57,719 bases of DNA, taken from positions 1 to 57,719 of the forward strand of contig JBAZYS010000005.1 in NCBI GenBank assembly GCA_041659205.1, in the 5' to 3' direction. The translations under genes were made by a program, and so were the position numbers. How positions within the stretch are numbered: position 1 is the first letter of the stretch; each line of letters opens with the position of its first letter. The notes under the pieces were generated by a model, which was not told where the DNA came from, made no database searches, and was given only the letters and a program-made list of their open reading frames with translations. This stretch comes from Minisyncoccota bacterium (GTDB lineage Bacteria > Patescibacteriota > Minisyncoccia > Phycocordibacterales > UBA9973). Below are positions 1 to 57,719 of the stretch, piece by piece.

Positions 1-84
<84 letters not shown>

Positions 85-105
85 ATTGAGTATTTGATTC
101 TAAAC

Positions 106-133
106 AAAAAGGCCATATTGCATGGTCTTTTTT
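106..133 (+). terminator. Intrinsic terminator of the rRNA operon
   Basis: AAAAAGGCCA/TGGTCTTTTT stem followed by a T-tract. Confidence 0.7.
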
Positions 134-166
134 GTGTTGTGTTTGTGATAGTTGTATAATTAAAGC

Positions 167-448
167 ATGTTCCATTATGTGTATATCTTGGAAAGTAAAC
201 AAGATGGTGAGTTGTATATTGGTTGTACAAATGATCTTAAGAAAAGAATTAAGGAACATAATAATGGATTAGTGTTTTCAACCAAAATAAAGAAACCATA
301 TAGAATAATTCATTATGAAGCATTTTTAAATAAAAAAGATGCATTTCTTAGAGAAAAGTGGTTGAAAACAGGTTGGGGAAGAAATCAGATTAAAAAAAAT
401 TTAGAAAATTACTTAGCGGATATGAATCCGCCAAAACTTTCTAAATAA
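167..448 (+). CDS. Standalone GIY-YIG nuclease family protein
   Basis: YVYIL...LYIG, R-x-x-EHN and conserved Glu (LREKWLK); 93 aa. Confidence 0.9.
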   Translation: MFHYVYILESKQDGELYIGCTNDLKKRIKEHNNGLVFSTKIKKPYRIIHYEAFLNKKDAFLREKWLKTGWGRNQIKKNLENYLADMNPPKLSK

Positions 449-531
449 TATAACATTATCAATTAATTATATTTCTGTTACTTTATCCTTACTTAAAATA
501 ATAAGGGTAAGATAGTGGAAAGTTTAGGCGG

Positions 532-1143
532 ATGAAAAAGGAAAATGCATTGTTGATGAAGGAAGCGAGGGAAGCTCTTGTAGGGAAGTGGGGGTTAGCG
601 GTGGGAACTTTTTTTATTTATATATTAATCACTGGTATTTTAAATAAAATTCGTAATGTTGGTCCAGTTATATCTTTAATAATTGATGGACCACTAATGC
701 TCGGACTCGCAATGTTTTCACTTTCTCTTTCTAGAAAAAAGGATGCTAAATTCGAACAATTATTCGAAGGCTTTAAAAGATTTGGAAAATCACTTGTCGC
801 TTATTTATTAGTAATTATATTTTCTATTCTCTGGACTCTTCTCCTTATTGTTCCTGGAATTATTGCCGCAATATCATATTCTCAAACATTTTTTATTTTA
901 GTTGATGATGAAAATATAAGTGCCGGAGATGCTATAAAGAAAAGTAAAAAAATGATGTATGGCTATAAATGGAAATATTTCTATCTTGGTTGTAGATTTA
1001 TAGGATGGCTTTTACTTTCAATCTTGACCTTGGGTATAGGACTTTTGTGGCTAATACCTTATATTAATGTAACCTTAGCAAAGTTCTATGACGACCTTAA
1101 AGATAGTTCTGTTTCACCTGAGGTCGTACCTAATGTAGCCTAA
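532..1143 (+). CDS. DUF975-family integral membrane protein
   Basis: Multiple TM segments; LLIVPGII...YSQ and AIKKSKKMMYGYKWK motifs. Confidence 0.8.
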   Translation: MKKENALLMKEAREALVGKWGLAVGTFFIYILITGILNKIRNVGPVISLIIDGPLMLGLAMFSLSLSRKKDAKFEQLFEGFKRFGKSLVAYLLVIIFSILWTLLLIVPGIIAAISYSQTFFILVDDENISAGDAIKKSKKMMYGYKWKYFYLGCRFIGWLLLSILTLGIGLLWLIPYINVTLAKFYDDLKDSSVSPEVVPNVA

Positions 1144-1165
1144 ATTCTATTTTAAGCAATTTTTT

Positions 1166-1197
1166 CTAAAAAAGCCTTGAAATAAAGGCTTTTTTAG
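1166..1197. terminator. Intrinsic terminator (bidirectional type)
   Basis: Perfect 13-bp stem CTAAAAAAGCCTT/AAGGCTTTTTTAG. Confidence 0.75.
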
Positions 1198-1198
1198 C

Positions 1199-1227
1199 TT
1201 GACTTTTCGTGTTTTATGTGATAACAT
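1199..1227 (+). promoter_or_regulatory. Sigma70-type promoter of the GC-rich cassette
   Basis: TTGACT-17 bp-TAACAT with extended -10 TG. Confidence 0.6.
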
Positions 1228-1249
1228 ACTTACTAGAGGAGGGTTTTTT

Positions 1250-1360
1250 ATGAATCGAATAAAAAGGGTTCTCAAATGGACCCGAAGGACGGTGTACTTC
1301 ATCTGTTTTTTCTGGCTCGACCCAATCGTGGGTGCCTCAACCAAAGAGGAGAAATCATGA
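1250..1360 (+). CDS. Small hypothetical protein, 36 aa (MNRIKRVLKWTRRTVYFICFFWLDPIVGASTKEEKS); not in the ORF track
   Basis: GAGGAGG SD upstream; its stop overlaps the next start (ATGA). Confidence 0.5.
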   Translation: MNRIKRVLKWTRRTVYFICFFWLDPIVGASTKEEKS

Positions 1361-1662
1361 GTGAAATCAAGCAGTTGCTTCGAAAAGGTATTCGTTCTTC
1401 AGGTCCTTATACGGACCTGTACACGGTGAGAGAGGAGCCCGAACCCTTCTTGTCTTTCAAGAACGATGTGCTGAAAATCAATTTCAAGCCCATCGAAGAA
1501 TTCCTGGGGGAGGTTTTCAATCTCTCTCGTGCCCGCACGTGGGCCTTCATTTTCGTGGCCATTGTGGTCTTCGTTCTGTGGGGAATCCACAAAGTGGATT
1601 CGAACCTCCAGAGGGCCAAGGCCGAACATCGGGCACTGCAAGCCATCGGGCTTGCGGAATAA
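1357..1662 (+). CDS. Hypothetical membrane protein, 101 aa (start MSEIK)
   Basis: AGAGGAG SD before ATG 1357; one TM segment; GC-rich codon usage. Confidence 0.6.
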   Translation: MSEIKQLLRKGIRSSGPYTDLYTVREEPEPFLSFKNDVLKINFKPIEEFLGEVFNLSRARTWAFIFVAIVVFVLWGIHKVDSNLQRAKAEHRALQAIGLAE

Positions 1663-1679
1663 TTTTACGGGAGGTTCTC

Positions 1680-1859
1680 ATGGATTACTTCAATGTCTTA
1701 CTGGGAGTTAGCTCGTTGGTTCTCCTGGAGCTGACGATCTCTTTCTTCTGGTTGAACCAGGGCGCCTGGTTTCGCAAGAAATTTTCGGCAATGGGTACGT
1801 CCATAGCCGACTTTATCCTGAGGATTCTTCACATACCGTTCGTTCCTCCTCTTGTGTGA
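1680..1859 (+). CDS. Small hypothetical membrane protein, 59 aa (start MDYFN)
   Basis: GGGAGG SD before ATG 1680; hydrophobic N-terminus; terminator follows. Confidence 0.55.
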   Translation: MDYFNVLLGVSSLVLLELTISFFWLNQGAWFRKKFSAMGTSIADFILRILHIPFVPPLV

Positions 1860-1877
1860 GGGGGAACAAATCTTCTT

Positions 1878-1914
1878 GAGCTCGGCTCCTTCTTGGACCG
1901 GGCTTTTGTTTTTT
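1878..1914 (+). terminator. Intrinsic terminator closing the GC-rich cassette
   Basis: GAGCTCGG/CCGGGCTT stem plus T-tract. Confidence 0.65.
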
Positions 1915-1955
1915 AAAGCGTTTATTTTTTGAATTTTTAGTGCTATTATATCCTT

Positions 1956-2732
1956 ATGACATGGGCTCTGAAGCGACAGTTTTTTTATATAGCTATCCTT
2001 GTAGCATTTTTTTCAATATTGGCATTTTTGTTAATTTATCCAAGCCTTACTAAAGCACCGACCTGTAATGATCTTAAACAAAATGGAGATGAGACAGGTA
2101 TAGATAGTGGAGGTTCATGCTTAAATGCAGACCCCGCGAAAGTAGATGCAGTTTCAATTCTTTGGGCACGTGCTTTTAAGGTCGTCCCTGGACGTTATAA
2201 TGCTGTTGCTTATTTGGTAAATCATAATAAAAACGCAGCCGTAGGAAAAATTAATTATAGATTTCGTTTTGCTGATGCAAATAATATTTATATTGGGAAG
2301 AGAGAGGGAAGTACTTTTATACCTGCTGGGGGGAACTTCGCTGTTTTTGAACCAGGGATAGATATTGGGAATTCAATTCCAGTTTATGTAACTTTTGAAT
2401 TTACGCAAACACCACAATGGGTTCAAGTACCTCAGGATAAGATTGATCAATTAAAAGTGCTAGTTTCAAATATTCAGCTTGTAGATGAAACTTTTTCTCC
2501 CAAACTTTCTGCCACAATAAAAAATACATCACTTTTTCTGATTCCAAATGTAGATGTTATTGCACTTTTATATGATGCGCAAGGTAATGCTGTTTCAGCA
2601 AGTCGCACTTATTTAGATCAATTAAATCCTCTTCAAGTTTCAGATATTAATTTTACTTGGCCGGAACCTCTACCGGGGGTTGTTGTGGCAAAAGAAATAA
2701 TTCCCTTATACGATATCACTCTTAAGTATTAA
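1956..2732 (+). CDS. Hypothetical membrane-anchored protein (CPR-type; Cys motif CxDxxQNGDETGID)
   Basis: N-terminal TM, Cys-containing motif, beta-rich extracellular part. Confidence 0.75.
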   Translation: MTWALKRQFFYIAILVAFFSILAFLLIYPSLTKAPTCNDLKQNGDETGIDSGGSCLNADPAKVDAVSILWARAFKVVPGRYNAVAYLVNHNKNAAVGKINYRFRFADANNIYIGKREGSTFIPAGGNFAVFEPGIDIGNSIPVYVTFEFTQTPQWVQVPQDKIDQLKVLVSNIQLVDETFSPKLSATIKNTSLFLIPNVDVIALLYDAQGNAVSASRTYLDQLNPLQVSDINFTWPEPLPGVVVAKEIIPLYDITLKY

Positions 2733-2738
2733 TTTAAT

Positions 2739-3869
2739 ATGGCAGAAAAAGTTCTTAATAGAATAGACTGGCTGCTTGTTCTCTTTATAATGCCGATAAT
2801 TGCAGGAGGACTCGTTACAATGAAATCCTTTGCTCCACTTGAAGACGGAGGGAATTTTTTCAGTAAACAACTTATTTGGATTGTATTATCTTTAGTTGTT
2901 TTTTTTATTTTTTCTTTTATTGATTTTCGCTTTTTAAAACGCACGAATGTGTTAGTATTTTTATTCCTTTTCGTATCATTTTTATTGTTAGTTCTTCTAG
3001 TTTTAGGGAAGGTTTCTCATGGAGCTCAGAGTTGGTTTAGTTTTGGTTTATTTTCTTTTCAGCCAGTTGATATTATGAAATTAGTTTTGGTTTTAGTCTT
3101 GGCAAAGTATTTTTCTCGTCGCCATGTAGAAATTCGAGACATTAAGCATATTTTTATTTCTGGATTTTATGCTCTGGTTCCTTTGATTTTGGTTTTACTT
3201 CAGCCTGACTTCGGTTCAGCGATGATCATTCTCTGTGTTTGGATTGGGATGGTGCTTGTTTCTGGAATTTCTAAAGTTCATCTTTTTGCTGTTTTTGCTT
3301 CGGGACTTGTTATCTTTGTGACACTTTGGTTTTTTGTTTTTGCTCCATATCAAAAAGCTCGTATTTATAATTTTATAAATCCGCTCGCTGATATTCATAA
3401 AACTGGATACAATGTTTTTCAGTCCACCATTGCGGTGGGCTCAGGACAGCTCATGGGTAAAGGTTTAGGCTTCGGCACACAATCAAGATTAAAATTTTTA
3501 CCTGTTCCGCAGTCTGATTTCGTTTTTGCTGCTTTTTCTGAAGAGTGGGGATTTGTTGGTTCATTTTTAATTCTTTTTCTATATAGTTTGGTCATTTGGA
3601 GAATTTTATATTTTGCTTCCTTAGGGGCGTCAAATTTTGAAATACTTTTCGGTATGGGTATTGCAATATTTTTTATGAGTCACATACTCATAAATATTGG
3701 AATGAATCTGGGTTTGATGCCAGTTACAGGTATTCCGCTTCCTTTTATGAGTTATGGTGGTTCGCATTTATTGACTGAATTTGCTGGATTAGGTATTTTG
3801 ATGGGGATGCGCAAATATTCCAGGCCTGCCCATAGAGATGATATGAAGAATGAATTTTTGGGAATGTAA
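2739..3869 (+). CDS. rodA: Rod shape-determining protein RodA (SEDS family)
   Basis: GAQSW, FQPVDIMK, QPDFGSA, QSDFVFAAFSEEWG and PFMSYGGS motifs. Confidence 0.92.
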   Translation: MAEKVLNRIDWLLVLFIMPIIAGGLVTMKSFAPLEDGGNFFSKQLIWIVLSLVVFFIFSFIDFRFLKRTNVLVFLFLFVSFLLLVLLVLGKVSHGAQSWFSFGLFSFQPVDIMKLVLVLVLAKYFSRRHVEIRDIKHIFISGFYALVPLILVLLQPDFGSAMIILCVWIGMVLVSGISKVHLFAVFASGLVIFVTLWFFVFAPYQKARIYNFINPLADIHKTGYNVFQSTIAVGSGQLMGKGLGFGTQSRLKFLPVPQSDFVFAAFSEEWGFVGSFLILFLYSLVIWRILYFASLGASNFEILFGMGIAIFFMSHILINIGMNLGLMPVTGIPLPFMSYGGSHLLTEFAGLGILMGMRKYSRPAHRDDMKNEFLGM

Positions 3870-3876
3870 TGTTGTT

Positions 3877-3924
3877 GCCCCTATCCCAGGGATAAGGGAG
3901 TTCCCCTATCCCTGGGATAGGGGC
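3877..3924. repeat. Inverted doublet of the 21-bp palindrome CCCCTATCCCWGGGATAGGGG
   Basis: Copies at 3878-3898 (1 mismatch) and 3903-3923 (perfect), separated by AGTT. Confidence 0.9.
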
Positions 3925-3938
3925 AGAATTGAAACTGT

Positions 3939-4808
3939 ATGCAAATAATTGATGGAAAAAAAATAAGAGACGAGATTTTGGAAAAGGTAAAACAAGAAGT
4001 ATCTTCACTTTCTTTTCAGCCAATTTTTTGTGATGTCTTAGTGGGGGATGATCTTGCTTCAAAACAATATGTTCAAATGAAAGGACGCACAGCAGAGATT
4101 GTCGGTATTGCATTTCATACAGCAAATTTTCTTTCATCTATAAATACAAATGAACTTATAAAAGAGATAGAAGCTTTAAATAAAATGCCAAATATGTGCG
4201 GGATTATTATTCAGCTTCCACTACCATCACATATAGACAGACAAGCAGTACTTGATGCTATTGATCAAAAATTAGACGTAGATTGTTTAGGCACTATTGC
4301 CAGCCAAAAATTTTACAATAATTATGATAAAAAAAATGATTTAGCTTTTCCGACAGCGCTTGCTTCTTTAGCTGTTCTTGATTCATTAAATTTTGATAAT
4401 AATCCTTCGACTGCGCTCAGGACAAGAAAAATAGTTGTGTTGGGGCAGGGGATGTTGGTAGGTAAACCTGTCACAGCATTACTTCGTTCTCGTAATTTAT
4501 CACCCTTTACAGTTGATAGTAAAACGACAAATAAAGAAGAACTCATAAAAGATGCAGATATAATAATTTCAGGTTTGGGGAAGGGGGGATATATTACTGG
4601 TAATCTGATAAAAAAAGGGGCTATTTTGATAGATGCTGGAACTTTTGAAACTGAAGGTGGTATCATTGGAGACGTAGACCTAGAATCTGTTAAAGATATA
4701 GCTGGCTATGTTTCTCCAGTCCCAGGTGGTGTGGGTCCAGTAACCGTAGCGATGCTTCTTAATAATGTATTAACCGTAGCTAAGAGTCTTCCCCCACCCC
4801 AGGGATAG
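3939..4808 (+). CDS. folD: Bifunctional 5,10-methylene-THF dehydrogenase/cyclohydrolase
   Basis: IIDGK start, GIIIQLPLP, KLDVDCL and PVPGGVGPVTVAML motifs. Confidence 0.95.
   Translation: MQIIDGKKIRDEILEKVKQEVSSLSFQPIFCDVLVGDDLASKQYVQMKGRTAEIVGIAFHTANFLSSINTNELIKEIEALNKMPNMCGIIIQLPLPSHIDRQAVLDAIDQKLDVDCLGTIASQKFYNNYDKKNDLAFPTALASLAVLDSLNFDNNPSTALRTRKIVVLGQGMLVGKPVTALLRSRNLSPFTVDSKTTNKEELIKDADIIISGLGKGGYITGNLIKKGAILIDAGTFETEGGIIGDVDLESVKDIAGYVSPVPGGVGPVTVAMLLNNVLTVAKSLPPPQG
4403..4422. repeat. Short palindromic repeat TCCTTCGACTGCGCTCAGGA, in frame inside folD
   Basis: TCCT/AGGA arms around a TCGAC...GCTC core; encodes PSTALR. Confidence 0.65.
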
Positions 4809-4811
4809 GGG
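4791..4811. repeat. 21-bp palindrome copy supplying the folD C-terminus and stop codon
   Basis: CCCCCACCCCAGGGATAGGGG (2 mismatches to consensus); TAG at 4806-4808. Confidence 0.85.
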
Positions 4812-4823
4812 AAAAAATAATAT

Positions 4824-5375
4824 ATGAATAATACAATTTTTTTCTTTTTTTATAATTTAGCGCATCAATCAGCTTTTTTTGATAAGTTGATTATATTTTT
4901 AGGTTATATTTTTCCAATCTTGTTACTTTTTGGGATTGGTATTTTTGTTTTATTTGAATCTAATGTATTTAATAAAGAAGACTCTTTTTCTACTCGTTTT
5001 AAAAAGTTGTTTTTAAAATCTATTATTATTTGTGGTCCTGCAATAACTGCATATTTAATCGGGACACTTTTAAAAGAAATTATTCACCTTGATCGATCCT
5101 TTATTCAATTTAATGAGATAAAACCTTTATTTAACCCGACTCAGGAATATTCTTTTCCTTCTTCCCATGCTACAACATTTTCAGCTTTTGCTTTGAGTAT
5201 GTATTTTTATAATAAAAAAATTGGTGTTTTTCTTTTATTTTCTGCACTCTTGATAGGTATCATGCGTGTCATTGCTGGTGTACATTTTCCCCTAGATATT
5301 TTGGGCGGGTTTTTGTTGGGTTTTGCTATTAGTTATATTTTTAATTATCTCTTTAGGAAATATAAGTATATTTAA
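4824..5375 (+). CDS. PAP2-family phosphatase (BcrC/undecaprenyl-PP phosphatase-like)
   Basis: SFPSSHA and RVIAGVHFPLDILGG motifs. Confidence 0.88.
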   Translation: MNNTIFFFFYNLAHQSAFFDKLIIFLGYIFPILLLFGIGIFVLFESNVFNKEDSFSTRFKKLFLKSIIICGPAITAYLIGTLLKEIIHLDRSFIQFNEIKPLFNPTQEYSFPSSHATTFSAFALSMYFYNKKIGVFLLFSALLIGIMRVIAGVHFPLDILGGFLLGFAISYIFNYLFRKYKYI

Positions 5376-5378
5376 GTA

Positions 5379-5960
5379 ATGATTTTATCATTTATAGAAA
5401 ATTTAGGGTTACTTGGGATTTTTTCTGTCATATTCGCGGAGTCGGGACTTTTTTTCGGCTTCTTTTTCCCGGGAGATTCTCTTTTGTTTAGTGCTGGTCT
5501 TTTAGCTTCGGCGGGTTATTTCAATATTTTTTATTTATTTTTTGGATCTTTTTTGTGCGCAGTTTTGGGTGATAGTGTCGGATACTGGACGGGCAAGAAA
5601 TTGGGCCCCAGAATTTTTTCTAAACCAGATTCATTTTTCTTTAGTAAAAAAAATCTTGATAGAACTACTCAGTTTTATGATAAATACGGAAAGAAGACTA
5701 TTGTCTTGGCGCGCTTCGTGCCTATCGTGCGGACTTTTGCTCCGATATTGGCTGGAGCAGGGAGTATGAAATATAATAATTTTATTTTTTCTAATATACT
5801 CGGTGGTTTTTTGTGGACATTTTTAATTATTTTTGGTGGATACTTTTTAGGAAATTCTATTAAAAATATTGACCAATACATTTTACCCATAACGGCAATA
5901 ATCATATTTTTGTCTTTAATCCCGTTCTTTAACGAATTTCTAAGAAGAAAAAAAGTATAA
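5379..5960 (+). CDS. DedA/VTT-domain membrane protein
   Basis: FAESGL, PGDSLL, LARFVPIVRTF motifs. Confidence 0.92.
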   Translation: MILSFIENLGLLGIFSVIFAESGLFFGFFFPGDSLLFSAGLLASAGYFNIFYLFFGSFLCAVLGDSVGYWTGKKLGPRIFSKPDSFFFSKKNLDRTTQFYDKYGKKTIVLARFVPIVRTFAPILAGAGSMKYNNFIFSNILGGFLWTFLIIFGGYFLGNSIKNIDQYILPITAIIIFLSLIPFFNEFLRRKKV

Positions 5961-6020
5961 TTTAGTGTTTGGTTGAGATTTGCTTTTTATAATAAAAATG
6001 TATAGAATACGCTTATATTT

Positions 6021-7391
6021 ATGTTAAAAGCCTTTAAAAAAATAGTTTTAGCGTTATTAATACTTGTTCTCGGCGGGGGAATAGCCCTTTTTGTTTTTAA
6101 ATCAGAACCTAGATTAAACAAGAATTTTGCTAATACAAAGTCATTTCTCAAAAATCATCCATTTCGCTTAGGGCTTGATTTGTCTGGTGGTACCCATTTG
6201 ATATATAAAGCAGATACATCAGCAGTAGCAGCTGCGCAAGTTGGGGACTCAATGGCTGCACTTCGTGATATTATTGAGCGACGCATAAACCTCTTTGGAG
6301 TTTCTGAACCTGTCGTTCAGGTTCAACATGGTGGTTTCGTTTCTGGTGGGGGAGAACAATTGATTGTTGATCTTCCTGGTGTCACTGATGTAAAACAAGC
6401 TATCGATATGATTGGGCAAACACCTCTTCTAGAATTTAAAACTGAAGCTCCCAAAGGTTCTCCTCAAAAAGCGACAGTTGATAAAGATGGTAAAGTTTCC
6501 CTAGACATTGGTTCCCAATTTATTAATACTGAGCTCACGGGGCGATATTTACAAAAAGCAACTTTAGAATTTGATACTAATACTCGTGAGCCTAAAGTGA
6601 GTTTACAGTTCAATGATGTCGGCACAAAACTTTTCGCTCAAATCACAAAAGACAATGTCGGTAAAATGGTAGCAATTTATCTAGACGGGGCTCCGATATC
6701 TACGCCAGTTGTTCGTGAGGAAATTCCAAACGGGCAAGCTGTAATCTCTGGAAGCTTTACCCCAACAGAGGCAAAACAACTCGTCGGTAGATTAAATTCT
6801 GGTGCACTTCCTGTTCCAATAACCCTTCTCTCTACTCAAACCATTGGAGCTATCTTAGGAGATAGTGCAGTAAATGCTGGAGTGAAAGCAACTATTATTG
6901 GATTCTTACTTGTCGCACTTTTCCTTATTCTCTTATATCGTTTACCAGGATTGGTAGCAGTTGTTTCTCTTTCTATATTCGTAGCAATAATTTTAGCTCT
7001 TTTTAAATTATTGCCTGTTACCCTTACCGCTGCTGGTATCGCAGGATTTATAATTTCCATGGGTATTGCTGTTGATGCGAACGTGCTTATTTTTGAACGC
7101 ACGAAAGAAGAATTACGCACAGGACGAAGTATCACCGATGCTGTCTCTGTTGGTTTTTCTCGAGCCTGGGCTTCTATACGAGATTCAAATATTTCAAACT
7201 TTATTACAGCAGTTATTCTTTTCTGGTTTGGGACTTCCTTAATCAAAGGTTTTGCTTTAACTCTCGGTATGGGTGTTATCGTATCATTATTTAGTGCAAT
7301 TACTGCTACCAGAATTTTCCTCGGAGCACTTACTTTCATGGGTGAAGGAAAAGTTGCAAGATTTTTGTTTTCAAGTGGAACGAGTAAATAA
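6021..7391 (+). CDS. secD: Protein translocase subunit SecD
   Basis: RLGLDLSGG, GALPVP, VDANVLIFER motifs. Confidence 0.95.
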   Translation: MLKAFKKIVLALLILVLGGGIALFVFKSEPRLNKNFANTKSFLKNHPFRLGLDLSGGTHLIYKADTSAVAAAQVGDSMAALRDIIERRINLFGVSEPVVQVQHGGFVSGGGEQLIVDLPGVTDVKQAIDMIGQTPLLEFKTEAPKGSPQKATVDKDGKVSLDIGSQFINTELTGRYLQKATLEFDTNTREPKVSLQFNDVGTKLFAQITKDNVGKMVAIYLDGAPISTPVVREEIPNGQAVISGSFTPTEAKQLVGRLNSGALPVPITLLSTQTIGAILGDSAVNAGVKATIIGFLLVALFLILLYRLPGLVAVVSLSIFVAIILALFKLLPVTLTAAGIAGFIISMGIAVDANVLIFERTKEELRTGRSITDAVSVGFSRAWASIRDSNISNFITAVILFWFGTSLIKGFALTLGMGVIVSLFSAITATRIFLGALTFMGEGKVARFLFSSGTSK

Positions 7392-7406
7392 TTAAGAATA
7401 AAAAAT

Positions 7407-8309
7407 ATGTTTATTATAAAATACAAAAAAATATTTATCGGTATCTCAATAGCATTAGTTGTGCTTTCATTTGTTTCCTTCTTTATGTTTGGGCTAAATG
7501 TTGGTATCGATTTCAAAGGGGGGGGCTTGGTGGAAGTTGTATACAAAGATGCACGCCCAGCACAAGATGTATTAAGTGCACCTTTACTTTCTCTTGGCTT
7601 AGGGGCAGTTTCTCTCCAGCCGACAGGGGATTTAGGTTACCTCGTAAAAGCTCGTGATTTGACTGATACAGAACATACCGCACTTTTAAAAGCACTTTCG
7701 CAAGATAATAAAAGTGCCTTAACAGAAATGAGCTTCACTTCTATTGGGCCCTCAGTTGGGCTTGAGCTTACTCGAAAAGCTATTTTGGCTGTTATCTTAA
7801 TTTCTCTCGCAATTATTTGTTTTATTGCTTTCGCTTTTAGGAAAGTTTCTAAACCTGTTTCTTCTTGGAAATATGGATTAATTGCTATTGTTTCACTATT
7901 GCACGATGTGGTTATTCCAGTTGGTTTATTTGTTATACTTTCCCATTTTTACGGAGCGGAAGCGGATACACTCTTTGTGGTGGGAGTACTTACTATTCTT
8001 GGTCTTTCTGTTTCTGATACCATTGTTATTTTTGACAGAATTAGAGAAAATTTGAGAAATCAAGTAACGATTGCCAAGGTAAACTTCGGTGAAGTTGTTG
8101 GTAAAAGTTTGGAACAATCATACATTCGTTCTATTTGTACCTCTCTCACTGTTATCCTCGTGCTTTTAGCTTTATTCTTCTTTGGTCCTGTTTCTACAAA
8201 ATATTTCGCTCTTATGCTTACCGCGGGAATGTTCTTTGGAACATACTCTTCAATTTTCTTAGCTTCACCTCTACTTGTATTGGTAGAAGAGATGCAGAAC
8301 AAAAAATAG
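7407..8309 (+). CDS. secF: Protein translocase subunit SecF
   Basis: GIDFKGG, SIGPSVG, DTIVIFDRIRE motifs. Confidence 0.95.
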   Translation: MFIIKYKKIFIGISIALVVLSFVSFFMFGLNVGIDFKGGGLVEVVYKDARPAQDVLSAPLLSLGLGAVSLQPTGDLGYLVKARDLTDTEHTALLKALSQDNKSALTEMSFTSIGPSVGLELTRKAILAVILISLAIICFIAFAFRKVSKPVSSWKYGLIAIVSLLHDVVIPVGLFVILSHFYGAEADTLFVVGVLTILGLSVSDTIVIFDRIRENLRNQVTIAKVNFGEVVGKSLEQSYIRSICTSLTVILVLLALFFFGPVSTKYFALMLTAGMFFGTYSSIFLASPLLVLVEEMQNKK

Positions 8310-8402
8310 AAAAATTCTCTCTTGTTGGTTCTTGTGATATAATTAAATAGTTCTTGATTATTAATTAACTTGTCCTGCCATGGCGGGGTCAATATTATAT
8401 AT

Positions 8403-8954
8403 ATGAAATATCTTTGGATTTTACCGGGAGCTGTAGTTTTATGGGCTATTTTTGCTTTTAATCGTTTTGTCGCTCTTCGTAATCACGTAGAAGAAGCTTG
8501 GTCAGACATCGAGTCTCAATTAAAAAGAAGATACGATTTAATTCCAAACTTGGTAAATACAGCGAAGGGTTATGCAACACACGAGAGCACAGTTTTTGAT
8601 AATGTTACTAAGGCTCGTTCAGCAGCTATGGGCGCAGGAGGAAACATGGCTGATAAAGCTGGTGCAGAAAATATGTTGACTGGTGCACTTAAATCAGTTT
8701 TCGCAATATCTGAAGCATACCCAGAACTCAAAGCTAACCAAAACTTTTTGTCATTACAAAATGAACTTGCGGATACAGAAAATAAAATTCAGGCAGCAAG
8801 AAGGTTTTATAATACAAATGTTCGTGATTTAAACACAGGAATTCAAAGTTTTCCTGGAAACGTAATTGCTGGCTTGTTTAAGATTACTAAAAAAGAATTC
8901 TTTGATCTTGCAGACGATGATGTTGCGCAAAATAACGTAGAGGTAAAATTTTAA
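8403..8954 (+). CDS. lemA: LemA family protein (start re-assigned to ATG 8403)
   Basis: WSDIESQLKRRYDLIPNLV, YPELKANQNF, RRFYN motifs. Confidence 0.93.
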   Translation: MKYLWILPGAVVLWAIFAFNRFVALRNHVEEAWSDIESQLKRRYDLIPNLVNTAKGYATHESTVFDNVTKARSAAMGAGGNMADKAGAENMLTGALKSVFAISEAYPELKANQNFLSLQNELADTENKIQAARRFYNTNVRDLNTGIQSFPGNVIAGLFKITKKEFFDLADDDVAQNNVEVKF

Positions 8955-8977
8955 AAATAATTATAATACTATAATTT

Positions 8978-10573
8978 ATGATCAATGATCAGTTGGTGGG
9001 TTATATAAGGCAGCAATTATCACTAAAAGTTTCAAGAGAAGAAATTACCACTAACTTAAAATCAACTGGCTGGAATGATGCAGACGTGGCTGAGGCTTTT
9101 TCTGCTATCGGCTTAGTCTCTGTACCCGCATCTATGTCTACTCCTCCAGTTGTTTCTTTAGGAGCATCAGGTTTTGTTCCACCTCAAAGTGAGTTTTCAA
9201 ATAAAGTTGAAAATATAGCAGAACAAACACACAATAATCTTCCTTCAAGTCCAGTTTCAAAAAGCAAAAAAATATTTTATATAATTCTTGTGTTTATTTT
9301 CTTTGGTCTTGCTGGAGGTGGGGTATATGCATATTTTGCAGGATTCTTTGTATCACTTCCAAGTCTTACTTCTCAAGCGATAGATAGCGCTCGTATTGCT
9401 ACAAGTGCGACTTATGACATTACTGCAAGTTTTGATTTTTCTGAGGTTAAGGATACTCTAAGTGGGGTCAGTAGTTTCGGTAGTTTGTTTTCTGGAGTGT
9501 CTGACAACAAAGCTAATTTTACAACAAAAGGAAATTATGATAATTCAGATGGGAAAAATATTAAAAGTTCAACAGTAGTTTCTTTTGATTTAGGTAAATT
9601 ATCACTTGCGGCTGAAATAAGATTTGTGAATGACATTTTATATGGAACACTAACAAAAGTTCCCGTTATTCCGTTTATGCCTATTGATTTAAGTAAATTA
9701 GAAAATAAATGGGTTTCTTTTCCTTTTAAATCAGAAGATGGGAAAGATATAAGTAATCCAATATCGTCCCTATCACCAGTTGATCCAACTATTGTAGATG
9801 AATTAACTCCAGATCAAAAGGAAAATATCTATAAAATGTTTAGAAATGCGCATTTTATTAAAGCAATAAAAAAACTTCCACCGGAAACAGTTGGCGGAGA
9901 GCTTTCTTATCATTTTATCTTCGACTTCGATCGAGAGGGGATAACTGCATATTTAGAAACATTAAAATCATACGTTAATACCATTGGCAAAGATAATTCT
10001 AAACTATCTTCTTTTGACCCTACGTCATTTAATAAAAGTTTAGACAATCTTCATGATTTTAAGGGAGAAATATGGATTGGTCATAGTGATAAATTACTTC
10101 ATAAATTAATGTTAAATTTTTCTATGAAAGTAGATCCAGCGAAGGATGAATATGTTAAAGTAGCATTAGTTGGGATATTTAGTAATTGGAATAAACCTGT
10201 AAATATCGTTGCTCCTGCTGAAAGTATTTCTTTTGAAGAATTTTTTTCTCAAATGATGTCTAGCTCTCCAGTAAGAGCTCAAGAAAATGGTGCATCAATA
10301 AAAGCTAATTTATCAATGATGCGGGCGCAAGCGGAAATCTTTTATGATGGACACAATAATTCATATTTGGGTTTTTGTTCGTCGAAAGAATTAAAGGAGG
10401 CTCGAAAAAGTATAGAAAGTACAGGGGGGACAGGTTTTGTTTGTAAAGACAAGGCTACTGCTTGGGCAGGTGGTGCAAAACTTCCTGATAATCTAGGAAA
10501 TTGGTGTGTGGATTCATTAGGAGCTATTAAATCAACAGCAAACCTTCCTTCAGGCACAGTTTGTTCAAAATAA
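8978..10573 (+). CDS. Membrane-anchored hypothetical protein with a C-terminal CPR pilin-like domain
   Basis: TM at about aa 100-123; C-terminal IKANLSMMRAQAEIFYD...WCVDSLG with four Cys. Confidence 0.7.
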   Translation: MINDQLVGYIRQQLSLKVSREEITTNLKSTGWNDADVAEAFSAIGLVSVPASMSTPPVVSLGASGFVPPQSEFSNKVENIAEQTHNNLPSSPVSKSKKIFYIILVFIFFGLAGGGVYAYFAGFFVSLPSLTSQAIDSARIATSATYDITASFDFSEVKDTLSGVSSFGSLFSGVSDNKANFTTKGNYDNSDGKNIKSSTVVSFDLGKLSLAAEIRFVNDILYGTLTKVPVIPFMPIDLSKLENKWVSFPFKSEDGKDISNPISSLSPVDPTIVDELTPDQKENIYKMFRNAHFIKAIKKLPPETVGGELSYHFIFDFDREGITAYLETLKSYVNTIGKDNSKLSSFDPTSFNKSLDNLHDFKGEIWIGHSDKLLHKLMLNFSMKVDPAKDEYVKVALVGIFSNWNKPVNIVAPAESISFEEFFSQMMSSSPVRAQENGASIKANLSMMRAQAEIFYDGHNNSYLGFCSSKELKEARKSIESTGGTGFVCKDKATAWAGGAKLPDNLGNWCVDSLGAIKSTANLPSGTVCSK

Positions 10574-10597
10574 TTATACAATTTAGAAATAAAATTT

Positions 10598-11488
10598 ATG
10601 GCGACACTTTATACGGAGCAATCAAAAAATGTGACAAAAACTTGGCTATTAATGTCAGTATTTTTGGTGGTAGTCATTGGTTTCGGTTGGTTCTTTAGTT
10701 TTTATTACAGTAATCCAAATATTCTTTATTTCTTTGTTGCTTTTAGTATTTTGATGAATTTCTTTTCCTATTATTTTTCAGATAAGATTGTCCTTACTTT
10801 GGCAGGGGCGAAAGAAGCAAAAAGGGATGAGAATTTCGTTTTATACACAACCGTTGAAAATCTATCAATTACTGCAGGGCTTCCAATGCCAAAGATTTAC
10901 ATAGTTACTGACGCTGCACCGAATGCTTTTGCGACAGGAAGAAACAAAGAACACGCTGTCGTCGCGGTGACGACAGGTTTGCTCGCTATTCTAGAAAAGC
11001 CAGAATTAGAAGGGGTAATTGCGCATGAACTTTCTCATGTAGGAAATAAAGATATGTTGCTTTCGACTGTTGTCGTAGTGCTTGTAGGTTTCGTCACTAT
11101 CGTGGCAGATGTTTTCAGGAGAAATTTATTTTTCAGCAGAGGCAGAGATGATAATGATAAAGGCGGCATTTTTATGATTATCGGAATTATTTTATCCATT
11201 CTGGCGCCACTTTTTGCTGTTTTGATTCAACTCGCTATCTCTAGAAAAAGAGAGTTTTTAGCAGATGCATCAGGGGCACTCCTTACAAGATATCCTGATG
11301 GGCTTGCGAATGCACTTCGTAAAATCTCTCTGCAGAATCAACCAATGACTCGTCAGTCTAGTGCGATTGCTCATCTATATATAGCTGACCCGAAGGGCTC
11401 CAAAATTTCTAAAATTGGGCAAAAAGTGACTTCAATCTTTGCAACTCATCCACCCGTGGAAGAAAGAATAAAAGCTCTTGTGGGCTAA
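10598..11488 (+). CDS. htpX: Membrane zinc protease HtpX (M48)
   Basis: PNAFATG, HELSH, SRKREFLAD, THPPVEERI motifs. Confidence 0.95.
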   Translation: MATLYTEQSKNVTKTWLLMSVFLVVVIGFGWFFSFYYSNPNILYFFVAFSILMNFFSYYFSDKIVLTLAGAKEAKRDENFVLYTTVENLSITAGLPMPKIYIVTDAAPNAFATGRNKEHAVVAVTTGLLAILEKPELEGVIAHELSHVGNKDMLLSTVVVVLVGFVTIVADVFRRNLFFSRGRDDNDKGGIFMIIGIILSILAPLFAVLIQLAISRKREFLADASGALLTRYPDGLANALRKISLQNQPMTRQSSAIAHLYIADPKGSKISKIGQKVTSIFATHPPVEERIKALVG

Positions 11489-11598
11489 ATATTTTCTGCA
11501 TATAATTTAAGGGTACAGACCTTTTGAAGCTTAAAAGGTCCTGAAGTTTTCGCGCCGTCGCGCTCAAAACCCCCTTAAATCATATACAGAGAATATTT
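11487..11598. repeat. 112-bp element: 27-bp inverted repeats enclosing two hairpins
   Basis: Arms 11487-11513 and 11572-11598 match at 24/27. Confidence 0.75.
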
Positions 11599-11623
11599 AT
11601 TTTATTTTTGCTATAATCATTTT

Positions 11624-11914
11624 ATGGATATAAAAGACGTTGAAAAGTTGGCAGAACTCGCAAAAATAGAGCTTTCAGACAATGAAAAGGCCTCCGTCCT
11701 TAAAGACATGGAAGGTATTTTGGATTATGTGAAAATAGTGGAAAAGGTAGAAGTACCTGACGTAGAGCCTGAATATAATCTAAAAAATATCTGGCGGGAA
11801 GATGCCCTTGTGGATGAGAACTCGCCAGGGGCGAGCAGGTTTTCCAAAGAAATTATAAAAGAACAATTTCCAGATGCGCAGGATGGATTTTTAAAAGTGA
11901 AAAAGATATTGTAG
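11624..11914 (+). CDS. gatC: Asp/Glu-tRNA amidotransferase subunit C
   Basis: DVEKLAELAKIEL start, REDA, LKVKKIL end; directly upstream of gatA. Confidence 0.9.
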   Translation: MDIKDVEKLAELAKIELSDNEKASVLKDMEGILDYVKIVEKVEVPDVEPEYNLKNIWREDALVDENSPGASRFSKEIIKEQFPDAQDGFLKVKKIL

Positions 11915-11930
11915 TTCGGCAAGCTCACTA
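11912..11930. repeat. Short palindromic repeat TAGTTCGGCAAGCTCACTA (same family as 4403-4422)
   Basis: TAGT/ACTA arms around a TCGGC...GCTC core; includes the gatC stop. Confidence 0.6.
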
Positions 11931-11940
11931 TAAATAATTT

Positions 11941-13341
11941 ATGATTGATATTAAAGATTTAACAATTGAAAAGGCACATAAGATGATGAAAGCTGGAGAA
12001 TTAACTTCAGTTGATTTAGTTGAAGCATGCCTGAAAAATATAAAAGAGAAAAACGAGGAATTAAATATTTTTCTCGAAGTTTTCGATGATGCCATCCTTC
12101 AAGCGAAAGCCGCTGATGAAATAATAAAATCTGGAAAGGGGACAACCCTAACTGGAATACCAATTGCCATTAAAGACAATATGTTGATAACTGGAAAGAA
12201 AACAAGTTCAGCATCAAAGATGTTAGAAAATTATGTTGCGAGCTACGATGCTTTTGCCATTAAAAAATTAAAGGACGCTGGGGCAGTTTTGATTGGCCGA
12301 ACTAATATGGATGAATTTGCGATGGGTTCCTCGACTGAGAACTCTGCTTATGGGCCAGTTAAAAACCCAATAGATTCATCTCGGGTGCCTGGAGGCTCTT
12401 CTGGGGGTTCTGCGGCTGCTGTCACTGCGCTGATGGCCCTCGGTGCATTAGGATCTGATACAGGCGGCTCTATACGCCAACCAGCATCTTTTTGTGGTTT
12501 AGTGGGAATGAAGCCGACCTATGGAGCAGTTTCAAGGTCTGGCCTCGTTGCGATGTCTTCATCTTTAGACGTTATTGGCCCTTTTGCTAAAACATCAGAA
12601 GATGCAAAAATAATCTTTGACTGTATTGCTGGAAAAGATGAGATGGATTCCACTTCTATAAACCTTCCTGATATTAAAATAAATCCAAATAAAAAAATTA
12701 TTGGTGTCCCTCGAGATTTTTTGAAAGAAGGTGTTGATGCTGAAATTTTACAAAATTTTGAAGAGAGTATAGAAAAATTAAAAAAATCAGGGTACGAGAT
12801 TAAAGATATTTCATTACCATTTTCGAAATATTCTCTAGCCGTTTATTATATTATTATGCCTGCAGAAGTTTCTACAAATTTATCTCGTTTGGATGGTGTT
12901 CGTTATGGACTTCGAAAAGAAGGGGAGAATGTAGCGGAGACCTATAAGAAAAGTAGATCAAATGGTTTTGGTATTGAAACAAGAAGAAGAATAATTTTAG
13001 GAACTTATGTCCTTTCTCATGGTTATTATGATGCCTATTACAATAAAGCTTGGAAAGTTCGTCGGGCGATCATGAAAGAGTACAATGATATTTTTAAAGA
13101 TGTTGATTTCGTAATGACTCCTACTACACCGACGACAGCCTTTAAATTTGGAGAGAAAAAAGATCCTTTGCAAATGTATTTATCTGATATTTTTACTGTT
13201 TCAGCGAATTTGGCAGGATTGCCGGCAATTTCTATTCCATCTGGTAAATCCTCATCTCTTTTGCCGATGGGTATTCAATTTATCGGGCCACTGTATTCTG
13301 ATGAAGCTCTATTTGCTATAGAAAAATATTTAAGAGAGTAA
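11941..13341 (+). CDS. gatA: Glutamyl-tRNA amidotransferase subunit A
   Basis: Amidase signature PGGSSGGSAAAV, GSDTGGSIRQPA, MYLSDIFTV. Confidence 0.96.
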   Translation: MIDIKDLTIEKAHKMMKAGELTSVDLVEACLKNIKEKNEELNIFLEVFDDAILQAKAADEIIKSGKGTTLTGIPIAIKDNMLITGKKTSSASKMLENYVASYDAFAIKKLKDAGAVLIGRTNMDEFAMGSSTENSAYGPVKNPIDSSRVPGGSSGGSAAAVTALMALGALGSDTGGSIRQPASFCGLVGMKPTYGAVSRSGLVAMSSSLDVIGPFAKTSEDAKIIFDCIAGKDEMDSTSINLPDIKINPNKKIIGVPRDFLKEGVDAEILQNFEESIEKLKKSGYEIKDISLPFSKYSLAVYYIIMPAEVSTNLSRLDGVRYGLRKEGENVAETYKKSRSNGFGIETRRRIILGTYVLSHGYYDAYYNKAWKVRRAIMKEYNDIFKDVDFVMTPTTPTTAFKFGEKKDPLQMYLSDIFTVSANLAGLPAISIPSGKSSSLLPMGIQFIGPLYSDEALFAIEKYLRE

Positions 13342-13365
13342 TTAATTGTGATATAATTTAACCAT

Positions 13366-14013
13366 ATGGAAACAATTCCTAATCCGAGCGTGCAAGGTAC
13401 TATTTTCGGTGATACCTTTCTTAATGCAAAATATTTTAATCCAGCATACTGGTTTGATAAAGAAGCTGTCTATTTTAAAAAATTTACTGCTTTCGTTACT
13501 AGTGATGAGGTTACAAATCTTGAAAGAACCATTATTATTTTTTTTGCGATGTTTTTTTTGACGATAATTTGCTATACCATCATTCGAATGTTTGAGATTA
13601 GAGCGAAAGAACACAAGCATGTGCACCATGAAATACATGAATATGCACATAATAAAATGGAACAGGAAAAGAGATTACGGGAACAAGTCGGTGGTTCTAA
13701 AAATGAACATTGGAGTAAGGTTTTAAGTTACATTTTTTCACAACACGGAAGTGATTGGAAGCTCGCAATTATCGAAGCGGATTCTATGCTTGAAACTTTG
13801 ATGGATCAGCTTGGTTATCGAGGTGAAAATTTAGGAGAAAAATTAAAAATGGCAAATCAGGAAAATTTCCCAAATCTTACTACTGCTTGGGAGGTTCACA
13901 CTATCAGAAATAGGATAGCCCACGAAGGTCTGGCTTTTGAGCTTTCACAACACGAAGCCAAAAGAGTTATCGCTTTGTACGAGCAGATTTTCCATGATTA
14001 TGGCTTTATTTAA
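13366..14013 (+). CDS. Conserved hypothetical membrane protein
   Basis: One TM; WKLAIIEADSML...HTIRNRIAH region. Confidence 0.75.
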   Translation: METIPNPSVQGTIFGDTFLNAKYFNPAYWFDKEAVYFKKFTAFVTSDEVTNLERTIIIFFAMFFLTIICYTIIRMFEIRAKEHKHVHHEIHEYAHNKMEQEKRLREQVGGSKNEHWSKVLSYIFSQHGSDWKLAIIEADSMLETLMDQLGYRGENLGEKLKMANQENFPNLTTAWEVHTIRNRIAHEGLAFELSQHEAKRVIALYEQIFHDYGFI

Positions 14014-14100
14014 CTGATTATAAGTTTTTAGTTTACTTTTTTCATAATTTAGGGTAAAATAAGAAGTGCCTTAAAGAGGCGTTTTTTATTGGATTTTTGC

Positions 14101-14129
14101 ATAGCGGGGTAGACCCGCCAAAGGACGGG
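14101..14129 (+). repeat. Duplicated 5' end of tRNA-fMet followed by a GC hairpin
   Basis: ATAGCGGGGTAGA identical at 14101-14113 and 14164-14176, then CCCGCC-AAA-GGACGGG. Confidence 0.75.
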
Positions 14130-14165
14130 CAGGGAATAGGTATCTTAGATTGTTTGTTAAAATAT

Positions 14166-14236
14166 AGCGGGGTAGAGAAGAGGTATCTCGTAAGGCTCAT
14201 AACCTTAAGACTCACGTTCGATTCGTGACCCCGCAA
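14166..14236 (+). tRNA. tRNA-fMet (CAT), initiator type; CCA not encoded
   Basis: Cloverleaf; 1x72 mismatch (A-A), A11:U24, anticodon loop CTCATAA. Confidence 0.88.
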
Positions 14237-14282
14237 CTAGTCGGCAAGTGACATGCCTTATGTCTAATTGTCGAAGATAATG

Positions 14283-14311
14283 TATAATGTCGGCGTAGCT
14301 GTTTTGGTAGA
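14283..14311 (+). repeat. Duplicated 5' fragment of tRNA-Met with CAG-to-GTT change
   Basis: TATAATGTCGGCGTAGCT-GTT-TTGGTAGA versus TATAATGTCGGCGTAGCT-CAG-TTGGTAGA at 14335-14363. Confidence 0.85.
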
Positions 14312-14340
14312 TAACGGTTAAGGTACAACTTTGTTATAAT

Positions 14341-14413
14341 GTCGGCGTAGCTCAGTTGGTAGAGCGGAGGACTCATAAGCCTCAGGTCACAGGTTCAATC
14401 CCTGTCGCCGACA
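14341..14413 (+). tRNA. tRNA-Met elongator or tRNA-Ile2 (CAT)
   Basis: Cloverleaf GTCGGCG/CGCCGAC, anticodon CAT, T-loop TTCAATC; A31-G39 mismatch. Confidence 0.88.
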
Positions 14414-14434
14414 CCCTCAGAAAGAGGAAAATTT

Positions 14435-14506
14435 GCGGCTGTAGCTCAACGGTAGAGCACCCGCCTGTCACGTGGGAGGCCGTGGGGTCAGCACCCATCA
14501 GCCGCG
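14435..14506 (+). tRNA. tRNA-Asp (GTC)
   Basis: GCGGCTG/CAGCCGC acceptor, anticodon loop CTGTCAC, discriminator G; atypical T-loop GTCAGCA. Confidence 0.88.
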
Positions 14507-14676
14507 CAAATATAAAGAACGTCCGCAAGGACGTTTTTTGTTACGTGGCTGAGGAAGTGCGGGGCACTTCTGTATGGGTGCTGACGAGCTTTTGAGATAG
14601 ATTTTGAGCCTGCGAAAAAATATATCCAAAAGGTGTACTGTTCATGTAATGAAAAGCACCCATCAGCCGCGCAAAT
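14490..14676. mobile_element. Mini insert flanked by a 22-bp direct repeat of the tRNA-Asp 3' end (att-like scar)
   Basis: AGCACCCATCAGCCGCGCAAAT at 14490-14511 and 14655-14676; 143-bp hairpin-rich spacer with no ORF. Confidence 0.65.
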
Positions 14677-14717
14677 TAAAAAGAACCATAAAGATGTGGT
14701 TCTTTTTTATTTCTTTA

Positions 14718-14747
14718 TTGACTAAATCGTATGAAATGTGGTAATTT
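14718..14747 (+). promoter_or_regulatory. Sigma70-type promoter of the second GC-rich cassette
   Basis: TTGACT-18 bp-TAATTT with extended -10 TG. Confidence 0.5.
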
Positions 14748-14926
14748 AATAGAAATCCCCAAACTCCTAACGGAGTGATGTTCTTTCTCATACGAGGCAG
14801 GTGCCTCCAAGTATATAGTTGTCTATAGGCAATTCCCACAGAAGGTGTGGGCGTTGTGTCCACATTTTCTCCTTTTCAATTGTCCTCCACGCTGAGGACC
14901 GTCGGCTAAAAGCCGAGGAGTATGTA

Positions 14927-15451
14927 ATGAAGAGAATCGTTCTTGAGCCTGCAGTAAGAAAACTTCTGCACGGCGTCAGCCACATGGAAGCAAGGGGAAT
15001 CACTGAAAACGTGGTCGTCTCAATCCAGGACGGAGCCAGTTTGGGGTTTCCTGTCGATGTCTCTGTCGACCTGCTTCTTTCCGTCACTCCTTTCCGAGAG
15101 AAGGGGTGGAGGTTTCTACGGGAATCGATCATTCCCGACGATTTCAATCTCACGTTCCGTGAGTTGGTCTACGTCGTGATGAATCCGTTCCAGTTTCTCC
15201 CAGACAGCCCCGATGGCTGTTTGCTGGCAGTCAAGAATTTTCTCAATGGGACTGCGCACGTGATTATCGTGCGGGCCCCGAAAGAATTCAACCCCGGGCA
15301 GCGCTTCCTTTTGGTGCAGTCCAAAGACCACGCGGACCTCTCAATTGAGGAGCTGGAAGAAAGCCAGCATCCTCTTGATGCCACGTTTCAAATCGAGGAG
15401 CTGGAAGAAATCCAGCATTCTCTCGAGGTCGATCTAGCTACAGCGATGTAG
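14927..15451 (+). CDS. Hypothetical protein, 174 aa (start MKRIVLE), GC-rich
   Basis: GAGGAG SD before ATG 14927; internal repeat IEELEESQH/IEELEEIQH. Confidence 0.65.
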   Translation: MKRIVLEPAVRKLLHGVSHMEARGITENVVVSIQDGASLGFPVDVSVDLLLSVTPFREKGWRFLRESIIPDDFNLTFRELVYVVMNPFQFLPDSPDGCLLAVKNFLNGTAHVIIVRAPKEFNPGQRFLLVQSKDHADLSIEELEESQHPLDATFQIEELEEIQHSLEVDLATAM

Positions 15452-15470
15452 CATTTCGCCCCCATCCACG

Positions 15471-15519
15471 ACCCCGGTCGCATGCAATTCGTTTTGCACG
15501 TGTCCGGGGTTATTTTTTT
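15471..15519 (+). terminator. Intrinsic terminator
   Basis: ACCCCGG/CCGGGGT stem with inner TGCAA/TTGCA, then a T-tract. Confidence 0.7.
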
Positions 15520-15573
15520 GTTGACAAAGTGTCAATCTGACGTAGTATTGAATGTAAGGATAATTTTGAATAT

Positions 15574-17019
15574 ATGATGAATAAAATACTTTTTAAGAGA
15601 AGTTTAATTTTTTTAAGAGTTTTGTTACTTCTAGTTGGTATTTTTTTTAGTAATACTGCTTTTGCAATAGATAAGCTTGATCAAACTATAACTTTTCCTG
15701 CACTAGCTGGAAAAATTTATAGTGATGCTGATTTTGAAATAAGTGCTACTGCAGAGTCTAACCTACCTGTTTCTTTTACATCGATAACCCTTGAGATATG
15801 CACATTAAATGGCGTTACGGTGCACATCATTTCTTCAGGTTCTTGCACCATTACTGCTTCGCAAGCTGGAGATGATATTTATAATCCTGCTCCAAGTTTA
15901 AATCAAACTGCTTATATTGATAAAGCAGTAATTAATATTACGGCTGATACAAAAAGCAAAGTTGTTGGAAGTGTGGACCCAGTATTAACATATACTAATG
16001 ACCCTTTGGTGACGGGAGATGAATTTTCTGGTGTTCTTTCTCGCGAGATTGGGGAAGATATCGGGGCATATTCTATTACACAAGGAACGCTTGCACTAAA
16101 TAATAATTACACAATAAATTTTACGGGGGCAGATTTTATAATAAATTATACTCCTCCAATAATTGCTTCTCATGACGACATAATTGCTCCAGCCACTCAA
16201 CGTACATCAATCTCTAGTTTTTGGGCTGTTGTAGATTATATTGCTCCAGATACTACTTCTGACATAGATGGAATAACACCAGCAATTTGTACACCGGAAA
16301 CTCATTCTAAGTTTCATTCTGGTATAAATATTATCACCTGTGAAAAGACAGATTCATCGGGTAATAGTGCTGTACCTACTACTTTTAAAATCACGGTGGT
16401 AGATACACCACCTGTGATTACTCTTTTAGGTGCTTCAACAATTAATCTAACTGTGGGGAGTGTTTACTCTGATGAAGGGGCTACTGCTCTAGATTATTTT
16501 GATGGTGACATAACAGAATCTATTTCAACTTCTAATCATGTAGATACAAATGTAATTGGGACTTATTTAGTTACTTATGATGTAATGGATATTAATGGTA
16601 ATGCTGCTACTCAAGTCGTGAGAACTGTGAACGTTACCCCTATTACAGTTTATGGTGGTGGCAGTTTGCCAATTTACATTACACCGCCACCAATTTCAGA
16701 ACCAATACCAACACCAACACCAGTTGCCGAAATATTGAGTACCCCAATAGAGAATCCCACTGGAGAAGTTCTTGGAGTTGAGAAATTTATCTTTACACTT
16801 TATTTAAAAAAGGGTCCACCTTATAATGTCAGGATTCAAGGTAATGAAGTAATGGAACTTCAGAAGTTTCTAAATTTATCTCCGTACGATAGCGGGCTTG
16901 TAGTGGATGGAAAATTTGGGCCATTAACAGAAGCAGCTGTTATAAAATTTCAGCTTGCAAATGATTTAATAGGGGATGGAATTGTTGGAGCTTCTACCCG
17001 AGCTGTTCTAAACAAATAA
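15574..17019 (+). CDS. Secreted multi-Ig surface protein (Ig-like, MBG, HYR-like, DUF5011) with C-terminal peptidoglycan-binding domain
   Basis: Signal peptide; DQTITF, ADTKSKVVG, TPPVITLLG...YSDEGATA and LQKFL...DGKFGPLTEAAV motifs. Confidence 0.82.
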   Translation: MMNKILFKRSLIFLRVLLLLVGIFFSNTAFAIDKLDQTITFPALAGKIYSDADFEISATAESNLPVSFTSITLEICTLNGVTVHIISSGSCTITASQAGDDIYNPAPSLNQTAYIDKAVINITADTKSKVVGSVDPVLTYTNDPLVTGDEFSGVLSREIGEDIGAYSITQGTLALNNNYTINFTGADFIINYTPPIIASHDDIIAPATQRTSISSFWAVVDYIAPDTTSDIDGITPAICTPETHSKFHSGINIITCEKTDSSGNSAVPTTFKITVVDTPPVITLLGASTINLTVGSVYSDEGATALDYFDGDITESISTSNHVDTNVIGTYLVTYDVMDINGNAATQVVRTVNVTPITVYGGGSLPIYITPPPISEPIPTPTPVAEILSTPIENPTGEVLGVEKFIFTLYLKKGPPYNVRIQGNEVMELQKFLNLSPYDSGLVVDGKFGPLTEAAVIKFQLANDLIGDGIVGASTRAVLNK

Positions 17020-17031
17020 TATTTACTTCTC

Positions 17032-17063
17032 ACAAAACCTCTTCTTTACAGAAGAGGTTTTGT
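17032..17063 (+). terminator. Intrinsic terminator
   Basis: Perfect 14-bp stem ACAAAACCTCTTCT/AGAAGAGGTTTTGT. Confidence 0.75.
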
Positions 17064-17079
17064 TTGTTATAATAGTTGC

Positions 17080-18051
17080 ATGTTTTCTTGGTTAAAAAAG
17101 CATTTTATTCCACACGAAGGTAATGAACACCGCCCGCATTTTTTGCGTAGTTCCAATACACGCAGTATCGTGATTATAGTTTTACTTATTGAAATAATCA
17201 CTTTTGTACTACCAACTCTCTCTCACATAAATACCACGGGCGGAATGGCTACAGTTTTGCCGACTGTCTTAACTGATTTAACAAATACTGAGAGAGAGTC
17301 CCAAAAACTCAGTACCCTAAGAGTAAATCCTATTTTAAATAAAGCGGCAGAAATGAAAGCGACGGATATGGCGACAAAAGGCTATTTTGCTCACACGAGC
17401 CCAGAAGGAAAAACTCCCTGGTATTGGTTGGGGGAAGTAGGGTATCAGTACCAATATGCAGGAGAAAATCTCGCTATTAATTTTAGCGATTCAATAGATG
17501 TTACCAATGCCTGGATGAATAGTCCTACTCACAAAGCAAACATTGTAAAAGGAAACTATACAGAAATAGGTACTGGTATTGCTACCGGCTTATATAAAGG
17601 GAGGGAGACTGTTTTTGTGGCACAAGTCTATGCAAATCCTCTTCTCAAAACAGAAGCTTTACCTATTAAAAAAGAAATTACGAATGTAGAAAAAGCAGCC
17701 AATGCAGTAGTAGTAAAAGAATTAACAAATGTTCTTGGGGCAGAAACAAATACTGACATTGCAGGAGCTGTAGATATTACAACAACTCCTGTTCGAAATC
17801 CTACATTATTACAGAAATTATTTGCATCTCCTCGTAATACTACAAATGTATTTTTGTATATTATTTTTGGTATAATGCTTACAGCATTACTACTTTATAT
17901 TTTTATCAAAATGAGAAATCATCATAAAGATATAATTACAAATGCTCTTGTCACTCTATCTATCATTGGAGCAATTTTTATTGTAAACTATTATTTTAGT
18001 CACAAAGATATGGTTATCTCACAGAGCTTAGATTACTCAAATATAAACTAA
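17080..18051 (+). CDS. CAP/SCP-domain membrane protein
   Basis: YFAHTSP, GENLA, WMNSPTHKANI motifs; N- and C-terminal TMs. Confidence 0.9.
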   Translation: MFSWLKKHFIPHEGNEHRPHFLRSSNTRSIVIIVLLIEIITFVLPTLSHINTTGGMATVLPTVLTDLTNTERESQKLSTLRVNPILNKAAEMKATDMATKGYFAHTSPEGKTPWYWLGEVGYQYQYAGENLAINFSDSIDVTNAWMNSPTHKANIVKGNYTEIGTGIATGLYKGRETVFVAQVYANPLLKTEALPIKKEITNVEKAANAVVVKELTNVLGAETNTDIAGAVDITTTPVRNPTLLQKLFASPRNTTNVFLYIIFGIMLTALLLYIFIKMRNHHKDIITNALVTLSIIGAIFIVNYYFSHKDMVISQSLDYSNIN

Positions 18052-19448
18052 TGAAAGAAACTAAATTATTTCCTGAGCCAGTTTCGATAAAAAAGTTAAT
18101 TGGTCCAAGTTTTGTTATCCTCGCTCTCGGGCTCGGTTCTGGTGAGGTCATTTTGTGGCCTTATTTGACAGCGAATTATGGTCTCGGTATTGCTTGGGGA
18201 GCAATTCTGGGTATTACTTTTCAGTATTTTATGAATATGGAGATTGAACGTTATGCTCTAGTAAAAGGGGAGAGCGTTTTTGTGGGAATTTATAAATTAT
18301 TTAAACCTGCAGTTTATTGGTTTATTGTTTCGACTTTTCTTGGCTTTGGTTTACCTGGAATCATTGCAGCTTCTGCGAAAGTCATGGCAAGCGTCCTCGG
18401 TATTACAAATTTTAAATGGATAGCAATTTTGTTTTTATTAGTGATTGGGCTTATTCTAAGTATGGGGAAGACGGTGTATGGAATGATGGAGCGTGTTACT
18501 AAAATTATTATTTTAATTGGTGTTCCTTTTATTTTTTTATTAGCTGTTTTTCTAAGTACGAAGACAGACTGGATTGCTTTGTTTAATGGAATAATCGGGA
18601 GAGGGGAAGGATTTAATTTTTTACCTGAGGGTATAAGTATTGCTACTTTTCTCGCTGCTTTTGCTTATTCTGGAGCGGGAGGGAATTTAAATTTAACCCA
18701 GTCTATTTATATTAAAGAAAAAGGTTATGGGATGGGTTTTTATTCACAAAAAATTTCTAGTTTATTTTCTAAAGAAATAGAAAATGAGATTGTCTTAGAT
18801 GGTGTGGATTGTGCTGCGACCCCAGAGGATGTCAGTCGTTTTAAAAAATGGTGGAAGCTTATTAGTTTTGAGCACGCTTTTGTTTTTTGGTTTTTGGGAG
18901 TTATCTCGATGATTTTTCTGATGCTTTTGTCTTATGCGACTACGCATGGACTTCCTGGAAATGCTGAAGGAATTAATTTTGTCATAAATGAAGGAGCGGT
19001 AATTGGAGGAATGGTATTTCCTTTTATTGGTATTTTATTTTTAGTAGTTGTTTCTATTATGTTATTCCAAACACAGTTAGGGGTGATGGATTCCACTTCT
19101 AGGATAATGGCAGAAAATGTAGCAATTAGAAAATTAGACGGACAAGAAAGAGGGAAGATTAATCTTTCAAAAATATATTATTTTTTTGTTTGGGCGCAAG
19201 TTGCTTTCGGAATAATTTTATTTTTGTTCAATATTTACGAACCGAAAACCTTGATAATTATTGGCGCGGTGATTAATGCATTTGCGATGTTTGTACACCT
19301 GGCTTTAGTATTCTGGCTTAATAATAAAAGTCTGCCAAAAGTTTTTCGACCAAACTTGACACGAAAAATTATCATTGGAATTATTTTTATATTTTTTGGT
19401 GTATTTAGCTTTATCGTCTTATTTGATAAGCTTGGTTTTGCAAAATAA
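18051..19448 (+). CDS. Nramp-like (APC superfamily) transporter
   Basis: GPSFVILALGLGSGEVILWP motif; about 11 TMs. Confidence 0.8.
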   Translation: MKETKLFPEPVSIKKLIGPSFVILALGLGSGEVILWPYLTANYGLGIAWGAILGITFQYFMNMEIERYALVKGESVFVGIYKLFKPAVYWFIVSTFLGFGLPGIIAASAKVMASVLGITNFKWIAILFLLVIGLILSMGKTVYGMMERVTKIIILIGVPFIFLLAVFLSTKTDWIALFNGIIGRGEGFNFLPEGISIATFLAAFAYSGAGGNLNLTQSIYIKEKGYGMGFYSQKISSLFSKEIENEIVLDGVDCAATPEDVSRFKKWWKLISFEHAFVFWFLGVISMIFLMLLSYATTHGLPGNAEGINFVINEGAVIGGMVFPFIGILFLVVVSIMLFQTQLGVMDSTSRIMAENVAIRKLDGQERGKINLSKIYYFFVWAQVAFGIILFLFNIYEPKTLIIIGAVINAFAMFVHLALVFWLNNKSLPKVFRPNLTRKIIIGIIFIFFGVFSFIVLFDKLGFAK

Positions 19449-19494
19449 GCCAAAATACACTAGTATGATAAAGGTTTAAATTTTTTAGAAATAA

Positions 19495-19555
19495 GCCGTT
19501 GTAGCTGTTTTGGTAGGTCTTAACGAATGTTTGCCGTTGTAGCTGTTTTGGTAGA
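19495..19555 (+). repeat. Two tandem 5' fragments of tRNA-Thr(GGT) with CAG-to-GTT change
   Basis: GCCGTTGTAGCTGTTTTGGTAG at 19495-19516 and 19533-19554; tRNA starts at 19570. Confidence 0.88.
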
Positions 19556-19569
19556 TAAAAAGAAATAAT

Positions 19570-19642
19570 GCCGTTGTAGCTCAGTTGGTAGAGCACGATA
19601 TTGGTAATATCGAGGTCATCGGTTCAATCCCGATCAACGGCT
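19570..19642 (+). tRNA. tRNA-Thr (GGT)
   Basis: GCCGTTG/CAACGGC acceptor; anticodon arm CGATA-TTGGTAA-TATCG. Confidence 0.93.
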
Positions 19643-19657
19643 CCCGAAATAAAATAT

Positions 19658-19730
19658 GCCGCTGTAGCTCAGGTAGTAGAGCAACGAATTCGTAATTCGT
19701 GGGTCGGATGTGCAAGTCATCCCAGCGGCT
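19658..19730 (+). tRNA. tRNA-Thr (CGT)
   Basis: GCCGCTG/CAGCGGC acceptor; ACGAA-TTCGTAA-TTCGT; atypical T-loop TGCAAGT. Confidence 0.88.
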
Positions 19731-19731
19731 C

Positions 19732-20619
19732 ATGGAAAAAGACATCAACGATATTGATAGGAAAATAGAAGAGCTGGAAGTATCTATGCAGATGCCGGAA
19801 TTTTGGAATGATAAAAATAAAGCCCAAGCAATAATAAAAGAACTCACAGAGTTAAAAGAAAAAAAAGAGGGTGTTGGAAAATATGATAAAGGGAATGCTG
19901 TTGTCACAATAATTTCTGGTGCGGGCGGGGATGATGCAGAAGATTTTTCTGCAATGTTGCTCTCAATGTATTTGAAATATGCAGACAAACATGGCTGGGG
20001 GATTTCTTTTATTCATGAACACAAAAATGAGCATGGAGGATATAGAAATGTTTCTTTTGAAGTTCAGGGCAAAAACTCATACGGTATTTTAAAAAATGAA
20101 GGAGGGGTCCACAGACTTGTACGTATTTCACCCTTTGATGCAAAAAAATTACGGCATACTTCTTTTTCAATGGTAGAAGTTTTGCCTAAATTTTCTAAAC
20201 TTGAAGAAAGAGATTTTGTTATCCCAGAAGCTGATTTGAAGATAGAATATTCTAAGTCAGGCGGTCCTGGAGGGCAAAATGTGAATAAAAGGGAGACGGC
20301 CGTTAGGCTCGTCCATATTCCTACTGGAATTGCAGTACATGCTTCAAATGAGCGTTCTCAAGAGCAAAACCGCGAAAGAGCGATGGCTATTTTACTTGCA
20401 AAAATCTTTAAAAAAGCACAGGAGGACAAGAAAAGCATGGAAGAAAGCTTAAAATCAACTAAAAATACCGAGATAGAATGGGGGAATCAAATTCGTTCAT
20501 ATGTATTGCATCCTTATAAAATGGTAAAAGACCATAGGACTAATATTGAAACTTCAAATGTTGATGCCGTGCTTGATGGGGACTTGGATATTTTTATTGA
20601 GGGAGAGAAAAATTTGTGA
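19732..20619 (+). CDS. prfB: Peptide chain release factor 2 (short form, 295 aa)
   Basis: SPF (RISPFD) and GGQ motifs, WGNQIRSYVLHPY; true start probably ATG 19732 because the longer ORF overlaps the tRNA. Confidence 0.92.
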   Translation: MEKDINDIDRKIEELEVSMQMPEFWNDKNKAQAIIKELTELKEKKEGVGKYDKGNAVVTIISGAGGDDAEDFSAMLLSMYLKYADKHGWGISFIHEHKNEHGGYRNVSFEVQGKNSYGILKNEGGVHRLVRISPFDAKKLRHTSFSMVEVLPKFSKLEERDFVIPEADLKIEYSKSGGPGGQNVNKRETAVRLVHIPTGIAVHASNERSQEQNRERAMAILLAKIFKKAQEDKKSMEESLKSTKNTEIEWGNQIRSYVLHPYKMVKDHRTNIETSNVDAVLDGDLDIFIEGEKNL

Positions 20620-20626
20620 TACAATT

Positions 20627-20716
20627 AAAAAATAGAGAATTACTTTTTCTCAGGTCCTCGGTTCTCCGGGTCCCTATCCCGGCCAGACCATTCAAAAAAG
20701 TAACTCTCAATTTTTT
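20627..20716. repeat. 90-bp element with 22-bp inverted repeats and a GC-rich core
   Basis: Arms 20627-20648 and 20695-20716 match at 20/22. Confidence 0.72.
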
Positions 20717-21385
20717 ATGATTTATTTCAATAATGTTTCAAAAATTTATAAGGATGCTACGGCTTTAGACGACATAACTTTCACTATTGAGGCTGGGGAA
20801 TTCGTCTCTTTTGTGGGGCATTCTGGTGCCGGTAAAACAACTCTCACAAAAATGATTATGGCAGAAGAAAATCCGACTGAAGGGACGGTCTTTTTTGAGT
20901 CAATTAATGTAAATCGAATGAAAAGTAACGATTTAACCAAGCTTCGTCGCCGTATTGGTATGGTATTTCAAGACTATAAATTACTCTCGAATAAAACTGC
21001 TTATGAAAACATCGCTTTTGCTATGGAGGCCGTCGGTAAGACCGAAGAAGAGATAATGAGCGACGTTCCTCATGTTTTAGAGCTTGTTGATTTAAGCCAC
21101 CGAACAATGCATTTCCCAAACCAAATGTCTGGAGGAGAACAACAACGCCTCGCAATTGCCAGGGCTATCATAAATCAACCAGAGCTTATTATCGCTGACG
21201 AGCCAACAGGAAACTTGGACCCAGTAAATACTCATGAAATAGTTCAGATTTTGAAGAAGATAAATGATTTAGGAACGACAGTTATTTTAACGACTCACAA
21301 CAGAGGAGTCATCGATTCTGTCGGTAAAAGAGTCATTACGATGGAAAATGGGAAGATTATAAGGGATACAAAGAACAGTAAATAG
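20717..21385 (+). CDS. ftsE: Cell division ATP-binding protein FtsE
   Basis: GHSGAGKTT, VFQDYKLL, MSGGEQQR, ADEPTGNLD; upstream of ftsX. Confidence 0.93.
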   Translation: MIYFNNVSKIYKDATALDDITFTIEAGEFVSFVGHSGAGKTTLTKMIMAEENPTEGTVFFESINVNRMKSNDLTKLRRRIGMVFQDYKLLSNKTAYENIAFAMEAVGKTEEEIMSDVPHVLELVDLSHRTMHFPNQMSGGEQQRLAIARAIINQPELIIADEPTGNLDPVNTHEIVQILKKINDLGTTVILTTHNRGVIDSVGKRVITMENGKIIRDTKNSK

Positions 21386-21407
21386 GTGTGATATACTTAT
21401 TCTATCT

Positions 21408-22331
21408 ATGGCATTAACTTCATTAAAAAGAATCATTAAAGGAGGATTTCTAAACTTCAAAAGAAGCGGACTCGTCTCCTGGGCGGCTGTCTTAGTGGTG
21501 ACGATTACTCTCTCTGTGATTACCCTTATTATTTTTTTACAGGCGGTTTTACATTTTTCTCTTAATCAAATTAAAGATAAAGTAGACGTAACGATTTATT
21601 TTACTGTCAGTGCTTCAGAAGACAGAATAATGTCATTGAAGTCTTCATTGGAAAAGTTGCCAGAAGTCGCAGCCGTGTCTTATACAAGTAGAGTTGATGC
21701 TTTGAAAATTTTTCGGGATCGCCATGTGAGTGATTATCCGACGATTCAGGCTTTAGACGAAATAGGGGAGAACCCACTTGGGGCATATTTAAATGTTAAA
21801 GCGAAAGAAGTTTCTCAATATGAAAATATTGCAAATTTTTTGAAGTCTGATGATTCACTTGTTTTAGGTTCATCCTCGATTATCGATAAAGTAAATTATC
21901 ATCAAAATAAATTAATTATTGATAGACTAAATACCATAATTTCTGGTGCTCAAAAGCTTGGTTTTCTAATTACCTTACTTTTAGTAATTATTTCTATTAT
22001 TATTACTTTTAATACTATTCGTTTAACTATTTTTATTTCTAAAGAAGAGATCGGAGTGATGCGTCTCGTTGGGGCTTCAAAAATGCATGTACGGGGTCCG
22101 TTTATGATAGAGGGGGCTATTTATGGTATTGTCGCGACCCTTGTCACCCTGGTCCTTTTCTGGCCAGCGACGGCATGGCTTGGACGCAATATGACTGATT
22201 TCCTTGGAATTAATATGTATGATTATTACATTTCAAGTTTCTGGCAAATTATTTTAATTCTTTTATTATCAGGTATAAGCTTGGGTATAATTTCTAGCTT
22301 TCTGGCAGTTAGAAAATATTTAAATAAATAA
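21408..22331 (+). CDS. ftsX: Cell division permease FtsX
   Basis: NTIRLTIF...EIGVMRLVGAS...PFMIEG motifs. Confidence 0.93.
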   Translation: MALTSLKRIIKGGFLNFKRSGLVSWAAVLVVTITLSVITLIIFLQAVLHFSLNQIKDKVDVTIYFTVSASEDRIMSLKSSLEKLPEVAAVSYTSRVDALKIFRDRHVSDYPTIQALDEIGENPLGAYLNVKAKEVSQYENIANFLKSDDSLVLGSSSIIDKVNYHQNKLIIDRLNTIISGAQKLGFLITLLLVIISIIITFNTIRLTIFISKEEIGVMRLVGASKMHVRGPFMIEGAIYGIVATLVTLVLFWPATAWLGRNMTDFLGINMYDYYISSFWQIILILLLSGISLGIISSFLAVRKYLNK

Positions 22332-22342
22332 TAAGTAATAAA

Positions 22343-23995
22343 ATGTCAGAAAAACATACAAAATATATTTTCGTGGTGGGGGGTGTTATTTCTGGAGTCG
22401 GAAAAGGTATTACAGTCTCATCCTTGGGACTTATTTTAAAAAATAGAGGACTTAAAGTAACGGCAATAAAGATTGACCCGTATATAAATGTAGATGCTGG
22501 TACGATGAACCCTACAGAGCATGGAGAAGTTTTTGTTCTTGAGGATGGAGATGAAACAGATCAAGACATGGGAAATTATGAAAGATTTCTTGATTTGAGT
22601 TTGACCCGTATAAATTATATGACGACAGGACGAGTGTACAAGACGGTCATAGAAAAGGAACGCAATTTAGAATACAAAGGCAAATGCGTGCAAGTCGTCC
22701 CTCATATTCCGCTCGAAATAATCGACAGAATTAAAAAAGCAGGAGAGAATTCTAATGCAGATGTTGTGGTGATTGAAATAGGTGGAACTGTCGGAGACTA
22801 TGAAAATATTTTATTTTTAGAGGCAGCTCGTATGATGAAAATAAAAGCTCCGAAAGATGTCATCTTTGTGATGGTATCGTATTTGCCCACCCCTTCGAAA
22901 ATAGGAGAGATGAAGACCAAGCCAACTCAACACGCTGTCTGGGGGCTCAATACCGCTGGAATACAGCCTGATATATTGATAGCGAGAGGAGCGACTAGGC
23001 TTGATGAAAAGAGGAGAGAAAAACTTTCTTTCTTCTGTAATTTACCAATAGACAGAGTTATTTCTGCCCCAGACGTGGACAGCATTTATGATATTCCACT
23101 TAACTTTGAAAGAGAGAAACTTTCTGACAAACTTTGTTGTCTTCTGGATGTAGTTTGTAAAAAGCCAGACATCAAAGCCTGGAATGCTTGGAAGAAATTT
23201 GCAAAAAATGCACACAATGGGAAAGAGACCGTGAAGATTGCAATGATTGGAAAATATTTTGAGACCGGGGATTTTATTTTATCGGATTCATACCTTTCTG
23301 TAATTGAAGCGATAAAATATTCTTGTTATGCTCAAGGTAAAAAACCAATTCTTTCTTGGTTGAATTCTACTGATTTTGAAAAAAATCCAGCTAAATTAAA
23401 GGAACTTAAAAAATATGATGGCATTGTGCTTCCAGGAGGCTTCGGAGCAAGGGGAGTCGAGGGGAATCTGAGTGTAGTGCGTTATGCGCGAGAAAATAAA
23501 ATCCCATATTTCGGACTTTGTTATGGAATGCAGATGATGGTCATAGAATATGCCCGAAATATTCTTGGACTCAAGGATGCGAATACGAGAGAGGTAAATC
23601 CTGGTTCAAAAAACATGGTTATTGATATCATGGAATCTCAAAAAGAGATTTTAAAAAATAATTTATACGGTGGGTCTATGCGCCTTGGTGGATATAAAGC
23701 AATTCTAAAAGATGGATCAATTGCAAAAGAAAGCTACGGCAAAAAGGAAGTTATTGAAAGACACAGGCATCGCTATGAAGTTAACCCAACATTTATTGCT
23801 GAGATAGAGAAAGCAGGACTAGTCTTCTCTGGACGTTCTCCTGATGGAGATTTGATGGAAATAGCCGAATTGCCAAAGAGTAAGCATCCATTTTTCCTTG
23901 GTACTCAATTTCATCCAGAACTCCTTGCTCATCCGCTTCATCCGCACCCACTTTTCACAGCCTTTATAAAAGCTTGTATTGGTAAGAGGAAATAA
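22343..23995 (+). CDS. pyrG: CTP synthase
   Basis: GGVISGVGKG, DPYINVDAGTMNP, GLCYGMQ, TQFHPE motifs. Confidence 0.97.
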   Translation: MSEKHTKYIFVVGGVISGVGKGITVSSLGLILKNRGLKVTAIKIDPYINVDAGTMNPTEHGEVFVLEDGDETDQDMGNYERFLDLSLTRINYMTTGRVYKTVIEKERNLEYKGKCVQVVPHIPLEIIDRIKKAGENSNADVVVIEIGGTVGDYENILFLEAARMMKIKAPKDVIFVMVSYLPTPSKIGEMKTKPTQHAVWGLNTAGIQPDILIARGATRLDEKRREKLSFFCNLPIDRVISAPDVDSIYDIPLNFEREKLSDKLCCLLDVVCKKPDIKAWNAWKKFAKNAHNGKETVKIAMIGKYFETGDFILSDSYLSVIEAIKYSCYAQGKKPILSWLNSTDFEKNPAKLKELKKYDGIVLPGGFGARGVEGNLSVVRYARENKIPYFGLCYGMQMMVIEYARNILGLKDANTREVNPGSKNMVIDIMESQKEILKNNLYGGSMRLGGYKAILKDGSIAKESYGKKEVIERHRHRYEVNPTFIAEIEKAGLVFSGRSPDGDLMEIAELPKSKHPFFLGTQFHPELLAHPLHPHPLFTAFIKACIGKRK

Positions 23996-24003
23996 AATAT
24001 TTG

Positions 24004-24074
24004 TTGCGAGACTTGGACTCGAACCAAGATAACCTCCTCCAGAGGGAGGTGTCCTACCATTAGACGATCTCGCA
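24004..24074 (-). tRNA. tRNA-Gln (CTG)
   Basis: TGCGAGA/TCTCGCA acceptor; CCTCC-CTCTGGA-GGAGG; T-loop TTCGAGT. Confidence 0.93.
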
Positions 24075-24145
24075 ATATTCAACAATGCACTAAATTTAGC
24101 ATACATTTTATGTAATATAAAGGGTTGATTTGCTATAATATAATT

Positions 24146-24586
24146 ATGAAAATATTTGATAAATATGCTGAATATTATAAAGATAATCCACAGGGTTATT
24201 GGTTCAAGCGTAAACTATATGGCTGGGGCTGGACACCTGTTAAATGGCAGGGGTGGGTTGTAATTATTATTTATGTAGCTATTTTAGTAAATTTCTCTAT
24301 TTTAGTTGATGGCACTCAGCATTCTGCAAGCGATACTCTGATTAATTTTGCTCCATGGTTTATTGGGTTAACCTTAGCCCTAATATTTATTTGTTACAAA
24401 AAAGGTGAAAAGCCTAGGTGGCAGTGGGGTCCTGAAGAGCATTATGTCTGCCTAGGGGGATGCAGGGGAGTATCAAAGGTACCAGGCATATGCCAGGCAC
24501 CCAGTTGTGCTAATCACAATCATCAGCTCGTGAAATGCAACTGCGCTGATGGGCTTCATTATAATTTCGATTCTTCTAAGTTTTAA
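24146..24586 (+). CDS. Two-TM membrane protein with a C-terminal Cys/His-rich domain
   Basis: WFKRKLYGWGWTP, two TMs, then CLGGC...CQAPSC...CNC. Confidence 0.75.
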   Translation: MKIFDKYAEYYKDNPQGYWFKRKLYGWGWTPVKWQGWVVIIIYVAILVNFSILVDGTQHSASDTLINFAPWFIGLTLALIFICYKKGEKPRWQWGPEEHYVCLGGCRGVSKVPGICQAPSCANHNHQLVKCNCADGLHYNFDSSKF

Positions 24587-24594
24587 TACAAAAA

Positions 24595-25152
24595 ATGATA
24601 AATGAAGAAAAAATAATCAAAGTTGCTAAACCAGAAATGATGCGATGTCGTCCTGGAGACTGGGAACACGCGAAACGTGTAGTGAAATGGATAAAAGAAC
24701 TTGGAGAAGGAAGGGAAGATTTATTTTTGTTAATTACTGCAGGATATATTCATGACATTGGTTGGCGTGACTTATTTAAAAAAGAAAAAATTACTTTTGA
24801 GGAATTACTTGAACTCGAACCACAAGCAAATAAAAATTCTGAACCGAACATTCGGGAATTATTAAAGCACTTGAATTATACTACGTTCGATGTTGAAAAA
24901 ATACTTAGGTTAGTCTCATCTGCAGACAAATACAAAGCTAAAGTTGAAGACGAGCAAATCATTGTAGATTCAGATCAGTTAAGTAAGTTAGATATTAACC
25001 ATTTAAAAGAGAAGTACCAGAAATCAGATTGGCAAAAAATGTATAAATTTTGGGAAAAAGAAATGGTAAAAAGAATTAAAACAGAAAAAGCCAAATCACT
25101 ATATCCAGGATTAATCATTTCCTTAAAGAAAGAAATAGATAACAGTATTTAA
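24595..25152 (+). CDS. HD-domain protein
   Basis: H...HDIG...DSD pattern. Confidence 0.82.
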   Translation: MINEEKIIKVAKPEMMRCRPGDWEHAKRVVKWIKELGEGREDLFLLITAGYIHDIGWRDLFKKEKITFEELLELEPQANKNSEPNIRELLKHLNYTTFDVEKILRLVSSADKYKAKVEDEQIIVDSDQLSKLDINHLKEKYQKSDWQKMYKFWEKEMVKRIKTEKAKSLYPGLIISLKKEIDNSI

Positions 25153-25225
25153 TTTTCCATTTATCATCAAAAAAGTTCCAACTTCGGCCCAGACTCCTAA
25201 CAAATAAGTTTGCTATAATAGAGGC

Positions 25226-25732
25226 GTGGAAGAAAAAACAAAAAAAGCACTTCATTGGATAGTGAAAATTTTAGACAAGCATAAAGTTCCGTATCGAATA
25301 GGGGGTGGTTTTGCTGCACATGTGTATGGATCTACTCGTCCAATTAAAGATATTGATGTAACTTTCCCTGGAAAATATTTTCCGATTATTATTCCAGAAG
25401 TTTCAGAACATATTACTCATGATTTTAAACATTATTCGGACAAGAAATGGGATTGTGATGGGCTTACGCTTAATTATGATGGTCAAGAAATTGATATGAC
25501 TGATATTGATACCCTGCGTATGAGTAATAAAGAGCAGACAGAATGGTTTCAGACAAAAAATAAATTTCGTAATTTTAATCCAATACCAACAGACATAGAT
25601 AGTATTAAAGTTTTGCTTATTGACCCACGGGATCTAGCTGCATATAAAAAACATCTTGATGGAAATCATCAACTTGTCGATATCGAAGCAGTAGAAAAAT
25701 ATATTACTAGTCATGGTTTAAATAGGTTTTGA
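25226..25732 (+). CDS. Nucleotidyltransferase-fold protein
   Basis: IGGGFA...RPIKDIDV motif. Confidence 0.75.
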   Translation: MEEKTKKALHWIVKILDKHKVPYRIGGGFAAHVYGSTRPIKDIDVTFPGKYFPIIIPEVSEHITHDFKHYSDKKWDCDGLTLNYDGQEIDMTDIDTLRMSNKEQTEWFQTKNKFRNFNPIPTDIDSIKVLLIDPRDLAAYKKHLDGNHQLVDIEAVEKYITSHGLNRF

Positions 25733-25761
25733 TAGTGCATCAGACACCCAACTGTAAAATC

Positions 25762-26322
25762 ATGAAAAAAAATCTAAAAAAATTTAATCCTGATAAAATT
25801 GCAGAAATAGATTCAAAGATGTGGCAAGCATATTATAATCATAATTTTTTTAAATTATTTATTTTATTATTACGTCTTAACCATGAATTTTTCGAATTAG
25901 GTTATTTACATACACTACAAGCTTCATATTATTCTGCTTATGCTGCAATTAATTTTCGTCTTAACAGAGGGAAAGAAGATTCTAAAAAAATAATCAAAAA
26001 ATTGGAAAAATTCTTTAAAATAATATCGAATAATAATATTGATAAATTTGATTATAAAAAAGCAGCTGAATTAGAATTTGGCTGGTGGATGATTGACCGT
26101 TATCCAAAACTCTACCAAATTTCACGAGAAGAAGGACTCGCACGTGCCATGGCAGCAATATACGGCATGGACTATTTAAAACTTACAGAATATGCAAATT
26201 ACCGAGCTCAAGCTATGGTATTACAAGATGAAGCAGAAGTTACTCTACAAGAGGCTAATTGGGATAAAATTAGGTCTTTATTGAAACAATCTTATAATTC
26301 ACTTTATAAAAATGTTCAATAA
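25762..26322 (+). CDS. Hypothetical helical protein
   Basis: Long ORF with host-like codon usage; MWQAYY and WWMI motifs. Confidence 0.7.
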   Translation: MKKNLKKFNPDKIAEIDSKMWQAYYNHNFFKLFILLLRLNHEFFELGYLHTLQASYYSAYAAINFRLNRGKEDSKKIIKKLEKFFKIISNNNIDKFDYKKAAELEFGWWMIDRYPKLYQISREEGLARAMAAIYGMDYLKLTEYANYRAQAMVLQDEAEVTLQEANWDKIRSLLKQSYNSLYKNVQ

Positions 26323-26362
26323 TCGTTTCAACTTCGTACTAAACTTCTAACAAATTAATTTT

Positions 26363-26962
26363 ATGGATAGCAAACAACAAACAATTGATACTTATAATAA
26401 GAGTGCACAAACATTAACAAATAAGTTCAATGATTTGGGTGGTTATTCCGAGGATATAAAGAATACTTTCTCTCTTGTTGGCATAGAAAATCCTAATACT
26501 CTTGAGATTGGATGTGGTAACGGACGAGATGCAGAAGAAATATTAAAATATACGAAAAATTATCTCGGGATAGATATTTCTAAGGAATTGATTAAAATTG
26601 CAAGAGAAAGAAATACTGGAGCAGTATTTGAAGTGGCTGATATTGAAAATTATACATTTCAAAATAATCTAGATGTGATTTTTGCTTTTGCTTCATTGAT
26701 ACATGTGCCAATAGAAAGCTTGCGGAAAATAATGGACTTGGCTTACAACAAATTGAATAATAGTGGGGTCTTTTTCGCAACAATGAAATATAATGATAAC
26801 TATATTGAATCCACTAAGGAAGATGAATTCGGCATTCGCACTTATTATTTATATTCAGAAGATGATATTAAAAAAATTGTTAGGCGTTTTAAAATATTAA
26901 AATGCGATAAATATGAATTAAGGGGTCAAAAATGGATTAAGGTACTTTTACAGAAAATATAA
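26363..26962 (+). CDS. Class I SAM-dependent methyltransferase
   Basis: LEIGCGNGRD, GIDIS, ASLIHVP motifs. Confidence 0.9.
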   Translation: MDSKQQTIDTYNKSAQTLTNKFNDLGGYSEDIKNTFSLVGIENPNTLEIGCGNGRDAEEILKYTKNYLGIDISKELIKIARERNTGAVFEVADIENYTFQNNLDVIFAFASLIHVPIESLRKIMDLAYNKLNNSGVFFATMKYNDNYIESTKEDEFGIRTYYLYSEDDIKKIVRRFKILKCDKYELRGQKWIKVLLQKI

Positions 26963-27035
26963 ATTATGCAGCTATATGAGTTATAACATAGTGCCAGATA
27001 TTAAATAATAATATATCCTTGCAAAGATACATATA

Positions 27036-27057
27036 CATATGCTAATATATGCATATG
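27036..27057. promoter_or_regulatory. Candidate ArsR operator over the -10 box and start codon
   Basis: Perfect inverted repeat CATATGC-N8-GCATATG; TTGCAA -35 at 27019-27024. Confidence 0.55.
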
Positions 27058-27339
27058 ACTAGTTTATGTAAAGAAATGGCAGTAATGGGGAAGGGAATTG
27101 GTAATGAAAACCGTTTTCGTATCCTCGAATCAATTATGAAAGGGCCACAGACGGTCGGGCAGATTGCAAAAAAGGTGCATTTGCCTCAGCCAGCAGTGTC
27201 TCAGCATTTAAAAATACTCAAGTCAGCAAATCTTGTCGAAGATATGCGGCATGGGCAAGAAGTGGTCTACACTATCAATATAGTCTATATGGCTTCTCTC
27301 TTGAAAAAATTAGCAACTAATTTACCAAATAAAAAATAA
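27055..27339 (+). CDS. ArsR/SmtB family transcriptional regulator
   Basis: RFRILE...TVGQIA...QPAVSQHLKILK winged HTH. Confidence 0.92.
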   Translation: MTSLCKEMAVMGKGIGNENRFRILESIMKGPQTVGQIAKKVHLPQPAVSQHLKILKSANLVEDMRHGQEVVYTINIVYMASLLKKLATNLPNKK

Positions 27340-27345
27340 AAATAT

Positions 27346-27969
27346 ATGACAAAAACATTTGACATACTTGCATCAAAAGAAGTTATTGAGCAAACAGAGA
27401 AGGCTTTAACAGAAAAAGGATTTCTCCCTATATTCGCAGAGACGGGGGCAGAAGCTTTAGAAAAAATAAAAGAGCTTGTGCCAGCTGGAGTCTCAGTTAT
27501 GAATGGTTCTTCCAGAACGCTTGAACAGATTGGATTTATAGATTATTTAAAAGGTGGTACCCATGGATGGAATAATTTGCACCAGAATATTCTTGAAGAA
27601 AAAGACCCTCTTAAGCAAGCAGTTTTACGCAAACATTCGGTACTTTCTGATTATTTTATAAATAGCGCTCACGCTGTTACTGAAGCAGGGGAATTAGTTA
27701 TAGCTTCAGCTTCTGGTAGCCAGCTTCCACATCTTACTTTTACCTCTGGGAACATTATTTTAATTATTGGTGTTCAGAAAATAACAGCGACCTTAGATGA
27801 AGCACTTACACGTCTAAGCGAATATGTCTTTCCGCTTGAAAATGCACGTATGAAAGAAGTTGGAATGGGAGGAAGTAATCTATCTAAGATACTTATCTTG
27901 AAAAATGAACCAGCATTTATGGGACGCAAAGTGCACATCATTTTAGTAAATGAAAAATTAGGGTTCTAA
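27346..27969 (+). CDS. LUD-domain (LutC/YkgG-like) protein
   Basis: GSSRTLEQIG, SAHAVTEAGEL, GIQK-like GVQKIT motifs. Confidence 0.85.
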   Translation: MTKTFDILASKEVIEQTEKALTEKGFLPIFAETGAEALEKIKELVPAGVSVMNGSSRTLEQIGFIDYLKGGTHGWNNLHQNILEEKDPLKQAVLRKHSVLSDYFINSAHAVTEAGELVIASASGSQLPHLTFTSGNIILIIGVQKITATLDEALTRLSEYVFPLENARMKEVGMGGSNLSKILILKNEPAFMGRKVHIILVNEKLGF

Positions 27970-27971
27970 AT

Positions 27972-28307
27972 TTATTCAACCTTATATGGTCGGTGCATTT
28001 TGCTGATAGCAAGACTTAGCATTGATTGAGCTAGCCTTTCTATAGCTTCAGCCTTCTTTTCAGGGGTTGAAGAATCTTCAGAGTGATTTTCATCTATAGT
28101 TTTCTTTGCTAGTACTCGAAATTGTTCAATATTATAATTTGATTCTACTTTATATGCTGGAACATTTTTTGGTGTTCCTTTAAAAATTTGATCGTGATGT
28201 GCTAGCCTTTCTTTTAGTTTTCCTGGATTTCCAGCACGCTGTGCTGCTATTCTATCAGCTAATGAGGTAGCTTTATTTTGGTCACTTCCTGGTGGTCCTT
28301 GATACAT
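27972..28307 (-). CDS. Hypothetical protein
   Basis: 111-aa ORF filling the gap between genes. Confidence 0.6.
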   Translation of the reverse strand: MYQGPPGSDQNKATSLADRIAAQRAGNPGKLKERLAHHDQIFKGTPKNVPAYKVESNYNIEQFRVLAKKTIDENHSEDSSTPEKKAEAIERLAQSMLSLAISKMHRPYKVE

Positions 28308-28340
28308 ATATTTATATAAAGTTAATTTATAATAAATTAA

Positions 28341-29468
28341 TTATAACACGGGCTGGATGTTTTTTAGATATTTATCAATATTTGCCTGATGCTCTGCGTA
28401 GGTGGCAGCACAGTGGGTTATACGGTTTTTATCGTGCAAATAATACAGACAATCAGTAATTGTGGGGTTTAAGACGGCCTCTATTGCTGATATTCCAGGG
28501 TTTGAAATAGGGTGAGGGGGTAAACCATAGTTTATATAAGTATTGTAAGGAGAAGCTACTTTTTTTTCAGCTACTGAGATTGGTGCCCACCAGCCATTAC
28601 CTTTGTCTCCTCGCATGTATTGCAGAGTAGCATCTACCCCGAGCTGCATTTTTTTATTGAGCCGATTCCACAAGATTCCGGCGATAAGTGGAGTGTCTGC
28701 ATTGTTTGCAGCTTCACGCTGTACGATGGATGCTAGAGTGAGAGCCGAGGTCCATTTTATATTTTTGGCAGTAAATTCTGGAAGATATTCTGCAAAGTTT
28801 TCATTAAATTTTGAAATAAGACGACTGGCTACAAGGGCGGGGGTCTCGTCTATTGGTATGAGATAAGTCTCTGGAAAATAAACACCTTCGATGTATTCAG
28901 GCTTTATTGTAGTGTCAGTTTTGATCCATTTGTCTTTTTGTTTTTTTGTCCAATTCAGATTATCTGCTAGGAGTTTTGCTATTTCTTCTTTACGAAGCCC
29001 TTCTGGAATTTTTATCCATTTCATATATTGTTTCCCATTTAGAACAGACACGAGTTGACTTGGAGTCATTTCTTTTGAAATTTTATAACCACCAGGGTTA
29101 ATGATACTTTTTCCATCTTTTCCAGAAAGAAGGACGACAAAAGCATCTTTATCATTGATGTACTCTTCTGTTAAAAGGTTATATGCAATGTTTTCATTTG
29201 TATCTTTGAGAGACACGATAAAACGATCAGTTCCCAGGGGAAGGGGGATGGGCTTCGGAACAGGGTCAACATTTAGCACTGGGTTTGTTTTAGTTTGGCC
29301 TGTGGGATCTTCTATCCCTTGAGCTGAAGGATTATTTGTTTCAATGACTTTCGCTTTGTTTTTAAAAAATAAAAAATAGAAAAGAAAAATAACAATAACA
29401 GCTGATATGGTTATAACAAATGGTGGAATTTTTCTTTTTCGATTTGACTCATTTTCCATAATGCTCAT
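28341..29468 (-). CDS. mltG: Endolytic transglycosylase MltG
   Basis: EGVYFPETY, LASIVQRE, SPYNTY, GLPPHPISNPG motifs. Confidence 0.92.
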   Translation of the reverse strand: MSIMENESNRKRKIPPFVITISAVIVIFLFYFLFFKNKAKVIETNNPSAQGIEDPTGQTKTNPVLNVDPVPKPIPLPLGTDRFIVSLKDTNENIAYNLLTEEYINDKDAFVVLLSGKDGKSIINPGGYKISKEMTPSQLVSVLNGKQYMKWIKIPEGLRKEEIAKLLADNLNWTKKQKDKWIKTDTTIKPEYIEGVYFPETYLIPIDETPALVASRLISKFNENFAEYLPEFTAKNIKWTSALTLASIVQREAANNADTPLIAGILWNRLNKKMQLGVDATLQYMRGDKGNGWWAPISVAEKKVASPYNTYINYGLPPHPISNPGISAIEAVLNPTITDCLYYLHDKNRITHCAATYAEHQANIDKYLKNIQPVL

Positions 29469-29532
29469 ACATAAATTATAACATAGGATATTGGTGTCAG
29501 TTGTTAAATTTATTTAGTGGTATAATTAATAT

Positions 29533-30309
29533 GTGCCCATAAAATGGAACAAAATAACTTGGTATTCTAAGCTATTTGCAATAATATTATTTGTTGCAGT
29601 TTTTTACATTGGTTATAATCTAGGAGAAAAAAAAGTAGATACAACTCCAAAAGATGAAATTCAAAAACAAACTGTAAAAAATACAGCGCCAATTCGGATA
29701 AGTATCAAAGACATAAAAGAAGAAAATTTTAGCGGGAAGATGCCGACTATTGTAGGGAATAGTGTGTTAGCCTCGAGTGCTAGAGCTTATATCAAGGAAC
29801 AAATATCTTTGTTTAGAGCAGAGGCAAATACAGACGTGCCTGAAATGAGAAAGAAATTTGGGACAGATAGCCCTGTTGCTACATATACAATTGAAATCAA
29901 CGCAAAATATTTCAAGAGTAAAAAAACAGAATCAATTCTGATGACAATGTATACCTACACAGGAGGAGCAAATGGGAATGATTCTTATAAAGTTATAAAT
30001 ACTTCACTTGCAGATGGGAAAATTTTAGCCTTTTTAGATGTCATTAAACAAGATGAACAAAGTGTTTTCACTGAGTTCGTAAAAAAAGAATTATACGCTT
30101 GGCGTCCTCTTGGAAGTGATGGGTCTCCTGTATTTTCTGATGAAGTTAAAAATTTAGAATTTAGCTCTTTTGAAAACTGGTCTCTTAATGACAATAATTT
30201 GATTATTTATTTTGACAAGTATTCAATCGGCCCTGGAGCCCTCGGGGCAGTGGAATTTCCTCTTCCACTTAATAAAATTTCTAATTTTATAGATTCAAAT
30301 TTCCTTTAA
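29533..30309 (+). CDS. DUF3298/RsiV-like membrane-anchored protein
   Basis: YTYTGGANG and LIIYFDKYSIGPGALG motifs. Confidence 0.8.
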   Translation: MPIKWNKITWYSKLFAIILFVAVFYIGYNLGEKKVDTTPKDEIQKQTVKNTAPIRISIKDIKEENFSGKMPTIVGNSVLASSARAYIKEQISLFRAEANTDVPEMRKKFGTDSPVATYTIEINAKYFKSKKTESILMTMYTYTGGANGNDSYKVINTSLADGKILAFLDVIKQDEQSVFTEFVKKELYAWRPLGSDGSPVFSDEVKNLEFSSFENWSLNDNNLIIYFDKYSIGPGALGAVEFPLPLNKISNFIDSNFL

Positions 30310-30383
30310 AAATATGGTTTTTTAGGTATTTTGTTTTATAAAATTGTATTGCAATACAATGTTTTTTACTCTATACTGCGTAT

Positions 30384-30887
30384 ATGCTTAATGAAAAACA
30401 ACCTCTTGCCCCTACCAATATACCCAAAGACACAGCGCCAAATATGGAGCTTTTTGTGAAAGAAATTGCTGCTCTTGTTGAAGAGAGAAAGAATGGCTCT
30501 AAAAAAAATATGCTAGAACTTCTTGCTATTGAAAATCTAGAAGAGCTGACCTCAGAGGATGCTCGTATTTGGAATTTACTTAAATTTGAGAATTATAAAA
30601 AAGACTCCATAACAAGAGAAGATTTTGAAAAATATAATTTAAGTGTAAATGATGCAAAAAATAAATCACGTTCTTCTTTTAGGGCAATGTTAGCTAATAG
30701 ATATAATATAATTTTGGGTATTGAACAGATAGTCGAGCAATCAAGCGTGGATTCAAATCAGAAATCCTTTAGTTTTTACTTAAATTTTTTAAAGAGAGAA
30801 CTTTTAACTCTTCCAGAAAATTCATATTTATATAAGTTAGCATTTGATGCAGTTAATAATCTTGAAAGGAAATCAATAAATGACTAA
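30384..30887 (+). CDS. Hypothetical protein
   Basis: 167-aa ORF with its own -10 box. Confidence 0.65.
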   Translation: MLNEKQPLAPTNIPKDTAPNMELFVKEIAALVEERKNGSKKNMLELLAIENLEELTSEDARIWNLLKFENYKKDSITREDFEKYNLSVNDAKNKSRSSFRAMLANRYNIILGIEQIVEQSSVDSNQKSFSFYLNFLKRELLTLPENSYLYKLAFDAVNNLERKSIND

Positions 30888-32025
30888 AAGAATTTGGATT
30901 TTTTTAATAACTGCAATATTTTTATTTGTTTTAGTTTTTAGTGTTTCCTCTTTTTTTGGTAGTTCTGTCTATTATAAACAAGGAGAGAAAGTCATAAGTA
31001 ATGCAAAGATTGAAAATAAAAGAGGTGCATCGATTGTTCCGCCTCTTGATATTTTAGCCTATGATAAAAAATTAAACGAAATAGCGAACAATCCTCCAGA
31101 TCCTATTATTTTCAATACTGTAAAAACACTTGAAAAAGATAAAAAAGGCAAAACCATAACTAAAATCACTAAAGTTCCTCTTTCGCCACAACCAGTCCCA
31201 ACGCACCTCTGGCCAGTGAAAACTGTTTATCCTAATGATGGAGCTCTTTTGCCGTTTAATCGCATTATTGCTTTTTATGGGAATTTATACTCAACAAAGA
31301 TGGGTGTTTTAGGACAATATCCTGAGGCTGAAATGTTTCAAAGGTTAGAAGCTGAAGTTAAGAAGTGGGAGGAAGCTGACCCTAATACTCCCGTAATTCC
31401 TGCACTTCATTATATCGCTGTTGTAGCACAAGGAAGTGCTGGAGCAGATGGTAAATATAGATTTAGAATGCCTGACACAGAAATAGATAAAGTGATTGCG
31501 ATGGCTGCAAAAATAAATGCAATTGTTTTTCTTGATATTCAGGTAGGTTTCTCTACATTACAAGAGGAAGTACCAAAATTAGAAAAGTATTTAAAGATGC
31601 CACAAGTGCATTTAGGTATTGATCCTGAGTTTTCTATGAAAACTGGAGTTAAGCCAGGGAAAATAGTGGGAACACTAGATGCGGAAGATATAAATTTTAC
31701 ATCGAATTATTTAGCAAAGATTGTGAAAGAAAATAATCTTACGCCAAAGATTCTCACAGTACATCGTTACACACAAAAAATGGTTACTAATTATAAACAA
31801 ATTAAAACCTTGCCCGAAGTGCAAATGGTTATGCATATGGATGGATGGGGAGTGGAGGATAAAAAAATAAATACATATTTACAATTTATCTATAAAGAGC
31901 CGGTACAATTTACGGGTTTCAAATTATTTTATAAAAATGATATTTTAACTAAGGGAACAGTACTAATGACACCAAGTAGACTATTGAAATTAAGTCCTCA
32001 GCCTCTGTATATACAATATCAGTAA
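30880..32025 (+). CDS. Membrane-anchored hypothetical protein, possibly glycoside-hydrolase-like barrel
   Basis: N-terminal TM; FLDIQVG, HLGIDPEF, MHMDGWG motifs. Confidence 0.7.
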   Translation: MTKRIWIFLITAIFLFVLVFSVSSFFGSSVYYKQGEKVISNAKIENKRGASIVPPLDILAYDKKLNEIANNPPDPIIFNTVKTLEKDKKGKTITKITKVPLSPQPVPTHLWPVKTVYPNDGALLPFNRIIAFYGNLYSTKMGVLGQYPEAEMFQRLEAEVKKWEEADPNTPVIPALHYIAVVAQGSAGADGKYRFRMPDTEIDKVIAMAAKINAIVFLDIQVGFSTLQEEVPKLEKYLKMPQVHLGIDPEFSMKTGVKPGKIVGTLDAEDINFTSNYLAKIVKENNLTPKILTVHRYTQKMVTNYKQIKTLPEVQMVMHMDGWGVEDKKINTYLQFIYKEPVQFTGFKLFYKNDILTKGTVLMTPSRLLKLSPQPLYIQYQ

Positions 32026-32045
32026 AATAGTGATAAAATATAAAT

Positions 32046-32309
32046 ATGGGAGAATTAGATTTAGAAAAATTAAGAAATCAAACAGCAAAGCCACCGAAAC
32101 CACTTGATTTTGGTATAGATATAGAAAAAATTCCAGAAAGAGAAAGTTTTTTTGATTATTTGCCCGAGGAAAAAGAAGCCCTGCTCGAAGAATATAGGCA
32201 TCCTAAAATTCATAATATCTCTCCAGAATTAAAGAAAAAGATTGAAAGGTTTGTTAAATTAAATAATGATTTATTGGGGGGTGGTGATCAACCATGGGGG
32301 AAAAATTAA
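32046..32309 (+). CDS. Hypothetical protein
   Basis: 87-aa ORF with a -10 box 6 nt upstream. Confidence 0.6.
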   Translation: MGELDLEKLRNQTAKPPKPLDFGIDIEKIPERESFFDYLPEEKEALLEEYRHPKIHNISPELKKKIERFVKLNNDLLGGGDQPWGKN

Positions 32310-32312
32310 ATT

Positions 32313-32708
32313 ATGGATTCTGAAAAAGAAAAAAATGCTTGGAGTTTTATAAGAAGAATGCAGAGTTTTACTCATGCCTTTCGGGGTATTCGTCTTTTTT
32401 TTATAATGACACCAAATGCTCTGATACATTTTTTTGCAGTTTTAGCGGTAGTCATCGCAGGTTTTTATTTCGAGGTATCTTCTTTTGAATGGCTGGCACT
32501 TGTGCTTGTAATAGGCTTGGTCTTTGTGTCTGAAGTATTTAATACTGCAATTGAAATAGACATTAATCTTACTTCACCTGATTACCATCCATTTGCACGA
32601 GATACGAAAGACGTAGCCGCAGGTGCGGTACTGCTTGCTGCATTATTTTCAATAATCGTCGGACTTATAATTTTCTTGCCAAAGATTTTATTAATTGCTA
32701 ATATTTAA
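32313..32708 (+). CDS. dgkA: Diacylglycerol/undecaprenol kinase (DgkA family)
   Basis: SFTHAFRG, EVFNTAIE, KDVAAGAV motifs. Confidence 0.9.
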   Translation: MDSEKEKNAWSFIRRMQSFTHAFRGIRLFFIMTPNALIHFFAVLAVVIAGFYFEVSSFEWLALVLVIGLVFVSEVFNTAIEIDINLTSPDYHPFARDTKDVAAGAVLLAALFSIIVGLIIFLPKILLIANI

Positions 32709-32710
32709 AC

Positions 32711-33097
32711 ATGAATAATAAAAAAATATTTATCTCAATAATTGGTCTTTTGATTTTAGGTACTATTGCTACCGTGCTCCTTCAGTCAAATAGCACACCT
32801 CCAGGCCCTGGGAAGTATGACACTTTTGCAACTTGTCTAAAGGATAAAGGGGCTGTATTTTATGGAGCTTATTGGTGTCCACATTGCCAATCTCAAAAGA
32901 AACTTTTTGGTTCTTCTGCTAAATTATTACCCTATGTTGAATGTTCTACTGCTGATGCCTCTGCTCAAACGCAAGTCTGTAAAGATAAAAAAATTGAAGG
33001 CTACCCTACTTGGGAATTTGCTGATGGGACACGCATGAATGGGGAAATCCCTCTACAGCAATTAGCTGACAAAACTTCTTGTGTTTTGCCTCAATAA
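32711..33097 (+). CDS. Membrane-anchored thioredoxin-like protein (VKOR-associated type)
   Basis: FYGAYWCPHC, LPYVEC...C, IEGYPTW motifs. Confidence 0.85.
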   Translation: MNNKKIFISIIGLLILGTIATVLLQSNSTPPGPGKYDTFATCLKDKGAVFYGAYWCPHCQSQKKLFGSSAKLLPYVECSTADASAQTQVCKDKKIEGYPTWEFADGTRMNGEIPLQQLADKTSCVLPQ

Positions 33098-33177
33098 ATT
33101 ATCTACTTGTCCCGTATTAAATTTTTGATTACGATACATGACCATTAAAAATAAAAACTTAAAATTTTAATACTGGG

Positions 33178-33732
33178 ATGAATTTGGAATCCGTTCATTA
33201 TTTAAATGTCTTTCTTGGATTAGGGGCTATTCTCCTTCAGATTTTTTCTTTTGTCGCATTATTTTTACTTTTCTTTCGACGGAAAGAAAATATAAAAAAT
33301 GCATACCTTGATTTCATTGATAAACATTTTTTAGTATTAGCCTTTTTAATTTCCTTTTTTTCTTCAATTTTTCCTCTAGTTTATTCTGAAATTATCCATT
33401 TTCTTCCATGTTACCTGTGCTGGTGGCAGAGAATTTTTATGTTTCCAACGTTTTTCTTGTTCGGAACAGCTCTCTGGGACAAGGATAGGAAGGTTGTAAG
33501 ATATGCTGCATCTTTACTTTCTCTCGGTTTGCTCATTTCTTTATACCAAAATTTCTTTTATTATTTTGGAGAGAGTGCAAATATACCTTGTGATGCATCC
33601 GGTATATCATGCTATAAACATTTAGTCTCTGAATTTGGTGGGTATATTTCAATACCAATGCTTGCTTTAACTGCCTTTTTTGCTCTTTTGACATTGCTTG
33701 CCGTCGCTCATTTTTATAGAAAAGAGAATTAG
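33178..33732 (+). CDS. Disulfide bond formation protein, DsbB/BdbC family
   Basis: PCYLCWWQRIFM and a second Cys pair (PC...SC); four TMs. Confidence 0.9.
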   Translation: MNLESVHYLNVFLGLGAILLQIFSFVALFLLFFRRKENIKNAYLDFIDKHFLVLAFLISFFSSIFPLVYSEIIHFLPCYLCWWQRIFMFPTFFLFGTALWDKDRKVVRYAASLLSLGLLISLYQNFFYYFGESANIPCDASGISCYKHLVSEFGGYISIPMLALTAFFALLTLLAVAHFYRKEN

Positions 33733-33741
33733 ATAAAATAT

Positions 33742-33957
33742 ATGGAACAAGAGTTACAAAATTTACAAAAGAAAATAGACGAGCAAGGTGTTAAAATAGA
33801 ATCCATTTATAAGTCTGTAGAAAAGACTAGGAAATATTTTTTAATGACTATGTGGATAACTTTAGTAACAATAGTTTTGCCGCTTATTGTACTCACTTTT
33901 GTATTACCATCGTTGATAGCTAGTTATACAAATACTTTAAGTGGATTAGGTTTATAA
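33742..33957 (+). CDS. Small hypothetical membrane protein
   Basis: Coiled N-terminus plus one TM. Confidence 0.7.
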   Translation: MEQELQNLQKKIDEQGVKIESIYKSVEKTRKYFLMTMWITLVTIVLPLIVLTFVLPSLIASYTNTLSGLGL

Positions 33958-34002
33958 ATATGATATAATTTTATTAGGTTTTATTATTAAATAATTAAAA
34001 GT

Positions 34003-34038
34003 GCGTCTCGCTAATTTGACGATTGCGCGACGTGATTT
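34003..34038 (+). promoter_or_regulatory. 36-nt conserved 5' UTR motif, copy 1
   Basis: 27/36 ungapped identity to 35313-35348. Confidence 0.6.
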
Positions 34039-34048
34039 CGCAAAATCA

Positions 34049-34114
34049 ATGGGAAAAGGAAATAATGCTTATAGAAAGGACGTAAAAAAGCCTAAAAAAG
34101 CAAAGAAGAAATAA
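34049..34114 (+). CDS. 21-aa Lys-rich peptide MGKGNNAYRKDVKKPKKAKKK; not in the ORF track
   Basis: Lies between TGATATAAT (33961-33969) and a strong terminator. Confidence 0.55.
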   Translation: MGKGNNAYRKDVKKPKKAKKK

Positions 34115-34116
34115 AT

Positions 34117-34151
34117 AAAAAAATCCTGAGCCTCAAACTCAGGATTTTTTT
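34117..34151 (+). terminator. Intrinsic terminator
   Basis: Perfect 14-bp stem AAAAAAATCCTGAG/CTCAGGATTTTTTT. Confidence 0.8.
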
Positions 34152-34167
34152 ATGCTATAATTAATTT

Positions 34168-34620
34168 ATGACTAAACAGAAAATAATTATAGGTATTTTT
34201 ATTGCAATTATTATTTTGATTCTTGTTTTTATTGCATTCAGAACAAATAGAAAAGTTCCAAAAGAGGTTAACACAACAAAAACTGAAGATGTAGTAATAA
34301 CACCGACGGAGAACCCAACAATTAAACAAACAGAATTTGGCGAGCTAGTTTCACTTAAATTAAACGATAGTGTTACTTTTTCTGATGGTCTCAATATTGT
34401 TTTAAAAGAAATAAATGATTCACGCTGTCCGAAAGGAGTAGAATGTATTTGGGCGGGAGAAATTTCTGGATCTTTTGCTTTGTCTGGGGCAGCACTTTCT
34501 TCCCCTGGAGAATTTCGTTTAGGAAGTCTTAATAAAAAAAGTGTAGTTTTGGATGGTTACACATTTTCATTAAAAAATGCTACAGAAAATACTTTGAACA
34601 TTGAGGTTCTAAAAAATTAA
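34168..34620 (+). CDS. Membrane-anchored hypothetical protein
   Basis: N-terminal TM; DSRCPKGVECIWAGE motif. Confidence 0.75.
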   Translation: MTKQKIIIGIFIAIIILILVFIAFRTNRKVPKEVNTTKTEDVVITPTENPTIKQTEFGELVSLKLNDSVTFSDGLNIVLKEINDSRCPKGVECIWAGEISGSFALSGAALSSPGEFRLGSLNKKSVVLDGYTFSLKNATENTLNIEVLKN

Positions 34621-34627
34621 AAGAAAA

Positions 34628-35233
34628 ATGCTACATTTTGATAAAAAAGAGTTAGCGTTGATAAAAAAATTAAACACCCCAGCAAAAGTTCAAAATTTTT
34701 TAAATGGACTTAAGTTTAATTTTGAAAAAGATAAAAGGCAGACCTTGAAATCACCCCTTATGGTTTTAAGAGCAAAAAATGCACATTGTGCAGAGGGAGC
34801 GATTCTAGGTTCCTATATTCTCTCTACTCATGGATTTAGGCCCTATCTAATGCATCTAAAGACCACAAAAGGGGATTATGACCATGTGGTCGCTCCGTTT
34901 AAAGTACGGGGCTTCTGGGGTGCATTATCAAAAACAAATCATGCAGTCTTACGTTACCGAGAGCCAATATATCCCAATATCCGCGCACTTGCATTGTCAT
35001 ATTTTCATGAGTATTTTTTAGATAATGGGTTGAAAACTTTAAGGCAATATTCTGAACTTCTGGATTTGAATACCTTTGAAGATAATTGGATGTTGATGGA
35101 AGGAGACCTTTGGGGGATAGATCAGGAATTAGATAAAATAAAGCATTATGATATTGTACCTAAAACTTATATTAAGAAATTACGTAAAGCAGATAAAATT
35201 GAGATTAAGGCAGGGAAAATAAAAGAATATTAG
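34628..35233 (+). CDS. Conserved hypothetical protein, possibly transglutaminase-like
   Basis: AHCAEGA and DHVVA could provide Cys/His catalytic residues. Confidence 0.65.
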   Translation: MLHFDKKELALIKKLNTPAKVQNFLNGLKFNFEKDKRQTLKSPLMVLRAKNAHCAEGAILGSYILSTHGFRPYLMHLKTTKGDYDHVVAPFKVRGFWGALSKTNHAVLRYREPIYPNIRALALSYFHEYFLDNGLKTLRQYSELLDLNTFEDNWMLMEGDLWGIDQELDKIKHYDIVPKTYIKKLRKADKIEIKAGKIKEY

Positions 35234-35312
35234 ATATTGTAACAATTTGCCCTTTTATCCGTCTTATATTATATAGTGAGTCGTTTCACTTGTATTATTA
35301 AAATTATTAACA

Positions 35313-35348
35313 GCGTCGCGCTTTAATGACGGTTGCGTGACATAATTT
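35313..35348 (+). promoter_or_regulatory. 36-nt conserved 5' UTR motif, copy 2
   Basis: GCGTCGCGCTTTAATGACGGTTGCGTGACATAATTT, ending 15 nt before ATG 35364. Confidence 0.6.
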
Positions 35349-35363
35349 CAGGTAATTAAAATT

Positions 35364-36068
35364 ATGAAAACAAATAAATTATATTATGTTTTAGGATCAA
35401 TGTTGATATTAAGTAGTTTAGCTTTCTTCGGTTATGCATCAGCAGATAATGATAAGAGTAACGAAGATCGAGGTAAAAGTGAACAATCAAAAGAAGCACA
35501 CATGAGAGGCTCTACTCTTGAGGTTCATATTTCAGACAAAGGGAAAGTAGATGTTCGAGGGGCAAAGGTAACAGCAATATCAGGTAATGTTATCACTGCG
35601 TCTACCTCTTGGGGTGTAGCTAATCTAGTATGGTCAGTGAATGTATCATCAGATACTAACATAGTTAGACTATATGGAGGGAAAAGTTTGGTTTCAGAAA
35701 TTTCTGTTGGAGACTTTGTAAGTTTCAAAGGAAATCTAGTTACTACTTCTGCTTCACCAATTATAGTAAATGCTACTATGGTAAAAGATTGGTCAATTCA
35801 AGTTAGGAATGCAAGTTTTAATGGCACAGTAAAAAGTGTTGATGTTCCTAATAGTAAATTTGTATTTAGTTTTAACAAAAATGGTGATATAACAGTAACA
35901 ACTTCTGCTTCTACTAAATTTACAAAAGGAGAGGTGGCGGGAGTATTTGCGGATGTTATAGTTGGTGCAAAAATTTCAACTAAAGGACTTTATGATTCCC
36001 AGTTGAAACAATTAAATGCGAGTGAGGTTAAAGTGAAGATTCCTGAAGTAGTTAGTTTAAATCATTAA
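35364..36068 (+). CDS. Secreted protein with repeated OB-like domains (DUF5666-like)
   Basis: Signal peptide; two GxVxxV...T...(F)xxxxVG...V.G repeats. Confidence 0.7.
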   Translation: MKTNKLYYVLGSMLILSSLAFFGYASADNDKSNEDRGKSEQSKEAHMRGSTLEVHISDKGKVDVRGAKVTAISGNVITASTSWGVANLVWSVNVSSDTNIVRLYGGKSLVSEISVGDFVSFKGNLVTTSASPIIVNATMVKDWSIQVRNASFNGTVKSVDVPNSKFVFSFNKNGDITVTTSASTKFTKGEVAGVFADVIVGAKISTKGLYDSQLKQLNASEVKVKIPEVVSLNH

Positions 36069-36079
36069 GATGTTTTTAT

Positions 36080-36112
36080 AAAAAAACTTCCGTCTAAAAC
36101 GGAAGTTTTTTT
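36080..36112. terminator. Bidirectional terminator between convergent genes
   Basis: Perfect 14-bp stem AAAAAAACTTCCGT/ACGGAAGTTTTTTT. Confidence 0.8.
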
Positions 36113-36115
36113 ATT

Positions 36116-37870
36116 TTATAAATTAAAAATATTTGTCAATAATCTTACGAACCAGCTTTCCTGAGAAGGCTCCACTTTTGTGGTGGGCGGAGGTATTTTT
36201 TCTGTATTTATTGGTGTAGTTATAATTATAGGTGTGTTTTTTTGTTTTTTTACAAATTTTTTCTGGACTTTAGTTATTTCTTGAATTTTAGGTTTTTCAA
36301 ATTTTTGCATTATTTGATTCCAAGTTTTACTAGATAGTATTGAGGAGACATAAGCAGTTTCCCAAATTTTAGTATTTATGTTCTCGTTCTTTATTCCACC
36401 ATCTATATCTTGGATTGTAGCGAGATAATCAAGGGGAGTATTGTCGCCCCTTTTCCAATCTTCAGGCTTTTCACCAAGGGCCGTAATACCTTCTAAAGCC
36501 CAGGCAGTAGAAGAAGCATTGCCCCAACCACCATTTTCTTTCTGTTTTTCTCTTAAGAAGTTTTTAGCTTTTTCTAAACTTTCCCCTATCAGAGGGGTAG
36601 GGGAAAAAGGGGAAAGGGCTTCGATGGCTGCACCCGTCATATCTACTGATTCATCAAAAGATCCGTTTTCCTTCTGACGGCTTAGAATAAAAGAAATGTC
36701 ATCGTTTATCATTTTTTCGTCTTGTGTATATCCTGAACTTTGTAAAACAATTAGAGCAAAAATATCATCATTGTCTTCATTTGCATCACCAAATTGTTTT
36801 CCATCAAAGCTTGTTATTATTTTTTCAATATAGTTTTCATTGTTTGTATTGTAGGGATTTAATCCGAGCGAAAGGAGAGCCATCGCATGTCTTTCGTTGT
36901 CAGTCAAAGACATGCCTTCTGTTTTATTCTCTACTGCATATCTAACCAATTTTATTGTTTGGTCTTGGTAATTACTGGAAGCAAAAGCGAGAGTTGCCCA
37001 ATCTGTATAAATATCCTGACCGAAAGAGCCGTTTTTTTCTTGCTGGGTGATTAAAAAATCAAAAGCTTTTTTTAGGTCAAATTTTGTTTTTTCAACAGTA
37101 ATAGGAATGATTTCTTGAGAAATTGGCGTACTTGATGGTTCATTAATAGGAATACTTCCACTCCCTCCTCTTGTTTCTGCTGGGGGGGTAGAGATTTGAA
37201 TATTTACATTGTTAGATGGCACACGTAATGTTTTACTGCCGATAGCATTTAATGAACCAGCTGTATTTAAAACTATAAAGCAAGTTCCGTCAGTGGCTGT
37301 GGTGCAAGTTTGAGTTCCAAGTGTAATTGTGGCTTCAGAGGATGGAGTCCAAAGCATATTATAATTTGCATCAAAGGTGCTTTCTTCTTCTGCAGTAAAT
37401 GTTATGGTGTCACCGATTATTCCAGAACTTTTTGAGGCTGAAATACGTAGTGGATAAGAATTGTAAGTTAAGAGAAGTTCTTCTCCGCTAGAAAGAGAGT
37501 GCTGATTAAGTCCAGTTCCTCCCAAGCTTAGATTATTAAACCAACTCCAAAATTTTGAAAAATCAGGAGTAGTTGTATATCCACTAAGTTCGTTCAACCA
37601 TCCACTTGGAGCATAATTCCAAGTCCAAGTATTTGATAATGCAGGTACGACTTGCTCTATGGCGCATTTACCATTTATGGTGATAGGTGCATCAGGGGCT
37701 GGTGATTCGGCACAAGCTGTAACTGTCTCTGGCCCATTAAATATAACAGTATCATCTGCATAAATTTTTAGAATTATGTTTACAGAATTATCCGCTAAAA
37801 CAATTTGTCGTGTAGAGAAAAACAATATAACTAATAAAACTACTTTTGAAATCTTTTTTATATTTTTCAT
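36116..37870 (-). CDS. Secreted protein: DUF4430-like beta domain + Ig-like domain + prenyltransferase-type alpha/alpha toroid (transcobalamin-like)
   Basis: Signal peptide; FWSWFNN...G......LSSGEELLLTY; four QW-like repeats (FLITQQEKNGSF, ILSRQKENGSF, FLREKQKENGGW, YLATIQDIDGG). Confidence 0.78.
   Translation of the reverse strand: MKNIKKISKVVLLVILFFSTRQIVLADNSVNIILKIYADDTVIFNGPETVTACAESPAPDAPITINGKCAIEQVVPALSNTWTWNYAPSGWLNELSGYTTTPDFSKFWSWFNNLSLGGTGLNQHSLSSGEELLLTYNSYPLRISASKSSGIIGDTITFTAEEESTFDANYNMLWTPSSEATITLGTQTCTTATDGTCFIVLNTAGSLNAIGSKTLRVPSNNVNIQISTPPAETRGGSGSIPINEPSSTPISQEIIPITVEKTKFDLKKAFDFLITQQEKNGSFGQDIYTDWATLAFASSNYQDQTIKLVRYAVENKTEGMSLTDNERHAMALLSLGLNPYNTNNENYIEKIITSFDGKQFGDANEDNDDIFALIVLQSSGYTQDEKMINDDISFILSRQKENGSFDESVDMTGAAIEALSPFSPTPLIGESLEKAKNFLREKQKENGGWGNASSTAWALEGITALGEKPEDWKRGDNTPLDYLATIQDIDGGIKNENINTKIWETAYVSSILSSKTWNQIMQKFEKPKIQEITKVQKKFVKKQKNTPIIITTPINTEKIPPPTTKVEPSQESWFVRLLTNIFNL
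36583..36603. repeat. Degenerate 21-bp palindrome copy inside the CDS
   Basis: CCCCTATCAGAGGGGTAGGGG (18/21) with TTT/AAA flanks like the 47792 copy. Confidence 0.6.
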
Positions 37871-37885
37871 TTCTTTTAAAATTAA

Positions 37886-38341
37886 TTAATAATTAAACTT
37901 TTCATACTTCCAAGACACAACGTCACCCCCTTTAATTTTATAATCTGAAACACCAATTTGAGCCTTAATTCCATTTACATAATAAATCCAGTTTTTTTCT
38001 CCGTTTCCTTTTATTCCATTAATGGAAACTATAAATTTCCCAATTCCTGCATAGTTTTTTTCTGTAAAGTTTATTTTTCCTTCGCTCCGAAGCTTATCCA
38101 TAAAATCGTAAACATTTGTTATTCCTAGGACTGTGCCTTCATAGCGTTTATCATTTATCTCTAAAATAGTTTTTATATTTGTGGATTGAGTATTTTCTGT
38201 ATTTGAAGCATTATTAAACACTTTTTCTTGAGGGAGTATTATTTTTTGTTTTTCAACCCCGTAGAAGAATAGAAAAGATACACTTAAAAAAGCCAAAAGA
38301 GTTATGATTATTATTTTGTTTTTTGTTGTTAATTTTGACAC
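37886..38341 (-). CDS. Membrane-anchored DUF4430 (transcobalamin-like C-terminal domain) protein; GTG start after the attenuator
   Basis: GKFIVSING...NWIYYVNGIKAQIGVSDYKIKGGDVVSWKY motif; N-terminal TM. Confidence 0.85.
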   Translation of the reverse strand: MSKLTTKNKIIIITLLAFLSVSFLFFYGVEKQKIILPQEKVFNNASNTENTQSTNIKTILEINDKRYEGTVLGITNVYDFMDKLRSEGKINFTEKNYAGIGKFIVSINGIKGNGEKNWIYYVNGIKAQIGVSDYKIKGGDVVSWKYEKFNY

Positions 38342-38369
38342 AAAAAAATTCTGTTTAGAGCAGAATTTT
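38342..38369 (-). terminator. Riboswitch-controlled attenuator
   Basis: Minus strand AAAATTCTG-CTCTAAA-CAGAATTTT plus T-tract; its CTGCTC is complementary to GAGCAG at 38395-38400. Confidence 0.8.
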
Positions 38370-38388
38370 GGGGCCCTCAAAAAAGAGG

Positions 38389-38506
38389 GAGATCCTGCTC
38401 GGGATTAATGAAATGATTGGTGTTCGGACTTGTTCCCTCCACCTGTTGGTGTTCGGGACTTACCGTAGCGGCACTGTACTGGAATCTAACCAGTTTCCCC
38501 AATCAA
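38389..38506 (-). ncRNA. Cobalamin riboswitch, compact variant
   Basis: Minus strand TGATTGG-GGAAACTGG-TTAGATT-CCAGT-ACAGTGCCGCTACGGTAA...AAGTCCGAACA-CCAATCA...GAGCAGGATCTC. Confidence 0.88.
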
Positions 38507-38534
38507 TTCTTATAATTTTCAAATGAACTCTCTT

Positions 38535-38562
38535 AGTATATACTTAGATTACATTATGTCAA
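38535..38562 (-). promoter_or_regulatory. Promoter of the riboswitch operon
   Basis: TTGACA-16 bp-TATACT on the minus strand. Confidence 0.6.
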
Positions 38563-39005
38563 AGAAAGGTGTGGAAAAGAAAATAAACAAGATAATGATC
38601 TTTGGGACCTTTGATGGTCTTCATAAAGGACACATTAATTTGTTTAAACAAGCAAAAAACTTCATTAAAAATTCATTTTTAATTGTTTCAATAGCAAGAG
38701 ATAAAAATGTTCTTAGAATAAAGGGAGTGTATCCGGATAAAGACGAGCGGGAGAGAATGATTTTAGTAAAAAAATGTAAATTAATTGATCAAGTAGTTCT
38801 TTCGGGTGTAAAAAATCATCTCCCACATATCGTAAAAGTACATCCGGATATTATTGCCCTTGGTTATGATCAAAAAGCTTATGTTAAAAACTTGAAAAAG
38901 GATTTAAAAAATAAGGGTATTTTGGTTAAAATTATTAGGTTGAAACCATATAAAGAAAAAACATATAAAAATCACTTGCTTAAAAAAAGAATATTATTAC
39001 AATAA
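38556..39005 (+). CDS. Cytidylyltransferase-family protein, probable FAD synthase (RibL type)
   Basis: FGTFDGLHKGH, IARD, PDIIALGYDQ motifs. Confidence 0.8.
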   Translation: MSKKGVEKKINKIMIFGTFDGLHKGHINLFKQAKNFIKNSFLIVSIARDKNVLRIKGVYPDKDERERMILVKKCKLIDQVVLSGVKNHLPHIVKVHPDIIALGYDQKAYVKNLKKDLKNKGILVKIIRLKPYKEKTYKNHLLKKRILLQ

Positions 39006-39037
39006 TAATTATTATTATTTAATTAATTTAAAATAAT

Positions 39038-40354
39038 ATGGAGGAAATTAATATAGTAAAAGATATTAAAAAAGTTTTTAATAAAGATTTTGTTTCCGTT
39101 TTCGTTACAAGTTTTCTGTCTTTTCTTATTGTCATTTTAATTGGATTTGCGGTAGTGTGGCATTATCGAGCTAACGTTTTTGGTTATTTTGCTAAGGAAT
39201 ATTTGAAAGAAGGCCAGAATATAAACAATGACAATGATGATCCAAAAGTTTCGGCCGAGAAAATTATTGAGAAACAGTCAATTTTTTCTCAGGATTCTTT
39301 TGTGATTGATACAGTCAAAAAGACCAATCCAGCTGTTGTGTCTATTATTATTTCTCAAGAAGTTCCAAAATACGAAGCCTATATTGACCCTAACCAACAA
39401 ACAAATCCATTCGGAGATTTATTCCCTAATTTTCCTGGTTTTAATTTCAACGTTCCTCAATATCGTCAGAATGGGACAGAGAAAAAAGAAATTGGAGGTG
39501 GTTCAGGATTTTTTGTATCAAGTGATGGCTTAATTGTTACTAATAAACACGTAGTTTCTCAAAAAAATGTGGAATATACAGTTTTTACCAATAATGGTAA
39601 AAAACACACTGCAAAAGTTGTCGCCCGGGATCCAGTCCTAGATATTGCACTTATTAAAATAGAAGGTTCGGATTTCCCTTATCTTTCCCTTGGAGATTCA
39701 AATTCACTTCAAGTGGGACAGAGTGTAATAGCTATTGGTAATGCTTTAGGGGAATATAGAAATACTGTTTCTACGGGTGTTGTTTCTGGTTTAGCTCGTT
39801 CTATAACTGCAGGAGATAATTCTGGTAATACGGAAGTGTTAGATAAAGTTATTCAGACTGATGCAGCGATAAATCCCGGAAATTCAGGAGGACCCTTACT
39901 TAACTTGAGAGGGGAAGTAATTGGAGTAAATGTTGCAGTTGCTCAAGGTTCTCAAAGCATTGGTTTTGCCTTGCCAATTAATAGTGTAAAAAGTTCTATT
40001 GAATCTGTAAAATCCACCGGGAAAATTGTTCGTCCATATTTAGGAATACGTTATGTACCAATAAATGCTGAGATGAAAGATAAAAATAATTTAACAGTGG
40101 ACTATGGAGTACTCGTAAAACAGGGTGCGACAGCTAGTGAACTGGCTGTTATTCCTGGAAGTCCAGCAGATAAAGCTGGGATTGTGGAGAATGATATTGT
40201 TTTAGAGATTGATGGTGTAAAGTTAGATGATAAAAATAATTTGGCTAATGTAATTCGAGAGAAAAAAATTGGACAAGTAATCAATCTAAAAATTCTTCAT
40301 CGAGGGGTTGAAAAAAATATTTCTGTGACTCTTGAGGCTTCAAAAGATAATTAA
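39038..40354 (+). CDS. htrA: HtrA/DegP-family serine protease with PDZ domain
   Basis: TNKHVV, DIAL, TDAAINPGNSGGPL, PGSPA motifs. Confidence 0.95.
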   Translation: MEEINIVKDIKKVFNKDFVSVFVTSFLSFLIVILIGFAVVWHYRANVFGYFAKEYLKEGQNINNDNDDPKVSAEKIIEKQSIFSQDSFVIDTVKKTNPAVVSIIISQEVPKYEAYIDPNQQTNPFGDLFPNFPGFNFNVPQYRQNGTEKKEIGGGSGFFVSSDGLIVTNKHVVSQKNVEYTVFTNNGKKHTAKVVARDPVLDIALIKIEGSDFPYLSLGDSNSLQVGQSVIAIGNALGEYRNTVSTGVVSGLARSITAGDNSGNTEVLDKVIQTDAAINPGNSGGPLLNLRGEVIGVNVAVAQGSQSIGFALPINSVKSSIESVKSTGKIVRPYLGIRYVPINAEMKDKNNLTVDYGVLVKQGATASELAVIPGSPADKAGIVENDIVLEIDGVKLDDKNNLANVIREKKIGQVINLKILHRGVEKNISVTLEASKDN

Positions 40355-41502
40355 GTATTTGTTCTATTTATCGTAGAAGATAAATAAATTCCATAGAGCA
40401 TCAGGGCTCCTAGTACAAGGAAAATATAATTAAAAGACGGAGCAAAGATTAAAATAATAAAAGCGATGATAGGACCTAAGATATAAGCAAGTGGGGAGGA
40501 GGTTCGGTAAACTCCTACATATTCTTCATTTTCTGGTTTTATATGCTTAAAGAAATGTGAGTCACCCATGACTTCGACCGTGGCAGCGCCTATGCGAGTA
40601 GTAAATAGCAATAAAGCCCATATCCAGACTGCATGTTCTTTTATAAAAAATAGCATCAAAGTTGATAGTGAAATAATACTAAAACCAAGCATCAGCATTT
40701 TTCTTTCACCGACTTTGTCAGAGCGTTTTCCTAACGGGAATTGAACTAAGACAAATGGTAGAAGCATGATGGTAAATATTATACCGATTTCTTTCCAATT
40801 AAAGCCTAAGTGGGTGAACAAATATATCGGGGTATAAATAACCATCCAGCAATAAAAAAATTGAAGTAAGAAACTTATGAGATATGCACGAAAAAGATTT
40901 TTATCTTTTATGAATTTTTTTACATATTTAAAAGAATTTATTTTATCATAGATTGGCTCTGGTATATTTTTTAGGTTTAAAAATGAGACTATAAAAAATA
41001 GCATCATTACTGAAAAACTTACAAGATAAATTGAACTAAAAGAGAACCCTCCCAAAGTAGTTCCAAATGCTAGTTGTGCCAGAATCCAGGCTGCATTGCA
41101 CACTGTTAGATAAATGCCTCTAATCCTACCCGTCGTTCTGTCTTTGGAAAATATTTTTAGAAGCTCATCTAGAGAAAAAATTATTAGAGTATTCATCGAA
41201 AAACCTAGAATAAACATAAAAATAGCATTCCAGACATTGTGGATGAGAGCAAGGGCTAAGAAAGAAAAAGCATCTAATAAGATAATTGAAATTAGAAATT
41301 TGTAGCCACCTATTTTTTTAAATATTTTAGGAGCTAGTAAAAGGGAAATTATTGAAGTAGCTGATCCTAGAACATAAATAATTCCAACAAATTTTTCACC
41401 AACGAAAGTAGAGACATAGCTTGAGTTTATATAAGAGGCTAGGGCTATCGGTATTGAAAACAAAAAGCCGGCAAAGTATATAATTTTTCTATTATGGTTC
41501 AT
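40351..41502 (-). CDS. MFS transporter
   Basis: About 12 TMs; GKRSDKVGERK motif A. Confidence 0.88.
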   Translation of the reverse strand: MNHNRKIIYFAGFLFSIPIALASYINSSYVSTFVGEKFVGIIYVLGSATSIISLLLAPKIFKKIGGYKFLISIILLDAFSFLALALIHNVWNAIFMFILGFSMNTLIIFSLDELLKIFSKDRTTGRIRGIYLTVCNAAWILAQLAFGTTLGGFSFSSIYLVSFSVMMLFFIVSFLNLKNIPEPIYDKINSFKYVKKFIKDKNLFRAYLISFLLQFFYCWMVIYTPIYLFTHLGFNWKEIGIIFTIMLLPFVLVQFPLGKRSDKVGERKMLMLGFSIISLSTLMLFFIKEHAVWIWALLLFTTRIGAATVEVMGDSHFFKHIKPENEEYVGVYRTSSPLAYILGPIIAFIILIFAPSFNYIFLVLGALMLYGIYLSSTINRTNT

Positions 41503-41514
41503 AAATTAATTTTT

Positions 41515-41546
41515 TCCGCCTCTACGGCGGATCGCCGATGAGGCGA
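41515..41546. repeat. Tandem pair of CGCC-N5-GGCG hairpins
   Basis: TCCGCC-TCTAC-GGCGGA immediately followed by TCGCC-GATGA-GGCGA. Confidence 0.7.
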
Positions 41547-41547
41547 T

Positions 41548-43428
41548 TTATACGCTCAAGATAACAGGGATGACTAAGGGTCTTTTGCCAGTTTTTTGAT
41601 ATAGGAATTTTGAAATATTTTCTCCAAGGGATGCCTTAATGTGGTCAAAGTCTGTAGGGTTAAAATCTGTTATATGCTTAACAGGCATTTTAGCTGTGGC
41701 ATCTTCGATTGATTTTTTTATCATTATTCTTACTTGGCGCAGAAGTTCTTGGTTTTCTTTTAAGTAAACAAAGCCACGAGAAATAAGGTCAGGGGATTTT
41801 TTTAATTTTCCAGTTTTTTGATCAAGCAGGGCAATAATGACAAACATTCCATCCTGGGCGAGCATTACTCGGTCGCGGATAACTACATCCTGAGTGTCTG
41901 AAATAGAAGCGCCATCTACCATCATCGGAGCACTTGGGGCTTTTTCTTTGCGCATCGTAATCTTTTGTCCGTCGGCAGAAATTTCAATGATTGAACCATT
42001 GTCAGGCACGATTACATTTTCTTCGGACATTCCGAGTTCCATCGCTAGTTCTTTATGTTTAACAAGGAAGGAATGATGTCCATGGATTGGTATGAAGAAT
42101 TTCGGATGGGTTTTACGATGAAGCCACTTTATGTCTTCTTGGTTGCCATGACCTGTTGCATGGACGAAATCTTCTCCAGGGGTACGATAACTTATAATAC
42201 GTACACCTTGTCTGGTGAGGCTATCCTTCATTTTCTGAACCTGAAGTTCGTTTCCGGGGATAACAGAAGCAGACAATATGACGGTGTCTCCTTTTTGAAG
42301 AGAAAACTTTGCATTAGATTTATTAGCTGCACGATTTAATGCAGCAAATTCTTCACCCTGAGCACCGGTCATTAAAATGATAATTTTGTTTGCTGGATAA
42401 TTATTTACTTCCTCAAGAGGAATAATGGTGCCTTTTTTAGGTTGGAAAAATCCTGCTTCGATTGCTACGTCGATGTTTGTTTTCATTGAACGTCCATCAG
42501 TGGCTATTTTTTTACCCAAAGCTTCAGCTGTTTTAACAACATGAGCTAACCTAGTGATATGCGAAGAGAAAGCAGCAATAATTATTCGGCCATTTACTTT
42601 TTTAATTAAATTTTCTAATCCTTGATGCACCTTTGTTTCTGAAAGAGAAAATCCCTCATTCTCAATGTTTGTAGAATCAGTCATCATTAAAAGAACTTTC
42701 GCTTTATCAAAAATCGAATATTCTTTTTCTTCTTCTTTTGAAACTACTCCATCAATTTGGTCGAGTTTGTAATCTCCGGGAGTAACTATCCATCCATGTT
42801 CTGTTTCTATAATTATTCCCATTGAGTCTGGGATCGTGTGAGTAACACCAAAGAATCTAATTTTTATTTTTCCGCAAGTAATAACAGAATCTTTTTCCAC
42901 AACATTTTCTTTCATTGCTGGTAAGTGGGGGAATTCCGCTTGTCTCTTCTTCATCATTAGAATAGACAAATTTCTTGAATATACAGGTGGGTTTCCTATT
43001 CGTGAAAGAACAAGTGGTACACCACCAATATGGTCTAAGTGTCCGTGCGTAATAAGCAGTGCACGGATTTTGTCTTTCCGTTCTTCTAAGTATGTTGTAT
43101 TGGGAATAATATAATCAACTCCAGGTGTCGCTTCTGTAGAAAAATGCATCCCAGCATCTATTACGATGATATCATCACCGATTTCTATTGCGGTCATGTT
43201 CTTACCGATTTCCTCTACTCCACCAAGTGGAATAACACGAACTACTCCAGGTTCTGGAGGAGGGATTTTGCCACCGGGCATTTTATATTGGCTTTTTCCT
43301 GGGAAAGGGCGGGAGCCAGAACTTTTTCCAAATTTTTTTTGGGTGTATTGGTAGGTAGAACTTTTCTGCATTTTTTTTTCTTTCAGGGGCTCTGTGAGCG
43401 CCGTCTTTTCCATGTTCTGGTGCAGCAT
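41548..43428 (-). CDS. rnj: Ribonuclease J (start uncertain, 43428 to 43371)
   Basis: PLGGVEEIGKN, THGHLDHIG, HTIPDS, HATGHG motifs. Confidence 0.95.
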   Translation of the reverse strand: MLHQNMEKTALTEPLKEKKMQKSSTYQYTQKKFGKSSGSRPFPGKSQYKMPGGKIPPPEPGVVRVIPLGGVEEIGKNMTAIEIGDDIIVIDAGMHFSTEATPGVDYIIPNTTYLEERKDKIRALLITHGHLDHIGGVPLVLSRIGNPPVYSRNLSILMMKKRQAEFPHLPAMKENVVEKDSVITCGKIKIRFFGVTHTIPDSMGIIIETEHGWIVTPGDYKLDQIDGVVSKEEEKEYSIFDKAKVLLMMTDSTNIENEGFSLSETKVHQGLENLIKKVNGRIIIAAFSSHITRLAHVVKTAEALGKKIATDGRSMKTNIDVAIEAGFFQPKKGTIIPLEEVNNYPANKIIILMTGAQGEEFAALNRAANKSNAKFSLQKGDTVILSASVIPGNELQVQKMKDSLTRQGVRIISYRTPGEDFVHATGHGNQEDIKWLHRKTHPKFFIPIHGHHSFLVKHKELAMELGMSEENVIVPDNGSIIEISADGQKITMRKEKAPSAPMMVDGASISDTQDVVIRDRVMLAQDGMFVIIALLDQKTGKLKKSPDLISRGFVYLKENQELLRQVRIMIKKSIEDATAKMPVKHITDFNPTDFDHIKASLGENISKFLYQKTGKRPLVIPVILSV

Positions 43429-43575
43429 GGGTAGGTGTTTTGTTTTCTTTCTTATCTTCTATTTTGAGAGAAGAAAAAGATAATCTTGTTTTTTTCATCA
43501 TTTACTTTTACTTTAATATTAATGTTTTAATAATAGGAGTTTTCTGCCTTATCGGCAGATTGTCTTCAGGACATT

Positions 43576-45330
43576 TTATTTAGAAAATACTTTCCAAACG
43601 TTCTCAGTTTCGGTGTACCATAAATATATATTTGAAAAACGGTCTGTAGAAGAGGTGAGGTGATCAATAGAAAGACCTTTTAATTTTTTTGATGTTACAT
43701 ATATAAAGTTAGGGCTATACAAGAAAGCTGCGGGCATGTCTTTTTTAATTTCATCTTCAAATTGGGCATATTTTTTAATTCTGGACTGCTCATCAATAGT
43801 GACAGCTGCATCTTCCAATATTTTATCTACTTTCGCATTAGTATATACAGCCACATTGAGACCCGGGTCTTTCCTTTGGGAAGAATGCCAAAAAGCAGAT
43901 AAATCGGACTCGTGGTTTATGATTTGTCCGAAGAGTAGAGCATCATAATCACGAGGACGAATTACACTTTGATTTAAATTTCCAACTTCAAAAGTTTTGA
44001 TATCAACTTTTATTCCCACTTTTACTAAATCCTGTTTGATTATTTCTGCAGTTTTGGCGAGTTCTCCAGCATTTCCAGTTGAAATAGAAAATTCTAGTGT
44101 TGAAGTAGTTTTCTTTTTATTCTTACCTGTAGTGGTTTTCTGTAAAAATCCGTCAGGACCTTTTGTCCAACCATCTTTGGCTAAATTCTTTTCTACATTT
44201 TGTAAGATTTCTTCACGAGAAGAAGTATTTTCAAGAGCTAACTTTTGATAAGCAATCATGTTTGGTGGGATTGGTTCATCTAATGCGACTCCGTAACCGA
44301 AGAGGACTTCGCGAATTATTTGATCTTTGTCGATCGCTTGGTCGATTGCTTTGGTAATGATTTTGTCAGTAAAAAGAATATTTTTATTTTGATTAAAAAA
44401 TAAACCAAAGACTCTCGGAAGCACGGAACTTTCTATTTGATAATTCCTTTCTTTTAAAATACCTGCATTTAAGGGGGTGATAGAGCTTATCTGATCTACG
44501 TTCCCATCTTCAAGCCCCGCCATAAGTTCATTTTCATTTGAATAAAAATGTAGGCTCAAATTCTTTATATATGGTTCACCGAGAATAAATTTCTTGAATG
44601 CAACTAATTCAAAAGAATTTATAACGCCAGATGATTCCTTGGAAACGCTATCTATCATATATGGCCCTGAGCCAATCGGGGAAGTATTTGCTGTATTGAG
44701 CTCAATCGCAGAATTATTCCATAAATGTTCTGGCATTATTCCAAGAGTTACATTTTCTAGGAAAGATGGGTAAGGTTGCTTCAATGTGAACTCTATTGTT
44801 TTCTCATCTATTTTTGTAGTAGTGACACCATCCCAGTCGACTTTACGAAAACTTTTTATTACGGGGTCTTTAATTTTATTTATTGTAAAAATAACATCAT
44901 TTACAGTAAGAGGCTCTCCATCTTGAAAATATAATTTATCTTTTAAAACGAAAGTATAAGTTAGGCCATTTTTTGACATTTCATATTTTTCTGCTAAGTC
45001 TGGGGTGATAGTACCATCAGGATTTTTTCTCATTAGTCCAGAATAGACAAGGGAGACAAGATCAAGGTCGGCAGGGGAGTTCGCAAGGATTGGATTTATG
45101 AAACGAGGAGTACCGATAATGCCTTCGGAGATTGAGCCACCGTGAAGGGGTACGCTGACCATTAAAGATTTGTTTATGCTTTCAAGGATTGAGACAGTGC
45201 TTAATAAAAGTGTTAATAATAAAACAATAAAAACAACACGTTCTTTTCTGGAGAACGTACTGAAAATTGAATTAATTTCGTCTTTTTTAGGCAACTTAAA
45301 ATTGCGAATTCGACTATATAAATTTTGCAT
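43576..45330 (-). CDS. ABC transporter substrate-binding protein (OppA/family 5)
   Basis: LVYSGLM...PDLAE, GSGPY, WHSSQ motifs. Confidence 0.9.
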   Translation of the reverse strand: MQNLYSRIRNFKLPKKDEINSIFSTFSRKERVVFIVLLLTLLLSTVSILESINKSLMVSVPLHGGSISEGIIGTPRFINPILANSPADLDLVSLVYSGLMRKNPDGTITPDLAEKYEMSKNGLTYTFVLKDKLYFQDGEPLTVNDVIFTINKIKDPVIKSFRKVDWDGVTTTKIDEKTIEFTLKQPYPSFLENVTLGIMPEHLWNNSAIELNTANTSPIGSGPYMIDSVSKESSGVINSFELVAFKKFILGEPYIKNLSLHFYSNENELMAGLEDGNVDQISSITPLNAGILKERNYQIESSVLPRVFGLFFNQNKNILFTDKIITKAIDQAIDKDQIIREVLFGYGVALDEPIPPNMIAYQKLALENTSSREEILQNVEKNLAKDGWTKGPDGFLQKTTTGKNKKKTTSTLEFSISTGNAGELAKTAEIIKQDLVKVGIKVDIKTFEVGNLNQSVIRPRDYDALLFGQIINHESDLSAFWHSSQRKDPGLNVAVYTNAKVDKILEDAAVTIDEQSRIKKYAQFEDEIKKDMPAAFLYSPNFIYVTSKKLKGLSIDHLTSSTDRFSNIYLWYTETENVWKVFSK

Positions 45331-45353
45331 ATAAGATATAAAACAAAGTAAAA

Positions 45354-45596
45354 CTAGCTATTTGCTTTTATTATTATACTGAGTAGGGCAAATAAAGCAA
45401 AGAGGATTCCACATACAAGGGATAAGTAAAAAAGAAACTTTTCAAAGCCGCGACGAGTGTGATGAAAAGATTCTGTCTCTCCTCCACCTAAAGCACCTCC
45501 TAAGCCAGCAGCAGACTGCTGTAATAGAACCGCTGTTACTAGTATTACTGAAAGGATAATCTGCGCGTATGGCAGAAATTTGGTTACTAAATTCAT
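45354..45596 (-). CDS. secG: Preprotein translocase subunit SecG
   Basis: VLLQQSAAGLGGALGG...TRRGFEK with two TMs. Confidence 0.9.
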   Translation of the reverse strand: MNLVTKFLPYAQIILSVILVTAVLLQQSAAGLGGALGGGETESFHHTRRGFEKFLFYLSLVCGILFALFALLSIIIKANS

Positions 45597-45701
45597 AGAT
45601 ATGGTTATTATTGCATATTCTGACCCAAAACGCAAACCATTGCCTTGGTCTAATATGAGGTTGCTCTTGCAACTTGGTAATTTATATAGTACATATATTA
45701 G

Positions 45702-45917
45702 ATGTTCAAAAACTTTTTACTTAAAAAAATGCTTCGCACCCAGGGTGTACCAGAAGCACAAATAGATATGTTAATCGGTATGATGGAGAAAAACCCCGAG
45801 CTTTTTCAAAAGATTGCTTTGGAGATTCAAGAAAAGACAAAGGGAGGGATGGATCAAATGACAGCGGGGATGGAGATAATGAAGAAATACGAAGCCGAAC
45901 TTAAGAAATTGGCTTAG
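45702..45917 (+). CDS. Small conserved hypothetical protein
   Basis: 71-aa Met/Lys-rich helical ORF. Confidence 0.7.
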   Translation: MFKNFLLKKMLRTQGVPEAQIDMLIGMMEKNPELFQKIALEIQEKTKGGMDQMTAGMEIMKKYEAELKKLA

Positions 45918-45944
45918 ACTAAAAAATATTGCTATATTTGACTC

Positions 45945-47783
45945 ATGTGTGGCATTGTCGGATATATTGGAAAAAGAGAAGCTTATGGAATCCTAATAAA
46001 AGGGTTAGAGCGTTTAGAGTATCGCGGTTATGATTCTGCGGGAGTTGCCCTTTTGGGTAGTGGCATTCTTTCGGTATACAAGAAAAAGGGGAAAGTCGCA
46101 GAATTAAAAAAATTTGTTTCACAAAGACAGTCCTTAAAAGGATCTGTAGGCATCGCACATACTCGCTGGGCGACACACGGTGCTCCGTCTGATAGAAATG
46201 CTCATCCTCAATTATCAAACTCGGGAGAAATTGTAATTGTTCATAATGGAATCATTGAGAATTATCTTGCGATAAAAGAAATTTTAATAAAAAAGGGTTA
46301 TAAATTTAAAAGTGATACAGACACAGAAGTTTTAGTAAATTTAATTGAAGATATAAAAAAGAATACAAAAGTAGGTATTGATGAAGCGGTACGTCTTGCA
46401 CTTCTCGAAGTAGTGGGAGCTTATGCAATTTTAGTTTTATCAAAAGATGAACCTGATACCGTTATTGTGGCGAAAGTAGGCAGTCCTGTTGTCATTGGAC
46501 TTGGTAACGATGAGTTTTTTATTGCTTCAGACGCAACTCCGATTATCGAATATACAGACAAAGTTGTGTATTTAGAAGATGGGGAAATGGCAATAATTAA
46601 AAAAAAGAAGCTTGTAATAAAAACAATTCAAAATAAAATCAAAAATCCTTATATTCAAAAACTCGAAATGAAAATTGAAGAAATTGAGAAAGGTGGGTAT
46701 AAGCATTTTATGTTGAAAGAAATTTTTGAGCAACCAGAATCATTGCGTAGAACTATTGCTGGTCGTCTTATTTTAAATGAAGGGAATATCAAATTTGGTG
46801 GATTGGAAGTTTTTGAAAAAGAACTTAAAAGTCTTCATAGTCTTACTATCGTAGCGATGGGTACGGCACGTTTTACTGGGATGATAGGAGAATATGCTTT
46901 TGAAGAATTAGCGGGGATTCCAACAAAAGTTGAATATGGTTCAGAGTTTACTTATCGTACTTCAGCGATTAATAAAAACGGAGGATTGTTAGCTATATCT
47001 CAATCTGGAGAAACAGCTGACACCTTAAATGCGGTAAAAAAGGCTAAACGTAAAAACATGATGACATTTGGTATTGTAAATGTTATCGGTTCAAGTATTG
47101 CTCGGGAAGTGGATGCTGGTATTTATAATCACGTAGGACCAGAAACGGCGGTGGCTTCTACTAAAGCATCGACCTCACAAGTTTTGCTTCAAATTATGCT
47201 TGCAATTTATTTAGGCAGAATGAGAGGTCTTCCAAAATCAAAAGGGCAAGTAATTATAAAAGAAATACAAAAACTTCCAACCCTCGTTGAAAAAATTCTT
47301 AAAAATGTAAATGCGATAAAAAGACTGGCAAAAAAATATAAAAATAGTAATAATTTCTTTTATCTTGGACGCAAATATAACGCTGGTACTGCAATGGAGG
47401 GAGCATTAAAACTTAAGGAATGTTCTTATATTCACGCAGAAGGAATTAATGCGACTGAACTTAAACATGGGCCTCTGTCTCTTGTTGATAAAAACTTCTC
47501 AGCACTTGTTATAGCGCCCCTAGATAGTATGTATGAAAAAAATAAAAGTAGTATTCAACAAATTAAAGCTCGCGGAGGGCACGTTATTGCATTAACTACG
47601 GAAGGAAATAAAGAATTAAAAAATATTGCTGATGATGTATTTTATATTCCAAAAACCCTTGAGATGCTAACTCCAATTCTTGCTTTTATCCCAATGCAAC
47701 TTCTAGCGTATTACATAGCGACAGAGAGAGGGAATGATGTAGATAAACCTCGCAATTTGGCTAAGAGTGTAACAGTGGAATAA
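45945..47783 (+). CDS. glmS: Glutamine-fructose-6-phosphate transaminase (isomerizing)
   Basis: MCGIVG, EYRGYDSAG, HTRWATHG, DKPRNLAKSVTVE motifs. Confidence 0.98.
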   Translation: MCGIVGYIGKREAYGILIKGLERLEYRGYDSAGVALLGSGILSVYKKKGKVAELKKFVSQRQSLKGSVGIAHTRWATHGAPSDRNAHPQLSNSGEIVIVHNGIIENYLAIKEILIKKGYKFKSDTDTEVLVNLIEDIKKNTKVGIDEAVRLALLEVVGAYAILVLSKDEPDTVIVAKVGSPVVIGLGNDEFFIASDATPIIEYTDKVVYLEDGEMAIIKKKKLVIKTIQNKIKNPYIQKLEMKIEEIEKGGYKHFMLKEIFEQPESLRRTIAGRLILNEGNIKFGGLEVFEKELKSLHSLTIVAMGTARFTGMIGEYAFEELAGIPTKVEYGSEFTYRTSAINKNGGLLAISQSGETADTLNAVKKAKRKNMMTFGIVNVIGSSIAREVDAGIYNHVGPETAVASTKASTSQVLLQIMLAIYLGRMRGLPKSKGQVIIKEIQKLPTLVEKILKNVNAIKRLAKKYKNSNNFFYLGRKYNAGTAMEGALKLKECSYIHAEGINATELKHGPLSLVDKNFSALVIAPLDSMYEKNKSSIQQIKARGGHVIALTTEGNKELKNIADDVFYIPKTLEMLTPILAFIPMQLLAYYIATERGNDVDKPRNLAKSVTVE

Positions 47784-47791
47784 GATTATTT

Positions 47792-47812
47792 CCCCTATCC
47801 CAGGGATAGGGG
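47792..47812. repeat. Perfect 21-bp palindrome CCCCTATCCCAGGGATAGGGG
   Basis: Direct reading; flanked by TTT/AAA. Confidence 0.9.
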
Positions 47813-47830
47813 AAAAGTGTGGATAACTTC

Positions 47831-47859
47831 TTGACATATACCCCCAGGGGGTATATGCT
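47831..47859 (+). promoter_or_regulatory. cop promoter with CsoR operator
   Basis: TTGACA-17 bp-TATGCT enclosing the palindrome ATATACCCCCAGGGGGTATAT (47836-47856). Confidence 0.85.
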
Positions 47860-47865
47860 AGGTTA

Positions 47866-48132
47866 ATGAAACATGAAATAAAAGATAAAGCATTAAGGCG
47901 CTTGAGGATTATCGAAGGGCAAATAAGGGGCCTTCAGGATATGGTAGATAAAGAAAAATATTGTATTGATATTATTACTCAAACAAGTGCGGTAAGAAAA
48001 GCGCTCTCTGGCGTTGAGGATTTAATTTTAGAAAATCACCTATCTACTCACGTTATCCATCAAATAAAACATGGAGATGAAATTAAGCCAGTGAAAGAGA
48101 TTTTAAAAATTTATAAATTAAAAAGTAAATAA
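47866..48132 (+). CDS. csoR: Copper-sensing repressor CsoR
   Basis: RLRIIEGQIRG, YCIDI, ENHLSTH (C-H-H ligand variant). Confidence 0.9.
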   Translation: MKHEIKDKALRRLRIIEGQIRGLQDMVDKEKYCIDIITQTSAVRKALSGVEDLILENHLSTHVIHQIKHGDEIKPVKEILKIYKLKSK

Positions 48133-48146
48133 ATTTAAATTAAATT

Positions 48147-50462
48147 ATGAAATATAATACATATAGAATAAAAGGAATGCATTGTGCTTCATGTGCGAGT
48201 GTCATTGAGAGAACTGTCAAAAAAATTGACGGGGTGGAAGATATTTCGGTTAATAATGGTACAGAAAATGCAAAAATTTCTTTCGATGAGAGTAAAACAA
48301 ATCATGAGCAATTCAATAAAAAATTAGAACCTCTTGGTTATACACTTGTTGCTAATAATGAGATGAGTACGTCTGCTGGCGAGATGGGGATGAGTGCAAA
48401 TGAACACGCTGAGCATTTAGGGTTTAATCAAACAAAAAAGGAAAAGCTTGCTGAGCTCAAAGATATGCGTAATAAACTTTTCACTCTTATTCCTATCGTC
48501 ATAGTAAGTATTTTTGTAATGAGCTGGGATATTTTTGCTCAATTTAAAACCATTCCAGAGATGTCTTATTTCTGGAGTGAATTTTTTCATCATCTAATGC
48601 CTGTACTCGCTACTTATACTTTATTTGTCGTGGGGAAGCCATATCTACTAGGTTTGTATCGTTTTTTCCGTTACGGAAAAGCCAATATGGATACACTTAT
48701 TGGTCTCGGAACAGGGATAGCATTTTTATATAGTTTTATTCTGAGTGCTTTTGAAGAAAGTCTCGCACCATTTTTAAATGTTAATCAAAATTATTATGAC
48801 GTGGCTATTGTAGTCATCGCTTTTATTACCTTAGGTAAATATCTTGAAACACGATCAAAATTAAAAACTGGAGATGCAATTGAAAAACTTTTAAATTTAC
48901 AAGCAAAAACAGCTCTTGTAATTCGAGATGGAAAAGAAGTTGAAATACCTATAGGAGAAGTGGTTCATGGAGATTTAATTGTAGTAAAGCCAGCTGGTAA
49001 AATTCCAGTAGATGGAATCGTTGTTTCTGGAAATTCTTATGTAGATGAATCTATGGTGACAGGTGAGCCGATGCCGGTAGAAAAAAAAGAAGGAGATAGT
49101 GTAGTTTCAGGAACGATAAATACTACAGGATCCTTTACTTTTAAAGCGACGAAAGTTGGGGGGGAAACGCTTCTTGCTCATATTGTAAAGATGGTGGAAG
49201 AAGCACAGGGTAGCAAAGCACCAATTCAAGCGTTAGCTGATAAAATTTCAAGTGTCTTTGTTCCCATTGTTCTTGGCATAGCAGTAGTCACGCTTGTTTT
49301 ATGGCTTGTGGTTGGTACGCAATATTTAGGTTTTTCTCAAGCTCTTTCTTTTGGTTTGGTTTCTTTTGTTGGCATACTTGTGATTGCTTGTCCGTGTGCC
49401 CTTGGACTCGCGACCCCTACAGCTATTATTGTGGGTGTAGGGAAAGGAGCGAAAGAGGGAATACTTATTAAAGATGCAGCAACATTACAAAAATTACATA
49501 CAGTAAATGCAGTCGTAGTAGACAAGACGGGAACATTAACTTTCGGGAAACCTGAACTTGTTTCAATCAAAAATTTTTCAAATAAAAAAGATGATGAGCT
49601 TGTTTCAATCCTTGCAATGCTAGAAAATAGATCAGAGCATCCTATTGCTCATGCAATAATAAATTATGCTAAAGAGAAGAATTTAAAAATCGAAGAGATT
49701 AATAATTTTGAAATTATTAAAGGTAAAGGACTGAAAGGGAGTTTCGATAGTGTGGAATATTTTGCTGGCAATCTCAAACTAATTTCTGATCTTAATTTAA
49801 AGTTTGGCGAAGGTCCTTTGGAACTATTGGAGAAAGAAACGCTAGAAGGTAAAACGCCTGTTATTCTGGCAGATAAAAACGCAGTCCTTGGTGTGTTTAT
49901 GATAGCGGATGCCATAAAACCTGAAGCGATTGAAGCGGTGAAAAATCTTCATAAACTCGGCATAAAAATTGTGATGCTTACTGGAGATAATAAAAATACC
50001 GCTCTCTATATAGCAAAACTTATTGGAATTGATGAAGTTGTGGCTGAGGCAATGCCTGAAGATAAGTTAAACAAAATAAAAGAACTCCAAGGAGAGGGAA
50101 ATATTGTGGCAATGGCGGGGGATGGAGTTAATGATGCTCCTGCGCTCGCGCAAGCAGATGTGGGTATTGCGATGGCGACCGGTACAGATGTGGCTATTGA
50201 GTCTGCTGGGATTACGCTCCTCGGTGGGGATATTTCAAAGCTTGTAAAAGCGATTAAGCTCTCAAAGATAACAATGAGAGGGATAAAGCAAAATCTTTTT
50301 TGGGCATTCTTTTATAATGTTGTGGGTATTCCGCTGGCTGCTGGATTATTTTATCCAATATTTGGCTGGTTGCTTTCACCAGTTTTTGCAGGATTTGCGA
50401 TGGCAATGTCATCTGTGTCTGTTGTAGGGAATTCATTGAGGATTAAAAGTAAAAAATTATAA
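48147..50462 (+). CDS. copA: Cu(I)-translocating P1B-type ATPase
   Basis: [32 protein letters not shown] and MAMSS motifs. Confidence 0.96.
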
Positions 50463-50486
50463 GTGTGGTAAGATAAATTAAATCAT

Positions 50487-51494
50487 ATGAAAAAATATAA
50501 ATTTCACGTATCTGGTACTCATTGTGCATCATGTAAAATCTTAATTGAAGATATTTTAGGTGAGCAAGATTTTGTAAAAAATCCGCAGGTTGATTTAAAG
50601 AAAGAAATTGTAGAAATTGAAACTGAAAGCGAAAAAAACGCAGATGAACTTGCAGAAATTCTTACATCTAAAATAAAACAGAATGGTTACACGTTGTCTG
50701 TAGAAAAAGTAATTTTAGAAAAAAAAGATGATGTTATCTGGACCGCTGTACCAATAGGACTTGTTTTTTTGGCTCTATTTTTCTTATTACAAAAATCAGG
50801 GTTTCTCAATCTAGGCATCGGTGGTCAAACGACACCTCAGGCAAGTTTTATTATTGGGCTAATAGCTTCAGTTTCTAGCTGCTTGGCAATTGTGGGAGGG
50901 CTTGTTTTGTCTTTGTCAGCAAAAATAGAACAAGACGATAAAGAAAATACCAAGAAACCATTTATTTTATTTCACTTAGGTAGATTATTAAGTTTTGGTA
51001 TCCTTGGAGGAGTTCTCGGATTAATTGGAGAAGCTGTCGGAATAAATTTTGTTTTTTCTTCAATCTTAGGAATAATTGCTTCAACTGTGATGATATTGCT
51101 TGGGCTTAATCTTGTTGGGGTATTTAAAAAAAGTACTCTTACCTTACCTAGTCATTTGTTTTCTTTTTTTAGAAAAGTAGAACATGCGACCTGGGCGCCA
51201 CTCTTTGTGGGCATTGGAACATTTTTCTTGCCTTGTGGTTTTACTCAATCAATGCAAGTCGCGGCACTTTCAAGCGGAACATTTACGTCAGGTTTTCTAA
51301 TTATGCTTGCTTTCGCATTAGGCACATTGCCGATGCTTGCTCTTCTGTCATTCGGCTCAGCATCATTTGCACATTCAAAACATGCACCACTATTCTTTAA
51401 AGTTGCGGGGGTTGTCGTTATTGGCCTCGGTATATTCGCATTACTTGCTGGTCTAGCAGGACTAGGTATTATTAACCCACTATTTAATATTTAA
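50487..51494 (+). CDS. HMA domain + sulfite-exporter/DsbD_2-type membrane protein
   Basis: GTHCASC, SSCLAIVGG, LPCGF motifs. Confidence 0.85.
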   Translation: MKKYKFHVSGTHCASCKILIEDILGEQDFVKNPQVDLKKEIVEIETESEKNADELAEILTSKIKQNGYTLSVEKVILEKKDDVIWTAVPIGLVFLALFFLLQKSGFLNLGIGGQTTPQASFIIGLIASVSSCLAIVGGLVLSLSAKIEQDDKENTKKPFILFHLGRLLSFGILGGVLGLIGEAVGINFVFSSILGIIASTVMILLGLNLVGVFKKSTLTLPSHLFSFFRKVEHATWAPLFVGIGTFFLPCGFTQSMQVAALSSGTFTSGFLIMLAFALGTLPMLALLSFGSASFAHSKHAPLFFKVAGVVVIGLGIFALLAGLAGLGIINPLFNI

Positions 51495-51512
51495 TTTTGA
51501 TACAATCAACAT

Positions 51513-51893
51513 ATGAATAAAACAGCTTTAGCAATAGTTACTCTTGGTTTAGTAGTTTTTATGGGTGTTATTTTTATGGGTGGATCAGGTTCAGGTAGTG
51601 TGCAAAATGTAGAAATAAAAAATGGAATTCAATATATTAAGATAGATGCAAAAGGGGGGTACTCTCCAAAAGTTTCCACTGCCAAGGCAGGCATACCGAC
51701 GAAGCTTATCGTAGCAACAAATGGTACCTTTGATTGTTCAGCATCGCTTGTAATTCATTCTGTTAATTTCCAAAAGATTTTACCACAAACAGGGGAGACT
51801 GAAATCGATATTGGAATACCGAAAGCAGGGGAACCATTTTCTGGTGTGTGTGGTATGGGTATGTATGGTTTCAAAATTAATTTTGAAAATTAG
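51513..51893 (+). CDS. Cupredoxin-domain protein
   Basis: GYSP...FDCS...CGMGMY motif. Confidence 0.85.
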   Translation: MNKTALAIVTLGLVVFMGVIFMGGSGSGSVQNVEIKNGIQYIKIDAKGGYSPKVSTAKAGIPTKLIVATNGTFDCSASLVIHSVNFQKILPQTGETEIDIGIPKAGEPFSGVCGMGMYGFKINFEN

Positions 51894-51940
51894 GTTTTTT
51901 TCTTTTTGCGAATAAGTTTTTTGTAGTATACTTATATTAT

Positions 51941-53515
51941 ATGATTCTTATAAATAGAGTTTTTAATTTCTTGAAGGGTAACATTTATATTTGTATTGTT
52001 TTTGCAGTAATTTTAATCGCTGGCGGAGTATTTATTTTTAATAGTAAAAAAATAAATCTTGAGACAATAGAAATTCGTCATACAGATTTTATTAATCAAG
52101 TCTCTATCTCTGGGCATGTTATAGCCTCGAGTGATGTAAGCCTTGGTTTTTCTCAAGGGGGGAGAGTGTCTTCTGTCCGAGCGGAGGTTGGTAATACAGT
52201 AAATGCTGGGACAATATTAGCGAGTGTTGAGAATGGAGATTTGCAAGCTGATTTAAAGCAAAAAGAGGCAATGCTTGAGAAAGAGCAGCTTAATTTAAAA
52301 TCTTTACAACTTGGGACTAGAAGCGAGCAGATTGCTATTACTGAGTCTGCTGTTTTGAGTGCGCAGACGAGTTTCAACCAATCAAAACAAAATCTTCTTA
52401 ATTCAATTAGTGATGCCTATACAAAATCTGATGATGCTGTAAAAAATAAAATCGACCAATTTTACAATAATCCATTGTCTGGCAATCCAGAGATAGTTTT
52501 ATTTATAAGCGATAGCAGTCTCATCACGTATGTAAATAGTGAAAGATTTTCAGTTGGTAATACACTTAAGACATGGGAACAGTCAATTGCCAAAATAAAT
52601 TCTGATTCAGTAAATATGGATGAATATGTTTCAGAGGCACAAAATAATATGAATAAATTGAAATCTTTTTTGGCTCAGGTTTCACTTTTTACAAATAACC
52701 CTAGTGCTACTTATGGCGGAGGAAGCAGCATACCAAGTTCTTGGAAAACTGATACTTCTACTGCTCGACTTGCGATTGACACATCAATTTCAAATTTAGC
52801 AGGAGCTTATACTTTATATAAAAATTCCCAATCTGAATTGTTAACGCGACAAAATAATTTAAAACTTGAGCAAGCTGGTGCCACTAAAGAACAAATTGAG
52901 GCTGAAATAGCCCAGGTAAAAAGTGTTCAAGCGAGTGTCGACAATGTTCGAGCTAGCATAGGGAAGACTTTAATCGTTGCTCCATTTAATGGAGTGATAA
53001 CAAAAGTTGATGCGAAAGTTGGGGAAGTAGCTTCTCCTAATGTTCCTTTAATTCAGGTGATGAGTGTTGGTACTTTTCAAATAGAAAGTTTTGTACCTGA
53101 AGTCAACATTGCTTTGATTAAGTTAAATGATGAAGCGAAAGTAACCCTAGATGCTTATGGAGAAAATGTTACTTTTAATGCAAAAGTTGTTTTGATTGAC
53201 CCAGCGGAGACTATAAAAGATGGAGTTTCAACTTATAAAGTAAAGCTTCAGTTCAGTGAAAAAGATGAGCGTATTAAATCAGGGATGACAGCTAATGTTT
53301 CTATCATTACTTTTAATAAACCAAATGTTATCGTGGTCCCAGGCGGAGTTATTTTAAGTAAAGACAATAAAAAATTTGTGCAAGTCAAGAATGATGAAAA
53401 TATTATTGAAAAGGAAGTTGTATTAGGGAGTATTTCTTCTTTGGGTCAAGCAGAGATTGTTTCAGGTCTTTCAGATGGAGATTTAGTTATTCTTAATCCA
53501 TCTATAATAAAATAA
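51941..53515 (+). CDS. Efflux periplasmic adaptor (HlyD/MacA-like)
   Basis: TM, lipoyl half-motifs, long coiled coil, IVAPFNGVI. Confidence 0.88.
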   Translation: MILINRVFNFLKGNIYICIVFAVILIAGGVFIFNSKKINLETIEIRHTDFINQVSISGHVIASSDVSLGFSQGGRVSSVRAEVGNTVNAGTILASVENGDLQADLKQKEAMLEKEQLNLKSLQLGTRSEQIAITESAVLSAQTSFNQSKQNLLNSISDAYTKSDDAVKNKIDQFYNNPLSGNPEIVLFISDSSLITYVNSERFSVGNTLKTWEQSIAKINSDSVNMDEYVSEAQNNMNKLKSFLAQVSLFTNNPSATYGGGSSIPSSWKTDTSTARLAIDTSISNLAGAYTLYKNSQSELLTRQNNLKLEQAGATKEQIEAEIAQVKSVQASVDNVRASIGKTLIVAPFNGVITKVDAKVGEVASPNVPLIQVMSVGTFQIESFVPEVNIALIKLNDEAKVTLDAYGENVTFNAKVVLIDPAETIKDGVSTYKVKLQFSEKDERIKSGMTANVSIITFNKPNVIVVPGGVILSKDNKKFVQVKNDENIIEKEVVLGSISSLGQAEIVSGLSDGDLVILNPSIIK

Positions 53516-53516
53516 T

Positions 53517-54773
53517 ATGTTTTCTACATTAAATATTCGTATTGGATTTTTTTTGGCAAAGCGCCAAATAAAAAGAACAAGTCCTTGGACTACGATACTT
53601 ATTATTTTCGTGATGGTTTTTACCTTTATAAATTTAGTAGTCATTAGTGGAATCTTAGTTGGGCTTATTCAAGGTGCAGTCAATGCAGTAAGGGAACATT
53701 ATACGAGTGATGTATTTGTTTCTAAATTAAACAATAAAACATATATCGAAAATAGTCCGGAAGTTATTAGGATAATAAAATCACTTCCTCAAGTGGAGGT
53801 TGTTTCTGCTCGTTATTCAGAAGGGGGGACATTGGAAGCAAATTATAAAACACGTAAAAGCGAAAAAGACAAACCAAATATAACACAAACAACTGTGATT
53901 GGTGTTGATCCTACGGCGGAAGATAAAATAACTAATCTTTCAAAATTTGTAATTGAGGGGGAGTATCTTGCCCCAGGAGATTATGATCAGATTTTAATAG
54001 GAGCTTTTTTGGATAAAAAATATTTAGATGTTGATTATCCGAGTTTTTCACCACTTGATAATATTAAACCAGGTGTAAAAGTTCGAATGAGCATAGGGGG
54101 TATAGAACGCGAGGTCACGGTCAAAGGGATAATAAAAGCAAAAGTTGACCAACTTGATATGAGCGCAATCATGATTGATTCACAACTGCGGAGCATGATT
54201 GGTCGCAATGATTACAACGTAGATGAGATATCAGTAAAATTAAAAAAAGGGGCAGATCCAATAATCGTGCGAGATATTCTGAAACGAAATGGGGTAGACA
54301 AGATTGCAAAAGTTCAAACATTTTATGAGGCTATGCCTAAAATGATTCAAGACATGGTGGATACTTTTGATCTTCTTGGAAATATTTTATCTTCCATTGG
54401 TTTAGTGGTTGCTTCGATTACGATTTTTATTGTAATTTTTATTAATGCTATAACCAGAAGGAAATTTATAGGCATATTAAAAGGAATTGGTATCAGTGCA
54501 CAGGCAATTGAAATATCTTATATTATGCAATCTTTTTTTTATGCATTGTGTGGTTCTGTTATAGGTGTGATTTTTCTTTACGGGTTCCTGGAGCCATTTA
54601 TTACAGCACATCCAATTGATTTTACTTTTGCAGATGGAATACTTGTTGCCCCTGTAGGGGGAACAATATTCAGAATAGTCCTACTGATGGTTACGACGAT
54701 TATTGCTGGTTTTGTTCCTGCTCGTTTGGTCGTTCGTAAAAATACGTTAGATTCTATTTTAGGTAGAAATTAA
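53517..54773 (+). CDS. ABC transporter permease (MacB/FtsX-like)
   Basis: RRKFIGILKGIG motif; four TMs with a large extracellular loop. Confidence 0.88.
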   Translation: MFSTLNIRIGFFLAKRQIKRTSPWTTILIIFVMVFTFINLVVISGILVGLIQGAVNAVREHYTSDVFVSKLNNKTYIENSPEVIRIIKSLPQVEVVSARYSEGGTLEANYKTRKSEKDKPNITQTTVIGVDPTAEDKITNLSKFVIEGEYLAPGDYDQILIGAFLDKKYLDVDYPSFSPLDNIKPGVKVRMSIGGIEREVTVKGIIKAKVDQLDMSAIMIDSQLRSMIGRNDYNVDEISVKLKKGADPIIVRDILKRNGVDKIAKVQTFYEAMPKMIQDMVDTFDLLGNILSSIGLVVASITIFIVIFINAITRRKFIGILKGIGISAQAIEISYIMQSFFYALCGSVIGVIFLYGFLEPFITAHPIDFTFADGILVAPVGGTIFRIVLLMVTTIIAGFVPARLVVRKNTLDSILGRN

Positions 54774-54777
54774 TTTT

Positions 54778-55455
54778 ATGATTGAAATAAAAAATTTAAA
54801 AAAATCATTCAAAGATGGAGAGAGTACCACGGAAGTTCTCAAAGGAATAGATTTTACTGCAAAAACTGGAGAATTTATAGCAATTATGGGGCGCTCTGGT
54901 GCCGGCAAAAGCACCCTCCTTTATCAAATGAGTTTATTAGATGAACCAACGAGTGGAGAAATTTTTATAGATGGAAAAAATATGGTGCCACTTTCCATAG
55001 ATGAAAAAACTGCTTTTCGTCTTTCGGAGCTTGGCTATGTTTTTCAAGATTATGCATTACTTCCAGAATTAACAGCATTAGAAAATGTTGTATTGCCACT
55101 TTTGATGCAAAATTTTTCTGAAAAAATTGCTTATGAAAAAGCGATAGAACATTTAACCTTGGTTGGTCTGGAAAAAAGATTAAATAATTTACCAGGGCAG
55201 CTTTCTGGTGGGGAGCAGCAGAGGGTGAGCATTGCGCGCGCCATTGCCCATGAACCAAAAATTTTATTTGCTGATGAACCGACAGCCAACCTAGATAATG
55301 AATCTTCTAGGATTATTATGAATATTTTTAAAAAATTACACTCTGAAGAAGGGCAAACCATCGTAATGGTTACTCATGAGACTGAATTTAGTAAATTTGC
55401 ACAAAGGATAATTCACCTAGATGACGGGAAAATTGTAGGAGAAGAAAAAAATTAA
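54778..55455 (+). CDS. ABC transporter ATP-binding protein (LolD/MacB-like)
   Basis: [30 protein letters not shown] motifs. Confidence 0.93.
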
Positions 55456-55548
55456 AAAAGGGGGTAGCTAATCTCTTTATTAGTTGTATGATTAAGTAGC
55501 GTGACATAGAACTTTAAAATTGGTTAGTTTATTGTTTCTGTAATATTT

Positions 55549-56034
55549 ATGAATAATATATTTTTAAATGAACAGAGATGTAATTGCGGCAAACTTTTGC
55601 TGAAAGGTATTTTTCTAGATGCTACTTTAGAAATCAAATGTAAAAAATGTGGAGCGATGAACAGGGTAGATAATTTTTATTTCGATATTGACAAAGAAGG
55701 GATAATAAAATACATTAGTCCGTCTGTAGAAAAGGTTTATAAATTTCCACAAGAAATAGTTTTTGGAAAAAATTATTTTGAATGTGCTCCCATAGGAGAT
55801 AGAGCGGAATGTAAAAAGAACTTTAAATATTTTTCTGAAAACGAAAAAGCATACAGGATGAAGGACACTGCTTGTTTAAGTACTAATGGAGAGACTATTT
55901 TTAGTGAATTGTTTTTTACTCCCAATTTCAATGAAGCAGGTAAGTTTGTTGGATATCGAGTTGTGGCGTGGGTGACAAAAAAAGTTATATCCCTGTGGAT
56001 AACTTTTATATTAGTGTCCGGAACTTTGGTATAA
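55549..56034 (+). CDS. Com-family zinc ribbon fused to a PAS domain
   Basis: RCNCGKLL...LEIKCKKCGAMN followed by DKEGIIKYISPSVEKVY...FGKNY. Confidence 0.8.
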   Translation: MNNIFLNEQRCNCGKLLLKGIFLDATLEIKCKKCGAMNRVDNFYFDIDKEGIIKYISPSVEKVYKFPQEIVFGKNYFECAPIGDRAECKKNFKYFSENEKAYRMKDTACLSTNGETIFSELFFTPNFNEAGKFVGYRVVAWVTKKVISLWITFILVSGTLV

Positions 56035-56100
56035 TTAAAATACGAAGAACTAGAGGCTCATGAAGCCCATTATCATTTTTTTTGATTTGGGTTTTTATTT
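56027..56100 (+). promoter_or_regulatory. Extended -10 promoter plus two-state RNA leader
   Basis: TGGTATAAT (56027-56035); GGCT-CATGA-AGCC hairpin overlapping AAGCCCA/TGGGTTT stem plus T-tract. Confidence 0.55.
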
Positions 56101-56111
56101 TAGCTTTTTTT

Positions 56112-57719
56112 ATGAACTCTCATTTAAATAAAAAAGTATTTCCTGTTTTGTTTGTATTATTTGTCGTTTTTTCTTTTTTTACATTAATATCAAAAGCTGA
56201 GGCCACTGCATGTATAAGTGGAGTAGCTTGTACTGGTGGAACAGGAATATGGGTGGCTCCCGCTGGAGTAACTTCAGTTACGGCGGAAGTTTGGGGAGGT
56301 GGCGGTGGAGGGGCTGGAACAACTACAAATAATAATGGTGGTCAGTCTGGCGGAGGTGGAGGAGCATATTCAAAAAAAAATAATATATCAGTTGTACCTG
56401 GAAATAGTTATAACGTAAACATCGGAGCAGCAGGAACCACCACACAAGGGCCAGGCGGAGCAGGAGGTGATTCATTTTTCTGTAATGCAACCACAAACTG
56501 TGCCTCTATTACTGGGACTGCTGTGCAGTCTGGAGCAAAAGGTGGTGGCGGAGCAACATCACGTACTACTCATGGCATTGGGGGTGCGGCAGCTTCTGGC
56601 TTTGGTGATATAAAATTTAGTGGAGGTGATGGTGGTAATGGTGGTGCTCCAACAATTGGTTCTGGTGGCGGAGGAGGTGCAGGAGGAAGCACCGCTGATG
56701 GTGGCATTGGAGGAAATGGAAGTGCTGGAGTAGCGGGTACAGCTGGTGTAGGTAATGACGGAGGTGGAAACGGTGGAGCTGGGCGAACTAGTTCTGGAAC
56801 AGGAAATGTTGGAGTAGTTCCTGGCGGTGGCGGCGGTGGAGCATACGTCGGAAGTAATGCTAATCAAACTGGTGGTGCTGGTACTGCCGGAAGAGTTATT
56901 CTTACTTATACTGCCGATGTAACTCCACCTGCAGTTTCTGGTGTTACATCAAGCACGGCAAATGGTACATACGCAGCTGGGACAGTTATTCCTATTCAAG
57001 TAAATTTTTCAGAAAGTGTAAACGTTATAGGGACACCTCAACTTACAATATCTACGGGTACTCCAGCGACGACCGTCCTTAATTATACTTCTGGCTCAGG
57101 TACATCAACTCTTACTTTTAATTATACAGTTGCTGCAAGTAATACTTCAGCTGATTTGGATTATTCTGCGACGACATCCCTTGCTTTAAATGCGGGTACA
57201 ATAAAAGATGCAGCAGGGAATAATGCGACACTTACTCTTGCAGCTCCAGGCGCATCGGGTTCTCTTGGTTTTAATAAAAATATTGTAATTGTTACTACTT
57301 TCACCCTCACATATTCTGCCGGGGCAAACGGTAGTATCGTCGGCACCACTCCTCAAACAGTGAACTACGGAGCTTCTGGTACTCTCGTCACCGCGACTCC
57401 ATCTCTCGGATATCACTTCGTCTCTTGGAGTGATGCATATCCTACGGCTGCTCGTACTGATACCAATGTCACTGGAAATATTTCGGTCACCGCTAGTTTC
57501 GCAGTTGATACTTTCACCCTCACATATTCTGCCGGTGCAAACGGTAGTATCGTCGGCACCACTCCACAAACTGTAAACTACGGAGCTTCTGGAACTTTAG
57601 TCACCGCGACTCCATCTCTCGGATATCACTTCGTCTCTTGGAGTGATGCATATCCTACGGCCGCTCGTACTGATACTAATGTCACGGGAAATATTACAGT
57701 GACGGCCACTTTCGCAGTT
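56112..57719 (+). CDS. Large secreted adhesin-like protein (Gly-rich domain, Ig-like domain, InlB B-type repeats); runs off the window end, so missing from the ORF track
   Basis: Signal peptide MNSHLNKK...KAEA; WVAPAGVTSVTAEVWGGGGGG; DVTPPAV; TFTLTYSAGANGSI...GYHFVSWSD. Confidence 0.85.
   Translation, partial: MNSHLNKKVFPVLFVLFVVFSFFTLISKAEATACISGVACTGGTGIWVAPAGVTSVTAEVWGGGGGGAGTTTNNNGGQSGGGGGAYSKKNNISVVPGNSYNVNIGAAGTTTQGPGGAGGDSFFCNATTNCASITGTAVQSGAKGGGGATSRTTHGIGGAAASGFGDIKFSGGDGGNGGAPTIGSGGGGGAGGSTADGGIGGNGSAGVAGTAGVGNDGGGNGGAGRTSSGTGNVGVVPGGGGGGAYVGSNANQTGGAGTAGRVILTYTADVTPPAVSGVTSSTANGTYAAGTVIPIQVNFSESVNVIGTPQLTISTGTPATTVLNYTSGSGTSTLTFNYTVAASNTSADLDYSATTSLALNAGTIKDAAGNNATLTLAAPGASGSLGFNKNIVIVTTFTLTYSAGANGSIVGTTPQTVNYGASGTLVTATPSLGYHFVSWSDAYPTAARTDTNVTGNISVTASFAVDTFTLTYSAGANGSIVGTTPQTVNYGASGTLVTATPSLGYHFVSWSDAYPTAARTDTNVTGNITVTATFAV
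57297..57719 (+). repeat. Near-identical 213-bp (71-aa) tandem repeats
   Basis: Units start at 57297 and 57510 (ACTTTCACCCTCACATATTCTGCCGG). Confidence 0.9.

Follow-up and report, generated by a model that had tools for sequence, protein, structure and literature searches.

The window analysed here, meaning the whole stretch of 57,719 nt, lies in a CPR-like genome of 715 kb (36% GC, 40 tRNA genes, 99% complete), which is referred to as G000; other G-numbers denote relatives, C a contig and L a locus. A cluster near 14 kb of the window contains three tRNA genes, all on the + strand according to ARAGORN and Rfam. When positions 13000-16000 were scanned with Rfam, tRNA was the sole family matched, and the 5' copies described below do not score as tRNA. 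The features of the locus, together with a related array further downstream, are the following.

14032-14060, + strand: putative promoter-like site TTTACT-17-TAAAAT, 5' of the whole tRNA cluster (consensus match and conservation)
14101-14113, + strand: part A of the fMet copy, 2 nt of flank plus tRNA-fMet positions 1-11, ATAGCGGGGTAGA
14114-14130, + strand: GC-rich hairpin insert interrupting the fMet copy; A14113 completes the 18-mer ACCCGCCAAAGGACGGGC (14113-14130)
14127-14145, + strand: part B of the fMet copy, GGGCAGGGAATAGGTATCT, tRNA-fMet positions 5-23 (D arm; repeat search)
14146-14165, + strand: rest of the fMet leader, with a -10-like TAGATT at 14146-14151 (from the sequence)
14166-14236, + strand: tRNA-Met(CAU), initiator-like (fMet), with A1/A72 mismatch (ARAGORN; Rfam tRNA, 57.3 bits)
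14283-14311, + strand: Met copy, 6 nt of flank (TATAAT) plus tRNA-Met positions 1-23 (repeat search)
14312-14340, + strand: decayed continuation of the Met copy plus repeated flank, with T24 at 14312 (comparison by eye)
14341-14413, + strand: tRNA-Met(CAU), elongator type (ARAGORN; Rfam tRNA, 68.8 bits)
14435-14506, + strand: tRNA-Asp (ARAGORN, Rfam)
14655-14681, + strand: 3'-terminal copy from tRNA-Asp (T loop through 3' end), placed 165 nt after the original (repeat search)
19495-19569, + strand: pair of rewritten tRNA-Thr(GGU) 5' copies, at spacings of 38 and 37 nt (self-alignment, motif)

The initial annotation had described a 13-bp duplication of the tRNA-fMet 5' end 63 bp upstream of the gene and a 29-bp duplication of the tRNA-Met 5' end 52 bp upstream, with CAG changed to GTT, and both were recovered by repeat search. 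Part A of the fMet copy is identical to 14164-14176 (13/13, spacing 63). The Met copy, TATAATGTCGGCGTAGCT-GTT-TTGGTAGA (the 29-mer given whole is TATAATGTCGGCGTAGCTGTTTTGGTAGA), matches 14335-14363 at 26 of 29 positions with a spacing of 52 and differs only at tRNA positions 13-15, where CAG has become GTT (14301-14303). It had further been claimed that both copies end at GGTAGA and that the underlying process targets this motif. This part did not survive closer comparison, as the fMet copy continues into 14127-14145, which aligns to tRNA-fMet 14170-14188 at 16 of 19 positions with a spacing of 43. The fMet copy therefore comprises positions 1-23, split by a GC hairpin insert of 18-20 nt, its part B having been overlooked, and 43 nt is, judging from this alignment, the original period of the unit. 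GGTAGA occupies positions 6-11 in tRNA-fMet versus 18-23 in tRNA-Met, and the end points of other copies scatter from about position 18 to 40. Since the motif lies at differing tRNA positions and the fMet copy runs past it, the shared endpoint is a coincidence.

By eye, the continuation of the Met copy can be aligned to tRNA-Met as far as about position 32, provided that insertions of TAA and TTA are admitted; a T at position 24 is seen repeatedly in related units. We define a GCTGTTTTGGTAG unit as the acceptor 5' strand of the downstream tRNA followed by TA-GCT-GTTTT-GGTAG-N-T, located on the same strand within about 240 nt upstream. Positions 14289-14312 fit this unit exactly and the fMet copy does not: the Met copy is of the rewrite type, the fMet copy of the hairpin-insert type. 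A null distribution for chance similarity was made by aligning each tRNA to the flanks of unrelated tRNAs (6064 comparisons), which gave a 99.9th percentile score of 26. The Met copy scores 43 against this threshold; the fMet 13-mer on its own reaches 26, a borderline value for a series of about 160 tests.

In G000 the fMet copy sits between the promoter-like site at 14032-14060 and its tRNA, and the Met copy sits in the spacer between tRNA-fMet and tRNA-Met. This arrangement would place both copies in the precursor RNA, such that they are probably transcribed with the tRNAs as leader and spacer, as far as can be read from the sequence. The copies could conceivably also give rise to small tRNA-mimic RNAs, which the initial annotation had offered as an alternative. 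Congeners G018 and G013 have a GGTAGAAT box at the place equivalent to this site, 15-18 nt before the tRNA. Perfect extended -10 boxes are found closer to the genes as well: TGTTAAAAT at 14155-14163, which stops 2 nt before tRNA-fMet, and TGTTATAAT at 14332-14340, which abuts tRNA-Met (0 nt). A start 7 nt 3' of either box would fall within the tRNA. TGTTAATAT is present at the equivalent place in G018 and G013, and a repeat search showed that TTTGTTAAAAT of the fMet leader resembles TTTGTTATAAT before tRNA-Met.

Some observations concern the tRNA genes themselves. In G000 the ARAGORN calls include a tRNA-Ile whose anticodon is UAU (C1:6140-6214) and a tRNA-Ser whose anticodon is ACU (C1:36292-36377). 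As G000 has only two CAU tRNAs, no lysidine-type tRNA-Ile2 is evident. In several congeners the BLAST matches to tRNA-fMet (G024, G007) and tRNA-Asp (G021, G016, G015) are interrupted at the anticodon loop by some 200-270 nt, which suggests that these genes contain introns, possibly of group I.

The initial annotation had proposed that tRNA loci be scanned for similar self-matching fragments and had named their absence as a refutation; such fragments are present both at other tRNAs of G000 and in relatives, so that on this count it is not refuted. Every G000 tRNA was aligned with its own flanks of 150-250 nt. Same-strand upstream self-matches scoring at least 26, the 99.9th percentile of the null, were obtained for eight of the 40 tRNAs, with none on the opposite strand or inverted. 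When weaker or diverged copies are included, about 11 of the 40 tRNA genes have a 5' copy, namely Ala, Phe, Val-GAC, Lys-UUU, Lys-CUU, Tyr, fMet, Met, Thr-GGU (two copies), Thr-CGU and Ile-GAU, where the Thr-CGU match may be the upstream Thr-GGU copy. The copies span approximately -10 to +20/29. The 12-mer GCTGTTTTGGTA has six sites in G000, among which the Met copy, and all are found before a tRNA, each preceded by the acceptor strand of that very tRNA. An intact D-loop is kept in no G000 copy: six carry GCTGTTTTGGTA and the others lack G18 or have GG replaced by A. The Tyr and Ile-GAU units repeat the whole leader, the Ala copy retains GCAAT of the anticodon loop, and some units in other genera retain remnants of the anticodon arm and T arm; these whole-leader repeats and arm remnants fit a tandem duplication followed by decay outside positions 1-24. 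Arrays orthologous to the Thr(GGU) copies at 19495-19569 were identified in G425, G017 and G009.

The spread of the rewritten form was determined by an exact search with the GCTGTTTTGGTA 12-mer in 121 genomes of the order, representing 119 genera, with the reversed sequence as control. This identified 63 exact matches. Thirty-eight of these, in 17 genomes, are tRNA-linked and lie upstream of a Thr, Lys, Val, Phe, Ala, Met or Asp tRNA; the remaining 25 correspond to the background set by the reversed control. The acceptor strand is identical to that of the downstream tRNA (7/7) in 25 of 35 units and imperfect in the other ten. Unit spacing clusters at 70-80 nt, about one tRNA length, with a maximum of 236 nt, and arrays show periods of 37-56 nt. 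In other classes of the phylum the first 30 loci examined were all chance matches, and as far as this sample shows the GCTGTTTTGGTA family would be confined to the order. The rewrite itself is fixed: at positions 13-17 CAGTT, CAGCT, CATCT and CAACT have all become GTTTT, and position 24 has become T. Congeneric Lys, Thr and Val copies in addition share a change of AGC into GTCGTT at positions 23-25, with tRNA-specific sequence on either side.

Since a motif search is circular as a measure of conservation, the tRNA-Phe loci of congeners were fetched by means of the tRNA alone (n = 12, including G000). An upstream copy was found in six of the 12, and all six have a lesion in the D-loop: four GT(T/C)TT rewrites and two GC-rich hairpin inserts, one located after position 17 (G018) and one consisting of two arms that flank AGTT (G002). 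The acceptor strands of these copies co-vary with the tRNA (GCCGAGG, GCCAAGG, GCCAAGA, GCCGAGA). By containing both types of lesion, the tRNA-Phe sample joins the Met copy, a rewrite, and the fMet copy, a hairpin insert.

Comparison of congeners shows how patchy these copies are. The syntenic G018 and G013 lack both the fMet and the Met copy, G000 having about 100 extra nt at fMet and 52 at Met. An fMet copy is absent from ten of 13 congeners and clear only in G019, where it covers positions -2 to +30 unedited with the D arm intact, an exception to the D-region lesions, and in G017, where it covers positions 9-24. This patchy presence argues for fast turnover. The fMet leader of G019 (C3, L003) also contains 14 nt, AAGGTTATGAGCCT, that are exactly the reverse complement of the anticodon arm of tRNA-fMet (14/14); they form a hairpin whose loop carries AUG and could make a kissing contact with the anticodon loop. 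For Phe and for Lys-CUU, orthologous units are present in three congeners each, with a unit length of 71-73 nt. Identity between congeners at these loci is 48-72% for the flanks, 57-81% for the leader, 79-96% for the copy and 93-100% for the tRNA, where the value for the copy is inflated, as the units were found via the 12-mer and 12 of the 24 copy positions are ascertained; outside the 12-mer the copy is conserved no better than the leader.

Some further loci of relatives are of note. The ends of G051:C11 and G081:C30 (L133, L134) break exactly inside rewritten copies or D-loop inserts. At G117:C1:424940-425260 (L119/L120) a tRNA-Ile(GAU) is nested: the flank and positions 1-15 are followed by a linker of 54 nt, an entire tRNA-Ile, a linker of 45 nt and finally positions 18-73. 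The linkers have complementary ends, CCCGCCTATCAATTTT and AAAATTGATGGGCGGG; a rewritten (GTCTT) copy stands upstream of the whole arrangement, and a RAYT-like gene follows the 3' fragment at a distance of about 0.4 kb.

Copies of tRNA 3' ends were also found. They follow about nine G000 tRNAs (Ile-UAU, Ser-GGA, Thr-UGU, Val-GAC, Arg-GCG, Arg-UCU, Leu-CAA, Leu-UAA and Asp) at 37-169 nt downstream and start in the T loop or, as for Ser-GGA and Thr-UGU, in the T stem. These 3' units share motifs that in G000 are found only after tRNAs. In the tRNA-Asp region (14490-14681) the repeated segment comprises 22 nt from the T loop, an inverted T-arm copy is located at 14574-14585, and the direct 3' copies have a terminator-like hairpin each. 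The units behind tRNA-Arg-GCG and tRNA-Arg-UCU also contain the sequence AAAGGT(A/G)TACTGTTC of the tRNA-Asp insert. The three class II tRNAs Ser-GGA, Leu-UAA and Leu-CAA have 3' units of another type (C1:59136, C3:59556, C4:8246); all of these contain CTGGCTATGTAATAGCC immediately upstream of the 3' copy, and it is absent from the rest of G000. In G117 three units of 148 nt follow tRNA-Gly.

The 5' copies exist, are direction- and tRNA-specific and recur at orthologous loci with co-varying acceptor strands and lesions in the D region. We place about half of our confidence in the explanation that the fMet and Met copies are 5' tRNA-linked repeats, that is partial tandem duplicates which would be selected as a transcribed leader module that is read as sequence. 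It is favoured over the explanation as functionless scars, which in turn ranks above that as duplicated promoters. A partial tandem duplication would have copied the 5' end of the tRNA gene, from some bases of flank through the acceptor 5' strand to the D arm, at a period that may have been near one tRNA length. The copy would come to lie in the transcribed leader or spacer. The D-loop region is disabled in nearly all copies examined, with an acceptor strand that still matches the downstream tRNA, and selection may then keep the copy as a cis-acting leader module. The rewritten D segment, U-rich and presumably unfoldable, would be read as sequence by a protein or nuclease instead of acting as a helix.

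A more specific proposal, to which we would assign perhaps half as much weight, is that the rewritten D segment, GCUGUUUUGGUAG, or GCUGUUUUGGUAGGUCGUU within the genus, is a recognition site and the units a new class of cis-acting pre-tRNA leader elements. The tRNA 5' mimic could recruit a protein or nuclease that controls maturation or output of the Thr, Lys, Val, Phe, Met, Ala, Asp and Ile tRNAs. RNA pairing was considered in several forms. In several units UAGCUG or GUUUUGG is able to pair with bases further downstream, but the rewrite does not stabilise a local hairpin: with a mean rank of 0.56, GUUUU does not outperform random 5-mers. Whether the rewrite keeps the acceptor strand of the copy from capturing the tRNA 3' strand was evaluated by constrained partition functions on 24 units, which gave no consistent shift: the mean was +0.95 kcal/mol, and the value rose in 12 units and fell in 12 (p = 0.22). 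A search of G000 for a partner complementary to the motif found none. The fixed rewrite is explained by no model tested here.

The strongest competitor, which we consider possible yet clearly less probable than a selected module, holds that recurrent DNA events at tRNA genes left the copies behind as scars without function. D-loop DNA, and T-loop DNA too, would be the target of a nuclease, a recombinase or a small hairpin element, and repair of the breaks would duplicate the site locally; the dispensable copy would then gather target-site lesions, with occasional gene conversion from the adjacent tRNA keeping the first 12-22 bases alike. Much of the variation agrees with this. Lesions as different as rewrites, loss of G18, GG changed to A and hairpin inserts cluster at copy positions 11-19, the inserts being found after positions 11, 13, 15 and 17. 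The outer tRNA-Ile gene of G117 is split at D-loop position 15/18 round an intact inner copy with complementary linkers, the 3' copies begin in the T loop, a classical crossover site, and gain and loss between congeners are fast. Candidate agents are also encoded, G000 having four small free-standing GIY-YIG ORFs and two RAYT-like genes. Yet scars predict varied junctions, not a fixed GTTTT with T24, and GTCGTT at genus level, across tRNA families and 17 genomes. Gene conversion would erase the rewrite too, and it is expected to be inefficient between repeats as short as 12-24 bp. Moreover, no tRNA fragment adjoins a GIY-YIG gene in a BLAST census of G000 and G117, the nearest being 14 kb away.

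The GIY-YIG ORFs encode 89-104 aa and are located at 173-370 of the window and at C1:217064-217285, C2:157484-157693 and C3:19346-19558 of G000; in relatives there are as many as eight. A GIY-YIG homing nuclease encoded next to the copies was rejected as a candidate: these ORFs are multi-copy, but none is near any tRNA fragment of G000. In G117 two degenerate or short GIY-YIG ORFs lie beside tRNA-Ala and tRNA-Ser, not beside copies.

It is unlikely that the copies are duplicated promoters, in which the AT-rich flank, GC-rich acceptor strand and U8/A9 would resemble a -10 box, discriminator and start, and the duplicated 5' end would give the tRNA an upstream promoter of the stringent type. The Met copy does begin with TATAAT (14283-14288), followed by GTCGGCGT and an A, the Tyr and Ile units repeat whole leaders with -10-like boxes, and copy-bearing tRNAs, compared by eye, mostly lack the TGnTAnnnT box seen 8-25 nt before other G000 tRNAs. 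Against this, a TAnnnT hexamer is found by eye near the copy in only about six of 26 copy flanks and is not enriched, and the better extended -10 boxes, TGTTATAAT and TGTTAAAAT, abut the real tRNAs instead of the copies. A scan found no sigma-70-like site at either copy, and promoter duplication leaves both the fixed rewrite and the matching acceptor strand unexplained.

The initial annotation had likened the fMet hairpin to a GTAG-tagged REP and inferred an element or process that targets GGTAGA; on this reading a RAYT would mobilise the REP. The hairpin text that it gave, GTAG-A-CCCGCC-AAA-GGACGGG, is present, GTAG standing 5' of an imperfect palindrome at 14106-14129 (GGGGTAGA-CCCGCC-AAAGGA-CGGG) as in a REP/REPIN, and G000 has two RAYT-like Y1 (HUH) transposase genes of about 230 aa (C6:8943-9623 and C6:35101-35799). 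Nevertheless this reading is largely refuted and we deem it very improbable. Whereas REPs occur in tens to hundreds of copies, dispersed copies were not found in G000: ACCCGCCAAAGGACGGGC has one other copy in the 715 kb, an exact 18-nt match at C3:76147-76164 on the minus strand, which forms a perfect 7-bp hairpin (ACCCGCC/GGCGGGT) but is not preceded by GTAG. A search of G000 for GTAG plus a GC hairpin as repeated motif gave five loose matches, none related. The two RAYT-like genes are flanked by other repeats, which do not resemble the fMet hairpin; at C6:8943-9623 these are GACCGTCCTTGCTAG, and CTAGCTAGGACCGTCCTTGCTAG occurs on both sides of this gene. As a REP the hairpin thus lacks two of three defining features, dispersed copies and the presence of the same repeat around a RAYT gene, and a process aimed at GGTAGA is contradicted by the differing position of the motif in the two tRNA genes and by an fMet copy that runs past it. 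Finally, chance similarity or an assembly artefact is scarcely credible despite the borderline fMet 13-mer, as the Met copy is far above the null, strand-specific copies recur throughout the genome, a sequencing read is longer than the repeats, and homologous units at orthologous loci in independently assembled relatives argue against it.

What is observed is one fixed D-loop rewrite in many tRNA families, in at least 17 genomes of the 121 sampled (119 genera), within one order. Should the rewrite prove to be a recognition site, bacteria with minimal genomes would have a layer of tRNA control not seen before; a scar would point to an undescribed DNA process aimed at the D-loop of tRNA genes. 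There is a consequence for annotation too, as such fragments break contigs (G051, G081) and can be miscalled as tRNA pseudogenes.

Among known systems, integrase scars usually repeat the 3' part of a tRNA and bracket an element with its integrase. The fMet and Met copies resemble the attL/attR sites of tyrosine integrases in being direct repeats of part of a tRNA beside the intact gene. In contrast with those, it is the 5' part that is repeated (about -10 to +23), the upstream flank of the gene itself is included, and only 20-50 non-coding nt separate copy and gene. The initial annotation was right that 5' duplications are atypical of integrases: these are non-random against the null and are not classical att scars. 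The relatives with a gene between fragment and tRNA that it had envisaged did not turn up, none of the 35 related units, with spacings up to 236 nt, containing one. Split or permuted tRNA genes were considered and rejected, as neither Met locus has a 3' partner or a complementary linker; such an arrangement is present at the tRNA-Ile of G117.

The closest likeness is to the tRNA-linked repeats (TLRs) of E. coli, which occur in tRNA and rRNA operons (Egan & Landy 1978; PMC8144298). Described TLRs repeat the tRNA 3' end unchanged, and most are without known function (PMC8144298). TLRs and the units described here are alike in being short and non-coding, in adjoining a tRNA gene, sometimes in tandem, and in containing an exact copy of one gene end. 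The fMet and Met copies lie 63 and 52 nt upstream of their own tRNAs on the same strand, and the G000 units after tRNA-Asp, Arg, Leu, Ser, Ile and Val are built like those of E. coli, each ending in the last 15-23 bases of the tRNA. A copied 3' end as in E. coli is found in the tRNA-Asp unit at 14655-14681, not in the fMet and Met copies. The latter differ from TLRs in that they lie upstream, that their first 11-23 nt repeat the 5' end of the downstream gene, and that their D-loop region is altered, either by the fixed rewrite or by a hairpin. A literature search, which was not exhaustive, returned no published description of 5' tRNA copies. TLRs have been known since 1978 with their function mostly unassigned; the 5' tRNA-linked repeats, standing before the gene and copying its start, are apparently an undescribed family and the mirror image of the E. 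coli form.

Follow-up and report, generated by a model that had tools for sequence, protein, structure and literature searches.

A possible pre-tRNA leader element of CPR/Patescibacteria, derived from the 5' end of the tRNA and arrayed upstream of tRNA-Thr

In a 57,719-nt stretch of a Minisyncoccota contig (the window, by which we mean the whole stretch of DNA analysed), the gene for tRNA-Thr(GGT) is preceded by two tandem copies of its own 5' end in which a short internal block has been rewritten. The same unit recurs before at least 11 kinds of tRNA across CPR bacteria, and therefore looks like a conserved leader element, not random debris. The reading that we favour, stopping just short of calling it probable, is that the two copies are an array of a pre-tRNA leader element which is transcribed together with the tRNA, is under selection, occurs throughout CPR/Patescibacteria and derives from the tRNA's own 5' end; we read the element as evolving in concert with its tRNA. 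A sequence-specific, conserved leader element, present across the named CPR lineages sampled, in a large section of the bacterial tree, and directly upstream of many well-annotated tRNA genes, has apparently gone unreported: literature searches with the exact motif and with keywords found no paper that describes the unit, and Rfam, searched to E = 10, holds no family that matches it.

Ahead of tRNA-Thr(GGT), whose first bases read GCCGTTGTAGCTCAGTTGGTAG (start called by ARAGORN and Rfam), the sequence GCCGTTGTAGCTGTTTTGGTAG occurs twice (Table 1), with start-to-start spacings of 38 and 37 nt and two unlike spacers of 16 and 15 nt. At the tRNA-Met locus, the unit GTCGGCGTAGCTGTTTTGGTAG (14289-14310) forms part of TATAATGTCGGCGTAGCTGTTTTGGTAGA (14283-14311), which lies 52 nt before TATAATGTCGGCGTAGCTCAGTTGGTAGA; the repeat finder reports a contiguous CAG to GTT replacement as the sole difference between the two. 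The initial annotation had described both the two edited tRNA-Thr 5' fragments, with their periods and differing spacers, and the same replacement at the tRNA-Met fragment, and the sequence and the repeat finder confirm both. The 18-nt core of the unit is GTAGCTGTTTTGGTAGGT. The 16-mer GTAGCTGTTTTGGTAG occurs three times in the window, against 0.00 expected from 100 dinucleotide-preserving shuffles, and has no further site there when two mismatches are permitted. Rfam cmscan, at gathering thresholds and at E<=10, reports intact tRNAs only, with nothing at 19495-19569 or 14283-14340, and ARAGORN does likewise.

Table 1. Features of the tRNA-Thr and tRNA-Met loci in the window
Feature	Position	Strand	Basis
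5' copy of related but different type, upstream of tRNA-Met 14166-14237	14101..14145	+	repeat families D5, D3
Met-locus fragment: leader copy TATAAT (14283-14288), then tRNA-Met nt 1-12/GTTTT/nt 18-22	14283..14310	+	sequence, repeat finder
Met-locus spacer ataacggttaaggtacaactttgttataat	14311..14340	+	sequence, repeat finder
Intact tRNA-Met(CAT)	14341..14413	+	Rfam 68.8 bits; ARAGORN bounds 14340-14416
Predicted sigma-70-like promoter of tRNA-Thr operon	19438..19466	+	promoter scan, consensus match only
Fragment F1: tRNA-Thr nt 1-12 + GTTTT + nt 18-22	19495..19516	+	sequence, repeat finder
Spacer S1 gtcttaacgaatgttt, GTC class	19517..19532	+	sequence
Fragment F2, same sequence as F1	19533..19554	+	sequence, repeat finder
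Spacer S2 ataaaaagaaataat	19555..19569	+	sequence
Intact tRNA-Thr(GGT), putative source and partner of F1/F2	19570..19644	+	ARAGORN; Rfam tRNA 69.9 bits
tRNA-Thr(CGT)	19658..19731	+	ARAGORN, Rfam

The predicted promoter of the Thr locus, with TTGCAA at -35 (19438-19443), a 17-nt spacer and TAGTAT at -10 (19461-19466), ends 28 nt 5' of F1. The 3' part of spacer S2 repeats the agaaataa found before F1, and its opening ATAA (4 nt) recurs in the Met-locus spacer, which terminates in TATAAT, the same hexamer that precedes the Met fragment. Downstream of the Thr array lie tRNA-Thr(GGT), tRNA-Thr(CGT) and then a release factor gene; tRNA-Thr(CGT), on the same strand and 13 nt 3' of tRNA-Thr(GGT), belongs to the A18/G55 type and lacks a fragment. 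The ten flanking ORFs (Pfam) include gatA, surface protein genes, the release factor gene, ftsE, ftsX and pyrG.

We scanned 185,579 species genomes for the 16-mer and compared the hits with tRNA positions. It lies upstream of same-strand tRNAs at 34 loci, 28 in named CPR/Patescibacteria MAGs and 6 in unnamed MAGs; none of the 34 is from any other named phylum. The core motif occurs 137 times in 120 genome loci plus the window, and 48 of these 137 occurrences are at most 200 nt upstream of a same-strand tRNA. Some of the other matches are CPR or unnamed-MAG copies at contig ends (e.g. L023, L031, L043, L085, L093, L103); matches in other named phyla have no adjoining tRNA and lie mostly in coding DNA, and we read them as chance, as we do 26 matches in viral contigs, none of which adjoins a tRNA. 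In CPR the occurrences form units of 33-76 nt, each immediately 5' of its tRNA or at the end of a contig. Dozens of CPR genomes have the unit, upstream of at least 11 tRNA isoacceptors in all; GTTTT is found at Thr (three anticodons), Phe, Lys, Met, Asn, Ala, Val, Ile and Asp tRNAs, and is dominant in both Saccharibacteria and Paceibacteria. Presence is patchy, with Thr-GGT genes lacking the unit in four loci (L107, L109, L089, L085) and tRNA-Met genes lacking it in several, a pattern that is also compatible with a dispensable or selfish repeat. Separately, at L001 (Sphingobacteriales) the 16-mer adjoins a tRNA-like T-arm, which gave a weak, sub-threshold mascRNA-like match only.

The unit consists of the tRNA's own nt 1-12, then GTTTT (rarely GTCTT), D-loop nt 18-22 of the tRNA's own type, (G)T, and a spacer no shorter than 11 nt. 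The edit had been described as one of three bases, which holds for the window, but relatives make evident a rewritten block of five (nt 13-17), in which GTTTT stands in for native CAGTT, CAGCT, CAGTC, CAGAT, CAGGT and CAACT alike. Copies differ from the parent tRNA only at nt 13-17, with one pentamer across tRNA families and lineages. Of 67 unique units, 66 have G at position 13 and 65 have T at position 14; T or C stands at position 15 and T at positions 16-17, and positions 1-12 and 18-22 match the unit's own tRNA, followed by a G23 (41/67) and a T24 (54/67) that are not tRNA-derived; these estimates of conservation are partly biased, since the sample was mostly gathered with patterns that contained the motif or the acceptor. 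An acceptor-anchored, unbiased metagenome scan yielded 110 unique fragments, in which CTGTTTTGGTAG (19) and CTGTCTTGGTAG (8) were the largest classes.

The bases flanking the pentamer follow the local tRNA. Exactly two unique units have A18, and they are those whose tRNA has A18 (Fisher p ~5e-4, calculated by hand); the T-loop has G55 in 4/4 A18 tRNAs, and U55 in 149/149 G18 tRNAs with a detected T-loop. Likewise, Asp and Met copies retain the long GGYTAG form, reading GGCTAG or GGTTAG at tRNAs with a long D-loop. The tracking of A18 could reflect gene conversion, not a functional contact.

Units are oriented as the tRNA; some have a promoter-like site on one side and the tRNA on the other, others sit in the gap between two adjacent tRNAs of the same strand, and in most loci the promoter scan places promoter-like sites 5' of the first copy. 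The gap from fragment to gene is 11-60 nt in relatives. Arrays hold one to five copies with identical units, with periods of 33-41 nt in relatives (mode 37-38), and copy number varies among near-identical contigs, for example from three in L185 to four in L218, the flanks being otherwise identical. When neighbouring units were compared, mismatches numbered 0/351 in fragments and 4/449 in spacers. The window is syntenic with L012, L054 and L207 (FtsE 88-89% and FtsX 81-88% identical; PyrG 83-85% identical in L012 and L054, the loci where it is present). These three share with the window the promoter block TTGCAAAATAAGCnAAAATAAACTAGTAT, as does L090, and all four, together with L248, have retained the fragment and a spacer that begins GTCGTT.ACGA; L090 and L248 were grouped with them by the same promoter-like block or unit, not by a test of synteny. 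F1 is orthologous to the lone fragment of L012, L054 and L207 and to one copy in L248, and S1 aligns with gtcgttacgaatgtaa in L248 and with gtcgtttacgag... in L012 and L054, while S2 is absent from L012, L054 and L207. Among these relatives the segment from the -10 to the fragment varies in length and sequence, and the pentamer is unchanged. The more distant contig L107 has the same promoter-like site and an empty site. L030 and L072 show a pattern of concerted evolution, in that the spacer matches, in its 3' part, the upstream leader of the respective genome and has a 5' part, GTATACGCAA, that is common to both; the 3' part also copies the local leader in the window (S2 and the Met spacer), L179 and L210, and in most loci the spacer is unlike the upstream flank.

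We propose that the element originated when the 5' end of a tRNA gene was partially duplicated in tandem, and that slippage or unequal recombination makes arrays grow and shrink. Identity in nt 1-12 and in the proximal leader would be kept up by gene conversion with the intact gene, and purifying selection would hold the pentamer and nt 18-24; a copy under such selection would therefore be a functional cis element and not a scar. In the transcript, each copy could act as an alternative 5' partner for the 3' acceptor strand of the tRNA, and could offer the T-loop a G18G19 (or A18) contact. A copy has no C13, A14 or R15, making a D-arm impossible, and the copy-paired form might be a D-arm-less pseudo-substrate, cut by RNase P on the 5' side of every copy. 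Successive cuts would shorten the leader by ~37 nt at a time and set free small RNAs whose first 12 bases are those of the tRNA, and this stepwise removal may buffer or time tRNA maturation. Our confidence in this function, from copy-paired pseudo-substrate to timed maturation, is low. We are as doubtful that CPR encode tRNA-5'-mimic leader RNAs released by RNase P, which might serve as specific ligands, a decoy or regulator for a factor that recognises particular tRNAs by their acceptor and D-loop side, or as a timer of tRNA maturation; the units of such an RNA, ~34-38 nt in tandem, combine an acceptor 5' strand, a U-rich linker and a G18G19 that would form the elbow.

RNAalifold on 32 diverse units pairs nt 1-7 of the copy with the 3' strand of the tRNA and finds no other conserved leader structure, and in constrained ensembles copy-pairing is ~2.7 kcal/mol more favourable than the true pairing. 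An acceptor stem plus T-arm suffices for RNase P, as in minihelix and external guide sequence substrates. The putative pseudo-5' strand here differs from these in being encoded in cis, in tandem and upstream of a complete tRNA, with cleavage part of the proposal; the modelled copy-paired conformer would resemble D-arm-less mitochondrial tRNAs, in which a short stretch without structure connects the 5' strand with the elbow. If the element is functional, streamlined episymbionts with single-copy tRNA genes would have added a layer of pre-tRNA processing or regulation made from the tRNA's own 5' end. The units would also offer a clean natural case of concerted evolution around a protected 5-nt island, and mimic leaders, if real, would constitute a new class of tRNA-derived cis/trans regulatory RNA upheld by concerted evolution with the tRNA.

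Several other roles and origins were considered and rejected, and none accounts for the pentamer having to be GTTTT, which counts against the favoured reading. As an anti-misfolding device, the edit shifts the constrained ensembles by only +0.44 kcal/mol (p = 0.09). A conserved hairpin between fragment and spacer (U-tract with A-rich spacer, G13 with C) has a mean MFE of -3.36 against -3.32 for shuffles, with control leaders equal, and is present in few loci only (L183, L018, L080, L016). The 33-41-nt units contain no -35/-10 pair and TTGGTA has the wrong spacing for a -35, which speaks against a promoter within the unit; tandem duplication of a promoter fails on the same lack of a promoter-like pair, the promoter-like site lying 5' of the first copy. 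The U-run has no preceding hairpin, as an intrinsic terminator or attenuator would need, and the window contains no complement of the motif, beyond its own antisense, that could be a partner in trans. Leaders here end A-T-A-T, and GTTTT is the end in 2/339, against a mimic of the leader/+1 junction. Finally, a simple origin by CA deletion plus TT duplication fails for CAGCT, CAGAT and CAACT tRNAs.

Among alternatives to a selected leader element, the strongest, which we nonetheless think unlikely, is that a single ancestral edited fragment spread from one tRNA locus to others through ectopic gene conversion or two-step template switching, with GTAGCT and GGTAG, common to these tRNAs, anchoring the switch and the local leader supplying the 3' part of the spacer. 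No function is needed: the survivors would be duplications with a D-loop-disabling patch. Spread of this kind fits the identical pentamer at Thr, Phe, Lys, Met, Asn, Ala, Val, Ile and Asp tRNAs, the patchy gain and loss, and the spacer 3' parts that mirror the local leader in the window (S2, Met spacer), L030 and L072. It also fits sharing beyond the tRNA-derived part within genomes: the Met unit and F2 of the window both read GGTAGATAA, with ATAA common beyond the tRNA-derived part; Lys in L076 and Thr in L090, from the same MAG, both read GGTAGGTCGTTA; GTCGTTA is common to different tRNA loci of MAG nzgw487; Thr-GGT and Thr-CGT in L184 share the rare GTCTT plus TAATGCA; and L250 has GTCTT at both loci. 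Against it, spacer starts differ between loci in most multi-locus genomes, and the test of similarity within versus between genomes was weak, its nominal p = 0.049 being inflated by double-counted fragments. Moreover, nt 18-22 track the local tRNA (AGTAG, GGCTAG, GGTTAG), so the transferred patch would be only 5 nt, with flanking identity of 6 and 2-5 nt. Units are inherited vertically, with lineage-specific spacers, and without selection drift should yield lineage-specific pentamers, whereas GTTTT dominates both Saccharibacteria and Paceibacteria. Neither a donor nor an enzyme was found, and the 26 viral-contig matches, none tRNA-linked, argue against a phage or mobile donor.

These results bear directly on the initial annotation, which had argued that independent drift was unlikely and that a common donor motif recombines at tRNAs, leaving a fragment each time. 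Its first point is upheld by the same pentamer at the same tRNA position in at least 11 isoacceptors and dozens of CPR genomes, and the search that it proposed found the motif in relatives and at other tRNA loci. A full-length element bounded by the motif, with a recombinase, nuclease or RT gene, was found in none of 120 genome, 120 metagenome and 26 viral loci. Insertion of a fixed donor CTGTTTTGGTAG does not survive either, since the pentamer is flanked on either side by bases that go with the local tRNA (A18, GGCTAG, GGTTAG), and in place of repeated element events we see vertical inheritance with lineage-specific spacers and arrays that grow by tandem duplication. What remains of the recombining motif is the bases past the tRNA part that different loci share in some genomes; as no autonomous mobile element was found, the idea is only partly supported. 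The data are better matched by the alternative offered at the time, an RNA that is selected and whose D-stem is broken; its function is putative.

Less likely again is that the units are neutral debris, with tRNA 5' ends frequently duplicated by slippage, D-arm-forming copies purged and disabled ones lingering, and GTTTT a frozen accident spread by array expansion. Copies disabled in other ways do exist: other metagenome contigs have 5' copies with GC hairpins (TCCGCC..GGCGGA) at nt 10-19, with a complementary segment sequestering CTCAGTTGG, or with unedited partial duplications and copied leaders, and upstream of tRNA-Met 14166 in the window there is a hairpin-style copy, in which ATAGCGGGGTAGA is followed by an inserted GC-rich CCCGCCAAAGGACGGGC and then by AGGGAATAGGTATCT (equal to tRNA nt 9-25). 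The volatile arrays and the empty site in L107 are also as expected of debris. A frozen accident, however, leaves unexplained the same pentamer at many unrelated tRNA loci with differing native pentamers, nt 13-24 are invariant while the adjoining leader has diverged, and a direct repeat of 12-22 nt, 15 nt from its twin, should vanish fast in streamlined genomes unless retained. Pseudo-tRNAs left by tandem duplication and random loss in organelles decay randomly, and the 3' repeats of the E. coli tyrT operon are locus-specific; the units resemble both in local partial tandem duplication, copy-number change by unequal exchange and presumed co-transcription, but have one sequence-specific substitution over many tRNA families in Saccharibacteria, Paceibacteria and other CPR. 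REP elements, associated with RAYT transposases, have a GTAG head and a GC-rich palindrome. A sister class seen in other contigs only, GTAG(CT) followed by TCCGCC-loop-GGCGGA, is similar, whereas GTTTT units have no palindrome and hairpin energies equal to those of shuffles and control leaders.

We consider it improbable that the unit is a DNA or RNA binding site through which a CPR-specific factor co-regulates transcription or processing of a set of tRNAs. The edit and the following GT do turn GTAGCT-CAGTTG-GTAGAG into a better direct repeat, GTAGCT-GTTTTG-GTAGGT, next to a T-rich spacer; conservation covers exactly nt 7-24, including the non-tRNA-derived G23 (41/67) and T24 (54/67); and a sequence-specific motif common to many tRNA loci, located between promoter-like site and gene, recalls the operators of a regulon. 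No candidate factor is known, however, the array periods (33-41 nt, mode 37-38) do not correspond to whole helical turns, arrays between tRNAs inside operons would be odd for an operator, and identity to the tRNA is maintained in the acceptor part even though this falls outside the putative site.

We give next to no likelihood to a CRISPR-like mini-array or a ToxI-like type III antitoxin array: in favour are the regular spacing of the direct repeats, whose period of 34-38 nt is close to the 36-nt ToxI unit, and the two different spacers in the window, and either reading is contradicted by the repeat being the tRNA's own 5' end, by spacers that are 15-16 nt long here and identical within most arrays elsewhere, by the lack of a cas or toxN-like gene among the ten flanking ORFs (Pfam) and by the lack of an Rfam match. 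CRISPR repeats are ~23-50 nt, with unique spacers of similar or greater length, unlike the 22-nt repeat here. ToxI consists of 36-nt repeats that ToxN cuts into units. The Thr array, at 38 and 37 nt, falls within the ~34-40-nt range of ToxI-like tandem repeats and might likewise be cut by an endonuclease, a resemblance in possible working only: the units here are tRNA-derived and precede a tRNA, the enzyme that we infer is RNase P, and there is no ToxN/AbiQ-type endoribonuclease gene directly 3' of the array.

Arrays of the proposed leader element can mislead tRNA annotation and att-site prediction in CPR MAGs and, since many are found at contig ends, may break short-read assemblies. The tRNA fragments at the att sites of prophages and islands are unedited 3' parts (anticodon loop, T-loop or 3' end), copied exactly from the crossover site to the 3' end, and lie kilobases away across an integrase-bearing element (cf. 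PMC9897764). Like such attL/attR fragments, the units are partial tRNA copies beside an intact gene, at hot-spot loci where several fragments are possible; unlike them, they are the 5' part (nt 1-22) with nt 13-17 rewritten, separated from the gene by 15-16 nt (Thr) or 30 nt (Met) with no integrated element between. The window also has a classical-looking 3' fragment of tRNA-Asp, which the repeat finder places at 14655-14681.

The tRNA-Thr locus of the window reads ...aaataa GCCGTTGTAGCTGTTTTGGTAG gtcttaacgaatgttt GCCGTTGTAGCTGTTTTGGTAG ataaaaagaaataat GCCGTTGTAGCTCAGTTGGTAGAGC..., and a related unit precedes the beginning of tRNA-Met(CAT), TATAATGTCGGCGTAGCTCAGTTGGTAGA. A 16-mer common to the two loci, GTAGCTGTTTTGGTAG, has three occurrences in the window against 0.00 expected by chance. 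The initial annotation had described edited tRNA 5' copies at the Thr and Met loci; this observation is right as written, and both loci can be seen in the sequence. The feature is real and reaches far beyond the window; the best description is a conserved leader repeat that derives from the tRNA, has an edited D-loop and is specific to bacteria of the Candidate Phyla Radiation (CPR). The window has a GC content of ~35%, and includes 5S rRNA, gatA, six tRNAs, a release factor gene, ftsE, ftsX, pyrG and a cobalamin riboswitch.

Coordinates of the leader repeats and neighbouring features in the window
Feature	Position	Remarks
5S rRNA, 3' part	1-85	Cut by window edge
Hairpin-style 5' copy	14101-14145	Upstream of first tRNA-Met
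tRNA-Met, first in window	14166-14237	
Met-locus unit TATAATGTCGGCGTAGCTGTTTTGGTAGA	14283-14311	5 kb upstream of Thr array; precedes tRNA-Met(CAT)
tRNA-Asp 3' end (AGCACCCATCAGCCGCGCAAAT)	14490-14516	
Inverted copy ATGGGTGCTGAC	14574-14585	12 nt
Repeat of tRNA-Asp 3' end	14655-14681	
Sigma-70-like site	19438-19443 (TTGCAA), 19461-19466 (TAGTAT)	17-nt spacer; consensus-like match
22-mer F1, GCCGTTGTAGCTGTTTTGGTAG	19495-19516	38 nt to start of F2
Spacer S1	19517-19532	
22-mer F2, GCCGTTGTAGCTGTTTTGGTAG	19533-19554	37 nt to start of tRNA-Thr(GGT)
Spacer S2	19555-19569	
tRNA-Thr(GGT)	19570-19644	Start is third copy in series
tRNA-Thr, A18 type	19658-19731	
Release factor gene	19734-20619	Adjoins array
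Cobalamin riboswitch	38398-38548 (minus)	38.3 bits
TCCGCC/GGCGGA-type stem	41515-41531	Away from tRNAs

On either side of an invariant pentamer, the unit follows the sequence of its local tRNA. We determined its anatomy from 67 unique units, for which the match of nt 1-9 to the tRNA was built into the search and nt 10-12 were observed. Nucleotides 1-12 are those of the downstream tRNA, and nt 18-22 are also the same as in the tRNA; between them, the C of the tRNA at position 13 is replaced by G in 66 units, its A at position 14 by T in 65, and its G at position 15 by T in 59 and by C in eight, and positions 16-17 are T. At position 23, 41 units have G, 15 have A and 11 have T; 54 units have T at position 24, and position 25 is A or C, beyond which the sequence is variable and A-rich; spacers are at least 11 nt, and units are most often 37-38 nt long. 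The pentamer is independent of the tRNA: GTTTT is found in copies of genes with CAGTT too, and it replaces CAGCT (L017, L179; L-numbers are loci returned by our motif or acceptor scans), CAGTC (L057, L107), CAGAT (L063, L092), CAGGT (L204) and CAACT (the tRNA-Asp of L204 and L151). The bases 3' of the pentamer vary with the local tRNA. Copies of the long-D-loop Asp and Met tRNAs have GGCTAG or GGTTAG, and A18 is present in just two unique units, whose tRNAs are the only two with A18 (L174, Thr-CGT; L204, Thr-GGT; Fisher p ~5e-4, worked by hand). T-loop position 55 is G in 4/4 A18 tRNAs and U in 149/149 G18 tRNAs with a detected T-loop; position 18 of the copy thus tracks the 18-55 tertiary pair of its own tRNA. 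In the A18 tRNA-Thr type (one in the window, and L174, L204 and L256), the D-loop is CAGGTAGTAG or CAGCTAGTAG and the T-loop GTGCAA rather than GTTCRA; positions 18 and 55 of this type are a covarying tertiary pair.

Within the collections searched and among the matches listed, the unit is restricted to CPR bacteria. Scanning a single genome from each of 185,579 species for the 16-mer gave at least 120 loci. Among the matches listed, 48 of 137 core occurrences (window included) are ≤200 nt upstream of a same-strand tRNA; these form 34 loci, 28 with CPR labels (Saccharibacteria, Paceibacterota/Paceibacteria, Parcubacteria, Nomurabacteria, Kaiserbacteria, Zambryskiibacteriota, Minisyncoccia or Patescibacteria) and six in MAGs without a lineage name. 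Some other listed matches are further copies at contig ends in CPR or lineage-unlabelled MAGs (e.g. L023, L031, L043, L085, L093, L103). No listed match from any other named phylum adjoins a tRNA, and matches in non-CPR phyla read as chance, mostly within coding DNA; similarly, 0/26 matches in the viral collection adjoin a tRNA. Units are associated with tRNAs for Thr (GGT, CGT, TGT), Phe, Lys, Met, Asn, Ala, Val, Ile(TAT) and Asp. As a bias control, a scan of metagenomes that did not use the motif required only that nt 1-10 of a GCCGWKG-type tRNA recur 22-52 nt ahead of the gene proper; the bases after GTAG in the 110 unique matches were CTGTTTTGGTAG (19), CTGTCTTGGTAG (8), TTGTTTTGGTAG (3) and single variants, jointly ~1/3 of the total. 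The sole listed non-CPR match with tRNA-like context is in a Sphingobacteriales MAG (L001, 527-600, minus strand), where GAGTAGCTGACGCTTAATCAG and a T-arm-like segment, GGGTTCGAGTCC, come after the 16-mer; ARAGORN calls no tRNA there, and Rfam gives a weak, sub-threshold mascRNA-like match (20 bits). Many CPR matches are within ~100 nt of a contig end (L023, L031, L038, L043, L056, L086, L103), and the units of L026 and L063 adjoin runs of N; hence, short-read assemblies may break or collapse at the arrays, and MAGs may understate copy number.

Units expand in tandem, with one to five copies per array (five in L181, four in L179 and L218). Neighbouring units have 0/351 mismatches in nt 10-22 and 4/449 in spacers, and L185 has three copies where L218 has four between identical flanks, suggesting that arrays expand and contract fast. 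The window array, with two differing spacers, is one of few heterogeneous arrays. The unit also persists among syntenic relatives: the gene order tRNA-Thr, release factor, ftsE, ftsX, pyrG is shared with MAGs of Candidatus Paceibacterota (L012) and Candidatus Nomurabacteria (L054), with 88-90% identity for FtsE and 81-88% for FtsX (L012, L054, L207, L204, L256) and 83-85% for PyrG (L012, L054). This places the window, a piece of bacterial chromosome, in a Paceibacteria-type lineage of the CPR (Patescibacteria). When contigs with the promoter-like block or unit were aligned (window, L207, L012, L054, L090, L248), the block was kept, as were the 22-mer and the first bases of the spacer, GTCGTT(T)ACGA, and the stretch from the -10 to the first copy varied in sequence and length (14-30 nt). 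In this alignment, F1-S1 is the ortholog of the conserved unit, and F2-S2 is an additional unit; the 3' end of S2, agaaataa, is also present upstream of F1. The more distant L107 (GatA 57% identical), with a similar promoter-like site, has an empty site at Thr-GGT and three copies at its Met locus. In L030 and L072 (tRNA-Phe), the 5' part of the spacer, GTATACGCAA, is common to both genomes and the 3' part agrees with each genome's own upstream leader, which implies gene conversion between copy and gene over a segment that starts in the proximal leader and ends at nt 12.

Units lie upstream of their own same-strand tRNA and downstream of promoter-like sites: most loci have their best sigma-70-like site 7-50 nt upstream of the first copy, and the entire promoter-like block of the window is kept in L012, L054, L090 and L207. 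Some units are between adjacent same-strand tRNAs (the window Met locus, L089, L174, L185, L204). We infer from these positions that the copies are part of the precursor transcript. No promoter was found within the unit.

We propose that the unit arose when part of the tRNA 5' end was duplicated in tandem, that conversion keeps it homogeneous with the gene, and that selection maintains it, since direct repeats of 12-22 nt that lie 15 nt apart should otherwise disappear, and neutral copies would not have held one and the same pentamer in both Saccharibacteria and Paceibacteria, and at eleven isoacceptors. The mobile element suggested by the initial annotation is unsupported as stated; of its two readings, the other one, a selected RNA whose D-stem is broken, fits better. 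Stripped of the element, the first idea becomes a motif that passes from locus to locus through short-patch conversion or template switching. This explains why the pentamer is identical and why extensions are occasionally shared, and leaves the local tracking of nt 18-22 and the deep conservation unaccounted for. The window Met and Thr-F2 units have GGTAGATAA in common, as L076 and L090 (one MAG) have GGTAGGTCGTTA; the rare GTCTT is followed by TAATGCA at both of two Thr genes in L184, and GTCTT is at both loci in L250. Spacer starts differ between loci in most multi-locus genomes, and the formal similarity test is weak and contaminated by double counting. Neutral debris would account for the patchiness and the sister forms of the copy described below, but not for the invariance. 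A putative protein-binding direct repeat is another reading: as DNA, the core GTAGCT-GTTTTG-GTAGGT repeats GTAGNT 12 nt apart, which the tRNA itself merely approximates (GTAGCT-CAGTTG-GTAGAG), and this would explain the conservation of G23 and T24, but there is no candidate binder. CRISPR-like and ToxI-like arrays are both contradicted by spacers and gene context.

For a selected leader repeat, we tentatively suggest a three-step role in leader processing by RNase P. The copy in the precursor would pair with the 3' acceptor strand, with its G18G19 (or A18) available to the T-loop, and without C13, A14 and R15 it would be unable to make a D-arm. The resulting D-arm-less pseudo-substrate could be cleaved by RNase P 5' of the copy, such that the leader would be trimmed by ~37 nt per step, releasing small RNAs that start with the tRNA's first 12 bases. 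This mechanism does not account for the GUUUU identity of the linker. The only conserved leader structure was pairing of copy nt 1-7 with the tRNA 3' strand, which secondary-structure energies make about as favourable as the true pairing; the pentamer shifts the alternative-versus-true balance by just +0.44 kcal/mol. No fragment-spacer hairpin exceeded shuffles or control leaders, and no complementary partner was found in the window. A terminator was rejected, there being no terminator-like hairpin before the U-run, as was mimicry of the leader/+1 junction, which the pentamer does not resemble. No Rfam family matches the unit, and literature searches found no paper on it.

The bias-control scan also gave 5' copies disabled by other means: a GC-rich hairpin at copy nt 10-19 (TCCGCC-loop-GGCGGA, TCCTCC..GGAGGA, GCCCCGCC..GGCGGGG), a downstream segment complementary to CTCAGTTGG, or, in a few cases, plain unedited duplication with a copied leader. 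L189 (nt 1-12, TCCGCCAGTTGGCGGA, TTGGTAG, TTAAAC...) connects the classes: its hairpin occupies exactly the position of GTT in the window units. The common denominator is a 5' copy with a D-loop region unable to act as a D-arm. Hairpin-style copies are present in many metagenome contigs within L147-L266 (e.g. L182, L189, L187, L173, L213), including tandem arrays (L162, L194), and one upstream of tRNA-Phe is kept in at least 12 contigs; TCCGCC/GGCGGA-type stems are also found away from tRNAs. The window example consists of ATAGCGGGGTAGA, an inserted GC-rich segment, CCCGCCAAAGGACGGGC, and AGGGAATAGGTATCT, which is tRNA nt 9-25 with two changes; together with the GTTTT copies, this gives an upstream 5' copy at 3/6 window tRNAs.

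The release factor gene adjoining the array has only 41-50% identity to its syntenic counterparts in L012, L054, L207 and L256 (tblastn), in contrast to 81-90% for its neighbours FtsE, FtsX and PyrG; its ORF is short (about 295-306 aa), with a PCRF domain covering profile positions 95-194 only. Lastly, the tRNA-Asp 3' end is repeated 165 nt downstream, each copy being followed by its own terminator-like hairpin, and the inverted copy lies between the two. The arrangement resembles a classical att-type 3' fragment, or else a locally rearranged segment.

Follow-up and report, generated by a model that had tools for sequence, protein, structure and literature searches.

Two similar strings of 36 nt stand ahead of two genes in the window, the 57,719-nt stretch of a 716-kb Candidatus Nomurabacteria genome that was analysed here, and the question raised by this locus is what such a sequence does in front of a start codon. 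The first-pass annotation regarded the pair as either a new cis-regulatory RNA or a transcription-factor operator. The question touches on a more general open question, namely how translation starts on operon-internal genes in bacteria that lack an anti-Shine-Dalgarno (anti-SD) sequence.

The two copies in the window

The strings at 34003-34038 and 35313-35348 are identical at 27 of 36 positions (counted by hand), and a scan of the window with a degenerate 29-nt pattern returns these two sites and no others, with 0.00 expected from 100 shuffles, which bears out the match and the coordinates reported earlier. The reported distances from the strings to the ATG codons at 34049 and 35364 are also correct; the full unit is longer and reaches the start codon. 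This unit comprises 48 nt and two hairpins. The first (hp1) is GC-rich, with a stem of 7 bp, a loop of the form ...GGACGRUU and a stability of about -11 kcal/mol, and is followed by a single purine linker; the second (hp2), UGAUUU-YGYN-AAAUCA, is weak and A/U-rich and ends at the ATG. The variable 4-nt middle described in the first-pass annotation corresponds to the 5' portion of the hp1 loop, and the GGA of this loop is not universal, as both window copies have UGAC.

Copy 1 occupies 34001..34051 of the + strand (66.5 bits with the covariance model R1; the consensus structure is from RNAalifold). Its hp1 has a stem of 34005-34011/34025-34031 and a loop of 34012-34024, followed by the linker G34032 and by hp2 (34033-34038/34043-34048, loop CGCA), and the ATG at 34049 is flush with hp2, with zero spacer. 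Copy 2 occupies 35311..35361, also on the + strand (51.7 bits), with an hp1 stem of 35315-35321/35335-35341 and a variant hp2 in which AUAAUUU (35342-35348) pairs with AAAUUAU (35359-35365) across a 10-nt loop, such that the 3' strand overlaps the first two bases of the ATG at 35364. When folded alone, the window copies are barely more stable than their own shuffles (z of -1.7 and -1.9); the structural support comes from the family as a whole and not from these two copies.

Copy 1 lies in a short putative transcription unit served by the extended -10 promoter TGATATAAT (33961..33969, + strand), which is located 34 nt upstream of the 36-nt motif and is kept in relatives without the element. Directly 3' of the copy is the gene of a conserved lysine-rich peptide of 21 aa, MGKGNNAYRKDVKKPKKAKKK (34049..34114, + strand), which shows 81-88% nucleotide identity in the genomes G103, G121 and G102, is also found in translatable form in the relatives' loci L225, L244 and L286, and matches no Pfam family. 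The gene is followed by a hairpin at 34115..34153, to which no strand is assigned; it is called on the minus strand by the terminator scan, and the A and T runs on its two sides make it terminator-like in both directions. This hairpin ends the transcription unit, which measures about 175 nt. Copy 2 precedes the gene of a 234-aa secreted protein (35364..36068, + strand) with a weak, sub-threshold match to DUF5666. In G000, the genome of the window, copy 2 sits downstream of a neighbouring DUF553-like gene; in 80 of 80 loci of relatives that contain this gene the corresponding position is without the element, and in the four of these loci that were read the sequence downstream looked different, so that the gene order there probably differs.

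The window copies do not correspond to a known RNA class among those searched. Rfam 15 gives no match over the element at the gathering score or at E<=10, and nothing relevant at the non-genic copies; ARAGORN detects nothing tRNA-like at either window copy. Additionally, hp1 is followed by RUGAUUUCG and not by a U tract, and the terminator scan skips hp1 and calls the hairpin at 34115-34153.

Covariation, distribution and turnover of the family

The covariance-model search for further instances covered 101 genomes of the genus Candidatus Nomurabacteria, of which 39 yielded about 209 matches, with 1-21 copies in each; 99 distinct copies were examined. The genome that contains the window (G000) carries about 12-13 copies by model R1. 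Elsewhere in the order the element occurs in 10 of 150 genomes, with copies in 10 other families, and in the remainder of the class it is found in 0 of 145. The earlier proposal of a new cis-regulatory RNA thus holds as far as a structured and apparently undescribed element in 5' leaders is concerned; it does not hold for a regulator of two genes, because the element is a dispersed repeat.

Both stems keep their pairing by compensatory change. At nine of the 13 base pairs both partners have changed, which amounts to 77 cells as compared with 16 in shuffles, and 96.6% are paired, as compared with 22-49% for slid partners. The same two hairpins are obtained when RNAalifold is applied to a plain MAFFT alignment. 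In other families of the order the hp1 stem is swapped outright (UAUCUC/GAGAUA, GUCACCUC/GAGGUGAC), whereas the loop GGAC and hp2 are kept. A seventh hp2 pair, between the linker purine and the base after hp2, was considered and rejected, being unpaired in 78 of 99 copies. The mutually exclusive pairings suggested in the first-pass annotation are not borne out by covariation: where the 5' GUC has become GCC the 3' strand has become GGC, yet the loop remains GAC in 23 of 24 copies.

The pattern of changes does not by itself point to folding of the sense RNA. Covariation is mostly split by subfamilies, as at one pair that is UA in 67 copies and CG in 29. Among the non-Watson-Crick cells of the sense strand in the genus set, A-C (30) outnumbers G-U (9), although the copies are not independent; this excess does not favour sense-RNA folding. 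A hand count in the order-level set gives 3 G-U and 3 A-C.

The family is dispersed and patchy, with a high turnover between close relatives. In the closest relative, G396, the element is missing at 7 of 7 matching sites, the flanks of which are 68-92% identical, and the genes served by the element vary between genomes. Additionally, five copies are nested inside the hp1 loop of another copy, which together with the absences in G396 indicates that the element behaves as mobile. At the seven aligned filled and empty sites, 5-13 nt of spacer are replaced by the element, and neither a target-site duplication nor terminal inverted repeats are seen. At rpsS, one distinctive variant of the element is common to four genomes, which suggests retention through speciation.

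Placement at start codons and a possible role in translation

The most distinctive property of the family is its position. An ORF starts 0-2 nt after the element in 63 of 99 copies, whereas the figure for 1980 positions chosen at random in these loci is 9.2%, and 82 of the 83 starts within 9 nt of an element are ATG. The element is upstream of the start codon and co-oriented with it in 83 of 99 copies, and the opposite arrangement, with the start codon at the hp1 side, is essentially not seen. The flush start is kept even where the upstream spacer measures 30-90 nt, and it is also found at the peptide gene, at nusA and at a 163-aa gene, for which element-free relatives have leaders of 28-45 nt. 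Whether or not the element is present, orthologues have the same N-termini (GyrB MAKEK, NusA MLDIK, peptide MGKGNN), which indicates that the ATG after the element is the native start.

For 44 of the 99 copies, a co-oriented ORF on the upstream side stops 0-19 nt before the copy. The element therefore takes up most of the spacer in these cases and lies between operon genes, where a separate promoter would not fit. The genes downstream belong to more than 40 unrelated families of very diverse housekeeping function with no common pathway, and include rpsS, rpsE, rpsL, rpsG, rplB, secY, recA, gyrB, atpD and nusA. Among the copies for which a -10 box could be spotted by eye, the distance from the box to the element is roughly 4-34 nt. 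At the gene of a 186-aa membrane protein (C1:212004) the GCGUC of the element starts 6 nt after TATAAT, which would place hp1 at or near the 5' end of the transcript there; in the G396 orthologue the -10 box is followed by 6 nt and the ATG.

The host provides a particular setting for such an element. The 16S rRNA tail is GGAAUAAUUCAAUUUGAAA, which is without CCUCC and invariant in the 30 genomes of the genus in which the tail was read, and GGAGG is found upstream of only 4 of 514 starts. Loss of the anti-SD has been published for a subgroup of Parcubacteria (PMC9297842), a paper in which the word "leaderless" is absent. A full-text literature search for "Parcubacteria" with "leaderless" returned no paper, and a limited search of the literature returned no description of the element or of leaderless initiation in Parcubacteria. 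In the host genome, 41 of 685 ORFs have an exact TATAAT whose last base is 6 nt from the ATG, and many genes have a -10 box placed as for an mRNA that would start at the ATG and thus be leaderless. Two tRNA genes adjoin an ATG directly, which makes processed mRNAs with a 5'-terminal AUG plausible in this host. Hairpins ending near the ATG are depleted genome-wide, the opposite of what a general rule of a hairpin before the ATG would give, and such a rule was rejected.

In view of the position and polarity of the element at the ATG, in a host with neither anti-SD nor SD sequences, an action at the RNA level on translation start is proposed. The element would be transcribed together with the downstream gene, has spread in the manner of a mobile repeat in Candidatus Nomurabacteria and related families, and would act on translation after being cleaved or bound. 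Two routes can be envisaged. The element may direct a cut at the 3' foot of hp2, which would leave a leaderless-type 5'-AUG and would be a hairpin version of tRNA punctuation; alternatively, the AUG may be presented at the end of the helix, such that ribosomes adapted to 5'-terminal AUGs could start on internal or leadered cistrons. hp1 lies about 18 nt or more upstream of the ATG, and about 18 nt upstream is the approximate edge of the ribosome footprint. A co-transcribed cassette that acts at translation start by processing or by start-site presentation is given a probability of roughly 45%. The stronger claim, that the element is a genuine translation-start device, i.e. a portable hairpin punctuation or IRES-like cassette that turns internal or leadered cistrons into leaderless-type ones and has spread because it confers expression beside an ATG, is less likely than not.

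Two known systems resemble the proposed cassette. In mitochondria, the ribosomes of which use 5'-terminal AUGs, tRNA punctuation yields leaderless mRNAs, and a structured RNA adjoins the start, often together with a preceding stop. The element likewise is flush with the start, often with a preceding stop and in a leaderless-type host, in which the two tRNAs mentioned above adjoin ATGs in the same way; it differs in that it is not tRNA-like (by ARAGORN, for the window copies) and in that it is a mobile repeat and not a gene. The rpsA leader of E. coli supports SD-less initiation by consecutive GGA-loop hairpins that extend up to the AUG, and is highly expressed, autoregulated and S1-dependent. 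The element shares with it the hairpins directly upstream of the AUG, a GGA-containing loop and the lack of a usable SD, whereas rpsA is a single leader, and the element is dispersed before unrelated genes with a GGA that not all copies possess.

The family offers a concrete, sequence-defined candidate for how operon-internal genes are started in such bacteria, with about 209 matches, a covarying fold and a sharp position at the ATG. The element might mark translation starts in a manner that is new, or might be no more than a mobile repeat that is well tolerated.

Alternative explanations

The main alternative, somewhat less probable, is that the element is a selfish DNA repeat of the MITE or REP type without host function, the hairpins of which are needed in single-stranded DNA for mobilisation, and which prefers, or is tolerated in, the few free bases before the starts of a compact genome. 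The patchy multi-copy distribution, the seven empty sites in G396, the variation in the genes served, the nested copies, the subfamily-wise covariation and the A-C excess are all consistent with this explanation. Additionally, G396 carries an unrelated 124-nt palindromic element between ftsW and murG that is also flush with the murG ATG, and flushness may thus reflect the mode or place of insertion of such repeats. However, the orientation of the element is tied to the gene, and hp2 is flush with the ATG despite the 28-45 nt of leader on offer. A structured insert at the starts of ribosomal protein genes, secY, recA and gyrB should be costly, the more so as the genome avoids structure there, and the different families of the order have the loop GGAC and hp2 in common, with a changing hp1 stem. 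Y1 transposase genes, which accompany REPs elsewhere, are common in the genus, yet are not co-distributed with the element: Y1_Tnp (PF01797) matches 76 of the 101 genomes and 28 of the 39 that carry the element, and has no match in G109, which carries 13 copies, or in G062 and G032. A Y1/RAYT transposase was therefore rejected as a partner.

Comparison with known repeats gives a similarly divided picture. The REP, BIME and REPIN sequences of Enterobacteria and Pseudomonas are short, GC-rich, imperfect extragenic palindromes with tens of copies per genome, which are co-transcribed, patchy and compensatory in their stems; they are usually found downstream of genes, either in both orientations or arranged as inverted pairs, have a conserved 5' tetranucleotide and are accompanied by a RAYT (Y1) transposase. 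The element is also a patchy, multi-copy, extragenic imperfect palindrome with compensatory stems, but it is single, co-oriented with the downstream gene, ends at the ATG and has a second conserved hairpin, without co-distribution of Y1_Tnp. As with MITEs, presence and absence are polymorphic at orthologous sites, whereas the terminal inverted repeats and target-site duplication of MITEs are lacking at the seven sites; the two hairpins are independent and do not form one pair of termini. Correia elements (CREE/NEMIS) of Neisseria are small mobile repeats that are often inserted near gene starts; they form structures in the mRNA with which they are co-transcribed, and can influence its processing and expression. 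They measure 100-150 bp, are bounded by terminal inverted repeats, show a TA duplication, and are recognised by RNase III in the form of a single long hairpin. The present element resembles them as a small mobile repeat close to gene starts, and differs in its 48 nt, its two separate hairpins, the lack of a visible duplication and its flush position at the ATG. Rickettsia palindromic elements are likewise repeats with a hairpin fold that have multiplied in a reduced genome, where essential genes tolerate them, but they lie inside coding sequences and are translated, whereas the present element lies outside, at the start codon.

Even if the element is only a selfish repeat, these organisms tolerate a structured insert flush with the start codons of essential genes. 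The element would then help to trace recent changes between the genomes of close Nomurabacteria, and would serve as a caution to annotators that such repeats can be misread as operators or riboswitches.

A role as an mRNA stabiliser or insulator is improbable. hp1 would here block 5'-to-3' or 5'-end-dependent decay of the downstream message and 3'-to-5' decay of the upstream one, with no direct role in initiation, which is consistent with the stability of hp1, with its location at or near the transcript 5' end at C1:212004 and with the 44 copies between cistrons. Such a function does not require the hairpins to adjoin the ATG, nor a second, weak hairpin with a conserved sequence, and the variable distance from the -10 boxes spotted by eye indicates that hp1 is often not 5'-terminal.

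The two remaining readings are largely refuted. That mutually exclusive pairings make up a ligand-sensing riboswitch or attenuator is very improbable; although a structured leader without an Rfam match would suit this reading and the CGUC and GACG repeats could in principle form an alternative pairing of 4 bp, changes in the 5' strand are not matched by the loop GAC, no pathway is common to the downstream genes, the sites are not conserved at orthologous genes, no U-tract terminator is present, and an element of about 48 nt, 26 of which are taken up by two simple stems, has no evident ligand pocket. Least probable of all is a DNA operator (CGTC-N10-GACG or two palindromes), which is suggested by the two adjacent palindromes near promoters in the window but is contradicted by compensatory changes that keep pairing rather than half-site sequence, a fixed orientation relative to the gene, a variable -10 distance, nearly half of the copies inside operons with no promoter nearby, and gain and loss between close relatives.

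Several other candidate signals and partners were also considered, and most were rejected. The loop GGACG could pair with CGUCC in AAACGUCC, which follows the conserved 16S tail in G000; this pairing is a coincidence, as the stretch differs in the element-bearing G102, G109, G018 and G063 and CGUCC is absent from the entire 16S rRNA of five relatives, and the element has no SD-type complementarity to the 16S 3' tail. A sigma-70 promoter within the element with a transcription start at the ATG is not supported, as positions -12 to -7 read TTCGCA or similar (by inspection). CsrA has no match above the cut-off in G000, and the Com zinc-ribbon regulator encoded in the window occurs in only 4 of 101 genomes and is lacking in G018, which has 21 copies of the element; no co-distributed protein was thus found among the candidates Y1_Tnp, CsrA and Com. 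The AAAUCA box of hp2 may be a general start signal: AATCA, the last bases of hp2 as DNA, is enriched 3-4 nt before ATG codons in the host genome (26 cases). However, TATAATCA promoters account for 10 of these cases and the element itself for 4, and the remaining cases are at most about 2-fold over background by a rough estimate.

Structure and distribution of the repeat

The first-pass annotation had reported a 36-nt motif in two copies; both strings are present, at 34003 and 35313, and agree at 27 of 36 positions (hand count). A degenerate 29-nt pattern recovers these two sites and no others in the window, where shuffles expect 0.00, and a relaxed pattern adds a third copy in the source genome and approximately 13 in relatives. 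When the copies are lined up, the likeness extends 3' beyond the motif and reveals an element of approximately 48 nt that forms two hairpins. The GC-rich hairpin 1 has the stem GUCGCGC/GCGCGAC and a loop of 11-14 nt ending in GGACGRUU, and it is joined through a single purine to the A/U-rich hairpin 2 (UGAUUU-YGYN-AAAUCA), which is followed by the ATG of a real gene. Copy 1 (34001-34051, +) precedes a gene for a 21-aa peptide, with zero spacer between hairpin 2 and the ATG at 34049. Copy 2 (35311-35361, +) precedes the gene for a 234-aa secreted protein and contains a variant hairpin 2 (AUAAUUU, a 10-nt loop, AAAUUAU), the 3' strand of which takes in the first two bases of the ATG at 35364.

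Folded singly, each 36-mer is only a little more stable than its own shuffles (z of -1.7 and -1.9), so the structure is not proven by the two window copies alone. Among 99 distinct copies, base pairing is kept in 96.6% of cells and falls to 22-49% when the partners are slid, and RNAalifold returns the same two hairpins from an unfitted MAFFT alignment. Double-sided changes occur at 9 of 13 pairs (77 cells versus 16 in shuffles, with none of 500 shuffles reaching that count), largely between subfamilies (GUC/GAC versus GCC/GGC; UGAUUU/AAAUCA versus UGAUUC/GAAUCA), such that the cell counts overstate the number of independent events. Other families of the order carry a wholly different hairpin 1 stem (UAUCUC/GAGAUA, GUCACCUC/GAGGUGAC, GAUCGCCC/GGUGCGAU), and the loop GGAC and hairpin 2 are retained. 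A seventh pair in hairpin 2 is unsupported across copies. A-C mismatches versus G-U pairs on the sense strand number 30 versus 9 in the genus set and 3 versus 3 (hand count) in the order-level set, and the folding strand is thus not told apart by the wobble test.

The covariance model and genome searches that had been proposed yield many further copies in the genus and order. The model, built from 17 copies, detects 12-13 in the 716-kb source genome and approximately 209 matches in Candidatus Nomurabacteria (39 of 101 genomes, 1-21 per genome). Copies are also found in other genera of the order (10 of 150 genomes, ten families). The remainder of the class, sampled with 145 genomes, has none.

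Position at start codons and the translation context

In 63 of the 99 copies an ORF starts 0-2 nt after hairpin 2, and in 83 it starts no more than 9 nt after it; a start within 0-2 nt is seen at 9.2% of 1980 random positions in the same loci. ATG accounts for 82 of these 83 starts, and the reverse layout, with the start codon against the hairpin 1 side, is essentially not seen among the copies. The downstream genes, named by reading their N-termini (the Pfam scan covered window genes only), are genuine and diverse: they serve translation (rpsG, rpsL, rpsS, rpsE, rplB, rplI, tsf, argS, leuS), transcription and RNA or DNA processes (nusA, pnp, recA, gyrB, HU), secretion and the envelope (secY, secE, secDF, murG, ftsW) and other functions (atpD, tkt, folD, msrA, tgt, xth, glutaredoxin, copA, pseudopilins and small membrane proteins). 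The same N-termini occur in orthologues without the element, which indicates that the adjoining ATG is the native start. For 44 of the 99 copies, the distance to the end of a co-oriented ORF upstream is 0-19 nt, and the element therefore fills the intercistronic spacer; with upstream spacers of 30-90 nt, the ATG is still flush with the element. At the 21-aa peptide gene, nusA and a 163-aa gene, the element lies at the ATG end, and element-free orthologues have leaders of 28-45 nt.

Two copies in the source genome do not precede genes, and each caps a long hairpin: one (C1:179254, region 179200-179360) is antisense in the lepA-ftsB spacer, and the other (C6:25955, region 25900-26080) lies upstream of ftsK. 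The 24-30-bp arms differ in sequence among copies with complementarity kept, and the same arrangement is present in relatives (loci L133, L135 and L116). These copies contain a conserved bulge region, ...GUUCUCGGCYCGUCRGCCUCGAAACCCC, and have no relevant match in Rfam.

The 16S rRNA end, ...GGUCGUGGAAUAAUUCAAUUUGAAA, is invariant in the 30 genus genomes with tails read and contains no CCUCC; a Parcubacteria subgroup has been described as having lost this anti-Shine-Dalgarno sequence (Tsurumaki et al. 2022, PMC9297842). In the source genome, the tail reads GGAAUAAUUCAAUUUGAAA in place of GGAUCACCUCCUUA at a contig end (C3, locus L148) that holds the last ~510 nt of the 16S; the sequence beyond it diverges into a spacer hairpin, and the remaining 16S is absent from the assembly. 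Only 4 of 514 starts are preceded by GGAGG. The profile upstream of starts shows T-12, A-11 and T-7 with G at -14, and 41 of 685 ORFs have an exact TATAAT that ends 6 nt upstream of the ATG, on which basis many mRNAs would start at the ATG. Additionally, two tRNA genes directly abut an ATG, and excision would leave a leaderless mRNA: tRNA-Thr in the window (19658-19731), followed by the ATG at 19732 of an ORF of >130 aa (MEKDINDIDRKIEELEV...), and tRNA-Gly elsewhere in the source genome (C2:61266-61337). Across the genome, perfect hairpins with an end no more than 10 nt from an ATG are depleted; the element is thus an exception, yet one that is tolerated at essential genes.

Turnover between relatives and possible partners

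The closest relative reached, G396 (flanks 68-92% identical), is without the element at all 7 alignable sites. At a 186-aa gene, this relative has the leaderless layout TGGTATAAT, 6 nt, ATG, and in the source genome the element separates the -10 box from the ATG; the pattern at gyrB is similar, in a second relative (G019) too. At argS, 13 nt are replaced by the element, which gives the upstream gene a new stop codon. No target-site duplication is visible at the aligned sites, where a spacer of 5-13 nt is replaced instead. Five copies are nested within the hairpin 1 loop of another, including one before nusA in the source genome. Around the gene next to copy 2, none of the 80 loci from relatives has an element at the corresponding position; the peptide gene of copy 1 has an element of a different subtype in two other lineages and none in G396 and three further relatives (G102, G103 and G121). 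A distinctive variant at rpsS is common to four genomes, which suggests long retention there. In the source genome, rpsS (C6:4517), rplI (C4:60898) and atpD (C8:8653) show AAAATCA, 2-4 nt and ATG without hairpin 1; the full element is present in relatives, and these sites may be decayed copies that kept the ATG-proximal part.

ORFs of the Y1 transposase family (Y1_Tnp, PF01797; ~210-270 aa) occur in 76 of the 101 genus genomes (up to 13 per genome; one at C6:9111-9383 in the source genome), with no co-distribution with the element across the 101. CsrA is absent, and the Com zinc-ribbon regulator encoded in the window is found in only 4 of 101 genomes. The complement of loop GGACG lies right after the conserved 16S tail in the source genome; this pairing was rejected because the stretch varies between genomes and five relatives have no CGUCC in their 16S. 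If a partner exists, the likelier candidates are universal components, the ribosome or a housekeeping RNase for example.

Possible roles and neighbouring features

The element is a mobile-type repeat, and its strict polarity and flush placement tie it to where the downstream gene begins. Our favoured but tentative reading, with a probability of roughly 0.45, is an RNA-level role at translation start. The transcript would be cut at the foot of hairpin 2 to leave a leaderless-type 5'-AUG, with the hairpin playing the part that tRNAs play in tRNA punctuation, or the AUG would be presented at a helix end to ribosomes adapted to 5'-terminal AUGs. Leaders of 0-5 nt are usually still classed as leaderless in Mycobacterium studies, and the 0-2-nt mode between element and ATG falls inside this range.

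The main rival, a selfish repeat that can insert or survive only in the bases preceding an ATG, is a serious possibility in view of the rapid turnover of copies and of an unrelated 124-nt palindrome (arms CCCGTTAGAAGC.../...GCTTCTAACGGG) that is also flush with the murG ATG, in the ftsW-murG spacer of G396 (C1:83343-83466, locus L308). A pure mRNA stabiliser fits less well and appears improbable. The first-pass annotation had suggested a new cis-regulatory RNA or operator with mutually exclusive pairings. Its novelty is upheld, in that neither motif string matches Rfam 15 by gathering score or at E<=10; the alternative pairing of the 5' GUC with the loop GAC is contradicted by a loop that is still GAC in 23 of 24 copies with 5' strand GCC, which leaves a riboswitch very improbable, and a transcription-factor operator fits slightly worse still.

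No description of the element was found in Rfam 15 or in the literature searched. It resembles REP/MITE-like structured repeats, and its position right against start codons, in a lineage that lacks Shine-Dalgarno pairing, is an unusual trait that is possibly functional.

The lysine-rich 21-aa peptide gene behind copy 1 (34049-34114; MGKGNNAYRKDVKKPKKAKKK) is served by a promoter and a terminator of its own, belongs to no Pfam family, and is 81-88% identical at the nucleotide level in three relatives versus 70-74% for its neighbours; it is also found in at least three more. On the minus strand, a cobalamin riboswitch (38398-38548; RF00174, 38.3 bits) lies upstream of ORFs of 164 aa (37886-38380) and 584 aa (36116-37870). 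Elsewhere in the source genome, the box ATTTAACAGGGTG lies ~45 nt before the ATG of rpsS (C6:~4470), rplI (C4:~60850) and a 715-aa gene (C2:~157725), and could serve ribosomal-protein genes as a promoter or operator. All genomes compared share, upstream of nusA, a promoter followed by a conserved T-run hairpin (GAGTCCTGTCAGAACAGGGCTTTTTT; C2:25650-25700, and loci L138, L142, L056, L064, L084 and L107) that looks like an attenuator.

What the first reader, a model, noticed from the sequence alone, without database searches (positions are those of the whole stretch)
36116..38341. Transcobalamin-like B12 capture pair in a CPR-type genome
Seen: under the cobalamin riboswitch lie a membrane-anchored DUF4430 protein and a secreted 584-aa protein combining a DUF4430-like domain, an Ig-like domain and a QW-repeat alpha/alpha toroid. 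Established: animal transcobalamin and intrinsic factor clamp B12 between an alpha6/alpha6 barrel and a beta domain that corresponds to DUF4430. Inference: a surface corrinoid-scavenging system with the domains in reverse order plus a second beta domain in trans. No BtuFCD, ECF S-component (CbrT) or BtuM is in the operon, so the import route is unknown. It may take B12 from a host or feed a class II ribonucleotide reductase.
Basis: partly seen in the sequence, partly recalled or inferred. Interest (0 to 1): 0.82.

Follow-up and report, generated by a model that had tools for sequence, protein, structure and literature searches.

The report
Riboswitch-controlled transcobalamin-like B12 capture pair
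A tiny-genome (Patescibacteria/CPR) bacterium keeps, behind a vitamin-B12-sensing RNA switch, two cell-surface proteins built from the same two domains as animal transcobalamin, most likely to catch B12 from its surroundings; this kind of bacterial system was predicted in 2007, so it is a well-supported new member, not a new kind.

Summary
An Rfam cobalamin riboswitch (window 38390-38551, minus strand) has a near-consensus promoter and a terminator-type expression platform. It precedes a two-gene operon.

- **Small protein (151 aa):** a membrane-anchored DUF4430 protein whose model superposes on the isolated human transcobalamin beta domain (TM 0.83, rmsd 1.7 Å).
- **Large protein (584 aa):** signal peptide, divergent DUF4430/SLBB-like domain, Ig-like sandwich, flexible linker, 12-helix QW-repeat alpha6/alpha6 toroid, disordered stalk and a conserved C-terminal amphipathic tail.

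Riboswitch, small gene and large gene occur together in essentially every related locus with enough upstream sequence. All are Patescibacteria, and at least 195 species genomes encode a relative.

In about a dozen species the pair lies beside an AdoCbl-dependent class II ribonucleotide reductase, a CbrT-like ECF S-component and often a PduO-type adenosyltransferase. That points to a cobamide ligand, a probable import route and a probable consumer. None of these genes is in this window.

The toroid fold does not separate transcobalamin from squalene cyclases or complement TED domains; context does that.

Burroughs et al. (2007) predicted bacterial SLBB+toroid B12 scavengers in either domain order with a second SLBB gene. 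A split version in Lactobacillus sakei was linked to heme uptake. No binding data exist.

Verdict: new member of a known, predicted kind; moderate interest.

The parts
38535..38562 (-). Sigma-70-like promoter TTGACA-16-TATACT directly upstream of the riboswitch
   Evidence: 11 of 12 consensus positions, the best match in the scanned region. This is a consensus match only.
38390..38551 (-). Cobalamin riboswitch aptamer
   Evidence: Rfam RF00174 at 38398-38548, 38.3 bits against GA 31.5. My own covariance model R1 places it at 38390-38551 and finds the same element upstream of the gene pair in 78 of 86 sources.
38342..38400 (-). Expression platform. The invariant 3' segment GAGCAGGAU (38400-38392) can pair with AUUCUGCUC (38366-38358). 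The alternative is the terminator hairpin AUUCUG/CAGAAU (38366-38361 with 38353-38348) followed by U7 (38348-38342), ending one base before the GTG start.
   Evidence: Sequence and MFE fold showing the antiterminator pairing. A hairpin AATTCTGC-loop-GCAGAATT plus a U-run recurs in at least 52 of 64 distinct related leaders. The stem is weak here (2 G-C pairs) and fails the generic terminator scan. The switching logic is inferred.
37886..38341 (-). Gene 1: 151-aa membrane-anchored solo SLBB/DUF4430 protein. TM helix aa 7-27 (38261-38323), linker, beta-grasp aa 55-148 (37898-38179).
   Evidence: Pfam PF14478, E=9e-13. AF2 pLDDT 83. Foldseek top hits are TC, haptocorrin and IF beta domains and 3u7z. 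A homologue lies directly upstream of the toroid gene in 84 of 89 loci.
36116..37870 (-). Gene 2: 584-aa surface protein, signal peptide + SLBB-like + Ig-like + alpha6/alpha6 toroid + stalk + C-terminal amphipathic tail
   Evidence: ORF. AF2 model pLDDT 84. More than 371 homologues; those listed with an organism name are all Patescibacteria.
37463..37786 (-). aa 29-136: divergent SLBB/DUF4430-like beta-grasp domain. It has the same beta-beta-alpha-beta4 order as gene 1, invariant W108 and a C53/C69 pair.
   Evidence: hhalign 85%, E=5.9e-6 against the small-protein family. Profile hits to haptocorrin and IF beta domains and 3u7z, E=0.04-0.2. 15 of 40 relatives hit Pfam DUF4430 here. No significant Pfam hit in the window protein itself.
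37190..37456 (-). aa 139-227: Ig-like beta-sandwich (C189/C197 pair)
   Evidence: AF2 strands. Weak profile hits to cellulosomal scaffoldin modules, E about 0.03-0.07. Relatives carry Big_3 or Bact_surface_Ig-like domains.
36296..37093 (-). aa 260-525: 12-helix alpha6/alpha6 toroid with QW-type repeats. Invariant polar residues sit at the N-termini of every second helix: Y288-T-D-W291, T323/E326/R327, N367-D-D369, D410/T412, S453-T455-W457, W503/T505/Y507.
   Evidence: AF2. Pfam SQHop_cyclase_C, 1.7e-8. Foldseek hits to TED, SHC, drimenyl-PP synthase, TC and haptocorrin. Conservation.
36119..36283 (-). aa 530-571: disordered K/P/T-rich stalk. aa 572-584: conserved basic and amphipathic tail (SWFVRLLTNIFNL), a candidate in-plane membrane anchor.
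   Evidence: pLDDT below 50 for aa 530-571 and a helix at aa 573-582. The tail is conserved in nearly all of 40 relatives. Its hydrophobic moment is exceeded by 40 of 5000 permutations. The anchoring role is inferred.

Best explanation
**What it is.** A B12-repressed, cell-surface cobamide-capture module of a Patescibacteria (Paceibacteria/Nomurabacteria-type) cell.

**Regulation.** When intracellular AdoCbl is low, the riboswitch leader forms an antiterminator and the two genes are transcribed. When B12 binds the aptamer, a conserved hairpin plus U-tract just before the start codon terminates transcription. The terminator is seen in the sequence; the switching is inferred.

**The two proteins.**
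- Gene 1 gives a transcobalamin-beta-type (SLBB/DUF4430) domain held at the outer face of the membrane by an N-terminal TM helix and a short linker.
- Gene 2 gives a Sec-exported protein in which an alpha6/alpha6 toroid is joined by a flexible linker to an Ig-like spacer and a second, divergent SLBB domain. It is probably tethered to the membrane by a long disordered stalk and a C-terminal amphipathic helix.

**Capture.** As in transcobalamin, intrinsic factor and haptocorrin, the corrinoid would be clamped between the conserved polar mouth of the toroid and a beta-grasp domain. That domain could be the one in cis or the membrane-anchored one in trans.

**Hand-over and use.** The anchored SLBB is well placed to pass the ligand to a membrane importer. 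In relatives that importer is most likely the adjacent CbrT-like ECF S-component. The cofactor is then adenosylated by a PduO-type transferase and used by class II ribonucleotide reductase NrdJ. In this window the importer and the consumer are not encoded and must lie elsewhere in the genome.

**Shown and inferred.**
- Shown: sequence features, folds, conservation and gene neighbourhoods.
- Inferred: ligand binding, the clamp geometry, the hand-over and the membrane tethering.
For: - **Riboswitch.** It scores above Rfam's gathering score. It is conserved on the same strand upstream of the pair in 78 of 86 sources, and the other 8 are truncated contigs.
- **Leader.** A promoter precedes it. A terminator-like hairpin is conserved in at least 52 of 64 leaders, and its 3' arm repeats the invariant riboswitch 3' segment.
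- **Small protein.** Pfam DUF4430, E=9e-13. The 19 Foldseek hits with E<=0.001 are all TC, haptocorrin or IF beta domains or the DUF4430 structure 3u7z. Among them is 5np4, an isolated TC beta domain crystallised with cyanocobalamin.
- **Large protein, toroid.** The alpha6/alpha6 toroid matches TC and haptocorrin alpha domains at E about 5e-6 to 2e-5. 12 of 40 relatives hit Pfam Cobalamin_bind PF01122, best 4.8e-7.
- **Large protein, N-terminal domain.** It is related to DUF4430.
- **Linkage.** The two genes are adjacent in 84 of 89 loci.
- **B12 context in relatives.** NrdJ lies beside the pair (TIGR02505, E=4e-85; Pfam RNR-II_ins_dom). So does a CbrT-like S-component, whose profile's only significant PDB hit is 6fnp_A, E=0.0026 over nearly full length. 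6FNP is ECF-CbrT, a proven B12 importer (PMC5997447). PduO sits next to the pair in 5 loci, and a CbrT-like-nrdJ-PduO operon stands alone in L090.
- **Export signals.** A signal peptide, a TM anchor and paired cysteines are present, and DsbB and thioredoxin-like genes lie nearby.
- **Literature.** It matches the prediction of Burroughs et al. 2007 (PMC1796856).
Against: - No binding or transport data exist for any member. The literature searches found none.
- The toroid is not specifically TC-like. C3/C5 TED, drimenyl-PP synthase and SHC score as well or better in Foldseek. SHC scores far better by sequence, 2e-10 against 2.9 for TC.
- In the window protein, PF01122 is insignificant (E=0.087) and the N-terminal domain has no Pfam DUF4430 hit.
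- pTM of 0.52 and a disordered linker give no confident beta/toroid docking. No multimer model could be run.
- The window holds no importer and no B12-dependent enzyme.
- The only experimentally studied split homologue pair, L. sakei Lsa1839/1840, was linked to heme uptake, not B12.
- The terminator stem here is weak.
Confidence: 0.74

Rival explanations
1. The architecture is the same, but the role is sequestration or competition rather than feeding an importer. A surface or shed high-affinity corrinoid sink, haptocorrin-like, would hoard B12 or bind inactive analogues. Alternatively it strips B12 from a host cell surface during episymbiosis.
For: No importer lies in the operon or window. Most loci (synteny class A) lack an adjacent S-component. 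Haptocorrin shares the fold.
Against: The riboswitch turns the genes on when the cell itself lacks B12, which fits acquisition. In about 12 species the pair abuts CbrT-like, NrdJ and PduO genes. In L085 the S-component gene directly follows the toroid gene.
Confidence: 0.1
2. The ligand is heme or another tetrapyrrole rather than a cobamide, as proposed for the split transcobalamin-like pair Lsa1839/Lsa1840 with the ECF transporter Lsa1836-1838 of Lactobacillus sakei.
For: bioRxiv 10.1101/864751 reports the same two domain types as separate secreted proteins in an operon the authors link to heme uptake.
Against: A cobalamin riboswitch controls the operon in every locus. The neighbours are AdoCbl-dependent NrdJ, a PduO adenosyltransferase and a CbrT-like protein. 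The heme-binding proposal for Lsa1839/1840 in that paper rests on homology modelling and docking.
Confidence: 0.06
3. The toroid is catalytic or glycan-directed. It could be a class II terpene-cyclase or prenyltransferase-like enzyme, or an alpha/alpha-barrel polysaccharide lyase or hydrolase acting outside the cell, with the SLBB domains as accessory binding modules.
For: The best sequence matches are squalene-hopene cyclases at 2e-10 and Pfam SQHop_cyclase_C in 40 of 40 relatives. Foldseek matches drimenyl-PP synthase at rmsd 3.5-3.8 Å and a polysaccharide lyase. The near-invariant N367-D368-D369-I-F-A, usually preceded by D366, resembles the DxDD(T)A acid motif.
Against: There is a single toroid domain, whereas class II cyclases need a beta-gamma didomain (established knowledge). 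NCBIfam cyclase models score 20-31 bits against cut-offs of 322-851. D366 is only 74% conserved. The protein is Sec-exported, away from isoprenoid diphosphates. The conserved D/T-x-A helix caps recur in every repeat and so look like a fold feature. Nothing explains B12 control or the NrdJ/CbrT/PduO neighbourhood.
Confidence: 0.04
4. It is a TED-like or adhesin surface protein. Like complement and alpha2-macroglobulin TED domains, the toroid would mediate attachment to host or matrix, expressed under B12 starvation to promote host contact, without binding B12 itself.
For: The top Foldseek hits are C5, C3 and A2M, with Ig/MG-like domains plus TED aligned over the whole length. Pfam TED_complement is hit weakly in 34 of 40 relatives. 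CPR cells are often episymbionts (general knowledge).
Against: No thioester CGEQ motif occurs in 0 of 120 homologues. rmsd values of 15-30 Å show that only the fold classes match. The partner and the N-terminal domain are B12-binding-type beta-grasps.
Confidence: 0.04

Closest known systems
Bacterial secreted SLBB (transcobalamin-C-terminal-like) + alpha/alpha-toroid proteins predicted as B12 scavengers (Burroughs, Balaji, Iyer & Aravind 2007, Biol Direct 2:4; PMC1796856)
   Same: Signal peptide. A beta-grasp SLBB fused to an alpha/alpha toroid, explicitly in either order. Ig-fold accessory domains. A second paralogous extracellular SLBB gene in the same operon. Hosts that lack B12 synthesis. 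A proposed clamp of B12 between the two domains.
   Different: Those examples were Firmicutes and Archaea, and 'generally' sat in operons with CbiO/CbiQ-like ECF genes. Here the operon has only the two capture genes, it is in Patescibacteria, and it is always behind a cobalamin riboswitch (not discussed in that paper). Where present, the neighbour is only an S-component plus NrdJ and PduO. The large protein ends in a conserved amphipathic tail.
Animal transcobalamin / intrinsic factor / haptocorrin (PDB 2bb5, 2pmv, 4kki; Pfam PF01122 + PF14478)
   Same: The same two folds, an alpha6/alpha6 barrel plus a beta-grasp with a hairpin insert, joined by a flexible linker and extracellular. The small-protein model superposes on the TC beta domain at rmsd 1.7 Å. 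The toroid matches TC at E about 5e-6.
   Different: The domain order is reversed, an Ig-like domain is inserted, and a second beta domain sits on a separate membrane-anchored chain. The toroid's sequence is closer to QW-repeat cyclases than to PF01122. There is no receptor system (CD320 or cubilin), and delivery is presumably to a prokaryotic importer.
Lactobacillus sakei Lsa1839 (beta-like) / Lsa1840 (alpha-like) with ECF transporter Lsa1836-1838 (bioRxiv 10.1101/864751)
   Same: Secreted transcobalamin-beta-like and toroid proteins encoded side by side, proposed to scavenge a tetrapyrrole and pass it to an ECF S-component.
   Different: There the alpha and beta domains are fully split and co-operonic with a complete ECF module, and the authors argue for heme. 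Here a beta domain is also fused to the toroid, no ECF module is in the operon, and regulation and neighbours point to cobamide.
ECF-CbrT vitamin B12 importer of Lactobacillus delbrueckii (PDB 6FNP; eLife 2018, PMC5997447)
   Same: The 173-190-aa membrane protein next to the pair in about 12 related genomes has 6fnp_A (CbrT) as its only significant PDB sequence match (E=0.0026, near full length), plus Pfam ECF-ribofla_trS.
   Different: The similarity is distant. No EcfA/A'/T genes were seen beside it. It is absent from this window. ECF-CbrT as characterised needs no extracellular binding protein.
Bacteroides surface B12-binding lipoprotein BtuG (eLife 2018, PMC6143338)
   Same: Functional analogy: surface-exposed high-affinity corrinoid capture upstream of a membrane transporter.
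   Different: By my recollection BtuG is a beta-propeller, an unrelated fold, and it works with the outer-membrane TonB-dependent BtuB. Patescibacteria lack an outer membrane. I only listed this paper and did not read it in full.

Membership tests
Cobalamin riboswitch (Rfam RF00174, clan CL00101) | Covariance-model score at or above the curated gathering score | tested here: met
   38.3 bits against 31.5, full-length model match 1-189. Orthologous leaders hit RF00174, AdoCbl-II or AdoCbl models.
Cobalamin riboswitch (Rfam RF00174, clan CL00101) | Sits in the 5' leader of genes for B12 uptake, synthesis or B12-independent isozymes, with an expression platform | tested here: met
   It lies between a promoter-like site and the start codon. 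A hairpin plus U-tract is conserved in at least 52 of 64 leaders. It is conserved upstream of the pair in 78 of 86 sources. Ligand-dependent switching was not tested.
SLBB / DUF4430 (Pfam PF14478; transcobalamin beta domain) | Profile match above the Pfam gathering score | tested here: met
   Small protein: 48.9 bits against 23.8. For the N-terminal domain of the 584-aa protein this is NOT met in the window sequence, where there is no hit at E<=1. It is met in 15 of 40 relatives.
SLBB / DUF4430 (Pfam PF14478; transcobalamin beta domain) | Beta-grasp fold with the extra beta-hairpin after the helix, superposable on TC, IF or HC beta domains | tested here: met
   Small protein: Foldseek 5no0 TM 0.83, rmsd 1.7 Å; the 19 hits with E<=0.001 are all TC, HC, IF or 3u7z. 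Large protein aa 29-136 has the same secondary-structure order and hhalign 85%, E=5.9e-6. A separate fold search of that domain was not possible.
Eukaryotic cobalamin-binding proteins (Pfam PF01122 alpha domain; TC/IF/HC) | Sequence membership in PF01122 | tested here: not met
   Window protein E=0.087, 12.2 bits against cut-off 25. 12 of 40 relatives reach E<=0.01, best 4.8e-7. This is a related toroid, not a member.
Eukaryotic cobalamin-binding proteins (Pfam PF01122 alpha domain; TC/IF/HC) | alpha6/alpha6 barrel followed, in the same chain, by a C-terminal beta domain | tested here: not met
   The barrel is present with 12 helices, and TC and HC are hit at E about 5e-6 to 2e-5. The order is beta-Ig-alpha, the reverse.
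Eukaryotic cobalamin-binding proteins (Pfam PF01122 alpha domain; TC/IF/HC) | High-affinity binding of one cobalamin at the alpha/beta interface | not testable with these tools
   Needs purified protein. No multimer or ligand modelling was available. pTM of 0.52 gives no reliable inter-domain geometry.
Bacterial SLBB + toroid B12-scavenging surface proteins (Burroughs et al. 2007) | Secreted or surface protein fusing SLBB and an alpha/alpha toroid, in either order | tested here: met
   The signal peptide is read from the sequence and the AF2 helix at aa 2-19.
Bacterial SLBB + toroid B12-scavenging surface proteins (Burroughs et al. 2007) | Second paralogous extracellular SLBB protein in the same operon | tested here: met
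   The gene at 37886-38341 ends 15 nt upstream of the toroid gene's start on the same strand. This is conserved in 84 of 89 loci.
Bacterial SLBB + toroid B12-scavenging surface proteins (Burroughs et al. 2007) | Operon or neighbourhood with CbiO/CbiQ-like (ECF) transporter genes | tested here: not met
   None in the operon or the 57.7-kb window. About 12 related species have only an S-component-like gene adjacent. The paper describes this feature as usual rather than defining.
Class II terpene cyclases (squalene-hopene cyclase family) | Two alpha/alpha barrel domains (beta-gamma) enclosing the active site; full-length family model score | tested here: not met
   Only one 12-helix barrel is present. 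TIGR01787 scores 31 bits against 322.7, and TIGR01507 scores 24.5 against 431.
Class II terpene cyclases (squalene-hopene cyclase family) | Catalytic DxDD acid motif | tested here: inconclusive
   D366-N-D-D369-I-F-A is present. N367, D368 and D369 are 98-100% conserved, while D366 is 74% conserved. Similar D/T helix caps occur in every repeat (domain 3 alignment).
Thioester-containing TED domains (C3 / alpha2-macroglobulin) | CGEQ thioester motif | tested here: not met
   0 of 120 homologues carry it. The Pfam TED hit is below its cut-off, 18.4 against 22.

The most novel reading that the evidence does not exclude
The pair could work as a two-beta-domain relay with no animal counterpart. The toroid, with either its own degenerate SLBB or the membrane-anchored SLBB in trans, grabs a cobamide at the end of a long flexible stalk, possibly directly from a host cell surface during episymbiosis. 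The membrane-anchored SLBB then carries it alone to the importer; an isolated TC beta domain has been crystallised with cyanocobalamin (5np4). In the majority synteny class that importer is not an adjacent ECF S-component. It could be an unrecognised route, for instance the MFS protein that is syntenic in 54 of 89 loci. If so, B12 piracy for NrdJ-dependent dNTP synthesis would be a core, near-universal dependency of Paceibacteria.
Probability: 0.15. Interest if true: 0.72.

Novelty: new member of a known kind. Interest (0 to 1): 0.5.

Why it matters
Patescibacteria/CPR have minimal genomes and depend on other cells for most cofactors, and what they take up, and how, is largely unknown.

This locus and its roughly 200 species-level relatives suggest a compact B12 economy with four steps:
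1. Riboswitch-controlled surface capture by transcobalamin-type domains.
2. Import by a CbrT-like S-component.
3. Adenosylation by PduO.
4. Use by class II ribonucleotide reductase for DNA precursors.

This gives an easily expressed pair of soluble ectodomains with which to test, for the first time, the 2007 prediction that bacterial SLBB+toroid proteins bind B12. That prediction also underlies the proposal that animals acquired transcobalamin from bacteria. It also offers a marker for B12 dependence in uncultured CPR lineages. It does not reveal a new kind of system.

Tried and rejected
- **Fold search of the full 584-aa model.** I hoped it would single out transcobalamin. It returns every alpha6/alpha6 class (TED, cyclases, lyase, TC, HC) with similar scores, so it cannot separate the hypotheses. 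I could not crop the model or read its coordinates to test beta/toroid docking or to map conserved residues onto TC's B12 contacts.
- **Single-sequence PDB searches of both proteins.** These gave only noise. Profiles were needed.
- **NCBIfam on both proteins.** Only far sub-threshold cyclase hits, and nothing for the small protein.
- **Looking for the importer or a B12 enzyme in the window.** Pfam scans of about 50 ORFs and phmmer with NrdJ, CbrT-like and PduO queries found none.
- **Same-contig test for synteny class A.** I compared contig lengths in the CbrT-like hit list to see whether class A genomes carry CbrT-like elsewhere on the same contig. Only class B contigs matched among the 120 listed of 2598 hits, so this is inconclusive.
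- **The MFS gene (40351-41502) as importer.** It is syntenic in 54 of 89 loci. It lies outside the riboswitch unit, is often separated by divergent genes, and travels with RNase J and SBP_bac_5 as a block. I treat it as plain synteny and keep it only in the 'novel case'.
- **The conserved convergent 201-aa gene (34628-35233).** It is on the opposite strand and present only in class A, so I do not count it as part of the system.
- **Literature searches.** I searched for experimental work on DUF4430 or bacterial transcobalamin-like proteins, and for B12 uptake in CPR. Only the 2007 prediction and the L. sakei preprint turned up.

Full report
**1. What is in the sequence**

On the minus strand, window 36116-38562 holds a compact unit.
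- A near-consensus sigma-70-type promoter, TTGACA-16-TATACT, lies at 38562-38535.
- It is followed directly by a cobalamin riboswitch aptamer: Rfam RF00174 at 38398-38548, 38.3 bits against a gathering score of 31.5, with a full-length model match. My own covariance model extends it to 38390-38551.
- The leader ends in a hairpin, AUUCUG-CUCUAAA-CAGAAU, followed by seven U's that stop one base before a GTG at 38341.
- The invariant 3' end of the aptamer (GAGCAGGAU, 38400-38392) is complementary to the 5' arm of that hairpin. The minimum-free-energy fold of the free leader uses this alternative pairing.

Two genes follow, 15 nt apart.
- 37886-38341 encodes 151 aa from the GTG. The mechanical ORF reaches a TTG at 38380, but relatives start at the position matching the GTG.
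- 36116-37870 encodes 584 aa.
- The next gene is convergent (35364-36068, + strand), so the operon has two genes.

**2. The small protein**

- Pfam DUF4430 matches at E=9e-13.
- An AlphaFold2 model built on 48 homologues (pLDDT 83) shows a TM helix at aa 7-27, a roughly 27-residue low-confidence linker and a beta-beta-alpha-beta4 domain at aa 55-148.
- Against the PDB, the 15 best Foldseek matches are transcobalamin or haptocorrin chains. The JCSG DUF4430 structure 3u7z and intrinsic factor follow, filling all 19 matches with E<=0.001.
- The isolated human TC beta domain (5no0) aligns over 102 columns at rmsd 1.7 Å, TM 0.83. 5np4 is that same isolated domain bound to cyanocobalamin. Ubiquitin-like folds appear only from E about 6e-3.

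**3. The large protein**

The model was built on 40 homologues (pLDDT 84, pTM 0.52). It shows:
- a signal-peptide helix at aa 2-19;
- a beta-beta-alpha-beta4 domain at aa 29-136, with the same order of elements as the small protein;
- a beta-sandwich at aa 139-227;
- a disordered linker at aa 235-258;
- twelve helices at aa 266-520;
- a disordered K/P/T-rich stretch at aa 530-571;
- a terminal helix at aa 573-582.

The N-terminal domain gives no Pfam hit in this sequence, but three lines tie it to DUF4430/SLBB.
- hhalign of its family alignment against the small-protein family gives 85% probability and E=5.9e-6. It aligns the signature G-x-(F/L)-(I/L)-x-x-I-x-G ... W-x-(Y/W)-x-(V/N)-N ... G-(D/E).
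- The family profile hits the beta domains of haptocorrin (E=0.039) and intrinsic factor (E=0.2), and 3u7z (E=0.12), with exactly this region.
- 15 of 40 relatives have a Pfam-significant DUF4430 there.

The toroid carries four to five QW-type repeats.
- It hits SQHop_cyclase_C in 40 of 40 relatives, TED_complement in 34 and Cobalamin_bind (PF01122) in 12, best 4.8e-7.
- By fold it matches complement C3/C5/A2M TED-containing chains, drimenyl-diphosphate synthase (rmsd 3.5-3.8 Å), squalene-hopene cyclase, and transcobalamin and haptocorrin (E 5e-6 to 2e-5), all within about two orders of magnitude in E-value.
- By sequence profile it prefers SHC, 2e-10 against 2.9 for TC.
- The fold is therefore a generic alpha6/alpha6 barrel. 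Neither fold nor sequence shows that it is 'the transcobalamin alpha domain'.

Invariant polar residues sit at the N-termini of every second helix: Y288-T-D-W, T323/E326/R327, N367-D-D, D410/T412, S453-T455-W457, W503/T505/Y507. I infer that they line one mouth of the barrel. That is where ligands or substrates sit in this fold class.

**4. Is it more than chance, and what travels with it**

- The protein database holds more than 371 relatives of the large protein and about 100 of the small one. All listed hits that carry an organism name come from Patescibacteria, often from the same contigs.
- A scan of one genome per GTDB species found relatives in 195 genomes. The best 80 are all Paceibacterota, Nomurabacteria or related Patescibacteria.
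- In 89 loci, including the window, the small gene lies directly upstream of the large one in 84.
- A covariance model built from five leaders finds the riboswitch on the same strand upstream of the pair in 78 of 86 sources. The 8 without it are contigs cut less than 900 nt upstream.
- The terminator-like hairpin (AATTCTGC-loop-GCAGAATT plus a U-run) recurs in at least 52 of 64 distinct leaders, with stem variants such as ATTCCGC/GCGGAAT.

Two neighbourhood classes exist.
- Class A includes the window. Its order is SBP_bac_5, RNase J, MFS, then HtrA and a cytidylyltransferase in some loci, then the riboswitch, the pair and a convergent 200-aa gene.
- Class B covers about 12 species (L007, L011-L014, L017, L027, L052, L063, L069, L087, L089). 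The pair follows a 760-780-aa reductase and a 173-190-aa membrane protein.
- The reductase hits the AdoCbl-dependent RTPR model at E=4e-85 and Pfam's B12-dependent RNR insertion domain.
- A profile of the membrane protein has one significant PDB sequence hit, 6fnp_A, at E=0.0026 over positions 12-148 against 17-157. 6FNP is ECF-CbrT, a demonstrated ATP-dependent B12 and cobinamide importer whose S-component CbrT binds cobalamin with nanomolar affinity (PMC5997447).
- In five class B loci a PduO-type ATP:cob(I)alamin adenosyltransferase sits between nrdJ and the riboswitch.
- In L085 the S-component gene follows the toroid gene.
- In L090 a CbrT-like-nrdJ-PduO operon stands alone, without riboswitch or capture pair.
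- The CbrT-like family is large in this phylum, with at least 2598 hits.

**5. Mechanism (committed reading)**

Shown:
- a B12 riboswitch with a conserved terminator-type platform;
- two exported proteins made of TC-type domains;
- strict co-occurrence of riboswitch and both genes;
- recurrent adjacency to a B12 importer-like protein, a B12-activating enzyme and a B12-dependent enzyme.

Inferred:
- Low AdoCbl leaves the antiterminator in place, so the pair is made.
- The toroid mouth plus a beta-grasp domain clamp a cobamide as in TC, IF and HC.
- The membrane-anchored SLBB, and probably the C-terminal amphipathic tail of the large protein, keep the complex at the cell surface.
- The ligand passes to a CbrT-like S-component, is adenosylated and serves NrdJ.

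Support for the tail: it is conserved as (K/R)xWFxRLLxxIFxxF, and its hydrophobic moment is exceeded by only 40 of 5000 permutations.

In this window the importer and the consumer are absent. For this organism those last steps rest on relatives.

I put 0.74 on cobamide capture for uptake.

**6. Rivals**

- A sequestration or competition role without import (0.10) fits the missing importer. It fits less well with induction by the cell's own B12 shortage and with the class B neighbourhoods.
- Heme as ligand (0.06) is suggested by the L. sakei Lsa1839/1840 preprint. There the binding claim is by homology modelling and docking, and it is contradicted here by the riboswitch and the NrdJ/PduO/CbrT context.
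- A catalytic toroid (0.04) is suggested by the cyclase-like sequence and by N367-D-D369-I-F-A, usually preceded by D366, which resembles DxDD. Against it: there is one barrel instead of the beta-gamma didomain; family models score a tenth of their cut-offs; D366 is only 74% conserved; and the protein is exported.
- A TED-like adhesin (0.04) lacks the thioester motif, found in 0 of 120 homologues.

**7. Comparison with what is known**

Burroughs, Balaji, Iyer and Aravind (2007, PMC1796856) defined the SLBB superfamily. [quoted passage not shown] They also noted hosts lacking B12 synthesis and a predicted role in scavenging B12. They proposed that animals acquired transcobalamin from such bacteria.

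The present locus meets all the structural criteria of that predicted kind.

It differs in these respects:
- the phylum;
- riboswitch control in every locus;
- uncoupling from ECF genes in most genomes;
- the NrdJ/PduO/CbrT-like linkage;
- the C-terminal tail.

It is not a member of the eukaryotic PF01122 family: the score is below cut-off and the domain order is reversed. It most likely works like that family.

I found no experimental B12-binding study of any bacterial member.

**8. Verdict**

- Novelty: new member of a known, computationally predicted kind.
- Interest: 0.5. The system is well defined, widespread and easy to test, and it bears on CPR dependency and on the origin of transcobalamin. 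It is not a surprise to a B12 or domain-evolution specialist.

Noticed in passing
window 36119-36157 (-), aa 572-584 of the 584-aa protein; also aa 530-571: The extreme C-terminus is a conserved basic and amphipathic tail, (K/R)xWFxRLLxxIFxxF, in nearly all relatives. It follows a disordered K/P/T-rich stalk. It looks like an in-plane membrane anchor rather than a TM segment or a known sorting signal.
   Followed up: partly
window 32711-33732 (+); aa C53/C69 and C189/C197 of the 584-aa protein: A thioredoxin-like gene and a DsbB gene lie about 2.4 kb from the operon, and similar genes flank the pair in L007 and L089. The large protein has exactly two close cysteine pairs, one in each beta domain, which suggests disulfides formed outside the cell.
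   Followed up: partly
L087 1683-7788; L012, L017, L052, L070; L090 10001-13397: Related genomes hold a compact B12 module: CbrT-like S-component, class II RNR (nrdJ), a PduO-type adenosyltransferase, then the riboswitch and capture pair. In L090 the first three genes form an operon on their own, without a riboswitch.
   Followed up: yes
window 40351-41502 (-) and 41548-45330 (-): An MFS transporter, RNase J and an SBP_bac_5 solute-binding protein are syntenic with the capture pair in most class A loci (MFS in 54 of 89). In L001 the MFS gene lies directly upstream of the riboswitch on the same strand. This is probably plain synteny; a role in B12 import is untested.
   Followed up: partly
window 38523-39005 (+): The divergent cytidylyltransferase-like ORF, as called from the ATG at 38523, overlaps the 5' end of the riboswitch and its promoter on the opposite strand. 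A later ATG near 38556 would reduce the overlap. The two divergent units share a very short control region.
   Followed up: no
window 34628-35233 (+): A 201-aa gene with a weak transglutaminase-like DUF553 match here (a vasohibin-like match in L003) lies near the 3' end of the toroid gene on the opposite strand in 64 of 89 loci. In this window another + strand gene (35364-36068) sits between them. It occurs only in synteny class A, and its function is unknown.
   Followed up: no
window 48147-51893 (+): A copper or heavy-metal cluster: an HMA-domain P-type ATPase (771 aa), an HMA-DsbD_2 membrane protein and a cupredoxin-like protein.
   Followed up: no
window 51941-55455 (+) and 20717-22331 (+): A MacB-type tripartite-like set (HlyD-family adaptor, FtsX-type permease, ABC ATPase) in an organism thought to lack an outer membrane, and a separate FtsE/FtsX pair.
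   Followed up: no
window 1-85, 14166-14506, 19570-19730, 24004-24074: A 5'-truncated 5S rRNA at the contig start and six tRNA genes, five of them in two clusters (three at 14166-14506, two at 19570-19730). The release-factor ORF called from a GTG at 19699 overlaps the tRNA at 19658-19730, so its true start is probably later.
   Followed up: no
window 15574-17019 (+): A 481-aa surface protein with MBG, HYR, Bact_surface_Ig-like and peptidoglycan-binding domains. The same Ig-like domain type is fused N-terminally to the toroid protein in long-form relatives (P0023, P0036, P0080).
   Followed up: no
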